DNA of 64,000 nucleotides, taken from contig NC_042997.1 of the NCBI RefSeq assembly GCF_006345805.1, forward strand, positions 100,874,001 through 100,938,000. Direction: 5' to 3'. Positions 1 to 64,000 of this stretch are shown piece by piece. The notes beneath the pieces were generated by a model, which saw only the letters and a program-made list of their open reading frames with translations, had not been told where the DNA came from and searched no databases. A program made the position numbers and the translations under genes. Position 1 is the first letter of the stretch. Each line of letters starts with the position of its first letter. The stretch comes from Octopus sinensis (lineage: Eukaryota).

Positions 1-1056
1 ATAAATATTTTAAATATATTTAATATGTGTGGAAAATGATGTACACCTGACACTCTTTGGATATATAGTTGGAGGTTTCAATAAATATTTGGCTATTTTA
101 ACTAGAAACGTATCCACTATTAAGAGACAATTTTTAATGACTGCACAATATTCCTAATTTTGATGTATTTAATCGTAGTTTTGTTATTTAATGTATCGCA
201 TATGTAAAGCGTTTCAGGATAGATTTTCCTTGAGGAAATAACTATTCATGTTATTTCTTATATTATTTCTATGGGTTTGTAAATGTTTTCATTATAGTAC
301 CTAAAATGTATGCATCTGTGTGTAATTGTCAATGGTTGAGTGGTTTAAAATCTGTTATAATGTATCAGTTATGTAATGGAGCTATTTGATCTTTATTCGT
401 GTGTTGCGAACTTCCTCTTTTGCTGCGTTTCAATATGTGATAGGTGAATAGTGTTGTTATATTGAAGGAGGCCTTCGTGAAACGTAATAATGGATCTCTC
501 TTTCTTCATGTACCATGAATCTCCATACAAAAGCCTGAAGATTCATGATTTTTCTTGGGAATAATACATCAGTGGTTTCTTGTTGCATTCTGCCGATTTA
601 TTTACAGTTTACTCATGTTTCTTCTCCCAAGTTTGCCCTTGGGGCACAAGGCTTGTTTAACCTTAAGAAAAGGGATCTGTTCATGGTATGTCCACACACT
701 GGCGGTCTGTGTGACATACGTCTAGGGATCCGTGTCTGCCTACCATGATCACTTTCTACTACATGACTCATGACTGGAGCCCTTCATAAACACTCTCACT
801 CTGGGCTAGAACAGATATGGGAGCAGTGGTGATTAACGAGGAGTCCATACTCTTCCAAATTCCCAAACTTCCGTACTGGAGCCTCACCCCCGAAAGCTGT
901 TTAAAATCTTACCTAGGACACAATCTATGGATAATAACGTGATGCTTGTTTTACTCGCTTTGGTTGTTATATATATGTTTCAATATGTGACCGCGTGTGT
1001 ATCGTTGGCGATTTTCTTTCTCCGTCTTCCCTTCCTTGGACCTTTCCTTTTTCTAT

Positions 1057-1091
1057 GTTTCTGACGAAGAGCTCCGCTCGAAACGTTAAAT
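1057..1091 (+). ncRNA. PLE-type minimal hammerhead ribozyme motif
   Basis: GUUU-CUGACGA-A-GAGC(ucc)GCUC-GAAA-C-GUU-AAAU; palindromic ACGU stem III. Confidence 0.6.
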
Positions 1092-1182
1092 CCTCCTTCT
1101 TTCTTTCCTTCACTCAACGTCCAATAACACTATACTTGTTCCACTTGTTGTTGTGTTTTCTCTTTGTTAATGTTTGGATTAA

Positions 1183-1299
<117 letters not shown>

Positions 1300-2671
1300 G
1301 TGTGTGTGTGTGTGGTGTGTGTGTGTGTATGTATGTATGTATGTATGTATGTATGTATAGACAGCGAGAAGAGAAAAGCAGTTAAAAAAACTTTATCTCC
1401 AAGCGTGTTGATTGATCAATGTTTAAATAAAACATCGACAATTCTCATTGATACAAAATGATGTAAGGCAGGCGAAATGAATTAAGTCTATTTTAAAGTT
1501 AGCGTGCTCAATACAGGACTAGTTTCATGTTTAATGTACAAACTAAATAAATCGATTTAAAAGAAATTAATTTAATTTAATACGTTTAAATAAAAACAGA
1601 AGATACAAATATTACAGACATCCCCCCTCCCACATACTAAATAAACATAGACGCACATAGAGATATAAGCATGCGCAAATGAAGACATACAATAGAAATA
1701 CAAAATGGCTGACGGTTAGTAAGGAGAGACACAAATAAGTGAGAAGAAAACAAAGGACCACTGATGCGGTCACAGGAGTGTGACGAAAGAACTCTGGCCG
1801 AAATAAGATTAAGATTAATGTAAAAAATAAATATCACTGAAGCAAAATAACACCAAATATATAGTGCGTGTGTTTTTATTGGCTAAACTGGCAATATGAC
1901 CATTCCGAAATATAACAATAATTTAATTTAAATTTAGTACATACTACATTCTTCAGCTGTATATTCCATATTTTTTGTGAAAAAATATACATTACTTTAA
2001 TATATATTTACCTTAATTCATCCACATCAATTCGCAACTGAAGGAACACAATATTAAAAAATTAATTACATAAAAATGACATATCAGTATTTTAAGAAAA
2101 CATATATGCACATACGGACGCACACTCTTATGCATAAGCACACACACATGCAGACATGCACACACATACTCATATCCGGCAGATCTCGGTCAAATCCCAA
2201 CGCTGGAACATAAGTTCAAAAGAAATGGAAGTAGAGAGACGTGTCATGGAAGAGATTGCAAAAATGCAATGAAATAATTATTTGACAAAAAAAAAAAAAA
2301 ATGAAATTATAACATGAACAATACCGAACATTTGAACTATCGATTAAGTGTTTGACCAAAGTGTTTAACATACAAGTTAGAAAAACTAAGTAAAAGAAAA
2401 CGGCTGATCGATAAATTTGTTAGTAGTGTAACAAACCCATTAACTAACAATACTAACAATAAAGGACCGAACCAGTGCGTGTGTTTATTATTATCGGCAT
2501 AACGCCCCTCCCAAAGTTCAATTGTATGTATGTATGTATTGTATGTATGTGTGTATGTGTGTATATATATATATATGTATGTAAGTATGTATGTATGTGT
2601 ATATATGTATGTATGCGTATATATACGTACGTATGTATGTATGTATGTATGTATGTATGTATGTATGTATG

Positions 2672-2704
<33 letters not shown>

Positions 2705-2706
<2 letters not shown>

Positions 2707-3000
2707 CGTGATCACGTGACCGACCAGGGTATCAGATGTGGGTACACATCGCTGGTCACAATGCGCTTCACATTATTTTAGCCAGCAAGTGACGCCAGCC
2801 CGGTGGTTAAGCGATCAGGCCAACAGAAGAAAGATATAGAGAAAGTTGTGGCGAAAGAGTACAGGGGTGATCGCCACCACCCCTTGCCGGAGCCTCGTGG
2901 AGCTTTAGGTGTTTTCGCTCAATAAACACTCACAACGCCCGGTCTGGGAATCGAAACCGCGATCCTACGACCGCGAGTCAGCTGCCCTAACCACTGGGCC
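2705..3000 (-). mobile_element. tRNA-derived SINE
   Basis: Minus strand starts GGCCCAGTGGTTAGGGCAG (A box) ... GGTTTCGATTCCC (B box) followed by a non-tRNA body. Confidence 0.75.
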
Positions 3001-3052
3001 TCCATATATATATATATACATACATATAATATGTATAGATATAATATATGTG

Positions 3053-3117
<65 letters not shown>

Positions 3118-3464
3118 AAACTCTGTAATACCATCTGGTTGATAACTGATGAGGAATTAGGGGCTATCTGTGTCTGTTTTCCCTCCGTTTGTGTACTTAA
3201 AATACGTTTTTCCGTTCGTCTGTATATTTATTATACTCATTTTAACTTGCCACTCTGTGTCCATGTTCCAGCATGACCGCAGTCAAATGACAGAAACAAG
3301 TAAAGGAATAAAAAAAAAATTTCCTTGTTCACATGAAAAATAATGTTCCATGTGTTCAGTCGTAATTTCTGTTAATGTTACGTCAACGTATTTCTCTCGT
3401 CCGCAAATAAATTGTTCATCGCTTCCTTTTATGGATATCATGTTCTATCATCGTCGTTGTTGTT

Positions 3465-3572
3465 GCTGCTGCAGCTGTTGTTGCTGCTGCAGCTGTTGTT
3501 GCTGCTGCAGCTGTTGTTGCTGCTGCAGCTGTTGTTGCTGCTGCAGCTGTTGTTGCTGCTGCAGCTGTTGTT
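3465..3572. repeat. Minisatellite, 6 perfect copies of GCTGCTGCAGCTGTTGTT (18 bp)
   Basis: Directly counted. Confidence 0.95.
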
Positions 3573-3658
3573 GAAGGTATTTAGCTCTATGTTAGTTCTA
3601 GTGGATAGACCTGTTATCAAGAGCGTTTCAGCTGTGACCATTTTACCTAAGCAACCAT

Positions 3659-3760
<102 letters not shown>

Positions 3761-5552
3761 CGCGCATCAAAGATCGCATTATTCAATGTATTCCTTCACC
3801 TTCAACGGTTTGAGCGGGATTTCAGTAATTTTCTAGCTGGTCAAACGATCACGAAGAGAGGGCCTATAACCTTGGCTCATATTACGCGTTGTATTTAAGT
3901 ATTCTATTTGAATAATGCTTTGATTTTTTCTTTTTATTAAACACGCAAAGCTGTGTAAATCACAATACGATTTCAGTTCTACATAAATTTTGAAACAACT
4001 CCATAATTTATTTCTTAGAGTTATTTTTAACTGGTTAATCATCTTTATGACAATTATGGAGTAGACGGCAGTCACTGATTTAACCGGCTAATCAAGTCTA
4101 TTTATAGTTGTCAAGCAAAAAATTTTACATAGTTTTTATTTCATATATTTTAGGCACACTCTAACTCAGATAGCTGGATTCACGATTTCACTAGGTTAAT
4201 TCTGTTCATAGAAATTTAAATTAAGAGTATTTCTTAAACCGTTAGCTTCACATTTCAAAAGCTTAACTGAAATTTAGCCCACGTAACAGGAACTGAGAGG
4301 AATATCATGGAAAAGAGAAACTATGGTTGATACAGATAATTTGACATTGTTTTTGAATTCTGTATGCAAAAACGTATAAGATACAGGTATTTTTTTTCTG
4401 TGGGACAAATTCTTTGTTGACTAGTTTTATTCTTATCGTAGTTTACAAATCCAAGCATGAAAACGTTATTCAACTTTAGAATTTTGGAGACAAACGCCCC
4501 TTCACACTCACACAAACGCACACATGCACACACACACGCACGTACACACACACACATGAGTGCATAAATGTATATATAAACTTATATATGAATACATACA
4601 TCCACATGCACTTATATATTAATGATTTACACAAATACATGACAGGTATACATAATACTGAAATACGAGTAAAGTAAACACATGCAGACAAATAGATTAA
4701 TATAACAAATTAGAAATAGAATAAAACCATACAATCAATGAAGGTACAAAAGAAACAGTAAGATGATGCATGTTGATTTTATTAGGTATTTCTGTTTATT
4801 TAGAAACCTACAGTGAACAGGTCAGACGCTAAACTCTAAATTTCACAGGGTACAACCTTAAAGTTGACACCACTCCGCTAAAAGCAGAAGTTTTCTGTCT
4901 CGCTATTGGCTAAAAATATAGTTTTTTCGATTTTTAAACCTCTGTGACTTTTTTCTCCAAATCTTTTTCTCCACAACATCATACTTCAAAGCAATGAGAC
5001 GAGAAGGCTACATTATTACAGCCGATTTTCAGATTTTTTACTGTCTTTTAAAAAATGCATATTTTGCGAATGAAAAAGAACTAGATTCATTAGTTGTCTC
5101 CTCCTATTAAAATCAGGCATAACTTGGCGATCGGTCGATTTACAACACCGCTCTTCGTCTTGAGTTTACATGGTAGAGTGTGTTTAATAACTTGACAACA
5201 AGGTCAAGGTGAGCTCTGATTGTCTGTATGCAAATGAGTTCATTACTAAGGTCCGGAACTCCCGTGCGAGAAAAATGATGCGGCCAGCCCCAGAGTTGCT
5301 GGCGCCCAGTGCAAGGTGAACTTCGGCGTGTACAAGCCCACGGTCGTGGAAATTTCCTTGTCTTTGTCACGCCCTCTTTGGCGCTCCCTAGCACATGGCG
5401 CCCCGGACGAATGCCAGAGTTGCCGGTACCTTCAGATAGTCTTGGCCCGAGACTGTAGTAGAAGATACTTGCCGAAGTGTTTTCTACTACTACTGAACTA
5501 CGAATCATGTGGTTGGGGAGCAAGCTTCTTACTACACAGCCATGTCTGTATG

Positions 5553-5606
<54 letters not shown>

Positions 5607-7539
5607 TACACACACACGCATACATGTGTGTCTGTGTAACGCCAACTAGTCAACTCATTTTATAATTTTGTGCGCGTGCGCGCACATACACATGCATACA
5701 TACTTATATACGTAGCTCATCCTGGTTTTAGGTGTAAGATCAGTCATTCAGAGATAATATAAATGTTTATAAACTATCTTGGCTTTTAACTCACTTTCCT
5801 AAAACTGTTTTCTTTCTTCGTTAATTGGCAGAAAAATCTGTGTAGGATAGATTTTCACAAAGCGATGGGGAAAGAGCATCCCGCCCTTAGGGAGTTTGCA
5901 ATAATAGTTATGAAATGGGCAACAAATTATATATTTATTTTCATTTAGATTACAACAATTACATTTATTATGTAATGGTTAAGTACCGAAATGTTTCATT
6001 TGGGCGTTCAGCAAAATAAAAAAAATGGGTTTGGGAAAGACTGACCCAAAGTAATGTGATTATACGAATTTATATAACAAAAGCTTCGAGAATTGAGATA
6101 AAAAGAAAATATCATAAATCGCTTCTGTATCAAATTGTATGGTATCATTTTATTGACTTGTTAGGTTGGGAGATATTAATTTCACTTGGCTGCGAACAGC
6201 CATTGAACGCTTGAATAAACTCACCTTGCTGACCTACTTGAATGAGTGGAGCTTGCTTTATGCTAGTCTTTTAAACAGTTTAAAAATATAGATGATGTGA
6301 TTTACAGTTTGAAATTTCATAATTAACACATTGCCCTGTTAAATATTTTATCTTTGTATATATTAGAACGTTTCTGCGTAGTGATAAAACAAAACTCACA
6401 CATTAGTACGGTTGATAACTGTTTGGGATGACATTTTATAGTTCTCAGAATTTACTACACTTCCTTCTTCACGCAAATATTTCTTTCGAATTGTTCACTC
6501 ACTAAGGCTAAAAATAAAACGAATAGAAGTGACAGGTTTACATAATGGAAATGTTAGTTACATGATCTACTAGTTGAAGATAGGTACATGTGAACTAAGT
6601 TCATAATGATACGAGCTACTCTTAAAAATGTATCATAGTTTTCAATTGAATAAGAAAAGCGGTAACCTCTTGGCAAGCTCCGTCGCGTGATTTTTAGAGG
6701 CTTTGTGTTTCGAGGCTCCATCCCTTCAATCAAAATTCGTAATCTACGCACCTTTTATTCATAGCTATATTTTACTTTATTCTCTCCGAAGTTCAATATT
6801 TTACATTATCCTAAAAAATATCTTTGAAAGTACGAGTTAAATTTATTTAGGTCTATTATAAATTTCAGTAAGTAAAATATCCAGATATGAATAAAAGGGC
6901 ACTTTTATAATCCAGGAAACTTTCAAAGACAAACACGGCGCACTTTTCGCTTCGCGAAATCATTGATCAGTTCAGAATAATCAAGCTGAGAGCTAAGTTC
7001 TTGTTCAAAAGATATCATAGCCAATCCACAAAGTCTGGTACACGTTCGTGATACAATGTAATATTTTTACAAAAACTTTTGCAGGTACAATGTATTACCA
7101 TTTTATTTCTTGAAATTTTCAGTTAACATAGTTTAGTTCTTGTTCAACAACTTAACCAAAGTAAATAGATGACTCATCTACGTACTTTGATCTTAACATG
7201 GGGGTCCTCAACCGTGGAGGCCTCCTGCGACCGCAGGGGTTGCAGGGGTTTAGCGACGGCCCTGCTCCTGGCAAGCCGAGACTTCAATGTGAAATTAACC
7301 ATTGATTAAAAATATTACTCATATTCCCTTTCATGTTTACTGATTAACGCACTCAGCAGCAATCATCAATTCCATTTTCCTTAAAATACTGAGTTTTTGT
7401 GCACTCAAAAGAAATAAAAAAGAGAAAAGAAAAAAAAATTCTAGTATATTGCAGAAAAGATAAAATCAAGACAAGATTTTAAAATATAATTAAAACCCAG
7501 TTTTAATTATTGAATATGATCGTCACAAGGAGCAGCATA

Positions 7540-7810
7540 TGGTACTATGTCAAAGTATCTGTCGCTCTCTGACAGGTTTGCAGTCGACCATGTGACAATG
7601 GAGATTTCCGGTGTTCCTGGCCCCCGGACCATATCCCTGCTCATTCCTATCGGGTGGAGATAGCTATCCGCAAGATTGAGCTCCGTGAGTCAGAGTCACT
7701 GTTCCAGTGCATCTCCCTCGCCACCCTCCGTGGCAATGCCTTTTCGATTTTGTCTGTTGGGACCACAAAGAGACCTGAATCACAGGAAATCGACGAATAT
7801 AAGAATTTTG
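7540..7810 (+). mobile_element. CRE-like (RLE) non-LTR retrotransposon 3' fragment
   Basis: Degenerate MEISGVPGP... followed by RESESLFQCISLATLRGNAFSIL, resembling the CRE C-terminal FQRISIAIQRGNA motif. Confidence 0.5.
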
Positions 7811-8099
7811 TAGTTTACTACCTGAAAAATAAACTTGTTAATTGAGGAGACCCTGTGCAGCTTTAGCATTCATTTGTCTATGGCACTCACAACTACCTCA
7901 AGAACATGAATAGGTAACATGAAGGTTATTTCTAGACTAACTCAGTTGTAGATAAGTTACAAATGATCAGCTTTGCTTGAATTTCTCTTGAACTGTCCGC
8001 ATAACACCTGGTAGTGTATGCATGTATTTATGTATGTGTGTATGTATGTATGTATGTATGTATGTATGTATGTATGTATGTATGTATGTATGTATGTAT

Positions 8100-8385
8100 G
8101 TGACAACCTGGCCACTGGTGGTGGTGTAACATACCATACTAATCATATCTGTTGGGCACGTGGAAGAGAGTGTAATTCGGCAGGAGGACTTAAACGACAT
8201 GCAAAGGTACATGAAACCCAGTTACAACTACAGCCGGCTATTACCGGTAAAGGTATTAGTTGCCAATTCTATACAAGACATTGTAGATCTTTAGCTGGGT
8301 TAAAAAAGTCACATTCGATCACAGCACCAGTAACAGTTAAGCTTCGTGCAATGGCCATACTCGATAACGAGGGGGCAGCCACAAT
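8100..8385 (+). mobile_element. RTE-clade LINE 3' end with C2H2 zinc-finger remnants
   Basis: RECNSAGGLKRHAKVH and [11 protein letters not shown]; RTE-like terminus GGCCATACTCGATAACGAGGGGGCAGCC; flanked by (TATG)n. Confidence 0.7.
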
Positions 8386-8514
8386 GTATGTATGTATGTA
8401 TGTATGTATGTATGTATGTATGTATGTATGTATGTATGTATGTATGTATGTATATATGCACATATATATATATATATATATATTATATATCAATGCAATA
8501 AGATATATATATAT

Positions 8515-8588
<74 letters not shown>

Positions 8589-8589
8589 T

Positions 8590-10200
8590 ATATATCAATA
8601 CAATAAGATATTATAATGATATGTTAATATATTAAGATATATTAAATACATTATAATATAGGTGGTTCGTTAGCAATTAAAAACCAAAAAGGAATTAATA
8701 AATGATGCTGAAAACTAGCACCGGGAATTGCTAGAAATGAGAGTCAATTTTAACTCAGAAGCCACAAAAACACTAACCTCATGATATTTACGGGATTTGG
8801 ATATTTACAGGATTTCCCTTGTGAGATAAGCTCACAGAATGATATAGTTGGACAAAGCCTTATCACATAATTTAGAAATTTGATGAGAAGAATCTTGTTT
8901 CTTGTCAGAGGCCTCTACCAGTACTCAGGGTTAAAAAGATAGCCTGCCTCGTAATAATTCATTAGAAGAAAAAACCGTTGATAAGCAAGGGCTAAAATTC
9001 AAATGGTTAAAGTGTATATTATCAATGCAAAAAGATATTATAATAATATGTTAATATGTTAAGATATATTAAAACATCATAATATAGGTGGCTCGTTAGC
9101 AATTAAAAACCAAAAAGGAATTAATAAATGATGGTGCAAAATTGCACCGGCAATTGCTAGAAATGAGAGTCTATATTTAACTCAGAAAACCACTAAAAAC
9201 ACTAATCTCGTGATATTTACATATAAATCCTTCATTTTTGTATTTGGTTTGCAAGATTCTTCATGTGAATTTAACATTCAAGTAAGGACAAACACTAGTA
9301 ACAGTAGTGTAGAAATTGAGAAGAGCATAATGGAGAGCATCCAGCACATAGCTAACTTTATCCACCAAAATATCAAGGTAACTATAGATTACCCCACTAG
9401 GCACCCTAACAAGAGACTCCTTGAATTTTAGTTAGAGACTGTGAACAACTGAGTGCAGCTCCTCCACTTCTATTACATGAAATCCATAGCTTCTAAATAT
9501 GTTGTTCACAAGAACTCAGCTTTGTCACACAACATGAAAATCAACATACTGATTGTAGATTTAGTTAGGATAATGAATAACGTGTTCTTCGTATGCGAAT
9601 CCTATGAAACAAGGAAACATGTGCAGAACTTCATGCACTACATGCAACTCTCTGGATATGATCAGAAAGATAGGGTTTGGTGATACAGGGGAGCTAGAAA
9701 GAATTTAGATAGCATTATATGTAATGAAACCAATGGCACTTGTCCTAGATACAGAAGTAAAGACTGGAATAGGATACAAAGAGTTTGTGACGAAGCAAAC
9801 AGGGCGAACACATGGTACAAAGCTGACAAATCAAGGAATGATGTTTGTAGAGGCCACAGCCTATGGAGAACTAGCCCGTTGGTTTAGAAAAGCTCTGAAG
9901 GAGACCAAACTCAACATTAAGATCGTTGAAAAGCCTGGAGCGCCATCAGATTACAGTTACGTAGGACGTACCCCTTCGAGTATACCACATGCACCAGTGA
10001 GAACTGCATGGCATGTAAGATTAACCCTGGCATTAACTGTAGAACTGGAAATGTATTCTACAGCATAAGGAGCATAGAGGGTGCTTGTAAAGACAAGAAC
10101 ATGACATGCATTGGTAAGACATCTAGAAGAATTACGGAGAGATTAAATTAACATTTGAGACAATATGATGACACAAAAATACCTCTAAATGGATTATCTA
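8590..10200 (+). mobile_element. Degenerate Penelope-like element (RT thumb to GIY-YIG; possibly Naiad/Chlamys type)
   Basis: DYPTRHPNKRL, YMKSIASKYVVHKNSALS, MQLSGYD, MFVEATAYGELA..IKIVEKPG, CTSENCMAC...NCRTGNVFY...CIGKTSRRITERL; many stops and frameshifts. The 5' boundary is uncertain. Confidence 0.7.
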
Positions 10201-10542
10201 ATAACTCAAGTTTTAAAGACAGTAAACAGTGAAAAGCACTTAACATAATACAAAACCTTCTTTCTATAAGATCTATATCAATCTGTTGCTTTAAAATTTA
10301 TATATAATTATTACTTTTTAATTTAAGAAAATCTTTCTTTGAATATTGTGACTGTCTCAAGAAATATTTTTCTGAAAGTACAACACACACACACACATCA
10401 TCATCATCATCATTTAGCGCCCGTTTCTCATGCTGGCATCGGTTAGATGGTTTGATTTGAACTGGTAAGCCGGAGTGCCGCACCAGACTCCAGTTGTCTG
10501 TTTACCTGCATATCCATCTACCCACTTACCTACCTACACACA

Positions 10543-10580
<38 letters not shown>

Positions 10581-10600
10581 ACACACACACACACACCACA

Positions 10601-10647
<47 letters not shown>

Positions 10648-10765
10648 CACATACATATATATGTATACAGTTTTAAAATAGGATAAAATCTTTATAAGAA
10701 TTTATCAAGTAATTAGCGTGAAAAACCACAGGAGAAAAGTTTATTAATTATTCCCTTTAAATATT

Positions 10766-10918
10766 TTATTTATATTAAGGGCATTACTATACATAAATGC
10801 TTCACACTAGCAGGGACTCTTAAAGTTAAAACTACCATGTTTATTATGGTAGTTTTAACTTTAAGTGTCCCTCCTAGCGTGAAGCATTTATGTATAGTAA
10901 TGCCCTTAATATAAATAA
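10766..10918. repeat. Near-perfect hairpin, 73-bp arms, 7-nt loop
   Basis: 10766-10838 versus 10846-10918, 3 mismatches. Confidence 0.92.
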
Positions 10919-10946
10919 TATATAAATATATATATTATATATTATA

Positions 10947-11009
<63 letters not shown>

Positions 11010-11012
<3 letters not shown>

Positions 11013-11450
11013 TATATATATTTTGTCCTGTTCTGTAAATTTGCAAGTCTTACAACGAAGGTCTCCACATTTTGTTAACTGCATTATTTTGATGTGAATT
11101 TCGTCTTTGATAAGTTTTTTAAAGATATGATGGTTGTCTTTGGATGTCTATAATTTGTGACTCTAAGGCATCATTTGGCTGATAATGTGGTTTCTGAAAT
11201 TATGGGTAACTGCAACTGGAATATTTCTGTTTTTGTTTTTGCTGAGGCGAGTAACAGCTAATGAGGAAGTTACCATTTTGAAGAGAGTAGAAAATGCACC
11301 TTGAAAAACGTTAGCTTCATTTGGTTGGAATGAATGAATGAATGGGTTTTGCATGTGGCCATTGTGTGAATGTAATATGCAGTATTTAAAAAAGGCATTT
11401 TGGGAGCGATCTTTCTGTGGAATTGGAAGCAAAACAGGCTGTAGATGTAA
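11010..11450 (-). mobile_element. Degenerate Penelope-like element fragment
   Basis: Minus strand IIDIQRQP and LTKCGDLRCKTCKF, the Cys motif preceding the PLE GIY-YIG domain. Confidence 0.55.
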
Positions 11451-11937
11451 TGAATTTAATTCTGTTCATGATAGAATGTAAGAACGTTGTGAATGTGAAA
11501 CGTTGACTTTTTCAGACAAAATATGTATGCGTGCATGTATGTATGTATGTATGTATGTATGTATGTATGTATGTATGTATGTATGTATGTATGTATGTAT
11601 GTATGCATGCATGCATGCATGCATGCATGCATGTGTATATATATATATATGCATCTATGTATATCTCTTCTATTTTTAATTATTATAAATCTTCCACTGA
11701 GGAAGGAGCCGGTTTCCAACAAAGATGCAAGGCTCCGTCTTTGGAATGTAGTTAACACAGACAAATTCACATCTGGAACTCGAGAAAGTCATGCATATTT
11801 TTACTGTTCCACTCACAGATTGCACTTGTAATGTACGAATTAGTCGGTTGATTTCTCTTTCTGAAAATCCTATTCTCCTTTAAGCATTTACTTACAAAAC
11901 CTAGTGCTCTAATTATTATTGCTATGAATTAAGTATG

Positions 11938-11971
<34 letters not shown>

Positions 11972-12228
11972 TGTATGTATGTATGTATGTATGTATGTAT
12001 GTATGTATGTATGTATGTAGTAATATATTTACTATTTTGTTTATACACAAATTACACAATTACAATTACTTTTAAGGGATAAAAATGCTAAAAAAAGTTC
12101 TTAAATAGATTGTTGAAACAATTCTCACCTTTGATCACTGCTTAAATATTTGACTTAAAAATATCCTATCAATCACATAAACTGAAGATCATAGAATAAT
12201 TTATTCTACTTCCATCATATTATTTCAG

Positions 12229-12268
12229 AGACTAAAAACAGAAGGAACAGAAGAATCAGAAGGAAACA
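12229..12268 (+). CDS. ABCB1: ABCB (P-glycoprotein-like) linker exon, 40 nt, RLKTEGTEESEGN
   Basis: Acceptor tatttcag|AG and perfect donor ACA|gtaagt; purine-rich, acidic linker-like peptide; phase 0 in and phase 1 out fits the next exon. No homology-level support on its own. Confidence 0.65.
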
Positions 12269-12689
12269 GTAAGTAATATAATGAGGAAGCAATTTATCAT
12301 TGGTACATTTGTAGCCTAAGAAATTTCAACAAATCATTTCTTCTATAAACGAGCAAGACTTTCTCGATCCAAGTCAGCTTACACCACCATTATTCTCAGC
12401 TATTCAAGCATTTGTTCTCAAATATGTCATCTCTCTCTCTCCCTATCTCTTCATCTCTCTCCCTCTTCACACACGAGCTCGAGTGTGCGCACACAGACAG
12501 ACAGACAGACACACACACACATACACACACACGTACTTTATTTTAATAGAATTAATTTTCTGATGCCATAGATTTTGTACGAATATATTCTCACCAAAAA
12601 TATGGTTTTGAGTTGTTGAATTCTATAAAAAGTAACTATGTATCTACCTATGCAACATCGAGAACTAATTCTTTCAGTTTACCACCAAG

Positions 12690-12748
<59 letters not shown>

Positions 12749-12807
12749 CGACTACAGATGTTTAATGTATATGCTTTGTGAGTTTGCTCAGGGAAGGAAA
12801 GAAAAGT

Positions 12808-12844
12808 TGTTTTACGTTTCGAGCAAAGCTCTTCTTCAGAGACA
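12808..12844 (-). ncRNA. PLE-type minimal hammerhead ribozyme motif
   Basis: UGUCU-CUGAAGA-A-GAGC(uuu)GCUC-GAAA-C-GUA-AAACA; canonical core, one stem I mismatch. Confidence 0.6.
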
Positions 12845-13554
12845 GGAGACAGGAGATAGAGGAAAGTTCAAGAGGAAAGGAAAACGGAGGATGTAATTCA
12901 TGTAAATCAGGATGTAATTCAGTTACAGGTTATGTTAGCCTCATGAACGGATGGTGTCATCCAAGGAAATACTGGTTCAATATCTATTATTTTAGGGGGA
13001 ATTGATTTCCCTAAAATAATAGGTTTGTATATAAGCTGTAGTTTATATTCATTTAAATGAAGAAGAAAATGGAGATTTTAAAGTTAATAAGTGTTTATTA
13101 TCAGCAACAAATCGATCATTAACCCTTACAGCTGTTTCAATTATACACAGTGAAGTTAAATATCAAATTCATATTTCTGAACATAATCTCTTCAGAGGGG
13201 AAAAAATATACCCTTAGATGTTTTGTATGTTTGCTTGTAGATTCATCACAGCAGATTGAATGATACTTTTTATGCTTTATATTTATAAGTGTTTGGGCTA
13301 GGGGTTTGCAGGTTGGTTGGAGGTACGATACAGTAGGTAAATAGAATTAGAGTAATAAATGAAAGAATAAATAGAGATTATAGAGTAAATTACAATGTAA
13401 ATAAAGTACAATGTAGATAAGGTAAGGAAGTAAAGTACATTTATGAGTTGTATATAAAGTTGAGAAAGTTTGAATATATATAATTGCACACATACATACC
13501 TACACATGTTCATACATTCATCTGTACGTCATATATATATATATATATAATATA

Positions 13555-13583
<29 letters not shown>

Positions 13584-13585
<2 letters not shown>

Positions 13586-14001
13586 CTCTTTTACTCTTTT
13601 ACTTGTTTCAGTCATTTGACTGTGGCCATGCTGGAGCACCGCCAATAGTCGAGCAAATCGACCCCGAGACTTATTCATTGTAAGCCCAGTACTTATTCTA
13701 TTGGTCTCTTTTGCTGAACCGCTAAGTGACGGGGACGTAAACACACCAGCATCAGTTGTCAAGCGATGCTAGGGGACAAACACAGACACACAAACACATA
13801 CACACACACATATATACATATATATACATATATATACATATATACGACAGGCTTCTTTCAGTTTCCGTCTACCAAATCCACTCACAAGGCATTGGTCGGC
13901 CCGGGGCTATAGCAGAAGACACTTGCCCAAGATGCCACGCAGTGGAACTGAACCCGGAACCATGTGGTTGGTAAACAAGCTACTTACCACACAGCCACTC
14001 C
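13584..14001 (-). mobile_element. tRNA-derived SINE (abundant octopus-type family), CpG-intact copy
   Basis: Head GGAGTGGCTGTGTGGTAAG...GGTTCAGTTCC; internal (CA/TA)n; tail ...TGAAACAAGTAAAAGAGTAAAAGAGTA; homologous to 55447-55900 and 60525-60820. Confidence 0.85.
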
Positions 14002-14014
14002 ATATATATATGAT

Positions 14015-14462
14015 GGCCGTCCACTCGTGACCGAGGAAGACCATTGCCGATCTTCAGGAACATTGTGCGCTCTAGGACTAACTTATATTTTGCATTTGCG
14101 GCTCCGTTGGTGTCTAATGAGCCCTGCTCTTGACAAGCATACACGACTGCAAACATTGCAGACCAAGCTTTCCCCATTCACTATACGAGCCGTGCGCTTT
14201 CGCGCAGCTCGCTTAAGTTCTTCATGCTGGATACGTGCTCTCTCAAAAGTGTTGATCCCCTCCTTAACCTGCTTCTTCCATCTGTGGTGATGACAGGCAT
14301 TGTTCTCCCAGTCAGTGTCCTGCATATCAAAGGCCTTTAACGAGGATTTGACACAGTCCTTAAATCGCAGCCTTGGTTTCTGCCGGAGTCTCCTTCCATT
14401 CACAAGTTCTCCATAGAGCATCTGCTTAGGAATCCTTCTATCCTCCATTCTAATAAAAAAAC
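14015..14462 (-). mobile_element. RTE/BovB-like LINE, 5'-truncated 3' end
   Basis: RMEDRRIPKQMLYGEL..GRR...KPRLRFKD..K and C2H2 finger CNVCSRVCLSRAGLIRHQR. Confidence 0.9.
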
Positions 14463-14489
14463 CATATCTATATATATATATATATACAT

Positions 14490-14524
<35 letters not shown>

Positions 14525-14704
14525 CATGCACAGAGACATTCATATTTATTTACATGCATTTACACATACACGCATATCTCGTACACACATATTATCACAC
14601 ATATGTATATGTACACTTATGCACATACCTGCATATGCACAAATGCATTAATCTGTATTCACATTGACATACAAATCTAAGTATACATATATATACACAC
14701 ACAA

Positions 14705-15504
<800 letters not shown>

Positions 15505-15509
15505 AACTG

Positions 15510-16760
15510 ATGATATAACTGTAAATAAGTTAGGAGTTAGGCTAAAACCAATCTTAACAGTTTTGTAGTTTATTATTTCATTATATCTATTATCAGTGCT
15601 AAAGTATTTATGAATGACTTTAAATATAGATTTAACAATGTTATTTTAAATTTTATTGCATTTAGAATAATGAACCATATTTTATTAGATTTATCAAAGT
15701 GTTTGTTATTTATAGGTATGTTGTAATCCCTTTTAGAATTTTTAGAGCTAATGAAGTATATGGATTAGAAGTGGTGTTGGTATCGGAGTAGATTAATTGA
15801 TTATTCATATTAATTATGTTTATTAATTATGTTTTTATCATTGTAGAAATCCATATAATTGTAAATTGGTTGTTTTTTTATTTATTTATCTTGTATTGGT
15901 TTTTCTATTATTATGATTGGCACAATTATTTTGATTTGAAATGATCTTGGTTTTGTTATCATTGTTAATTCTTTGTTTATATGTAGTTGGGTTACTAGTT
16001 ATATGCTTATTGTTAATTATATTACTAGTTATGGTGGGATTATAAACTTTAACACTTTTTTTTTGCTTATAATTAGTTCTGTTATATTTATTAATGTTGC
16101 TAGGTTGACGGTATTCCATTTTATCCCTATATTCAACGTTTGCTAGAACAATGTGTTAGTGGTTTGCATACATATTAAATATTTCTACATTAAACAACAA
16201 ATAGGTTAATCTCTTACCAATGTTTGAGGCTAGTACATTTTAAATTGATCTTGGATGGTTACTTAGGAAGTTGATATAGCTTAAATTAGAATTAGGTTTT
16301 CTGAAAGGTTCATGCAATCTGGTTGTTAAACTGAAGTTAGCATCTAAGAAGTTAATTGAATTATTTTCCCTCTCGATGGAGATAGAAAGACCATGCCTTT
16401 TGAAAAACATAAAATTTTTTAAGTAGTTCTAATTTTCTATTGGATGCATTTTTTATGATGAAAAGTGCATCATCTCTATACAATCATTACCCAATTTCAG
16501 GAAAGCCATCATGCAGGTCGAATTGTACAAGGTCAGTCATTTGGGTGGAGTCTACGGCACCCATTATGATATCAAAGCAATTAGGAGTATCTTTTCTCGT
16601 CCAGAATTTGTTGTCAAAATTAACTATGGATTTATGGACCGCTAGTATAACGTTAATTCCATTCATGTTAAGGTTAGTATATTTCCTCGCAAAAAGAAGG
16701 GCATTATTTAGTAATGGGGTTGATAGAGGAACGTACGCATGTGTGGGAAACTATTAGTAG
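15510..16760 (-). mobile_element. Degenerate AT-rich Penelope-like element RT
   Basis: Minus strand FDIIMGAVDSTQMTDLV, LYRDDALF, INFLDANF, PFRKPNSNLSYINFLSNHP, KYFSTDNRYNEIINYKTVKIGFS. Confidence 0.8.
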
Positions 16761-17182
16761 CACAATGAGTACATATAGTTGAAACATTTAGTAATATATA
16801 TATATATAAATAATAAATTATATATATATATAATTTATTATTTACACACATATATATTATATATATAATATATATTATATATATATATATTATCTATCTA
16901 TATGTCTGTCTGTCTGTCTCTCTGTCTGTCTGGCCCCCTCTCTCTCCCCCTATCTATTTATCTAGAGCAACTGCCTTCAAAGACTCACATTATCATTCAA
17001 TGCACGAAATGAGGAGTAGATGGACAGCCGACAACTGATAAAGGGTCGTTCTTTATACTACTTGTCCTGTTTTCCATTTGTTTCTCTCGTTGTTTATGTA
17101 TTCAACTCTTTTGTTTTCGTATTTCATGTTGTTTACGGTTTGTGACGTCCTGTACCCATGCATGCATATATATATATATGTA

Positions 17183-17214
<32 letters not shown>

Positions 17215-17339
17215 CATATACACACACATATATATATGCATATATATGTATATATATATATATGATAAGTGTAGGTGGCATACGAGTGGGTATATATTTA
17301 TAAAAAAGAAGTTAGAAAACGCCATTATATAAGATAAAT

Positions 17340-17700
17340 TTTAATTTTCTTAGAGATTTTACGTTTCGGTTCTTCTTGAAATAACGAACCTTATCAAAAA
17401 TATTTTAAAAAGTTAAGTGTAATAAAAAAGTTCATAATTGTTTTTTACGAGTCTCAACAGAGTCCACGTGGTGGTGTTTTGTGGGGGGAGCATAATGGAT
17501 GTCTTGTGCGTTGACTAGATTCGTTGGCTGTTATTGAGAAAATGACCAGCGCCAAAATAGCAGTAGTAGCAGTGACTGCAATAAGTGCGTGAATTTGAGA
17601 GGGGATTATGTTAAATAAAATCCTAATTAACTGATCCTTCAGTTTTTTACTTTACTCAAACTCAGGACGTTTTCAGCACCCACTCATAGATAACGCTGTT
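17340..17700 (+). promoter_or_regulatory. Candidate internal promoter / alternative first exon (ATG 17542, donor after 17584)
   Basis: 11 CpG in 360 bp versus 4 in the next 1500 bp; E-box CACGTG 17465-17470; aaaATG ACC AGC ... ATA A|gtgcgt gives a phase-1 donor. Confidence 0.4.
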
Positions 17701-18447
17701 CTATCTACTCCTAAACTGACAAGATGGTTACTGCTGGAATGTGTTTGAACATGAAGCTGATTGATCAGCAGTGACCAGGAGGTGACAACAACACAAATGC
17801 TAGTAGAAATCATTTTCAAGGTGAACTATATATTGTGTACAATGAATGACTGCAGGTCCACTGTACTTGCTGGTATAGTCACATGCTTAACTAGTTTGGT
17901 GCACAGTTCTGTCATTTTAATTTCTATCCCAATTTGTGGAATCTCATCTTGAGCCAATCTAAACTTTGAGTGAGCTTTCTGCCATGCAGAAACTGTGAAG
18001 AAGTCTGTTGATAGAATGTAGTTGGCTTAAACATCATTTGGTTTAACTAAGCAGGGATTCTCTAGCAAAGTCCTGCCTGCTCCAGTCATTCAGATCAGGA
18101 TTTTGGTCAGACAGTAATCATGAATTGTGGTTTCTTCTTCTCTTTCTTACCAATCACTGATCCACATCATGTAAAAAAAAGTAAAAAACAAAAAAATTAA
18201 AATCATGTATGCATGCCCTCCCTCCTGAAATTAAGTCATGAAAAATCTGACCATCTCTGAATAAGCTCTTAAATTATACTTTCATCCTCTATCATGAGTC
18301 TTCCCCAATGACTTCAACTACTTTTTTTATTCTGGAGTGACCACTAGATGTTTAAGATTGGTGATCATTGTTCTTTCCTAAGCAATCGCTGGTAATAACA
18401 ACCAATTAATTTCATGGTAGTTGTATTCACATCTATTATAAGAATTA

Positions 18448-18662
18448 AGGCAGTGAGGAGGCAGAATTGTTAGCATGCTGGGGAAAAAAGCTTAGAGATA
18501 TTTTGTCTGTCTTTGTGTTCTGAGCTCAAATTCCGCTGAGGTCAGCTTTGCCTTTCATCTTTTAGGATTAATAAAATATGTACCATTTGAACACTGGGGT
18601 CAATGAAATCGACTTAACCCTTCCCCTGAAACTAGGGACCATGTGTTAAAATTTGAAACCAT
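18448..18662 (+). mobile_element. tRNA-derived SINE, CpG-decayed
   Basis: GGCAGTGAGGAGGCAGAATTGTTAGC...GAGCTCAAATTCC...TTTGCCTTTCATC; same family as 29474-29690. Confidence 0.8.
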
Positions 18663-21169
18663 TATAATAAGAATTATGATTCCAGTTTAAATTGAACTTC
18701 GTGTCTTGTCACTTTTTGGCATCATAATTTTAACCATGAAGCAAATATCTCTACAGAAAACAGTCTTAACTTTTTTTCATTGTGTTCTCAATGATCTGAA
18801 GGAAAGGAACACAAATGTCAGAATTGTCCATTGTCAAATCTGAAAATTTGTTTGACTATTTAATTATTCACACTTACAATGTGCCACTGATACTTATGCT
18901 GTCACCTTGCTGTCATCATGGGAGAATTGGTGCTTATGTTGTAAACATGGAGAAAGTTTTTATTCCAAAGCTGTTACACATCTAAACATCAGTTTTATTT
19001 TATTATTTTTACTATTAATAGGCTCATTTATATGTATGTGTTTATAATTACTCTGTAAACATTTTATAATTATTGTATTGTATTTATAAATATGTTTCTT
19101 TCTTGATTGGATGAACAAAAAATCTAATTAAGGGCACATTAGAGAGAACCTCTACAAGATATACCACTGGAGCTAATGTATTGTTGATTAACTAGCTAAA
19201 AATGATACATGTTGTCTATATATCGCCTGCCCCTGGCCAGATCCTAGCAGTGGATCTTTTCGCGGGCGCTTGTCAGCGTGCATTGGAGCGGTTCAACTTC
19301 TCCAGGCGCCAACGCCGCCTCAACATCTCCCCGGCTGAGCTCTTGGCTCTTCGTTCCCTCCAACGGCGCGCTGACATTATCATCAAACCGGCTGACAAGG
19401 GTGGAGCTGTAGTGGTGTGGGGCGCGGACCTCTATAGGGCCGAGGCTTTCCGCCAACTCATGACACCTCCTTCTATTCCCCTCTGCCCTCTAACCCCACA
19501 CGTAGCTACCAACAGACGGTATCCTCTACTTCCAAGACCTCATCTCGTCCTCCCGTCTCCCCCGCACCGCATCCAACCTAATTGTGCGAACCCCACGTAC
19601 CCCCACCATTTACTTTCTCCCCCCAAATCCACAAACCCAACAACCCTGGCCGCCCCATCGTCTCCGCCTGTAACTGCCCCACGGAGCTCATCTCTAAATA
19701 CCTCGACCGTGTCCTTGCCCCCCTAGTGGCATCTCTTCCCTCCCACATCCACGATACCAACCATGCTCTCCGGCTTTTCAACTCTTTCTCCTTTCCTCCC
19801 GGCTCCTCCAAAATCCTTTTTACTATGGACATCCAAAGCCTCTATACTGTTATCCCTCACCACGAAGGACTGCAGGCCCTTCGACACTTTCTTGACCTCC
19901 GCTCTAACCCTGTACCTGACACCTCCACACTCATTCGTCGGCCGAACTTGTCCTTACTCTGAACTGCTTCTCGTTCGCGGGCGAGTTCTACCATCAGGTC
20001 TCGGGAGTGGCCATGGGAACGCGAATGGGCCCCAACTATGCGAACCTGTTCGTTGGCTATGTTGAGGCCCAAATATTTTCTAATTTCACTGGTCCCACTC
20101 CTGAACTATATGGTCGTTACATTGACGACATTATCGGTGCCACCTCACTCTCCCGCGAACATCTAGATTCCTTCCTCTCTTTCGTCCAATCTTTCCATCC
20201 AGCCCTCCACTTCACTTCCACTATCTCCAACACCTCTGTCTCCTTCCTCGACATTTCGGTTAGCATTCTTCACTCCACTCTTACCACCTCCATTCACTAC
20301 AAACACACAGACTCACACTCATACCTCAACTTCTCTTCCTCCCACCCAGAACACACCAAGCTTTCCATCCCCTATCCCAATTCCTCCGTCTACGTAGGCT
20401 CTGTTTGTGACGACCATGACTTTGAGACTCAGTCTCAACGTATGGCTCACCACTTCACCCTACGTGGATACCCCCTCACCACTATCCACACCGCCCTTGC
20501 CAGAGCACGGTCCGTGGACCGTGTATCTGCTCTCTCTCCCCGAACCCGCCCTGTAGTCTCTCCGCCTCCCTTTTTCCCCCTCCTTACCACCCCACGACCC
20601 TACGTCTCCAACGCACACATTCTTCGAGCTTTCCGTCATCTCCAGTCCGACCCGTCCACTTCACACCTCTTCCCTAACCGACCCCTCCCCTCTTTCAAAC
20701 GAGCCCACAACCTTCGAGACCTTTTGGTCCATAGCTCCTTCCCTGACCCTACCTCCCAACCCGGCTCGTTCCCCTGCTCCCGCCCACGTTGCCGCACTTG
20801 CCCTTACCTCTCCAACACCACCCGCCTCACTAGCACCCACCATCGACCCTATCCCATCATCCACTCCTTCACCTGCACCTCCAGCAATATTATCTATTGC
20901 ATCTCTTGCTCTCTCTGCAATTCCTTGTACATCGGACAAACGGGACGCCGCTTGGCTGACCGGTTGCGCAGAACACCTTCGTGACATCCACCTTGCGAAC
21001 GACACACCGGTCTCACGCCATTTCCGCTCCACCGGTCACTCCTTGCAACACCTATCTGTGTTCGGTTTGTCCTTACACAGAGGCCATCCAGATTCCCGTT
21101 CGCCGTGAACAGGAATTAATCTTCTTCTCTTCGCTCTTATACGCGCCATTTGGTCTCAACTCTCCCCCC

Positions 21170-21845
21170 TCCTCATCTAACCCCCCTCTCCTCCCCCCCC
21201 TCCTCACCTATCCTTTCCCCCCGACCCCTACTTCTTCAGTCCTTCATCCTTTCAGCCCCTACTCCCCTTCCCTTCTTCCTCTTTTCTCTCCTCCCTCCCT
21301 CTTCCCCTTCCCTCTGCTCCCTCTCTCCCCTTCTCTCTCTCTTCCCTCTCCCTCTTTCCTCCTTCATCCCCCTCCTCCCCCATCCTCTCCTCTTCCCCCC
21401 TCTCCTCCCCCTCTTCTTCCCCTCCCCTTCTCCCCCCCTCTTCTTCTCCCCCTCTCCCTCTTCTCCTCACTACACCACATGACTTTACACATCACATCAC
21501 ATATGATGTGCCATACTAATACACAACACCAACTAATACATACTAATACGTACTAATACATACTAGTACATACTAATACATACACCAACCCTATACACAC
21601 ACACGTCCAGACCCCGCATACGCACTTATACTCTCTCATACACACACACACACACTTATACATACCAATACGTACTAATACATACTAATACATACTAATA
21701 CATACACCAACCCCATACATACGCACGTCCAGACCAATCCTACGCCTAATACTCTCTCTCATACACACACACCACACACCCCTTATACATACTAATACAT
21801 ACACCAACCCTATACATACACACATCCAGACCCCCTACGCACTAT
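21170..21845 (+). repeat. ~300-bp almost pure C/T tract followed by ~3 imperfect ~100-120-bp tandem units containing CATACTAATA
   Basis: Read directly. Confidence 0.85.
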
Positions 21846-22015
21846 TAGCTGGTCCCTCAACCCTTTTATCAACCCTATTATCTCCCCTTATTTCGCTCTC
21901 GCGTCTCATGTTGATCCTTGACCTCTGGCCGAAATCAGATCGCCATGTTGATTCGTTAGCTACTGCACGCATTTTTTTTTCTCTCCTTCTTTCTGTGTTT
22001 TTCTCTCTCTGTGTA

Positions 22016-22053
22016 TCTTTCTGTTGAAGAGCGTAGGCTCGAAACGTTAAAGA
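22016..22053 (+). ncRNA. Hammerhead-like motif with variant core CUGUUGA in the 3' region of a PLE
   Basis: UCUUU-CUGUUGA-A-GAGC(guag)GCUC-GAAA-C-GUU-AAAGA; 5-bp stem I. Confidence 0.5.
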
Positions 22054-22247
22054 CTTGTTTTATTTATATTTCCTGAGCGCCATACTAATACAATTGTTCG
22101 TTTGTTTTCCACCTGCCTTCGTCTTTTGTTTATTTTCATAAAGCTTCCCGTTATATAAAACATTGTATTGATCTAGTTTCATTCTTCAGAAAAAAACTAA
22201 ATTTTCCATTGGTGTACATAACTTTCTGCTCTCAATTTATTTGAAAC

Positions 22248-22421
22248 AAATAAATTCATGACATTTGTCAATGAAACAGATCAATATGTTAGAATTAGCT
22301 TTTATATAACATAAAAAAAAGAAATTATCTACAATAAAATTATTTTAGATCATTTCTTTTTTTATGTTATATAATTCTAACATATTGATCTGTTTCATTG
22401 ATGAATGTTATGAATTTATTT
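22248..22421. repeat. AT-rich foldback hairpin, ~77-84-bp arms, 14-nt loop
   Basis: Arms match apart from a few substitutions and a ~7-nt bulge; a related single arm lies near 27125-27170. Confidence 0.85.
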
Positions 22422-22711
22422 CTTCTGAGGATCTTGAACATGAAAATTCATACTCAAGTTTCTCAGAAGAAATAAATTTAGATAACTATATAAACTTTCT
22501 GCTGTTTTAAACATGTATCTGGTAAATTAACAAGGCAAAATCTTTGGTAGAATAAAACAGTATTAAATGGTAAAATTTACTATATTGTATTTTGTCAGTA
22601 TATATTATTACTATTATTGTTTTGTTTCTGCAGCTAAGGGATGCGATTTTTCTTTTGTTGAATCTATGTACAACAATAAATTAAATACAAATTTAATTAT
22701 TTGCAATACAG

Positions 22712-22812
22712 CAACTGATGATGAAGTATCATCATCCCAACGACAGAGATTAAAATCAATAAGTTCTGTACATGACGGAGAGACACATGACGAGGCATCA
22801 GCAGTTGAAGAG
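22712..22812 (+). CDS. ABCB1: ABCB linker exon, 101 nt, (T)TDDEVSSSQRQRLKSISSVHDGETHDEASAVEE
   Basis: ttgcaatacag|CA acceptor, GAG|gtaggg donor; phase 1 in, 0 out; S/R/acidic composition typical of the P-gp linker (RLKSIS resembles a kinase site). Confidence 0.8.
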
Positions 22813-23305
22813 GTAGGGCATATTTTTTAACCACTTCTATTTATGGCTATGATTTCCAAATATTTTTCACATTATATCCATCCCTCTGGATATGGAAACG
22901 ATATCTCACCTCCATTTGATTCAAATTTATTTTCTGGGTGGATGAAAGATCAAAAAGAAGAACCATATTATGTCACAAAGAAAATATTGCACTTTCAGAT
23001 TTGAATAATATTTTTATATATCAAAACTACAATTCACTGCTTTCATTTGCCTTCACATATTCCTCTTCTTGAAAATTTCCCTATCTACTATTGGGAAGAA
23101 GGATATTTGTTAGGTACCACTGAATGTGTTACTCCTTATGGCACACTTATTTTCATGACTTTTATTAACGATTTGTTTTACTGAGAGGAAGACTCATTTG
23201 TTTCCTTGCTCTCTGGTTTTCTGTTTATCAATATGTTAACCCATTTTTTGAAGCCTATTCATTTATGACACTATACTTCACCATTCTGAATTATATTTCC
23301 TGGGA

Positions 23306-23460
23306 TAGGCATAGACATGGCTCTGCAATTAAAAAGTGAAAATAAGAACCATGTGATTTTAGGTTCACTTTTACTGCATGGCACCTTGGGTTAGCTGGTG
23401 TCTTCTGCTAGACTTTATGAGGTGGATTTGGTAGCTGGAAACTTAAAAAAGAGGCCCGTC
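23306..23460 (+). mobile_element. Degenerate SINE 5' part
   Basis: GGTTCAC...TGCATGGCACCTTGGG...GTGTCTTCTGCTA...GGATTTGGTAG, similar to the family at 13584. Confidence 0.55.
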
Positions 23461-23488
23461 CTTCTTTCCTATAAGTGTGTGTGTGTGT

Positions 23489-23529
<41 letters not shown>

Positions 23530-24004
23530 ATTTAGATCAGTACTTGCTTATTCCAAAGTCATGATGTTCAAATGGTGTTTTTGTTGGAACTTCTCCAGTC
23601 ATTAACAAGTCTGTTTGCTTTGTATCTTTGAAGCTATGTTAATTAAGAAATCTCTCACTTGGAAAGAAGTTAAAGGCCAGTATGAAGAAGGGAATCTGAC
23701 TGTATGAGAATGCCTCAATAACATATTCTTCAAATCAATGCAAACATGGGAAATAGGGTGATGACTTTTTCAAGTCGAGTAAGGCCAAAATACCAGAAGG
23801 TGAACTTTATGTTATAATGACAAAAAATCATAATCATTTCTTTCTTTGACACAAAAAACTGATGACAATATATTTGACAACATTTTTGCTACGAACATGT
23901 GTTTATTGTTCAAGTAATAAGACGTACTGTTATGCATTGTTAATGTAATAAGTGAAGCCTAATACAACAGCAGTTTTCAAAGATCCTTGTTGGTTAAAAC
24001 AAAT

Positions 24005-24480
24005 CACAGAGTTAATTTTTCAGAAGATCTGCAATCTAATTCCTCCATTAATTTTACTGCATGTTCAGCACATATGTTTGAACACTGAACATCTTGAATT
24101 ACTGATTCTTTAAGATTCCAATTAACTTTCAAACAGTTGCTTGCTTTAGAATATCCAGAAACTTCTGAAAGTTTCTGGTAGGCCATGCTGTCAAAACTTT
24201 GGTAACAAAACTACATTTCCATCCAGTTTCTGCTGATAAAACAACACATGTTGTAGAATTTTTCTCTACTTTGTGGTAGAAGTATGTATGTGAGGATGGC
24301 CAAGATTGCTTGTGAATTCCAAAGCACATTTAAGTAAATATTGGCAGCTCAATTCCCTGAAAATCCAGCATCATTGAAAGGTATAAGGCATTAGCGAAAG
24401 TTAAAAATCCAGACATGCAAAAAATCAGCTCAGGAACTAGAGAATCTATATAAAAAAAAATTTGATTTTACCATGTATAA
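24005..24480 (-). mobile_element. Possible DNA-transposon-derived fragment
   Basis: Minus ORF ...CSNICAEHAVKLMEE resembles the VNDxAERxVKL transposase-like motif. Confidence 0.3.
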
Positions 24481-26001
24481 CATTAAAGTCTATTGTAAGA
24501 AATGTAAACACTCTGTTGACAAGGTACGATACCTATTTGAAACGACTGAAACCAGGTCAAAATTTTGAAGATTTGTTTGACATTACTAATCAACATGGTA
24601 TCTGGGATTATCTCAACAACAAATAATGTTACTGAAGATGTGAAACAACTTTTACTACTGTATAGATCGTTATTGGCATTTGGTCAGGAAGTAACTTCAG
24701 TCATAAACTCCTTTAACTCTAATAGAATAGAATGAAGCACTAATGCCGAACGTAATGTGAGTTTGACTAAGACAATGCAAGTGTGACGCATTTGAAAATG
24801 GAAATATTAGTTGGTTGGGGAGGTTTTTGAAAGTTTGGAAAAAATGAACTGCTAGTCACTGTTTTCTCATTATTTCTCATAGCAAGTCACTCTGGCCATG
24901 TTGAATTTCAGAGAAAAATTAAAAAAAGACATTACCCTAATTGGGAAAAAATAAAGGAATTAAAATGAATGACAGAATTGTTGAATCAGCTCAACAGGGA
25001 TTTTTCATCTGGAGCTTGCCACATCATGCACCTTCAATACTGGTTTCTTTTTAAAGTCATTGATCGTATTATATCTTAGCCTGAAAACGTTATGATGACT
25101 ATGCCTTTTCCAAAGACATAAGCGATGAACTAGGTGCAGTGTATATATAATCATAAAATAAAAAGTTTTAGGTTTTGGTTAAGGAAAATTTACAGGTTGA
25201 TTGTTATATATATGGACAATATTTTATATATGTTTTACATATATTTACAATTCAAAATGGCCACCCTTTGTTTCCACCATAGCTCTTAATTTTTTCTCAA
25301 CTGTTTTATCACTTCACAATTCTTTAAACTAGCCATTTCCAGTGAATGCTTACAATTTGTTTATGTTTTGTTTGAGCTGCCATACTTACTTAAAAGTAAA
25401 CAATAAAGCAAAAGAATGTTAGGAAGCGTAATACAACATTTGCAGCTATTTTTGCAAATAAGAATATTTCAATTTATGTTTGAATGAATGGAAAATTATT
25501 AAGTTTAAATAATGGGTAAATGTAAATGCCACATCTGGTAAAAAAAATTGTGAGGCGATAAAACAATTAAATGTTTGCAGAATAACTATTTTTAATATGT
25601 AGAAAAAGTTTCCAATGGTACAAATAAAACCAAATCCAATTCGGGAAGAAACTATTCAGTTCATATCAGGAGAATCATTGAAGCCATTGTTAAGAGAGTG
25701 AGCAGAAATCCATGAAGTGATTCTCTCTACAATTTCATCTGAAAACCGAAAAATAAACAACCACATCATCGAAATTTTTAATCTATGAGATAATCGATGA
25801 TTAATTCATGACAATGTGAATAAACATTACATTTGATGGAGTAATTTAAATGTTAAAGAGTTAAACAATAAGTTAGAGTTGTTTACTTTATGTTCTGTGA
25901 AGTTACCTCTTGTTCTACACCAGTTAGCTAGATAATAAGTTAAATCTACTTCATCTTTGAAGTTTAACAATTGTTGCATTTTTTTGTTCTTTTAACTCCA
26001 G

Positions 26002-26148
26002 GAAAAAGATCTCCCTGAAGCGAGTGCAATTCGAATTTTTAAAATGAACTCACCAGAATGGCCTTATATCCTCATGGGGTTGCTTGCTTCTGCAGTAAAT
26101 GGTGCTGTTATACCTGCATTTTCAGTAATTTTTAGTGAATTCATAGGC
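26002..26148 (+). CDS. ABCB1: ABCB exon, TM7 (EKDLPEASAIRIFKMNSPEWPYILMGLLASAVNGAVIPAFSVIFSEFIG)
   Basis: 147 nt, ccag|GAA ... GGC|gtaagt; aligns ungapped by eye to human ABCB1 D689-G737 (LNxPEWPY, NGxxxPAF). Confidence 0.95.
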
Positions 26149-26379
26149 GTAAGTAAAATTGAGTTGATTGATGTTTTAAATCCTTTTCTACAATGGGCAC
26201 AAGGTATAAAATTTTGGGGGCTGGGTCCAATTGATTACATCAACCCCAGTGCTCAACTGATACCCCCCAAAAATGAATTTAGAATGTAAAACAAGAAGAC
26301 ATGTCATGAAGCATTTTGTTTGGTATGAATTTAAAAGTACTAAATTTCTCACAAGACTTACAAACCAAAGTAATTATAA

Positions 26380-26538
26380 GCACAGGCTTGGCTGTCACAT
26401 GGTTTCAGGTTCAATCCCCCTGCATGACATCTTAAGCAAGTCTCTTTTGCCATAGCCCTAGAACTACCAATGCCTTGTCAGCAAATTTGGTACACTGAAA
26501 CTATGTAGAAGGCCTTGTATATATATGTGTGAGTGTGT

Positions 26539-26576
<38 letters not shown>

Positions 26577-26762
26577 CACTATTTGACAACTGGTGTTTAT
26601 GCCCTTGTAATTTAGCAGTTCAATAAAAATGATCAACAGAATAAGTATCAAACTTCAAAAATGAATACCGAGATCAATTTGTTCAATTAAACCCTTCAAG
26701 ACAGTGCTCCAGTATGGCCTCAGTCCAATGACTGAAACAAGTAAAAAATAAAAGGTAAAAGA
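26380..26762 (+). mobile_element. Degenerate SINE (same family as 13584, opposite orientation)
   Basis: GGTTCAATCCC B box, internal (GT)n, tail CAATGACTGAAACAAGTAAAA. Confidence 0.7.
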
Positions 26763-28665
26763 AGATATTAAAATGTTTTTTTGGAAGATTGACAAATTTT
26801 TTAATATCTCAAATGTAGATTCATTAAGATTCTCCTAATTTATCAGCATAAGGAGTTGCATAAGTTTTCTTAATATTTCATCAGGATATATTTAGGAAAG
26901 TAAACTTCTACAAATAAAACAAAATGTGGTGTTATTGAAATATATAACCTTGTTACATCAGTATATTATCATAGTTTAATCTATTATATAATCTAGTCAC
27001 CAATAAGTCTCTTAACAAAAGACTTATGTAATAAAAAATTTGTGATTACAATGACACATTCATTTCTGAAAACTTCCATTGATAACTGCTGGGAAGCATT
27101 TCTTAAAATAATATACTGATTTTAATGTTTTCATCAATGAAACAAATGAATATGTTAGAAAGTACATTTTATAACAAAATCTCTGTTTCAAATTGTACAA
27201 AGGCAGCCACAAGTAAATATTGATAACTTGATTTTTTTATGCCCTTTTCGTCACTGTTTGTAATGAAATCCGCCCAATTATTTAGTGGAATACAATATGT
27301 CAGTTATTTTGGTGTAAAATTTGTGATTCTTCATGTGCTACATCAGAAAATAGAATAAAAGTCTTGTTTTTGTAGTGGCCTCAATTCAATCAGATCCTTT
27401 CATTTGCAAAAAACAAAAAAACAAAAGCTTCACTGGTTGTTTAAAAGATTACAACCTCCCCACCTTGGTGTGTTTCTATAAGCTATGTATGATCCTGCTT
27501 TCTTTATTTTACTGTGTGGGTGCCATGTAAAAAGTACTCAGTCCACTCTGCAGTTTGGTTGGTGTTGGGAAGGGCATCCAGCTGTTATAACCATGCCAAA
27601 ACAGACACAGAAGTATGGTGCAGTCTTCTGCCTGGCCAGCTCCTGTCAAACCATCCAATCCATGCCATCATGGAAGGAGGATGTTAAATGATGATGATGA
27701 TGATGATGATGATGATAAATCTAGCATGTTTCAAAAAGAGCCAACCTCTGAATCAGGGGAAATGTTGTTGCCTCTTGTTAAAAAAATGCTGTGATGCTAT
27801 ATGTTTCGAATTTCAAAGGAACACTTTCTAAAATAAATAAGGAAAAAAATTAATTCTTCAAGCATTTTAAAATATCCATATCCACTTTACAGAGTGTGTT
27901 AAAAAGGACCCAGCACATTTTGTAAAGTGTTGGACATTAGGAAGGGCATCCAACCATAAAAAAAAAAAAACATGCCGAAACAAACAATTGAGGTCTGGAC
28001 AGCTCTCCAGCTGGTAAGCTCCTGTCAAACCATCCAACCCATACCAGCATGGAAAATGGGCATTAAACAATGCTGCTGATGATGATTTACTGTAGAGGCA
28101 AAATAGTTGAGCAACAGTTGCTGAGGTTAATAAGTACACAATCTTTTGTCAACATTTCCTTCGATTATTTTGATATTCTTATCAAAGAAAGGTTGATCTT
28201 GCAGAGTTTGTCTGAAAAATACTGACTTCATAGGGACAATTAATGGTGTTGACACTTCATTATACCATTGGATATGAGTACTAGTAACCTGTTTCTTGGA
28301 TTAGTTGTGTACTTTATTAAATAGGTCATCCCTTCCTACTTTACAGGATTACATTAACAAAATTCCTATATTTGAGGTGTTGTAATTCAGTAGAAATATT
28401 GTTGTTGTTGCTGGGAAAACAATCTATGACAGAGATAATGCTTAGAATGTAACTCTGATTCAATGGGTCATTATATAAAAGTATGTAGTGTACGCTAACT
28501 GAAGTCAATAATCTTCATATAGTATGACAGTGTCAAATCACACATTTTAGTACTTTGTGATATCCTGTCTATTAATTTCAACGTTAGGGTATATACTTTT
28601 GTTTCATCCTGATTCATTGCATTAAGCCGCTGTCTGTCTCCCCAAACCCCCCTCTCTCTCTCTAC

Positions 28666-28725
<60 letters not shown>

Positions 28726-29473
28726 ACACACACATACACACTCATGTAGTAGCAATGCAAAGCAATGATGAGCAATAAGCAAACTTTAAATTCGTTCAAC
28801 TATGTTTGTGACATTATTTTAATTTCTAATGGCAATCTCACGGCAGTTTGCAAATGCATAAAAAATTCTCGCTTTTGATAAAGAGTGTAAAAACACTTTA
28901 TCTGCTTATTGCCAATCTCTTTGGGACTCCCCGAGGCATTTCTGGCTCTTTGGTCTTCATCAGTGGAAGATACCGAAGAGTGTTAAACCTGAGCTGATTA
29001 GAAAGTTGTAACTTTAAAATGGAATAGTCAGTACTAGTGGTTGACTTGCACTTGCAGGCTGCCCAGTCAGAACAAATATAGTAGTAGTAGTGTTAAGAAA
29101 TGATAAGAAAAAAACAAACTTTAGGTTAGTTGGAAAGTTTGTGTACAAATTTTAATTACTAAAGGCAGTTTTGTTGCAGTTTAACAAAGAGAAAAAATTC
29201 TCACTTATGGTAAAAGGTGTGAAAACACCTAATCTGCTCAGTGTCTATTGGACTCCTATTGAACTCTTGAGATGCTTTTTGGTCTCTTTAGTTTGCCTCA
29301 GTAAAATTTGTTCATATTTTAGGATTGCGGGTCTGGATTTGGCCTGGAATGTTTTTAATTTACACATGGAGTCGGCCTGATTCCAAAATGGTATCATATG
29401 TTGGGCTATGGCTTCTATGAGTAAAGTTGAAAAAGTGTGATACACTGACATTCATATTTATTATATCATATTA

Positions 29474-29690
29474 AGGCGGCGAGCTGGCAGATTTGTTAGC
29501 ATGCCAGGCGATATGCTTAGCAGTATTTCGTCTCTCCGTTAGGTTTTGAGTTCGAATTCCACTGAAGTCAACTTTGCCTTTCATCCTTTTGGGATCGATA
29601 AAATTAGTACCAGTTAAGTACTGGAGTCAATGTAATTGACTTAATCCCTTCCTCCAAAATTTGAGGCCTTGTGCTTCCAGTAGAAAGGAT
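29474..29690 (+). mobile_element. tRNA-derived SINE
   Basis: GGCGGCGAGCTGGCAG...GAGTTCGAATTCC...TTTGCCTTTCATCCTTT...AGTACCAG. Confidence 0.85.
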
Positions 29691-30379
29691 TTATTAAAGT
29701 TGAAAAAGTGCAACACACTGACATTCACATTTATTATTTTATATGTGTGTGTGTGTGTGTGTGCAAAAAATAAAACAAAATAATAGTGTTCAGTATGTTG
29801 GCGACAGGAATTTCTGTCAAAGAGACATGGTTAAATAAAGTTATACATCATCTCCCTCTTTCTCTCACATACCCACTCTTCCTCTCTCTTTTATCATTAC
29901 TCTCACTGTCACCATCAACATTACTATTTCTAATAAAACATGATCAACTCTCCCTAAATTTCTTTGTCTCTCTTTCTCTCTCTCTCTTTTTCTTTTTCTC
30001 TCTCTCTGTCTGTCTTCACCAACACCCTCAATGTCTCTATGCCTACAATTACTCTCACCCATCATGAGGAATAGTAGGAGTGTCATTGAATAGTGTGAGA
30101 GGGGGCCTAAGTGTGACACGCTGACACACAGGAATTAATTTTCGCATTTATATTAGATATGCAACAAAGATACACTTTTACACCACACCTATTTTGCAGC
30201 TACATTCTTACTCATCCCACAAAACAAACCTCAAATAATTACGAATAAGACTTGGAAAATTAAAATAATCCTTAGTCCTTTAGAGCTACATAGCCACAAC
30301 TTCAAAGTAACTGTCAACTCTTTCCTTATAGTACATATACATACACACACACACACACATATATATATACACACACATC

Positions 30380-30410
<31 letters not shown>

Positions 30411-30726
30411 ATGTATACACATATATACATATACACACACACATATTGTTCCAGAAGGAATAATACCAATGTTTTCTTTGAAACATATGTTGAAAGTATA
30501 AAGATTTGAATAACATCTGCGTTTAACCCCATTTATTTATGTAATATAAAAAAATTTCACCAAAACCTGGAGTTTCTACCTTTATAAGTAGGCCATTACA
30601 TCCTTGGTACTTATGTGAATTTTTGCTACCCTGGTAACTATTTATTTATTTTTTCCATGTTATTTGCAAACATTGAAAAAATACACATACATTTATTGAC
30701 TTAATCCCTTCCCTACATATATATAC

Positions 30727-30852
<126 letters not shown>

Positions 30853-31028
30853 ATATATATATATATATTTGGTGAAATAGAAAGATGAATAATCTTGTTG
30901 CAGATTAATCAAAAGTTTAACCGATACCTTGGTAGCAAAAATCACAGCAGAAGACAGCACAGTTGGAGGTACAACCATATGGTGTTGCAACCGTGCGTTG
31001 GTGCGGATAATTGAATTTTAATATTATT

Positions 31029-31297
31029 AGTGAATTGAAGAAATGGAGTTGAACGAAGATTGAACAGAAATCGTTTTATTGCATTCTACACGTGTTTCGA
31101 AAGCCACAATTTACCAAATTCCGATTGAATAAGGAGACCATATTGTGTCTTTCTCTTCAGGAAGAAATAGGAATTCCGTTGGCAAAAACAAAAACAGAAC
31201 ATCGGAATTTGGTAAATTGTGGCTTTCGAAACACGTGTAGAATGCAATAAAACGATTTCTGTTCAATCTTCGTTCAACTCCATTTCTTCAATTCACT
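31029..31297. repeat. Perfect 97-bp inverted repeat with 75-bp spacer
   Basis: 31029-31125 is the exact reverse complement of 31201-31297. Confidence 0.95.
31083..31164 (-). ncRNA. Hammerhead ribozyme motif with long stem II and 8-nt palindromic stem III
   Basis: UUC-CUGAAGA-GAAAGACACAAU...AUUGUGGCUUUC-GAAA-CACGUG-UA-GAA; stem II 11/12 bp; ACACGUGU palindrome; GUA cleavage triplet. Confidence 0.7.
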
Positions 31298-31331
<34 letters not shown>

Positions 31332-31375
31332 TATATATATATACACAGATACACACAAATATGAGTGCATATATT

Positions 31376-31412
<37 letters not shown>

Positions 31413-31470
31413 TAACAGAATGAGATAAAATTCCAAGGCAGTGAAAGATTTCAGAACATTTATAAGTATG

Positions 31471-31517
31471 GTTTACAGCTGTTTCTGGGATATTTTATGT
31501 ATCCCTTCATCGGAAAC
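31471..31517 (-). ncRNA. Degenerate hammerhead-like motif (core CCGAUGA, stem III ACAGCUGU)
   Basis: Stem II GGGAUA/UAUCCC; GAAA-CAGCUG-UA; weak stem I. Confidence 0.4.
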
Positions 31518-31648
31518 AGTGTGAGAAAATGGTTAAGCAATAGTTATTCTACATAAGATATGAAATAGAGAGTGAAGTGGAGGAATGAAAATAGACGTGA
31601 GATATGCAGGGATAGTGTATCTGCAGTTCCAGTATTTATTCTCACACT

Positions 31649-31696
31649 GTCTTCGATTAAGGGATATATAAAATATCCCAGAAACAGCTGCAAGAC
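31649..31696 (+). ncRNA. Degenerate hammerhead-like motif, inverted partner of 31471-31517
   Basis: GUCU-UCGAUUA-A-GGGAUA..UAUCCC-A-GAAA-CAGCUG-CA-AGAC; core and triplet mutated. Confidence 0.3.
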
Positions 31697-31996
31697 CTGT
31701 TTATAAATGTTCTGAAATCTTTCACAATCTCGGATTTTTATCGCATTCTGTTAATTTTTTTATATATACGCATGCTGATATTCGCATAACCACCGAACCT
31801 GGAGCTTAACTATAGTCTGTCCATAGCACTTACTCAGCATTACCTGACACCTTTGGGTTTTCTTGACACCATTACCTCTCATAACCTATATATATATATA
31901 TATATACACATAGGTGAGATTTATAGAAAAACAGAAGACAGGTGTATGAACAACAAGCAAGTGTATTAGTCTGATGCTCAGGAAAATGGAAAAGTT

Positions 31997-32030
31997 TTTT
32001 ACGTTCGAGCTTACGCTCTTCAACAGAAAG
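31997..32030 (-). ncRNA. Decayed hammerhead-like motif (core CUGUUGA, GAA missing one A)
   Basis: CUUU-CUGUUGA-A-GAGC(guaa)GCUC-GAA-C-GUA; same family as 22016-22053. Confidence 0.35.
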
Positions 32031-32136
32031 GAATAAGAGAAAATAAACAGGGAAAAAATGAAAACAACTTGTAGATTTCAGTGGTCCAGCATGGCAAATG
32101 ATTGGAAAAAAATATATGTATGGGTCTATCTATCTT

Positions 32137-32191
<55 letters not shown>

Positions 32192-32228
32192 GTCTATCTA
32201 TCTATCTATCTATCTATCTATCAATCTT

Positions 32229-33271
<1,043 letters not shown>

Positions 33272-33344
33272 ATCTATCTGTCTCTCTGTCTATCGATCTG
33301 TCTATCTATGTATGTTTCTGTCTATTTACGCCTGTCAATATATA

Positions 33345-33443
<99 letters not shown>

Positions 33444-33520
33444 GATATATATGTATATATAAATATTTGTATACGTATATGTATATATATACATATATAT
33501 GTATATGTATATATATATAC

Positions 33521-33551
<31 letters not shown>

Positions 33552-33590
33552 CATATATATATATGTATATATATGTATACACACACACAC

Positions 33591-33623
<33 letters not shown>

Positions 33624-33673
33624 TATCATGATATGGTTTACACCAGAACTTTTTATCTTTATATCTTTTTCAG

Positions 33674-33763
33674 GCTTTTCAAGGTGATGGTTCTGCAGTT
33701 AATAGGTTTGCTCTCCTTATTCTTATGCTTGCTGCATTTATATTTGTTGGTTATTCAGTTCAA
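33674..33763 (+). CDS. ABCB1: ABCB exon, ECL4/TM8 ([30 protein letters not shown])
   Basis: 90 nt, ttttcag|GCT ... CAA|gtaagt; phase 0/0; hydrophobic helix ending in Q like the human TM8 exon. Confidence 0.88.
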
Positions 33764-34390
33764 GTAAGTTATTGTATGATGTTTATTTAACTCAATTAAC
33801 TCTTACAATAATTTATAAGGATTAATAATTATCCTACACTTAGAATCTTTCTTTTTAATCTCTGTAATTACTCATAACACTCATTTTGAAGTAGGTGCCA
33901 GTCTGGCAGAGTGTACCTGTCTCTAGACTAAGCCTTCAAAAACAGGTTAAACCCAATGATATAAGCTATCAAGAAAGTCATCAATTTTACAATGAAAAAT
34001 TGCCCTTACTTTTATGGACTGGTCCTTTGAGAACAAAATGTTTCAACCAGGGTAATGTGACAATGCTGATGATAGACAGTCTGGGTCATCTTTGATATAT
34101 TTCATCATTAAGGCTTTACTAAACCAATTCGTTTCTGTACCCCTATGATGGCAGCTTATCAAGTAATGCTGATGATTTTAAACATTAGTTTGGAGTTGTT
34201 AGAAGGTCAGTCTTTGAAAATATTGCTACTGATTTCTTGGTTGATTGCAATCATGATGTCTTGGGCTCTGATATTTGAGCAACTGATGAATTTCTATTGC
34301 AATATATCTTCTGTTTAAAATAGTAAAATCTGTGATGTTATTCAATGCTAGTCTCACCGTGCTAGCATCTTATGAAAGTTATATCAAAAG

Positions 34391-34867
34391 TACCGTAAAT
34401 CCTCGAGTATAGTCTGCCCTTGAGTATAATATGCAGGGGATTTTTAGGGGACTCTACCTCTGTAAAACCTAAACCTTGTGTATAATACGCACTCCTTCTC
34501 TAACTTGAGTCAAGGAGGTCTATATAACGTCCTTGGTTTGTAAAAATGTATATGGTAACGTCCTTTATTATTATTGTATATTTTATATATATAGATATAA
34601 CATAATGCAAACATGTAGCTTTTTTGTGCATTTTCTTTACAGAAAATCTAGAAATAACAGTAATAACATTTCATAAATGTTGCTTACTGCAAGTTATGGA
34701 TGATTCTTTTATGACTTCATTGCTTTAAGGCTGAATAAACATTGCCGGACAGCAAATAGAGACTTGGACATTGCTTAGAAAATATCTTTCATTTTTAACC
34801 TCGCACTAGGGATTTTGACCTTTAAATTTTGTGGGGAAATGCAGATTATACTCGAGGATTTATGGTA
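34391..34867. mobile_element. Tc1/pogo-type MITE with 27-bp terminal inverted repeats
   Basis: TACCGTAAATCCTCGAGTATAGTCTGC at left; reverse complement with 2 mismatches at 34841-34867; TA ends. Confidence 0.8.
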
Positions 34868-35059
34868 ATGCAAGAATGGGTGAAACGTTTTTTTATTAAC
34901 AGACATTAAAGTTGCTTAAATTGCATATGTCGTTATAGTAACTTTCATCTCAACAAAGATACTACTCAATATAGTCTCTATCACAAGCAATGCATCCGCA
35001 CCATTGGTGAACACAATTCTTGTATACTTTTTGAAAAAAAAAATCAAGAGTGCCCTTCA

Positions 35060-35620
35060 TCACAACCATCTTTACCTCGTCTGTGTCCCTGAAAGCTATC
35101 TTTCATTGGACTGAACATCAGAAGTTGGAGGACACCAGATCCAGGTTATACAGTAAATAGGGAAATCACTGACCAGCTCATTTTGCTGATTACTTGATTT
35201 GTTACCAAGGTGTGTGTAGACGTGCACTGTCATAATGAATGTGAATAATTTTCAGACTCTTGTTTGGTCTCTTCCTCTTTATGAGTGTCTCAATGTACCA
35301 TTTGCTATTCATAGTACAGCCACATTCTAGAAAATCAAAGTGAACTATGCCCTTGTCATCCTCCATTTGCTAGCAATTCATGACAGCGGTCACAATTAAT
35401 GATCTTCCACTGCGTTTTGGTCATCAGTTCTGGTTTCCCTTTCTTTAAACCATTCATGCACATTGCTTTTGTCAGAGGGGTTATCTATGTAAACAACTTG
35501 TAACTTTCTGTGAATTTTGAACAACTGCACCCTTCATCGTCAAGAAGTCAATGACAACATGCTGCCTTTGCTCAGAACCTTTTATTTGCCTGAAAGAGAA
35601 CAGAAAGAATTACTATAGTG
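35060..35620 (-). mobile_element. Mariner transposase N-terminal remnant
   Basis: Minus-strand degenerate HTH region (QRQHVVIDFL..., VHEWFK), interrupted by stops. Confidence 0.55.
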
Positions 35621-36249
35621 GAAGAGTTACTCTATTAACATCAATTTGAATGAGCTGCCAGTTTATAAAAAGGATATGCCTACTTTTGCATTACTTTCAG
35701 CAAACTCTAGTATCAAGAGCTGAGATTCTATACCACTTTCAAATTTCCATTTTTCTCATTTCTTGACTAATATCAATTTAAAGTTTTTATGATTTATGCA
35801 ATTTAATTTGTAATGATTAATAGCTGTAACCCTATTTTTCCTATGGTCTAAAGATATCCACCTTTGTGAAAAATACTTATGTTTCTTTTTATTACAAATC
35901 TCTTACAGCTATTTCCTTGAAGAATATCAAAGAGTAAATAACATACTTAAATATAGAGTATATAAATTCAATCATTCTTTATTTATTGCCATCATGTTTA
36001 GCATATAGACAAAAATAATAGCAGGCAGGATGAAAAGAAATTAAAACGTATTTCTACTAATAATATCTTTATATTAAACAATTCTGTGTGACCTCTTTTA
36101 CAAATCCAAGGATCAATGCACATAAAATATTACATGAGCGCAATTTTAGCAATTAAACCATTGTGAATTATTATGAGTATACTCTATGAATCACTAATAC
36201 TGTGTTGAGTCAAAAGCTTTGCAATATTTTGGTAACTTATTTGCTTTAT

Positions 36250-36480
36250 TTGTCAAGCTACAACAAAAGCAGCCTAGCATTCAAAGTAGAGGCCATCATG
36301 TTGCACCATCTGAAGCCGCCTTTCTTCCAGTTCTTTGATCCCATGCTGATACCAGTTCTTGTCCTTTGAGGGAAAGAAATCCTTCGCTGAAGCTTCCACC
36401 TTCTCTTGGTTGATGAAGCACTGTGAGCACAGGAAGTAGCCATAGATCAAGACAAGCTTCAGCATTACAGAAAAATGCAA
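36250..36480 (-). mobile_element. Mariner transposase C-terminal remnant
   Basis: DFFPSKDKNWYQHGIKELEERRLQMVQHDGLYFE, a typical mariner C-terminus. Confidence 0.75.
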
Positions 36481-36700
36481 ATTTTATTTAATATGGTAGC
36501 TTCAGTGAATAAATAACGGCACAGTATATAGCTAGCAATGGCAACATTTTACACCCATAAATCATTATCAGTTCCATAGTATGTTTTAGTAATACTGTCA
36601 GCAAATATAACATTTTTATGGCTGTGTACCTACAAAGAGACATGTGACAGGTAAAGGTTCTCCTAAAAATGTAACTTGATAATTATTTTTGTTTTTTTAG

Positions 36701-36778
36701 TATTTGATGTTTGGAATAAGTGGTGAAAAGCTAACCTTGAAATTGCGAGCTGGATTGTTCAAGGCCATATTACGTCAG
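36701..36778 (+). CDS. ABCB1: ABCB exon, ICL3 (YLMFGISGEKLTLKLRAGLFKAILRQ)
   Basis: 78 nt, tttag|TAT ... CAG|gtgagc; FGxSGExLTxxLR...F.A.LRQ motif. Confidence 0.96.
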
Positions 36779-36931
36779 GTGAGCAAATTTAAGTAACTGG
36801 AAGAAGATATTTCCTTTGATGGAAATATTAAGCTTTCTGAAAACATTTTTCATATAATGAATGGAGATTATCTTAATTATGAAAGTTTATACTCTTGATC
36901 AAACATTTTTATGTGGGTTGCAATTTTAGAG

Positions 36932-37038
<107 letters not shown>

Positions 37039-37149
37039 TATATACATATATATGTATATAGACATATCTATATGTATGTATATATACATATCTATATGTA
37101 TGTATACATACATACATATATATACATATATATATATGTATATATACAT

Positions 37150-37180
<31 letters not shown>

Positions 37181-37413
37181 CACATATATACATCGATATA
37201 TATATGCGTATATATATACATATAGCTATATATACATATATATACATATACACCTATATATATATACACATACATTTAAATATATATATATATATATCTA
37301 TATACATACACACATACATCCATAAATATACTTCTATAAATATATATCTACATATGCATAAATATTCATACATATTTATGTACACACATATATATATACA
37401 TATATACATGCAT

Positions 37414-37454
<41 letters not shown>

Positions 37455-37552
37455 CATATATATATGTACACACACATGCACACACACACCACACACACAC
37501 ATATATATATATACACATACACACATATATACTTATATACATACACATGTAC

Positions 37553-37585
<33 letters not shown>

Positions 37586-37723
37586 CACACACACACATAT
37601 ATATACATACATACATATATATAAAGTTAATCCAAACAAGAAAGCACAAAAAAACACAACAACGCAAGGACGTGGAACAAATATAGTATTATTGGGCGCT
37701 CAGGAAAGAAGGAAAGAAGGGGA

Positions 37724-37758
37724 GTTTAACGTTTCGAGCGGAGCTCTTCGTCGGAAAC
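37724..37758 (-). ncRNA. Hammerhead-like motif with core CCGACGA
   Basis: GUUU-CCGACGA-A-GAGC(ucc)GCUC-GAAA-C-GUU-AAAC; same family as 1057-1091 with a perfect 4-bp stem I. Confidence 0.5.
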
Positions 37759-37852
37759 ATAGGAGAAGGAAAGATCCAGAGAAGGGAAGACAGAGGAAAA
37801 AAAAAATCGACAACGGTACACACGAGGTCACATTTATATATATTTATATATA

Positions 37853-38200
37853 GGACTCCAAATTTGCCATCAAGATGTAGGACAAGATACTGTGATAGCC
37901 TGGGCTTCAGAGGCCCACAGCTCTTCAATATCCTTCCGAAGAACCTGAGAGACTTGCATGGGGTGGATGCAGATGTCTTTAAAATAAAACTGGATCTCTT
38001 TCTGTCAGGTGTCCCAGATGAACCAACTTCACGACAGGAGGTGCAGATGAGGGCAGCTGCATCGAACTGTTTCATGCACCAAATGGCAATTGCTAAAAAG
38101 TATTCGTGAAGTAAAATCATGTAGCAACACCAAATGGCGGTGCCCCAGCATGGCCACAGCTCGTGAGCTGAAACTAGATAAAATAAATAAAAAATAAATA
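37853..38200 (+). mobile_element. CR1-group LINE, short 3' copy
   Basis: Nearly identical to 51255-51610 (RGPQLFNILPKNLR...LDLFL). Confidence 0.85.
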
Positions 38201-38482
38201 AATAAAATACACACACACACACACATATATATACATATATATATACACACATACACATATATAAATGTGTATACACACACTTTTACATACATATATATAC
38301 ACACAAAGATATATATAAATATATATATAGATATATATACTCACACATTTATACATATGCATACATACATATATATATGTATATATAACACATCCACACA
38401 CACACAAACATATGCAAAAATTTGCGTTATAGATATGGGATGATTAAAAACTAACTTGAATAACTCTGTATCTATGTTAAAG

Positions 38483-38566
38483 GAAATATCCTGGTTTGAT
38501 AAAGAAATCAACAATACTGGAGTTCTGTGTTCACGTTTAGCAGTTGATTCCGCTCGAGTGAAAGGG
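38483..38566 (+). CDS. ABCB1: ABCB exon, ICL3 (EISWFDKEINNTGVLCSRLAVDSARVKG)
   Basis: 84 nt, aaag|GAA ... GGG|gtaagt; WFD...NxTGxLxxRLAxD motif. Confidence 0.96.
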
Positions 38567-39589
38567 GTAAGTCATTTAAGCTTCTGATTTAGTAACCTTA
38601 TAAAATAGTTTAACATTAGGGAACTTCCTCAATATTTTAAAGTTTTAGTCAATTCATATCCTCCTCTTACTCTTCCTTCTCATCATCATCATTATCAATA
38701 TTTTCTTCTTAAGTTAAGTTAAGTGAAGGTGACAGGGTAATGAACATCAAGCTAGAGACATGGTTCGAATACTTGTAACAGAGTAGATCTGTGAAAGGCA
38801 CTTAAGGTGCTAGGCTATGGTGTTAAACAGGTCAGCAGATTAAGTGTGCCAGCCATGTATGCCACAGCAGAGTTTGAACTCTGAACACAGAGACAGAACA
38901 AAAAACTTCAAGGCGTTTCACCTGATGCTTTAAATGATTCCACTAGTTCACCACTCTAATACTTCATTCAGTGATCTTGAACAGATGAAAAGCAAAGATG
39001 ACGTTAGAGGGAATGGAACAAGTCAGGATAAATATTGTAAGACATAATCTCTTACCAGAGTTTTGAGAAGCATGAGTGATTGTAACATTAATATCTCCTT
39101 ATATTATATTCACAATTTATGGTATAAGTACTGAGACAATATTATACAATAGTCACAACGTTGAATAATTTTCATGATGGTATTAATGTTCTCAAAATAG
39201 CAGGAGTACAGTTCTATTGCAGAATACTGTGTTTTCTGCTTCATATTTCCTCTGACAGTGGATTAGGAAATATGACTAAGATTTGCTTTTATGAATCAAC
39301 TAGAACGACCTGTCATTTATTGATGTAAATTATATTTTAGATCCAATGAATCAGAGGATTGTGTAATGGATCATAGGATGTATGTAATTCATTGATTTTC
39401 TTTAAAGTATCAACTTTATAGGTAAAAATTGTTTCTTTGTGGAATTTCTGTTCCAACCATTACTAATTACACATCGTTAGATACTTGGTCATTGTACCTT
39501 TGTGCATGCTCACCAGCTGGTCTCTATCTGCACAAATTGACAATTTAAGATGAGGTTTGTTTAACCAAAAATGCCATAGTTTTAATTTG

Positions 39590-40510
39590 TCTAATAAGCT
39601 CTTGCTGGCAATAAAGGGCCTCTCTCTCAGAGTGAAAGACATTGTTTGATGCCTGTGTGCAAACAGCCATGCTGCATGGCAAGAAAACATGGGCTATGAC
39701 AGCCAAGGACATGCATAGGCTTGAAAGAAATGAAGCCAGTATGCTTTGCTGGATGTGCAATGTCAGTGTGCATATTGGACAGAGTGTAGGCATCTTGAGA
39801 GAAAAGTTAGGCATAAGAGGAATCAGATGTGGTGTGCAAGAGAGATGACTGTGCTGGTATGGTCATGTAATGTGTATGGACAAGGACAGCTGTATAAAGA
39901 AGTGCTGATCTCTAACTGTGTAGTGAGCCTGTGGTAGAGGTAGGCCCAGGAAGACATGGAACAAGGTGGTGAAGCATAATCTTTGAACTTTGAGCCTCAT
40001 AGAGGCAATGACTAATGGCTGAGACCTTTGGCAATGTGCTGTGCTTGAGAGGACCTCTCAAGCCAAGTGCACCTGTGCTGGTGGCACATAAAGAACATCT
40101 TTTGAATGTTGGGCCTCATGGAGGCAAAGAGGCTGAGTTCTTTTCGAGTGTTGGGCTTCATGAAGGCAATGACCAAGACCTTTAGCATTATGTTGTGCTT
40201 GAGAAGACCCATCAAGCTGAGCAAAATTGCAGTTGTGGCAGATACTGGTGTTGTAAATTGGCACCCGTGCCAGTGGCATGTAAACGCAGCCAGGTGTCAT
40301 GCATATGGCACATGTGCTGGTAGCACATAAAAGCACTCATTACACTCTTGGAATGGCTGGTGTTAGGAAGGGCATCAAGCCACAGAAAACCATGCTGAAT
40401 CAGACTGGAGTCTGGTGCAGCCTTCCAACGTGCCAACCCAGTCAAACCGTCCAACCCATGCCAGCATGGACAACAAACATTAAATAATGATGATGATGAT
40501 GATGATGATT
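39590..40510 (+). mobile_element. RTE-type LINE 3' end with tandemly reiterated terminus and (GAT)n tail
   Basis: FDACVQTAMLHG..TWAM...RLERNEASML.WMC...LREKLGIRGI; three partial repeats at 39980-40220. Confidence 0.85.
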
Positions 40511-40553
40511 ATCACTTAATAATTCCTTTTTCTATCTTATTTCTTTGAATCAG

Positions 40554-40757
40554 GCCACTGGAGTAAAAATAGGACTTTTCATACAGAGCCTTACAAACAT
40601 TGGATCTGGAATTGTGATTGCCTTTGTATATGGCTGGCAATTAGCACTTCTTATTATTGGTTTCTTACCCATTCTTGCTTTCTCAGCTGTACTTGAAACT
40701 AAATTGCTGACAAATACACTCAGTCAAGGCGCTTCTGCACTTGAGGAGGCAACTAAT
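40554..40757 (+). CDS. ABCB1: ABCB exon, TM9-TM10 (ATGVKIGLFIQSLTNIGSG...YGWQLALL...ALEEATN)
   Basis: 204 nt, atcag|GCC ... AAT|gtaagt; YGWQL motif. Confidence 0.97.
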
Positions 40758-41848
40758 GTAAGTAATATTTTTGATTTGTTCTTTTTTTTTGCTTTTAGAC
40801 ATGACATGAAATGAAAAAAGAATCGCAAAAATTATTGGTTATAGGAGTCATCAAAATAGTTAAAAGAATGTGACGTTTAGACGTAAGAACAATGACTAAA
40901 ACAAAGGAAGTATTTGTTGTTAGTAGAAATGTCATAGGGGAATAAAGATGGTTGAATTGACAACAGTTATGACAGATATCTATCTGTCGTAATTGTAGTC
41001 AATTCACATTTGTCAGTGACCAGATTGCAGTTTTAAGCAATGAAAATTTTTACACCATATTATAAACAATAAATGTGTATGTGAAGTTAGCGACCTTTAT
41101 GTGGTTCTGAATGGCTAACTTGTGTCCTCTATGCTGCAATCATTAAAGGTTATAAATTTTTTCCAAAATTACCAGTTTCTACTATTAGCCGTCTATATAT
41201 ATATAAATCTGATAAGGCGTGTGTGTGTGTGTGCATCACTAAAACTCGAGAGCTACCCAACGAATTTCATTCAAATTTTACACATGCCTTACTTAGGGTC
41301 CATAGAGAGCCAAGGGCCAAAAAAATTTTCAACTTCTAGCCTAATGCGAGCCTGGAACAATTTCTTATCTCTTAGACTGTTTCAGTATTACATCTCAATG
41401 GCCTTGTCATCATTTGCTTTTGGGACCTAGGAGAGGCAAATTTTTCGGTCACCTTAGAGTTGCAGTTGGTGTTGTATTATCAATGCTATTGAAGCAACAG
41501 CTTTTAGAACAATGACTAATGGTCATTTTGTACCTGCCACATTATCTTACATTCTCCTCTGTGTTTCCAGTACTTCGTGACTAAAAATCCCATAGTGGTT
41601 CTCACAACTAAACCTTTATCAGCTCGACTATTTGCTCTGCACCTAATTTTGTCAGATCACTTGCTTTTTCATGAGTCTAGTCATGTTCAGTTTTCCTTCA
41701 GCACTGGTGACTCACAAGGATAATTGCCATTTTAAAAAAAGCTTTTGTTTACAATTTTGCTTGGCAAATGTGTACTAATGTCATTACTGCTGTTTTTGTT
41801 GTTGATGTTGCAGTTGTTAAATCTGCAGTCAATGTCTTGAGTTTTAGT

Positions 41849-41885
<37 letters not shown>

Positions 41886-41894
41886 TGCCTTTTT

Positions 41895-42100
41895 GCTTTA
41901 GGCATATGGCCTGGATTTTGTTGGGAGGAGGGCAGTCGATCACATTGACCCAGTGTTCAACTGGTACTTAATTTATCGACCCTGAAAGGATGAAAGGCAA
42001 AGTTGACCTCGGTGGAATTTGAACTTAGAATGTAGCAACAGGTGAAATTCTGCTAAGCATTTCACCCACCATGCTAACAATTCTGCCTGCTTGCCACCTT
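41895..42100 (-). mobile_element. tRNA-derived SINE
   Basis: Reverse complement of the family at 29474. Confidence 0.8.
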
Positions 42101-42102
42101 AC

Positions 42103-42148
<46 letters not shown>

Positions 42149-42187
42149 TTGATAATAATAATAATAATAATAAGAAGAAGAAGAAGA

Positions 42188-42519
42188 ATAGGCGACTACA
42201 GTACCAGTGATTGTAGGATCTCTAGGAATGATAAAAAAAGGTACTGAAACCTATTTGAAAATGATTCCAGGCTTACCATCCCTACAGGAAGTGCAAAAAA
42301 TCGTATTAACTGGAACGGCTCATGTACTGAGAAGAGCACTATTGCTGTGAAAATAACATCCATCCATGAATTTATTTATTTATTAATTTTTAAATACATA
42401 TGTTATCTGTGAATTTGCGCGTGTAATCTGGGAATGTATACAATGCCCTTCTCTGCCCTAGGTGTATGGAAAACACTCGGCGAGAAACGGAAGAAAATTT
42501 GAAGAAAGAAGGAAAAAAC

Positions 42520-42520
<1 letters not shown>
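42188..42520 (+). mobile_element. R4/Dong-clade LINE 3' fragment (family A, copy 1)
   Basis: ATTVPVIVGSLGMIKK...LQEVQKIVLTGTAHVLRRAL; flanked by (AAT)n. Confidence 0.8.
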
Positions 42521-42558
<38 letters not shown>

Positions 42559-42603
42559 TATATAATAATAATATAATAATATAATAATAATAATATAATA
42601 ATG

Positions 42604-42642
<39 letters not shown>

Positions 42643-42667
42643 GTAATAATAATAATAATAATAATAA

Positions 42668-43037
42668 TAGGCGACTACAGTACCAGTGATTGTAGGATCT
42701 CTAGGAAAGGCCACTACTGTACCAGTGATTGTAGGATCTCTAGGAATGATAAAAAAAGGTACTGAAACCTATTTGAAAATGATTCCAGGCTTACCATCCC
42801 TACAGGAGGTGCAAAACATTGTATTAACTGGAACGGCTCATGTACTGAGAAGAGCACTATCACTGTGAAAATAACATCCATCCATGAATTTATTTATTTA
42901 GTAATTTTTAAATACATATTTTATCTGTGAATTTGCGTGTGTAATCTGGGAATACATACAATGCCCTTCTCTGCCCTAGGTGTATGGAAAACACTCGGCG
43001 AGAAATGGAAGAAAATTTGAAGAAAGAAGGAAAAAAC

Positions 43038-43040
<3 letters not shown>
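42668..43040 (+). mobile_element. R4/Dong 3' fragment (family A, copy 2)
   Basis: Near-identical to 42188-42520, with a short internal duplication at its 5' end. Confidence 0.8.
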
Positions 43041-43092
<52 letters not shown>

Positions 43093-43099
43093 TTATAAT

Positions 43100-43745
43100 A
43101 AACAGCTGACAAATTGTACAAGCACCACCCTGAGGCTGTAACTAGGGAGAAAATGTAACAATTTTTTGGCATTTCCCAGTATGTATAGACCAGACCATCA
43201 CAGCTAATAAACCAGATATTGTAGTGAAAAACCAAAACAGTAAAGTCTGTTTATTGATTAACATATGCATACCTTGTAATCATAATATCTCAGCAAAAGA
43301 ATTTGATAAGCTTAGAAAATATAAAGATTTGCTAATTGAAATCGAAAAGATGTGGCATCTCAAGATAGTTACAATACCAGTGATTGTAGGAGCACTTGGA
43401 ATGGTCAAGAAAAGGAACTGGAAATTATTTAAGAATGATCCCTGGCTTACCCATGCAGGAAGTGCAAAAGATTGTCTTGACGGGTACGTCACATGTATTG
43501 AGAAGAGTATTGTCGCTGTGAATTTTCTTTCCTTTTTTCCCCATCCTTTTTTTTGTTTACTTTTTCATTTTTCTTTTTTCCCTTTTCTCTGTCTTTCTTC
43601 CCCTTTTTCTCTATCACATGACTTTGTTAGTGAACAATCTGGTGTCTTTATTTTAATGGTCTACCAATGTATGCAATGAGTTTCTCTGCCCTAGGTGTCA
43701 GGAAGACACTCAGCAAAAAATGGAAATGAAATTGAAAAAAGGCGA
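43100..43745 (+). mobile_element. R4/Dong RLE 3' fragment (family B, copy 1)
   Basis: TITANKPDIVVK...KEFDKLRKYKDLLIEIEKMWHLK..TIPVIVGALG (PD..D endonuclease region). Confidence 0.85.
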
Positions 43746-43779
43746 TAATAATGATAACAATAATAATAATATAATAATG

Positions 43780-43816
<37 letters not shown>

Positions 43817-43839
43817 TAATAATGATGATAATAATAATG

Positions 43840-43884
<45 letters not shown>

Positions 43885-44474
43885 GATGGGCTACAGCAAA
43901 TATTCTGCTCAATACCGCAGATTTGCTTGTCAATTGTTTGACCTTAACCAGTTGACCATGTCCCTTGTTGGCTGACGATATGTGCATTTCTAATCATGAG
44001 CAGAAGTAGTGGGGGGGGGGGCATCATAGCTGTGTGTTGAAAGGAATTCTTAGAGGTTTGGATAATTCAACTTTGGAAACATAGGTGGTTGTTCAACATC
44101 TTTAAACAATCCTTATTCAGGGACCTTTTGAGCAGGATGGGTTACTCAACCAGAAGAAAATTCTAACTGGGCCCATTCAACTGGGCCCCAACTGCAAGGT
44201 CATGTGCTGTTTATCTTGATATGAGATCACCATGTTGCGCACATATGACTGTGATGCATGTGCCTGGAGTACCCCTATCAGACAGGTAGTCATGATGGGT
44301 ATACTGGGCTTCGTATATTTTACCTCAGTGTCACTTTGATGGCATGCACTGCTCTCTCACTCAATAATAATAATAATATATAATAATAATAATAATATAT
44401 AATAATAATAATAATGATAATAATAATAATAATAATAATATAATAATATAATAATAATAATGATAATAATAATA

Positions 44475-44512
<38 letters not shown>

Positions 44513-44942
44513 TCTTTTCTATTAAAGGCACAAGACCTGAAATTTTGGTGGGAGGGAATAAGTCAATTACATCAACCCTAGTGTTTCACTGATGCTTAAT
44601 TTTATTGACCTCAAAAGGGACAAAAGCAAAGTTAACCTTCATAAAATTTGAACTCAGAATATCACAATGGGTGAAATACAACTAAGCATTTTGCCTGGCA
44701 TGCTAACGATTCTGCCAACCACCTTCATAATGGTTTAAAATTTCAGCACAAGGGTAGCAGTTCTGGGGGAGGGGATGAGTCAATTAAATCGATCCCAGTG
44801 TTCAACTGGCACTTATTTTGTTGACCCCGAAAATATAAGGGAATTTGAACTCAGAACGTAGCAACGGGGGAAATACCACTAAGCATTCCATCCAGCATGC
44901 TGACAATTATGCCAACTCACTGCCTTAATAATAATAATAATG

Positions 44943-44973
<31 letters not shown>

Positions 44974-45079
44974 TAATAATGATAATAATAATAATGATAA
45001 TAATAATAATGATAATAATAATAATAAATAATAATAATAATAATAATATAATAATAATAATAATAATAACAATTATAAT

Positions 45080-45725
45080 AAACAGCTGACAAATTGTACA
45101 AGCACCACCCTGAGGCTGTAACTAGGGAGAAAATGTAACAATTTTTTGGCATTTCCCAGTATGTATAGACCAGACCATCACAGCTAATAAACCAGATATT
45201 GTAGTGAAAAACCAAAACAGTAAAGTCTGTTTATTGATTAACATATGCATACCTTGTAATCATAATATCTCAGCAAAAGAATTTGATAAGCTTAGAAAAT
45301 ATAAAGATTTGCTAATTGAAATCGAAAAGATGTGGCATCTCAAGATAGTTACAATACCAGTGATTGTAGGAGCACTTGGAATGGTCAAGAAAAGGAACTG
45401 GAAATTATTTAAGAATGATCCCTGGCTTACCCATGCAGGAAGTGCAAAAGATTGTCTTGACGGGTACGTCACATGTATTGAGAAGAGTATTGTCGCTGTG
45501 AATTTTCTTTCCTTTTTTCCCCATCCTTTTTTTTGTTTACTTTTTCATTTTTCTTTTTTCCCTTTTCTCTGTCTTTCTTCCCCTTTTTCTCTATCACATG
45601 ACTTTGTTAGTGAACAATCTGGTGTCTTTATTTTAATGGTCTACCAATGTATGCAATGAGTTTCTCTGCCCTAGGTGTCAGGAAGACACTCAGCAAAAAA
45701 TGGAAATGAAATTGAAAAAAGGCGA
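45080..45725 (+). mobile_element. R4/Dong RLE 3' fragment (family B, copy 2)
   Basis: The ORF track gives an identical 151-aa translation at 45204 and 43224. Confidence 0.85.
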
Positions 45726-45819
45726 TAATAATGATAACAATAATAATAATAATAATAATGATAATAATAATAATAATAATAATAATATAATAATGATAAT
45801 AATGATGATAATAATAATG

Positions 45820-45867
<48 letters not shown>

Positions 45868-46409
45868 GATGGGCTACAGCAAATATTCTGCTCAATACCG
45901 CAGATTTGCTTGTCAATTGTTTGACCTTAACCAGTTGACCATGTCCCTTGTTGGCTGACGATATGTGCATTTCTAATCATGAGCAGAAGTAGTGGGGGGG
46001 GGGGCATCATAGCTGTGTGTTGAAAGGAATTCTTAGAGGTTTGGATAATTCAACTTTGGAAACATAGGTGGTTGTTCAACATCTTTAAACAATCCTTATT
46101 CAGGGACCTTTTGAGCAGGATGGGTTACTCAACCAGAAGAAAATTCTAACTGGGCCCCAACTGCAAGGTCATGTGCTGTTTATCTTGATATGAGATCACC
46201 ATGTTGCGCACATATGGTTGTGATGCATGTGCCTGGAGTACCCCTATCAGACAGGTAGTCATGATGGGTATACTGGGCTTCGTATATTTTACCTCAGTGT
46301 CACTTTGATGGCATGCACTGCTCTCTCACTCAATAATAATAATAACAATAATAATAATAATAATAATAATGATAATAATAATAATAATATAATAATAATA
46401 ATAATAATG

Positions 46410-46460
<51 letters not shown>

Positions 46461-46890
46461 TCTTTTCTATTAAAGGCACAAGACCTGAAATTTTGGTGGG
46501 AGGGAATAAGTCAATTACATCAACCCTAGTGTTTCACTGATGCTTAATTTTATTGACCTCAAAAGGGACAAAAGCAAAGTTAACCTTCATAAAATTTGAA
46601 CTCAGAATATCACAATGGGTGAAATACAACTAAGCATTTTGCCTGGCATGCTAACGATTCTGCCAACCACCTTCATAATGGTTTAAAATTTCAGCACAAG
46701 GGTAGCAGTTCTGGGGGAGGGGATGAGTCAATTAAATCGATCCCAGTGTTCAACTGGCACTTATTTTGTTGACCCCGAAAATATAAGGGAATTTGAACTC
46801 AGAACGTAGCAACGGGGGAAATACCACTAAGCATTCCATCCAGCATGCTGACAATTATGCCAACTCACTGCCTTAATAATAATAATAATG

Positions 46891-46924
<34 letters not shown>

Positions 46925-46962
46925 TAATAATGATAATAATAATAATGATAATAATAATAATG

Positions 46963-46999
<37 letters not shown>

Positions 47000-47004
47000 T
47001 AATA

Positions 47005-47071
<67 letters not shown>

Positions 47072-47084
47072 TAATAATAATAGC

Positions 47085-47395
47085 AAAAGGGGCTGATTGT
47101 TACCTAACTCAGATACCAGGAAACCCAAAAATTGCAGAAATTCAAAAGATAGTGCTCATGGGAACTGCCCATATCCTACGTAAAATACTTTCTTTGTAAT
47201 CTCAAGTTTTAAAACAAACAATTTTCTTATGGTTTTTTTTAAACATTCACTAGTACAACACTAAGTACAAAACCAAATATATGGCACCCTAGGCATAACA
47301 CCAGCATGAACTTCCAACTTGTTGTTTCTTGAGGTCTCTGGGTGAGACTTGTAGCCAACTTGTACAAATGTAAAGCAAAAGTTAAACATAGAAAT
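47085..47395 (+). mobile_element. R4/Dong 3' fragment (family C)
   Basis: QIPGNPKIAEIQKIVLMGTAHILRKILSL followed by a distinct 3' UTR. Confidence 0.8.
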
Positions 47396-47437
47396 AATAA
47401 TAATAATAACCATAATAATAATGATAATAATAATAAT

Positions 47438-49520
47438 AAAAAGGAACACATAAAAAACTGGCTGAGAAATTTAATGACATACTAGCAGAGCCAGAGACCA
47501 TGCCTGAATGGTTCACAGAAGGGAAAATTATCCTAATTCCCAAATCCACTGAAACAGCAAACCCACAAAATTACAGACCAATAACTTGTCTCCCTGCAAT
47601 TTACAAAACTTTTACTGCAATAATATTGCAGAAAATGAGCAAGCATTTTGAAGAAAACAACCTATTTCCAGAAGAGCAGAAGGGATGCTGCAAGGGCTCA
47701 TACAGCTGTAAAGATCAACTAATGATCAATAAAGCCATAATTGAAGACAGCCACAGAAAGAAGGGTCTAAGTATGGCCTGGATCGATTATTGGAAGGCTT
47801 TTGATAGTATTTCAAACTCATAGATCCTAGAAACACTAGCCATGCACAAGGTAACACCAATAATCATAAAATGTATGACACATTCCATGAATAAATGACA
47901 GACAGTGCTACAGCTCCACACAAAAGAGTGAATAAAAAAAACCCAAAAGCCATCCCCATTAGAAGAGGAATATTCCAGAGAGACAGATTTATCAAAGAAA
48001 TAAACATGAAATTTGGCTTAGTAAAATGTGCCGAAGCAACCTTGAAAAGAGGAAAACTAGTTAAGAATAGCAAAATCACACTAGATAAAGCAAATGAAAT
48101 AAGAGAATTAGACCAAAGCCAGACATATAAACTAGATAAGATACAACATACACAAATGAAAGAAAATAAAAAAAGAATACTATAGATGTGTTAGATTAAT
48201 ACTGAAAACAGAGCTCAATGCAAAAAACAAGATAATAGGTATCAACACACTAGCTGTCCCAGTTATAGCTACAATATCCTTAACTGGACACTAAATGAAT
48301 TAATCAAAATAGACAGGAAAACAAGAAAAATAATGACAGGATTTTGGATGCACCACCCAAAATCTGAGATAGAAAGGTTATACACCCAACATACATAAGG
48401 TGGTCGAGGCCTTATACAGCTAGAAAACTATTACAAAATAAATGCCATAGGACTACAAAAATACCTACTTCAGAAGCAAGGAAAACTAATACAAATAGCC
48501 ACAAAACATGAACAAAAAAAAACTGTTTTCAGTCTTTAAGGAAACTGACAAATACAAACAAAAAGTCATACTACCTAACAAGTGTGAAGAAAAAGAAGAA
48601 ACAACAAAAGCTTTAAAACAAATGAAATCTAAACTAAAACTGGAACAGCAGTGGGTCATGATAAAACGATGACAAAAAAAGCCCCTTCATGGCAAATACT
48701 TGGTTAAATTAAATGCAAAAGGAGTAGACAAAGCAAAATTTCAACAAAGGCTGAGAAGCTCAGGACTCAAAGTAGAGACTGAAGGATTTTTAATTGCAGC
48801 ACAAGACCAAAGCCTCCCCACCAGAAATTACCAAAAACACATAATGAAAAGAAACATAACAAGTAACTGCAGAATATGTGGAGATTGACAGGAAACAATA
48901 AATCATATTGTCTCTGGTTTCCCAGTCCTGGCTAAGAAGGAATATATTCACAGACAAGACAGATTTGGGACCTATATACACTGGCAACTATGCCAACACT
49001 ATGGAATAACAACAGAAAAAAGATGGTATAGGCACATGCCAGAAAAGATCACAGAAAATGAGAAAGCAACAATACTATGGGATATACCAATACACATAGA
49101 TAGAGAAATTAAGGCCAATAGGCCTGATATAATTGTCAGAGATCATCAAGAAAAATATTCTTTCTAATAGATGTATCAATACCAACAGATGACGTTTCTC
49201 TAAAAGAAATGGAGAAACTTTCAAAATACAAAAACCTGGAAATAGAGGTCACTCGAATGTGGAATCTAAAAACAAAAACAACTCCTATCATAATAGGCAC
49301 ATTAGGTATGATAAAAAAATATTCACACAAAAACACTAGGACTAACAAATATATATAACATACAGAAAATAGCACTTCTAGGCACTGCATAATCCTACGT
49401 AAAACATTTTCAATACAGTGAAAATAAGAGCATCTCAACAAACTACGGCACATACTCAAGGCACACAGAGCTGTGCTTGGTAGTGCAGTGAAAACACGTT
49501 ATAAAAATAAGATTACTGAA
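47438..49520 (+). mobile_element. R4/Dong-clade LINE (RT, CCHC and RLE), degenerate with internal deletion
   Basis: LIPK...PQNYRPITCL, EEQKG, WIDY.KAFDS, RGIFQ.D, MKFGL.KC, GGRGL, ETEGFLIAAQDQ, CRICG..ETINHIVSG, RPDII; ends in (AAT)n. Confidence 0.92.
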
Positions 49521-49712
49521 TGATAATAATAATAATAATAATAATGATAAAAGCAACAACAACAATGCACAAGCTTATCATTCAATGATTTTTGCAAGAA
49601 CACCTTGCAGAATCTTTCCCATTTAAATGGGAGGTAAATTTATTGATAGGATGCATGTTGAGCACCATTACCAGTATTTAATATTACTATTAATTTCTTT
49701 TCTTTTTTCCAG

Positions 49713-49813
49713 CTATCAATGGAAGCATTTCAGAATATCAAAACTGTATTGTCATTGTCTATTGAAATGAAGATATATGAGAAATTTCATGAGAAAATAC
49801 TTCTTCCCTATAA
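49713..49813 (+). CDS. ABCB1: ABCB exon, ICL4 (LSMEAFQNIKTVLSLSIEMKIYEKFHEKILLPY)
   Basis: 101 nt, ttccag|CTA ... TAT AA|gtgagt; EAxxNxxTVxSL coupling-helix motif; phase 0/2. Confidence 0.93.
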
Positions 49814-50059
49814 GTGAGTAATTTTCTTACATTTTGTTCCTTTTAGCTTATTTTTGTTCTTAGCATATTGAGGATTATTGTTATTCTTTAATTGATAGCA
49901 ACTCAATTAGCACATATTGGAATTGTTTATTTTGGAATATTGATGAAACAGAGTGACTTGAAACATGGCCGGTTCATTTAATCTAACTTAAACAGAGCAT
50001 TTACCACAAATTCCTCATACTAAGTGACATTATTATTTTTATTATTATGTTTTGTTATA

Positions 50060-50285
50060 AGCTGGTGAGCTGGCAGAACTATTGGCATACTGGACAAAAT
50101 ACTCAGGGGAATTTTCGTCCATCTTTACGTTCTGAGTTCAAATGCTGCTGAGGTCAACTTTGCCCTTCTGCTATTCATTTGGAAATAAGTTCCAGATGAG
50201 CACTGGGAGAGGGGGAGGTCGATGAAATCAATTTGTTCACTCCCCAGAACCTTAGGCCCTGTGCCTATAAATAGAAAGAATTGTT
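50060..50285 (+). mobile_element. Degenerate tRNA-derived SINE
   Basis: GGTGAGCTGGCAGAA...GAGTTCAAAT...GTCAACTTTGCC. Confidence 0.7.
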
Positions 50286-50649
50286 TGGTTTCAGTGATTG
50301 GTCTGTCACCATAATGAAGAAATCACTTTCAAAGATTTTGGTTGATTGTACCATCTGGCACATCATTGTTGTTGTAAAAGTAAAGAAATCATTAGCCTTA
50401 AAAAAGATAACTCAGATGTATATTACATCACTGGGTATATCTACTTGAATGCACTAGTTCCCACCCCATGCTTATGTATATACTTTTTATTATTATTTTG
50501 CAATTTACTTAATCATCAGTATGTTATTGTTATTTCATTTTTAATATTTCTATTATATGTAATTTTCTAGATGGTGTCATTTTATTGTTCATTTTGAATT
50601 GATAAAAGATGTTTTTTTCTAATTTATATATATATTTATATATATAAAA

Positions 50650-51610
50650 CCCTGAAGACACTAAGCACCTGCAATGTGAGCTGGACAAAATATACAAGTG
50701 GGTTGAAAAGAATAGCATGCAGTTCAATGCTGAAAAGTTTCAAGCTTTATGCTATCAGCATGCAAAACTAAATGAAATACCCAATAAATACACGGGACCT
50801 GGAGGGATTGCAATCCCAGAGGCACAATCAGTGCAAGACCTGGGTATTTACATGAGTGATGATGCAACCTTTCATGTGCATGTTGCTAAATTGGCAATGA
50901 AATGAGGGAGCTGACCGGATGGATTCTTAGAACCTTGAGAACAAGAGACCAGGAAACCATGATGGTCCTCTGGAGGACACTTGTCCTAAGCCACTTTGAC
51001 TATTGCTCTCAGCTATGGTCACCATCCAGTATCAAGTTAATCACAGAACTTGAGGCGATCCAACGAAGCTACACGAAGAAGATAGCCTCTGTGCAGCATA
51101 TAAGCTACTGGGAAAGACTCAAGAGATTAAGACTCTATTCCTTAGAGAAAGATATGCCATAATATACATCTGGAAGATCCTAGAGGGACTTGTCCTAAAC
51201 TTTGGCATCGAGAGTTACACAAATGCTAGAACTGGGCACCACTGCATAGTGCCAAGGACTCCAAATTTGCCATCAAGATGTAGGACAAGATACTGTGATA
51301 GCCTGGGCTTCAGAGGCCCACAGCTCTTCAATATCCTCCCGAAGAACCTGAGAGACCTGCATGGGGTGGATGCAGATGTCTTTAAAATAAAACTGGATCT
51401 CTTCCTGTCATGTGTCCCAGATGATCAAACTTCACGACAGGAGGTGCAGATGAGGGCAGCTGCGTCGAACTCTCTCATGCATCAAATGGCAATTGCTAAA
51501 AAGCATTCGTAAAGTAAAATTATGTAGCAACACCAAATGGCAGTGCCCCAGCATGGCCACAGCTCGTGAGCTGAAACTAGATAAAATAAAATAAATAAAA
51601 TAAAATAAAT
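50650..51610 (+). mobile_element. CR1-group LINE, 5'-truncated
   Basis: MQFNAEKF, VQDLGI, LSHFDYCSQLWSP, LEAIQRSYTK, YWERLK.LRLYSLE; (TAAAA)n tail. Confidence 0.92.
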
Positions 51611-51691
51611 ATATATATATATATGTAATGTAATTTTCTAGATGGTGTAATTTTATTGTTCATTTTGAATTGATAAAAGATGGCTTTTCTA

Positions 51692-51736
<45 letters not shown>

Positions 51737-52019
51737 TTCATACTAGAATATAAGGATAAAATCACGTTAATGATTTTTCTAAGTATGGCTCTGAGCTGGG
51801 TATAAAAGATAGTTTTATCTTCATCACAGCTAATCAAAGTAGGTGCAAAGGCACTTAGAGTAGCAAACCATCTACCTTTCAAGTGCAATCATAGAGTCAT
51901 TAGATGTTCATTTATAGGAACAGGGAGCTCTTCCAACTTCTTAAGGATATCAGATTGAATGGCAAAGCCAACACCAGCCTCTCTGCATTCCCCCTTCTGC
52001 CTTCCATTCCACAAAATGG

Positions 52020-52500
52020 TGTATCCACCTCCTACTTCCTCAAGCTGACCATCTCTGAGAGTGCAACTATATCAATGTTATAACGGTCCAGCTCGTGAGC
52101 AACAAGTACAGTGCGTCTTTCAGGCTTACAATCACTCTTGTTATCCAACAGAGTGCACACATTCCAATATGAAATGTTTAAGTTCCATCCAGACTTAGTA
52201 AATAAAAGTCTCTTTGTTTTTCGAGCGCAGGATGGACATCTGTCAGTTGCACTAAACTGACCAGATATAGAAAGACAGGCAATTTTTGGTTCACCTTTTC
52301 TAGAACTTCCCCAGCCTCTGGGTGAGCAGTGCCCTCTCCAAACGGAGCTGCTCAGACACCCATGCAGCAACCAAATCCTACCGCTGTCTTGGGCAGCAAG
52401 GAGACAACTTTATATCTAGCATAGGTCGCCTACATGCAGGTCGCTGACTACATGCTCCCAATCCATTAGGTCTGCATGCCTTACCACCGTCCCATCGCCA
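52020..52500 (-). mobile_element. RTE LINE 5' region with start of the APE endonuclease
   Basis: ISYWNVCTLLD...PERRTVLVAHELDRYNIDIVALSE. Confidence 0.85.
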
Positions 52501-53408
52501 CAGGACTTCTGAATAAAAAATAAAATTAAAATATACTAAAAATATATAAATATATACTAAAAATGAAGATACATATATACTGAAAATAAAATAAATATAT
52601 ATAGGAAAAAAAAAGCTGCCCATATCGAGCAGAGGTCAGCAATGCCTGTGCAGAGTTTTAGGTCCAATAAGGCTTGCACGACACCACATAGACCCTCTCC
52701 ACTTTATTGACATTATCCAGAGACAAGCCAGAGCAAGATGTCTGGTGCCAATATGAGTCACAGGCTCAGGTATGTGGGAGCACCGTGATCTCTAGCACAA
52801 ACCAAAGATCCCCAAAATGTCTAATACCATTCCCTGCACATCTGGTTTTTATATCAGAGTGACAGTCTCCTAGAGACATGCTTTAACAAGCTGAGGGGTG
52901 CCTCACTCCCAGTGGTCTTTCAGCATGCCAGACACCATCCTGGAATTTTTGCATACCCATGCTATTGATGATAGCCGTGGAGCCTGTACTAGGTTCATCC
53001 GACCTTTCCACAGGTCTTGTTTTTAATCCTGCTGGGTTTCTAGCAACCCTCCCCACCAGGATAGCCTGGTGGGGGTGCCAGATTAGTCACCAGCAACCCG
53101 ACCATGCAACAGGTTGTACTGGATTATATGTTACCAGTAGCACTTATGAGAGCCTTGTAAGTGATCTGACATAAATACATACAATACATACATACATTCA
53201 TCCATCCATCCATCCATCCATCCATCCATACATCCATCCATCCATCCATCCATCCATCCATACATACATACATACATACATACATACATACATACATACA
53301 TACATACATACATACATACATACATACATACATACATACAAAAATACCCTGTTGATGTTGTTGAAATTCCAATGCTTCAGGTTCATGCTTCTGTCAATGT
53401 CTTTTCAG

Positions 53409-53549
53409 GAATAATATAAAAGGAGCATTTAAAGTTGGAATAGCTTTTTCCTTCTCACAGTCAGTTGTGTTTTTGTGTTATGCTGCTGTTTTCTATGTTG
53501 GAGCTTTATTAATTACGAAATGTGAAATGGACTTTGTGGATCTATTGAA
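53409..53549 (+). CDS. ABCB1: ABCB exon, TM11 (NNIKGAFKVGIAFSFSQSVVFLCYAAVFYVGALLITKCEMDFVDLL)
   Basis: 141 nt, ttttcag|G ... AA|gtaagc; phase 2/2. Confidence 0.95.
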
Positions 53550-53825
53550 GTAAGCAAGAAACATTTTGTTTATTTCTTAGTAATAAAAATTGCTACGATT
53601 TATATTGTATGTACATATGCATGCATACATGTATATATTTGTGTATGTACGTATGTATCTATGTATGTGTGTATGTATGTAGGTGTGTTTGTGTATGTAT
53701 GTATATATGTGTGTATGTATGTATATTTTTATCCTTGATCTTTTACTCCTTTCAGTCATTGGACTGCAGCCAAGCTGGGGCCCTGGCTTGAAAGGTTTAC
53801 ACAAACAAGCTGATCCCAGCAGTTA

Positions 53826-54720
53826 TACGAGGTCTGATCAATAAGTATCTGGACTGTTGCCATAGTAACAAAGTGAAAGCATGCAGAGTGAAGTCACATG
53901 GCAAAGATTGACCTTGAGCTCTCCTGTGCATGTGCATTAAGTTTTAATGTTCTAGCTCACTTCCGCTGTTTACAGCCGTGCTTGGAAGGGAAATGTGTAG
54001 TGTGTGATTGTCGCATTGACCATGACAGAGAAAGTTGTCTTGGCAATACCTGCTCAGAGGCCCACACAAAGTTGTAGAAAGTGTATGGAGAGGAGTGTAT
54101 GAGCCGCACACAAGTGTATGAGTGGTTCAGATTTTTCCAAGATGGTTAAAGAAATGTCAATATTGATTAACGTTCTGAGGGACCTGCAACCAGCAGAACT
54201 GAGAAAAACATCACTGATGTGCATGCAGCTGTGAGAGGAAATTGTTGAATCACCACCCATGAGCTATCAGAGGATGTGCAGATTAGTTATGGTTCAGTTC
54301 AGTCCGTTATCACTGAAGATTTGGGTATGAGTCTGCCAAGTTTGTGCCAAAACTGCTTTCAGTTGAGCAAAAAGATACTCGGGTTTCAGTAGCACAAGAT
54401 CTCTTTGATTGTGTCAAGAATGATGAAAACTTTTTGAAAACTTTGCATAGGACTCCGAGCCGGTATCGCTAAGCTTTTGGCAAAATTTGATGCAGATTCT
54501 CTGCTCAACTTTCTCTATCATGGCCAGTATGATGATCACATGCTACACACCTTCCTTCCCAGCATTGATGTAAACAGGAGAAGTGAACTAGAACGTTAAA
54601 ACTTAGTGTGCCGGCACAGCAGAGTCAATCTGTGCCAATCTGTGCCAAGCAGCTTCACTCTGCATGCTTTAGCTTCGTTACTATGGTAACACTCTGGGTA
54701 CTTATTGATCAAACCAAGTA
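53826..54720 (+). mobile_element. Internally deleted mariner with both TIRs
   Basis: Left TACGAGGTCTGATCAATAAGTATC...CCATAGTAAC matches the reverse complement of 54676-54720; degenerate KVYGEECMSRTQVYEWF and AKFVPKLL. Confidence 0.85.
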
Positions 54721-54852
54721 TGTATTTTTATAAACATTGTACTTATTTTATCGATCTCTTTCACCAAACTGCTAAATTACAAGGACATGAATAAACCCAC
54801 ATCAGTTGTCAAGCAGTGGTGGAGTACAAGCACATACACAAAGACACACACA

Positions 54853-54919
<67 letters not shown>

Positions 54920-55161
54920 GATATATGCATATATATAGAGAGATACAATTATGTGAATAAACAAATGAAACTGCACAGGTTTGATATACAAAATATATAT
55001 ACATGTAAATAAAAGGAAAGCACAGACTTATTGAAATTTCTAGTTATTTCTAAGAGTTTATTTATAATTGTATGATACAGTACCTTCTTTTCTTTTATTG
55101 TCAACAGAACTCATTTAGTTTCTTGATTGCCAATCTGTATTTTCTTTCCACAATTTTTCAG

Positions 55162-55318
55162 AGTATTTGGAGCCATTGTCTTTGGGGCCTTTGCACTTGG
55201 ACAGGTTGGTGCCGTGGCACCAGATTTTGCTAAGGTCAAAACTTCATCAGCTAGAATAATGGATCTACTTGATCGTGTTCCTGCAATTGATAGCTATTCA
55301 CAAACTGGAAAGATATGC
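55162..55318 (+). CDS. ABCB1: ABCB exon, TM12 (VFGAIVFGAFALGQVGAVAPDFAKVKTSSARIMDLLDRVPAIDSYSQTGKIC)
   Basis: 157 nt, ttttcag|A ... TGC|gtgagt; VFGA..FGA...GQ and APDxAK, PxIDSYS motifs. Confidence 0.97.
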
Positions 55319-55446
55319 GTGAGTGTTACTTTATAGTAATTTATAGTAATTTACAATCTACTGCATTTGGAAATAAATATTGCTTCCTGTCTACATAAGA
55401 ACAAGAACAAGAGAGAGGGAGACAGAGAAATAAAAAAACCTGTGGT

Positions 55447-55656
55447 ACTCTTTTACTCTTTTACTTGTTTCAGTCATTTGACTGCGGCCATGCTGGAGCA
55501 CGACCTTTAGTTGAGAAAATCAACCCCAGGACTTATTCTTTGTAAGCCTAGTACTTATTCTATCGGTCTCTTTTGCTGAACTGCTAAGTTATGGGGACGT
55601 AAACACACCAGCATCAGTTGTCAAGCAATGTTGCAGGGATGAACACAGACACACAA

Positions 55657-55729
<73 letters not shown>

Positions 55730-55900
55730 CACACATATATACGATGGGCTTCTTTTAGTTTCTGTCTACCAAATCCACCCACAAGGCTTTGGTCGGCCCA
55801 AGGCTATAGTAGAAGACACTTGCCCAAGATGCCACGCAGTAGGACTGAACCCGGAACCATGTGGTTGGTAAGCAAGCTACTTGCCACACAGCCACTCCTG
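55447..55900 (-). mobile_element. tRNA-derived SINE (family of 13584), partly CpG-decayed
   Basis: Full-length alignment by eye to 13584-14001. Confidence 0.85.
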
Positions 55901-56324
55901 TGGTGTTCATTTATTTTCCAAGGACCTCAGCATAATTTTGGATGTTCATATTATTTTGTGATTGCATGATGCATTTGTGCGAACCGCCATGCTTCACGGT
56001 AGTGAAACATGGGCTGTGACTGCAGAGGACATGTCTTGTGGTCATATTGGGGCATCACTTCCATGAGTTTTAGCTGATAATATCTGTTCCATTATTTTGT
56101 CAGTTAAGTTGTCAGATTTGAAGTGTGTTTGATAAGTGCCATGTTCGAAGCTCTTGGCTCTAGAGTCATTTTGTAACTTCTTCCAATTAAATTGTGTGTA
56201 TATATATATATAATAGAATAAGAGAAATAGAAAGTCTTTGGTAGAGTGTTATATATTTGAAAAACTATATATATATACATACCCTTTGCCTTTTATAGTT
56301 GCTAGAATAAGAATAGGCAGGGCA

Positions 56325-56775
56325 AAGTTCAGAGAGCTCCTACCTCTGCTGATAGCAAGGGGCCTCTCTCTCTTGGTGTGAAAGGCAGATTGTGTGTAAA
56401 CAGCCATGCTACACAGCAGTGAAACATAGGCTGTGACTGCTGAGAACATGTGTAGGCTTGTAAGAAATGAAGCTAGTATGCTTTGCTGGATGTGTAATAT
56501 CAGTGTGCCTGCACAACAGAGTGTTCGTATCCTGAGAGAAAAGTTGGGCATAACAAGTATTACATGTGGAGTGCAAGAGAGATGACTCTGCTAGCATGGT
56601 CATGTAATGCATATGGACGAGGACAGCAGTGTGAAAAAGTGCTGCACTCTAACTGTGGAGGGATGACATGGGATGAAGCATGATCTTTGAATGTTGGGCC
56701 TCATGGAGGCAATGACACGTGACTGAGAACTTTGGTGATATGCCATGCTTGAGAAGACTCGCTAAGCCAAGTGAG
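56325..56775 (+). mobile_element. RTE-type LINE 3' fragment
   Basis: Homologous to 39610-40050; a further short piece lies at about 55965-56070. Confidence 0.8.
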
Positions 56776-56779
56776 ATTG

Positions 56780-56960
56780 TATTGGGTTGTCTGGAAAGTT
56801 TGTGCCGATTTATAGTAAGCTTACCTTTCGACTTATTTTAGAACATGGTTGAGTCCATAAAATAGGATTTGACTACACCTCTATTTAGAGCACAGTTTAA
56901 GCTATCTTTTCGTTGAAGAAGGTATATATTGAGTACTGTTGTTAGGAGATCCTGTGTAAA
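56780..56960 (+). mobile_element. Mariner-like left end
   Basis: TATTGGGTTGTCTGGAAAGTT, a mariner-type TIR start. Confidence 0.5.
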
Positions 56961-56971
56961 CTTGTTGGGGC

Positions 56972-57095
56972 ATGGCCCAGTGGTTAGAGCATCAGGCTCA
57001 CAATCATGAGTTTGATTCTTGGACCAGGTTGTGTGTTGTGGTCTTGAGCAAGACACTTCACTCCAGTTTACTCAGCTGTTGAAATGAGTTGTGAT
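56972..57095 (+). mobile_element. Degenerate tRNA-derived SINE head
   Basis: GGCCCAGTGGTTAGAGCA...GAGTTTGATTC...TTGAGCAAGACAC. Confidence 0.6.
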
Positions 57096-58239
57096 GTCTA
57101 CACACATATATCCATATATTATTTACATATGCACATACAGAACTGGAAATAAGTTTTTCTGAAGTGTTTGTTATTACAGTGTACTGCATGTTGTTTTTTT
57201 TGTATTATATCTTACAATGTATGCTTTTTTTAGTGGGGGCACAAACTTGTTTTGCTGTCAACTAAAGATTTTAATTTGAGTTTTGTTTAGTTATATAATT
57301 GACTGTGATGCAACTCTTTGCTGTAGATACATAGTTAGCAGTCAAGACTATATAGAACTTGTATGACCAATAATAACATCATAACATTTGCAGTTTTTAT
57401 ATCTGAATATGGTTTGATTTTTATTGCCATTAAACCTCATATCAGCTCTTAAAGGTGTTCCTGTAGGGATCATCTCATCTTTTTCCCACACATAGTGTGG
57501 CTATGACCACAATATCTAATAAAAATGAATTGATGAGATTTGGTTGCTGTTTTTTAACAAATCCATACATGATTCCTGTAAATTTCATTGACCATTTGAA
57601 GTTTATTCATCATTCATTGCTGATAAGGCAACATTAAGTTTCTTTGCTTTTACAATATCTTATTAATGCTAGCTTACATACTTGTATCAACCTGTAATAA
57701 CAGAGCAGAATATCAAGGCTACTGATACAAACCAAACTAATATTGATTGGTTGACAAATGATAAAATATTAATGATTTTAGCTTGTCGGTGGGTCATCAG
57801 CTGATCATTATATTGACTAACAACTTTTAATCATGAAATATATATAACATACACAACTGTCCGTGTATACAGTATGTGTTATATAAACATCATATTAGTA
57901 GAATGGTAGTCAATAAACACTGGGAAATGAGACTTTAGAGATTTTGCAAGTAAATATTAATTATTTTTTTTGTTTTGTTTTAATGAATTGTTAGATATTG
58001 GCCAATTAAATTAATTCAGAAACTTTGGAAAATATCTTATGGATATTTTCAAAATTTTTTAAACAAAAATAGATTATAACTAAGGTGGGGAGACACTATG
58101 GTTGATATTATTGTGTTTTTGATACTTTTGGAAATACATTTCTTCCTGATGTATATAAAGTAATATGATACATGTATATATATGTATGTGTGCATGTGCC
58201 TGTATGTGATTATATTTTGTTTTCTATTTTTTTTTAAAG

Positions 58240-58437
58240 GAAACATTTGAAAGTAAAATTCAGTTTAAAGACGTTGAGTTTGAGTATCCAAACCGTGCAA
58301 ATGTAAAAGTTCTCCAGGGTTTGAGCTTAGAAATCAACCAAGGGGAAACAGTGGCTCTTGTTGGAAAGAGTGGCTGTGGCAAAAGTACATGTATGCAGTT
58401 AATTGAAAAGTTTTACAATCCAAGTAAAGGTGAAGTG
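58240..58437 (+). CDS. ABCB1: ABCB exon, NBD2 A-loop and Walker A (FEYPNR...[16 protein letters not shown]...KFYNP)
   Basis: 198 nt, tttaaag|GAA ... GTG|gtatgt; intact Walker [10 protein letters not shown]. Confidence 0.98.
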
Positions 58438-58918
58438 GTATGTATATTTTGTTTATGGATGTATTTATCTCTTTTTACCATATTTTTATATTCAATTTGT
58501 GAAGAAGATCAATATCAATGTTAGGCTAAAGTAAAACTGTGGATATTTTATATATTTATTAAATTACTAGTCTAACAATTGAAATGAATCATGCCCTTTA
58601 CAATACCATAGAGATAAAAACAGATATCTAAGCAACATATAATATTTCCTCAACTGTTTTCATCTGCTAATAAATATGCCAGGAATGTATTCTATATGTA
58701 AAATTGGTATATCCAATAGTGTTACACTGTTATACTTAGTAGCTATATAAGCAATGAGTTCCTGAATGGTTAATGGGTTGGATGTGGTCCTGAAATATGC
58801 ATATATACCCATTAACTAATTTTCCGTCTTCAATCACATAGTTTACATTAGACATATTCAGATACAAAATGTAACAAATCAGTACTGGCTATAATTTCTG
58901 TAGAGATAACCTTAAAAA

Positions 58919-58967
<49 letters not shown>

Positions 58968-59186
58968 ATTGTGTATAGAGGAGTATATTATTCAAAGGAA
59001 TTCCAACTCTGTCTGTTTTTTATGTTTTATTTATATTCTTATAATATTAATGTAGGATATAGAATATATAGTATATATAGTATATATAGTAAAATGAAAT
59101 GAAGTATTGATTGCCTTATTGAATAGATGAAATATTGAATATCAAATATTAAGGGACTTAATATTTGATATTAATATATATATATA

Positions 59187-59710
59187 TTGGGTCATTCCAT
59201 AAATAATGCAGTTTTTTTTATACTTCTTTTATTTTTCAAAATTAAGATAAGCAAAAGTTCTTTTTAATCTAAAATATATTCTCCTTCATTTTCTATAATG
59301 CTCTTCCATCTATCCGGAAGACTTGCATGATCCCTCTTCCAAAATTCATTTGTCTTTGAGGGAAAATATTCCTCCAGTACTGTTCTGACCTTGTCTACAG
59401 AAATTGATATTTTTTCTGTTCATATGATTTTGAAGACTGCAGAATAAATGATAATCAGATGGGGTAATACTCCAGCCTTTGGAATGTCATCCTCACTGTA
59501 TGTGTCCGAGCATTAGCCTTATGGAAGAACACCTTTCGCCTTGAAACCAAAGATGGTCATTTTTCTTCTAGTGCTAACTTAAGCCACTCAAGTTGTTTGC
59601 AGTAGATCTCCTTTGTTATCATTTGGTTTGGGTTTAAAAGTTCAAAGTGGACTAAGACTAAACCTTTCAAATCCCACCAGACAGATGACAACACCTTATG
59701 TGGCTGAAGA
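59187..59710 (-). mobile_element. Mariner 3' half with TIR, abutting a (GAT)n-tailed short element at 59712-59870
   Basis: WWDLKG..HFELL..NQMIT...YC.QL..L..AL..K and a degenerate HDNARPH region; end TATTGGGTCATTCC. Confidence 0.8.
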
Positions 59711-60524
59711 CCTTCTTTAGCCTGGGTATCCAGCTGTAGAAACACTGCCAGATCAGACTGGAGCCTAGTGCAGCCTCCTGGCCTCCCAGACCCTGGTCGA
59801 ACTGTCCAACCCATGCTAGCATGGAAAATGGACGTTAAACGATGATGATGATGATGATGATGATGACAGCCATAAGAGATATCACCTATGGACAAATACC
59901 ATAATGCATTTACATTTTATGATGTATTTACATAATGTGTGATGCACAGATGCCTGTCTTATATTTTATAATTGATAAAATAGCAATAAAAATTTGAACT
60001 TACTGTATTCTAACCAAACTTATGAAGGAACTTGTGTATGTATAGCTTACCTTAACATTAGGAAGATGCTAATTTAAGAATTGTTTACTTTGCAAATAAG
60101 GATGAGTTTAAGTGCAATTTTTTAAAGCAAATGACATGAAATTTCAAGAATTTGGCATTTAATTATCTAAAAGTGTGGAAGAGGATTTTACATAAGCTGA
60201 GAACTTTGCATCGATTGTGAGGTAATGCTGTTTATAATGATGTAATTCTTTTCCCAATCATTAATATTCATAAGTTTGGTGGTTATTTCAAGCTTCTAAA
60301 TCAGTACATGGATGAGTGAGTAATTTCTTCCTGGTTTGTATTCTGGTCTATCATAAGGGAATTGAGATCAACACTGTGAGTCAAGAAAATATTAATTTCT
60401 GTACTGATACTGATTATATCAATGAATTATACCACTGGCTACACATACTTAGAGCTGGATGAGCAAATGATGAACCTTTATGTAGTTGCTCAACATTTTA
60501 AAAATAGTAGCCAAGTCTCTCCCT

Positions 60525-60820
60525 TAAGCCTAGTACTTATTCTATCAGTCTCTTTTGCTAAACCACTAAGTTATAGAGATGCAAAACATACCAACACCAG
60601 TTGTCAAGTGGTGGTAGGGGACAAACACAGACTCAGAGACACACACACATACACACACACACATAATGGGTTTCTTTCAGTTTCCATGTACCAAATCCAC
60701 TCACAAGGATTTGGCCATCCCAAAGCTATAGTAGAAGACATTTGCCCAAGATGCCATGCAGTGGGACTGAATCCAGAACCATACAGTGGGAAGCAAGCTT
60801 CTTACATGCAGCCACATCTA
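60525..60820 (-). mobile_element. SINE (family of 13584), heavily CpG-decayed
   Basis: Same body as 13584 with CG replaced by TG/CA throughout; explains ORF 60422..60907. Confidence 0.8.
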
Positions 60821-61077
60821 CACCTTATATACTTAATAAACCTTCAGTTGGCACAGATCATGTATAATTATTCAGACTTTTTGATATCTAGAATTGTTGG
60901 GTACTAGGTTTCAATATAATATTAGAGTAAATTAGTAAATTAGTTTTGTGTAAATGTTCTATGATTTTGTGCAATTGGATTAAAATTTACTAATTTTTTC
61001 TTCAGAGATGACTTAAATTCTAAGGGAGTTATATTCAAAAGATTTTACTCTAATGAATCGTTTTACTATCATTTCAG

Positions 61078-61284
61078 TTTCTAGACAGCATAAATCTAAA
61101 GGAACTGAATACTTCATGGCTTCGTCGACAAATTGCCATTGTCTCTCAAGAACCAGTTCTATTTTCCTGCTCAATTGAAGAAAATATTGCTTATGGAGAT
61201 TTGACACGAGCTGTGACATTTGATGAAATTATCAATGCTGCTCAACAAGCAAACATTCACTCATTTATACAGTCTCTACCTGAG
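61078..61284 (+). CDS. ABCB1: ABCB exon, NBD2 Q-loop ([41 protein letters not shown]...[12 protein letters not shown])
   Basis: 207 nt, atttcag|TTT ... GAG|gtaagt; VSQEPxLF and ENIAYG motifs. The next exon (LSGGQ) is not found before 64000. Confidence 0.98.
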
Positions 61285-61379
61285 GTAAGTGTATAAGTTG
61301 GTTGACTATTTTGTTTATTTTATCACTACAATGAGGATTATAGTAATGATTGTTGGATCTTAACCCTTTAGCATTCAGA

Positions 61380-61700
61380 TTACTCTGTTGGTTGCAATGA
61401 CAAGGGTTCCAGTTGATCTGATCAATGGGATAGCCTGCTTGTGAAATTAATGTGCAAGTGGCTGAGTACTCTGCAGATGTGTGTACCCTTAACGTATTAC
61501 TCAGGGAGATTCAGCATGACACAGAATGTGACAAGACCGGCCCTTTGAATTACAGATACAACTCATTTTTGCCAGCTGAGTGGACTGGAGCAATGTGAAA
61601 TAAAGTATCTTGCTCAAGGACATAACACTGGAAATCGAACTGATGACCCTACGATTGTGAGCCAATTACCCTAACCACTAAGCCATGCACCTTCACTCTG
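61380..61700 (-). mobile_element. tRNA-derived SINE (third family)
   Basis: GGCTTAGTGGTTAGGG...AGTTCGATTTCC...GTCCTTGAGCAAGATAC...CAGTCCACTCAGCTGGC. Confidence 0.75.
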
Positions 61701-62504
61701 TCAAATGTAATGCTTATTTATTTCCATTGTTTTGAATTAATCATACATTATCTCACAACTTCAAGATGTTGATGATGTTATTGTTTATTTTTAGAATGAT
61801 ATTAGAGGGTAGGTGTGAGAGGCCAGATTTGGCCAATTTGAACTTAGAATAAGTAGAATATTTGGGCCTGTGTATGGGCCAGTATTTGGGCCAGTTTATT
61901 ATGGCCAGTTTAAATGCTAAAGGATTCAATTAGCCATCCATTGCCTCTTTTAATCTACATTGTAAAAGGGTTTGATTTCTAGAATTTTATCTTTCTACTA
62001 AACTTTCATTGCTTTAAGCTCTTTTAGATAAAAATGGATTTTATGTCCATTAATTCTGATTCCTTCATAATCAAGATTTTATCCTTACTTCAATGTTTAA
62101 TAGCATCATATCTTTTGATTTTGATTTAATAGAACATCATTTACTTCTTATTTATCTTTGGTGCAGTTTAAATTTACAATTTTTCTTTGTTGTATAATAA
62201 AATTCTAATTGTTATTACCTGATCTTGTTTAGAGTCTGATTACACTACTCTATCAAAACTGTTCTGTAACTTAAAGCTTGAAATGACTTATGATTATGAG
62301 CCTTCCATCATTTTAAAAATTTTACTGATAATTTGTTATGAAAAATAGAGGAGCTATCATCCAGACTTCACATGTAAAGGGTTTACTTGGCAATTCTTCA
62401 ATGGCATGTTTATAATATGCTTCATCTAATAGTTTGTCTAATGGTGAAGGGTATGATTTTATTTATCCATTACACACCTTCATTATTTCCTTTTCTTAAG
62501 GCAA

Positions 62505-62705
62505 TGAGCCAGCAGAACTGTTGGCACACTTGACAAAATGTTTAGCAACATTTCATCTGTCCTTTTGCTCTGAGCTCAAATTCCTATGAGATTGACTTTG
62601 CCTTTCATCCTTTCAGGGTCAATGTAATAAGTACCAGTTAAGTACTGAGGTAGATGTAATCAACTTCCCCTCCCCTCAGAACAACAGGCCTTGTGCCAAA
62701 ATTTC
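62505..62705 (+). mobile_element. Degenerate tRNA-derived SINE
   Basis: GAGCTCAAATTCC...GACTTTGCCTTTCATCCTTTCAGGGTC...AGTACCAG. Confidence 0.7.
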
Positions 62706-63119
62706 ATTATTTGCTTTTCTTTGATATTTGGAGAATTTTATAATTTCTTCATTGTTATTGTCTTTTGTGCAAGCCATATACATAGAAGTATTTAGATATT
62801 TTGTCTTTACAATTGTAGCATGTAGCCATTTTCAAATAGTAACGCCAATTTGTGATAGCTGGCAATATGATGTAATGTCATATTGCCAAAGAAATATGAT
62901 TGTCATTTTCCCATTGGTTGATATAACTGCTCATATAGGAATTCTGAAAATTAGTTAAAGAATATTTTCATGTGATTTCAATTCTTTAAAGTCAAATTGT
63001 GCAGTTATAAAACCCTGGATTTTGGGAAAAACTTTAGTGTTTGTGGGATGTAACTAAACTCCACAACACTCAATCCTTTGAGACATTGGTCATTTTTTTA
63101 TGCCATGTCTATGAAAAAT

Positions 63120-63720
63120 CCAACAAGACTTGTTTGAATCATTGAGATCTATATAGTTAGTATGAAGAATTAGTTAGCGTAAATTTTAGGTCGTAATTCT
63201 CTATGACAAAATTACTTTACTTCAAATATTAAAAATGCTAAATGTACATAAATAAAATAATGTAGTAATTATTTTCTCTTTCTTCACATTCTTCAACTTA
63301 TTAATGAAATGTATTTCTGTAATTATGAAACTGTATTTTTTTTATAACGGTTAAAAGAACATGAAATTATTTATATTCAACATACATGCACGCATAAATG
63401 TCCATTAGCGTTTCAGAAAGTATATTTCTCGCTATAGCATTTATGTAGCTGGAGTCAGGATTTATGTATAATGATAACACTTATAAGTAAGTTATAAGTG
63501 ATGGGTTTATCATTATATATCCCTACTTCAAAAGCTAAATATATTTATCCATTTCCAAATAGGAAACATATAAAAGTAGCATTACACTAACAGTAAACAA
63601 ACCAACCAGAAAACATCCGCTATATAAAAACTGCTGTCCGTTATACAATCATTATCTGAACAGTTTTCTCTTATATCCTAATCTCTCTATATATTAACAT
63701 ATCTAGTTTCGTTGTTCAAA
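63120..63720 (+). promoter_or_regulatory. CpG-retaining patch with TATA (63621) and Inr-like TCATT (63649)
   Basis: About 9 CpG in 600 bp with almost none on either side; TATATAAAA lies 30 nt upstream of the Inr A. Confidence 0.3.
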
Positions 63721-64000
63721 ACTGTGGGGGTTGTTGCACAATTTACCAACTGTTGAAGCCTTCATTTCTTTATATTATTAACCAGTGTAGATAGCTATCC
63801 ACTGTCATATCTTTTGATATATTCTGACAAGATGTAACCAACAGTCATATCAAACAGCCTACATATGCAGAGTTCAAAATTGGTATTGCTTTTCAGTATA
63901 TATTACTGGCTGGCTTGTTGGGAGATACTGCATTAAACAGCAAATGTCAAGCTTTTAATCATTTCTTTTAGTTGAAAGCCCTGAAGTCAGATAAAGTTCT

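What the first reader, a model, noticed from the sequence alone, without database searches (positions are those of the whole stretch)
17340..19200. Sharp CpG boundary at ~17.7 kb with an in-phase ATG exon: candidate internal promoter for a half-transporter (TMD2-NBD2) ABCB isoform
Seen: 11 CpG in 17341-17700 but only 4 in 17701-19200. By eye the window stays CpG-rich upstream and CpG-poor downstream, apart from young TEs. Copies of one SINE family keep their CpGs at 13.6 kb and have lost many or most at 55.5 and 60.5 kb. At the boundary lie an E-box (CACGTG 17465) and aaaATG-MTSAKIAVVAVTAI-A|gtgcgt (17542-17584), a phase-1 donor that matches the phase-1 acceptor at 22712 and gives an open frame into TMD2-NBD2. 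Established: invertebrate gene-body methylation depletes CpG downstream of active TSSs, and half ABC transporters work as dimers. Inference: a germline-active or broadly active promoter sits inside the linker intron and makes a TMD2-NBD2 half P-gp. Alternative: 17519-17584 (ag|AT...A|gt, 66 nt, phase 1-1, no stop) is a cassette exon of the linker.
Basis: partly seen in the sequence, partly recalled or inferred. Interest (0 to 1): 0.72.

Follow-up and report, generated by a model that had tools for sequence, protein, structure and literature searches.

The report
CpG step inside octopus ABCB1 gene
A sharp drop in CpG content really does occur at 17.7 kb inside an intron of an octopus multidrug-pump gene, but it looks like the edge of an ordinary methylated gene-body domain, and nothing testable here supports a hidden promoter making a half-size pump.

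Summary
CpG o/e is 0.74 for 1-17,700 and 0.27 for 22,151-64,000. With the young retroelement at 19.2-22.15 kb masked, the maximum-likelihood change point falls at 17,700. Locally, o/e drops from 1.03 (17,001-17,700) to 0.04 (17,701-18,400), where TpG/CpA is in excess.

The window carries the 3' part of Octopus sinensis ABCB1-like (XP_029635962.1, 1262 aa, a 146-kb gene). The step lies in the 10.4-kb linker intron between exons 12229-12268 and 22712-22812.

The promoter and half-transporter inference is not supported by anything testable here:
- The ATG exon's donor is weaker than all 12 real donors in the window, and 8 other ATG-to-phase-1-donor candidates in the same intron have donors at least as good.
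- The alternative cassette exon is one of 393 open candidates in that intron.
- None of the seven annotated models from four octopod species has a half-size isoform or the insert.
- There is no GC or CpG peak relative to the upstream flank.
- A 5'-unmethylated, 3'-methylated gene-body pattern is already described for 6,545 O. bimaculoides transcripts.

Most likely this is the edge of a domain methylated in the germline over evolutionary time. What sets the edge is unknown. An internal germline TSS remains possible (about 0.15).

The parts
1..17700 (.). CpG-retaining side (o/e 0.74). It is heterogeneous: 1-7800 is 0.89, 7801-13600 is 0.44 and 13601-17700 is 0.80.
12229..12268 (+). Linker micro-exon (RLKTEGTEESEGN) with a phase-1 donor ACA|GTAAGT. 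It is present in the annotated O. sinensis, O. vulgaris and O. bimaculoides proteins.
12269..22711 (+). Linker intron (10,443 nt) that contains the CpG step.
13584..14014 (+). SINE copy on the CpG-retaining side. It keeps 12 of 14 CpG-type sites.
16036..16735 (-). Degenerate, 5'-truncated Penelope-like retroelement fragment (RT region with a YRDD motif).
17001..17700 (.). Undepleted block abutting the step (20 CpG, o/e 1.03, GC 0.34). No repeat match or coding remnant was found.
17465..17470 (.). CACGTG E-box, one of six in the window.
17542..17584 (+). Judged a chance ORF.
17694..18387 (.). The step itself: the last CpG of the retaining side to the first CpG of the depleted side, a 693-bp CpG-free gap.
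17701..19195 (.). Strongly depleted intron DNA (4 CpG, o/e 0.09, TG/CA o/e 1.38). It includes an old SINE-like repeat at 18405-18681.
19196..22150 (+). Young GC-rich Penelope-like retroelement carrying an RT (o/e 0.90). It hides the step unless masked.
22712..22812 (+). Second linker exon with a phase-1 acceptor.
22151..64000 (.). CpG-depleted domain (o/e 0.27-0.28) covering all TMD2 and NBD2 exons in the window. Exon o/e is 0.36.
26002..61284 (+). TMD2 and NBD2 exons: 26002-26148, 33674-33763, 36701-36778, 38483-38566, 40554-40757, 49713-49813, 53409-53549, 55162-55318, 58240-58437, 61078-61284. Together with exon 22712-22812 they encode 503 aa, 100% identical to XP_029635962.1.
55446..55898 (+). 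SINE copy on the depleted side. It keeps 6 of 14 CpG-type sites.
60525..60831 (+). Older SINE copy on the depleted side with essentially all family CpGs lost.

Best explanation
The step at about 17.70 kb is the 5' edge of a gene-body domain that has been methylated in the germline over evolutionary time. The domain covers roughly the last 40% of a 146-kb ABCB1-like full-transporter gene of Octopus sinensis, meaning all TMD2 and NBD2 exons and their introns.

Downstream of the edge, 5-methylcytosine deamination has turned CpG into TpG/CpA in introns, exons and most resident repeats. Upstream of it, the intron DNA has stayed largely unmethylated and keeps its CpGs. This is the '5' part unmethylated, 3' part methylated' gene class already described by bisulfite sequencing in O. 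bimaculoides.

The gene's product is the annotated full-length transporter, made through the 12268>22712 junction. The ATG 'exon' at 17542-17584 and the E-box are chance sequence features.

Shown here: the CpG step, its position, the TpG/CpA signature, the gene model, and the chance level of the exon. Inferred: that methylation caused the depletion, and that no protein-coding isoform starts here. Unknown: what fixes the edge at this spot.
For: - CpG statistics and change points.
- TG/CA o/e is 1.44 just right of the step and 1.03-1.20 just left of it.
- Downstream exons are also depleted, o/e 0.36.
- The SINE copy at 55.5 kb lost twice as many CpGs as the 13.6-kb copy although it has fewer derived non-CpG changes.
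- The old PLE fragment at 16.0-16.7 kb, which carries stops and frameshifts, still has 10 CpGs.
- The gene is full length in all annotations, and the window exons are 100% identical to XP_029635962.1.
- Macchi et al. 2022 (PMC9476566): methylation pattern MP 3 comprises 6,545 transcripts unmethylated in the first third and methylated toward the 3' end and the transcription termination site. The pattern is the same across tissues.
- The candidate exons are at chance level.
- No half-size isoform is present in the protein databases.
Against: - No methylation data were examined, so depletion is only a footprint.
- The 5' 80 kb or so of the gene could not be retrieved. Whether the whole 5' part is CpG-rich, as MP 3 would predict, is therefore unknown.
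- The unmethylated part would reach about 60% of the gene, more than the 'first third' in the published description.
- The edge is very sharp and sits in apparently unique DNA, which a gradual 5'-to-3' methylation gradient does not predict.
- One TE pair shows equal CpG retention on both sides, and several non-depleted patches exist inside the depleted domain.
- The absence of an annotated isoform is weak evidence, because annotation pipelines miss rare or germline-only transcripts.
Confidence: 0.6

Rival explanations
1. Reader's hypothesis. A promoter active in the germline or broadly sits at about 17.0-17.6 kb in the linker intron. Transcription from it, coupled to H3K36me3- and DNMT-dependent gene-body methylation, created the depleted domain downstream. 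The transcript encodes a TMD2-NBD2 half transporter, starting either at the MTSAK ATG or, from a non-coding first exon, at a downstream Met such as the one in KMNSPEW.
For: - The step coincides with a fully undepleted 700-bp block followed immediately by fully depleted DNA, as expected just downstream of a TSS.
- The depleted domain matches exactly the part of the gene that would form a complete TMD-NBD unit.
- The frame from 17542 through 22712 is open.
- Full ABCB genes that also make half-size isoforms are known: ABCB5beta from a second promoter (PMC10828454). Half-size vertebrate ABCB1/4 models and cDNAs also appeared.
Against: - The donor is weaker than all 12 real donors, and the exon is one of 9 such candidates in the intron.
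- No annotated or assembled isoform exists in four species.
- There is no GC or CpG peak relative to the upstream flank.
- The only half-size octopus model found (P0001) is a truncated model of a full-length paralog.
- The same methylation geometry is shared by thousands of octopus genes.
- The E-box count is unremarkable.
Confidence: 0.15
2. Repeat-mosaic artefact. The left side is CpG-rich mainly because it is packed with later-inserted or intrinsically unmethylated repeats: a SINE, a LINE tail, a Penelope-like fragment and microsatellites. The sharp step is simply the right edge of such an insertion block lying against old intron DNA. On this view it is not a regulated chromatin boundary.
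For: - The upstream side contains recognisable TE pieces right up to 16.74 kb, and 19% of it is tandem repeat.
- Octopus transposons are reported to be largely unmethylated (PMC9476566).
- The oldest-looking upstream segment, around the micro-exon (7.8-13.6 kb), is itself half depleted at 0.44, with a 505-bp CpG-free stretch at the exon.
- A step sharp to within 100 bp is what an insertion edge gives.
- Young TEs inside the depleted domain are also CpG-rich.
Against: - 17.26-18.40 kb matched no repeat in the window or in 47 kb of another octopus locus, and no PLE homology extends right of 16,740.
- The 13.6-kb SINE is not younger than the 55.5-kb copy by non-CpG changes, yet it keeps twice the CpGs.
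- The degenerate PLE fragment is old but still CpG-bearing.
- Many TEs in the downstream domain are strongly depleted, for example the LINE at 47.4-49.4 kb (o/e 0.08-0.26) and the SINE at 60.5 kb.
Confidence: 0.15
3. The depleted domain is the footprint of a different germline transcription unit, one that runs antisense or overlaps from downstream. Candidates are a convergent neighbour or a long non-coding RNA on the minus strand ending near 17.7 kb.
For: The depleted domain runs to the window end and may continue past the gene. MP 2 and MP 3 genes are also methylated beyond their transcription termination site.
Against: No non-TE coding ORF on the minus strand between 23 and 64 kb. No Rfam or tRNA genes. 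No strand-skew signal either way.
Confidence: 0.05
4. Assembly join or recent structural rearrangement that brought DNA from two differently methylated regions together at 17.7 kb.
For: The step is abrupt.
Against: - There is no N run in the window.
- Exons on both sides (12229-12268 and 22712 onward) belong to one protein that is conserved in order in O. sinensis, O. vulgaris and O. bimaculoides.
Confidence: 0.03

Closest known systems
Octopus gene-body methylation pattern 'MP 3' (Macchi et al. 2022, BMC Biol 20:202, PMC9476566)
   Same: The 5' portion of the transcription unit is unmethylated and the 3' portion is methylated through to the termination site. The pattern is constant across tissues, so it is expected to leave a CpG-depletion footprint. 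Here o/e is 0.74 against 0.27 along one gene.
   Different: The published description is a metaplot ('first third' unmethylated). Here the edge lies at about 60% of the gene (my estimate from the 146-kb gene span) and is sharp to under 100 bp. Methylation itself was not measured, and the ortholog's MP class could not be looked up.
ABCB5 full-length and ABCB5beta (human)
   Same: One ABCB full-transporter gene also yields a half-type isoform from a second, internal promoter. The half form must dimerise (PMC10828454).
   Different: ABCB5beta is supported by cDNA and protein evidence, and its start lies within the first half of the gene rather than in the linker intron. For the octopus gene there is no transcript or annotation evidence at all.
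ABCB1/P-glycoprotein-type full transporters (MDR/TAP subfamily B)
   Same: The window exons are 100% identical to O. sinensis ABCB1-like, a 1262-aa protein with two ABC_membrane and two ABC_tran domains. A charged linker is encoded by two small exons.
   Different: Nothing unusual. The introns are very long (146-kb gene), as is typical for octopus.
Transcription-defined methylation domains from alternative or oocyte-specific promoters in mammals (established knowledge, not tested here)
   Same: In that system methylation begins downstream of whichever TSS is used in the germline. That is the logic behind reading a CpG step as a TSS footprint.
   Different: It was shown in mammals with DNMT3A/3L. 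Whether octopus gene-body methylation follows germline TSS use is unknown.

Membership tests
ABCB full transporter (P-gp/MDR type) | A single polypeptide with TMD1-NBD1-linker-TMD2-NBD2 | tested here: met
   P0121 is 1262 aa with two PF00664 and two PF00005 domains. The 503 aa encoded from 22712 onward, plus the micro-exon, are identical to it.
ABCB full transporter (P-gp/MDR type) | NBD motifs (Walker A, Q-loop) in the window exons | tested here: met
   GKSGCGKS at 58363-58386 and VSQEP at 61141-61155. The signature motif and Walker B of NBD2 lie beyond the window end but are present in P0121.
Internal-promoter half-transporter isoform (ABCB5beta-like) | Transcript 5' ends mapping inside the gene | not testable with these tools
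   No CAGE or RNA-seq access. The protein collections hold no transcript-derived fragment of this region.
Internal-promoter half-transporter isoform (ABCB5beta-like) | An annotated or assembled protein that starts in the linker intron | tested here: not met
   A 399-aa query starting with MTSAK found no near-identical protein under 700 aa; the best hit was a 52% paralog. A 153-aa query found nothing. All seven octopod models are full length or joined canonically at the linker.
Internal-promoter half-transporter isoform (ABCB5beta-like) | A first exon whose splice signal stands out from chance | tested here: not met
   The donor scores 4.76, below all 12 real donors, and 9 candidates score at least as well in the intron.
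Internal-promoter half-transporter isoform (ABCB5beta-like) | An open frame giving a complete TMD plus NBD downstream | tested here: met
   The frame is open from 17542 via 22712 through 61284. The C-terminal 113 aa lie outside the window but are present in P0121.
Historical germline gene-body methylation domain (invertebrate mosaic methylation) | CpG depletion with a reciprocal TpG/CpA excess | tested here: met
   Just right of the step, CpG o/e is 0.04-0.09 with TG/CA o/e 1.38-1.44. Just left of it, CpG o/e is 0.99-1.03 with TG/CA o/e 1.03-1.20.
Historical germline gene-body methylation domain (invertebrate mosaic methylation) | Depletion covers the exons and introns of a transcription unit | tested here: met
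   Introns are at 0.27 and exons at 0.36 over 42 kb.
Historical germline gene-body methylation domain (invertebrate mosaic methylation) | Same-family repeats lose CpG faster inside the domain, independent of their age | tested here: inconclusive
   The SINE pair says yes: 12 of 14 sites kept against 6 of 14. The TE pair 968/37448 says no: 9 of 10 against 9 of 10. The tandem duplicate shows no CpG changes.
Historical germline gene-body methylation domain (invertebrate mosaic methylation) | 5mC actually present in the germline | not testable with these tools
   No bisulfite data. The supplement of PMC9476566 holds no entry searchable by gene name.
CpG-island-type promoter | A local GC and CpG peak relative to both flanks | tested here: not met
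   GC is 0.34-0.36 against a background of 0.33. Of upstream 360-bp windows, 19% have at least 11 CpG. The contrast exists only toward the right flank.

The most novel reading that the evidence does not exclude
The step marks a real promoter, active in the germline, in the linker intron of an octopus P-glycoprotein gene. Its transcript yields a TMD2-NBD2 half transporter, and its use in the germline is what confines gene-body methylation to the 3' 40% of the gene. By extension, the thousands of '3'-methylated' (MP 3) octopus genes would be footprints of unannotated internal germline TSSs. CpG steps could then be used to map those TSSs from sequence alone.
Probability: 0.12. Interest if true: 0.6.

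Novelty: new member of a known kind. Interest (0 to 1): 0.27.

Why it matters
As it stands, this is a clean single-locus example of a known feature of octopus genomes: gene bodies methylated only in their 3' part, visible as a CpG-depletion footprint. It matters mainly as a caution. A CpG step plus an in-phase ATG and GT inside a 10-kb AT-rich intron is not evidence for an alternative first exon, because such ATG/GT combinations occur by chance about nine times in this intron alone.

If an internal germline TSS were shown here, two things would follow. It would give the first half-size P-gp isoform in a mollusc. It would also suggest a sequence-only way to find germline promoters in species with mosaic methylation.

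Tried and rejected
- Cross-species test of the 17.0-17.7 kb block and a CpG profile of the 5' half of the gene. The orthologous genes are 146 kb (O. sinensis), 130 kb (O. bimaculoides) and 163 and 108 kb (Argonauta). All exceed the 100-kb limit for DNA retrieval.
- Transcript evidence through the protein collections. A short linker and TMD2 query returned nothing at all, so it says nothing about expression.
- The half-size O. bimaculoides paralog P0001 as a precedent. Rejected: its first exon is open upstream of the annotated ATG, and an older 657-aa model carries the NBD1 tail and linker. Its locus L001 is 19% N and shows a different CpG pattern.
- Transcription-associated strand skews across the step. 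They are dominated by TE noise and uninformative.
- CpG decay between the 2-kb tandem duplicates at 43-47 kb. There are 0 CpG changes among 24 substitutions, too few sites to use.
- Whether the undepleted block is the 5' end of the minus-strand Penelope-like element. The RT homology stops at 16,735. A profile of PLE N-termini found nothing to the right, although that test has low power.
- Pfam on ORFs from 7.5 to 21 kb gave only a weak RVT_1 hit in the retroelement at 19.9-21 kb. The PLE relatives themselves have no Pfam hit.
- Rfam and tRNA scans of the window found nothing.
- A search of the methylome paper's supplements for the ABCB ortholog's methylation class gave no hits by name.
- The E-box as a promoter cue was rejected: 6 sites in 64 kb, and the motif contains a CpG, so it tracks CpG content.
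Full report
**What is in the window.**
The + strand carries the 3' part of an ABCB1-like full ABC transporter. Translated searches with ABCB homologs located TMD2 and NBD2 exons from 26.0 to 61.3 kb. I refined them to eleven exons with canonical ag/gt borders and one continuous frame. The exons are 22712-22812, 26002-26148, 33674-33763, 36701-36778, 38483-38566, 40554-40757, 49713-49813, 53409-53549, 55162-55318, 58240-58437 and 61078-61284.

The 503 residues they encode are 100% identical to Octopus sinensis XP_029635962.1 (P0121, 1262 aa). They differ at three positions from the O. vulgaris protein, so the window is O. sinensis or very close to it. That protein also contains RLKTEGTEESEGN, encoded by the 40-nt micro-exon 12229-12268. 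The intron 12269-22711 is the 'linker intron'.

No NBD1 exon lies in 1-12,207. The gene spans 146 kb. By my estimate the window starts about 70 kb into it.

**The observation.**
The counts are exact: 11 CpG in 17341-17700 and 4 in 17701-19200.
- Over the window, CpG o/e is 0.73-0.74 for 1-17,700 and 0.27-0.28 for 22,151-64,000.
- The GC-rich retroelement at 19,196-22,150 has o/e 0.90 and hides the step. Unmasked, the best single change point is its right end (22,150). Masked, the best is 17,700 (LLR 84.9), and the likelihood falls by about 9 units within 2 kb to the left and 10 units within 1 kb to the right.
- An optimal multi-segment partition places breaks at 17,700, 19,200 and 22,200 at two of three penalties.
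- Masking all tandem repeats leaves 0.74 against 0.27.
- Locally the change is abrupt. 17,001-17,700 has 20 CpG (o/e 1.03, TG/CA o/e 1.20). 17,701-18,400 has 1 CpG (o/e 0.04, TG/CA o/e 1.44).
- The gap 17,694-18,387 exceeds every CpG-free gap upstream.

The step is real, well localised and far beyond chance.

Two qualifications apply. The left side is a mosaic: 0.89 for 1-7.8 kb, 0.44 for 7.8-13.6 kb and 0.80 for 13.6-17.7 kb. A 505-bp CpG-free stretch lies right around the micro-exon. The right side also contains small non-depleted patches at 30.9-31.3, 37-38 and 42-43 kb.

**Is it methylation-type decay rather than repeat age?**
The evidence for decay:
- TpG/CpA excess accompanies the CpG loss.
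- Exons in the depleted domain are also depleted, o/e 0.36.
At 14 sites where either copy has CpG and the other has CG, TG or CA, the 13.6-kb copy keeps 12 and the 55.5-kb copy keeps 6. Polarised non-CpG changes number 12 in the 13.6-kb copy and 6 in the 55.5-kb copy, so the CpG-rich copy is not the younger one. The 60.5-kb copy has lost essentially all.
- A degenerate Penelope-like fragment with stop codons at 16.04-16.74 kb still holds 10 CpGs.

Against a simple two-domain picture, the TE pair 968-1358 and 37448-37848 keeps 9 of 10 sites on both sides. The 2-kb tandem duplicates at 43-47 kb show no CpG changes.

On balance, historical methylation of the 3' domain is the best reading, with local exceptions.

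**The promoter and half-transporter inference.**
The sequence cues offered are at chance level.
- On a generic donor matrix, TAA|GTGCGT scores 4.76. That is below all twelve genuine donors of this gene in the window (4.96-13.10).
- The same 10.4-kb intron contains 9 ATG-initiated, stop-free, phase-1 donor candidates scoring at least that well, and 150 candidates if any GT is allowed.
- The cassette alternative (17519-17584) is one of 393 open phase 1-1 AG..GT candidates of 30-200 nt. Its pyrimidine tract (0.61) ties the weakest real acceptors.
- It would insert a hydrophobic 22-mer into an otherwise acidic linker.
- No annotated protein has it. O. sinensis, O. vulgaris, three O. bimaculoides models and two Argonauta paralogs all join the micro-exon-type sequence directly to the next linker exon.
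- The E-box is one of six CACGTG sites in the window.
- The 360-bp block is not an island relative to its left flank. Of upstream windows, 19% have at least 11 CpG, and GC equals the background.

Database tests were negative.
- The homolog search lists only hits up to about 1.75 times the query length (compare). The 399-aa query beginning with MTSAKIAVVAVTAI would therefore have surfaced any half-size isoform of about 630 aa. The best hit was a 52%-identical paralog.
- A 153-aa query spanning the MTSAK peptide, linker and start of TMD2 found nothing. There are thus no transcript-derived fragments either, which means expression could not be assessed at all.
- The one half-size octopus model found (P0001, 573 aa) is a truncated model. 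Its first exon stays open upstream of the annotated ATG, and an older 657-aa model includes the NBD1 tail and linker.

**What is known.**
Bisulfite data for O. bimaculoides (PMC9476566) show the following:
- Fewer than 10% of CpGs are methylated, and they are clustered on the bodies of a subset of genes.
- Four stable patterns exist. One of them (MP 3, 6,545 transcripts) is unmethylated in the first third and methylated toward the 3' end and the transcription termination site.
- The patterns are identical across brain regions and in the hatchling.

A constant pattern of that kind should leave exactly the footprint seen here. The geometry is therefore a common, described one and does not by itself need a locus-specific promoter. 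What sets the internal edge in MP 3 genes is not explained in that paper.

ABCB5 and ABCB5beta show that a full ABCB gene can also produce a half-type isoform from a second promoter (PMC10828454).

**Rivals.**
- A repeat-mosaic or TE-edge explanation has some support. The left side is repeat-rich, octopus TEs are mostly unmethylated, and the step is very sharp. However, 17.26-18.40 kb matched no repeat available to me, and the PLE homology stops at 16,735.
- Antisense or overlapping transcription has no support from ORFs, RNA families or strand skews.
- An assembly join is unlikely, because exons on both sides belong to one conserved protein and there are no Ns.

**Verdict.**
The CpG step is real and sharp, and the gene model is correct. 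The step is most likely the edge of a gene-body domain methylated in the germline over evolutionary time, in a gene that is methylated only in its 3' part (confidence about 0.6). The ATG exon and the cassette exon are chance features. An internal germline TSS near 17.0-17.7 kb is not excluded (about 0.15). Use of the MTSAK start codon for a translated half transporter is unlikely, which I put at a few percent.

The locus is an instance of a known kind of feature, so interest is low to moderate. Junction and 5'-end data, a methylome, and the CpG profile of the whole gene in three octopod genomes would settle it.

Noticed in passing
window 19196-22150 (+): GC-rich (52%) retroelement with frameshifted RT ORFs and a GIY-YIG-like tail, so it looks Penelope-like. 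CpG o/e is 0.90 and the + strand is strongly C-rich (GC skew -0.51). It sits 1.5 kb right of the CpG step and shifts the naive change point to 22.15 kb.
   Followed up: partly
window 16036-16735 (-), possibly to 15502: Degenerate, 5'-truncated fragment of a second Penelope-like family. tblastn to 600-800 aa proteins gives E values down to 1e-43. One relative read in full (P0256) has YRDD plus a C-terminal GIY-YIG-like motif, and five relatives scanned have no Pfam hit. The family has 158 relatives among the representative proteins.
   Followed up: yes
window 30901-31300: CpG-rich patch (o/e 1.68) inside the depleted domain. It coincides with a near-perfect inverted repeat, 31021-31125 against 31201-31306 (98% identity, about 75-bp spacer). 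Each arm carries a CACGTG site (31089, 31232). It could be a young MITE-like insertion or an unmethylated intragenic element.
   Followed up: no
window 37448-38204 and 968-1358: A TE copy inside the depleted domain keeps 9 of 10 CpG-type sites, the same as its relative on the CpG-rich side, despite 17.7% non-CpG divergence. This is a local non-depleted patch (o/e about 0.7) in the gene body.
   Followed up: partly
window 43038-45081 / 45018-47032: A 2-kb tandem duplication at 97% identity. Of 24 substitutions, 23 are transitions and none is at a CpG. All 14 CpGs are shared.
   Followed up: partly
window 11845-12350: The longest CpG-free stretch on the 'CpG-rich' side (505 bp) surrounds the linker micro-exon 12229-12268. 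The whole 7.8-13.6 kb segment is half depleted (o/e 0.44).
   Followed up: partly
L001 (O. bimaculoides CM046601.1:87318892-87376858, reversed): The paralog annotated as a 573-aa 'ABCB4-like' half-size protein is a truncated model of a full-length-type gene. An older 657-aa model has the NBD1 tail and linker. The locus is 19% N, and its CpG o/e runs the other way: low in the TMD part and high in the NBD part.
   Followed up: partly
tool behaviour: the search for homologous proteins appears to list only proteins up to about 1.75 times the query length. A 399-aa query missed the 1262-aa exact match, which a doubled 1006-aa query then found.
   Followed up: yes
window 18405-18681 and 6+ other sites (29450, 41867, 44494, 46442, 50058, 62496): A second SINE-like family of about 250 bp. 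All its copies in the window lie on the depleted side, and it is also present in the O. bimaculoides locus L001.
   Followed up: no
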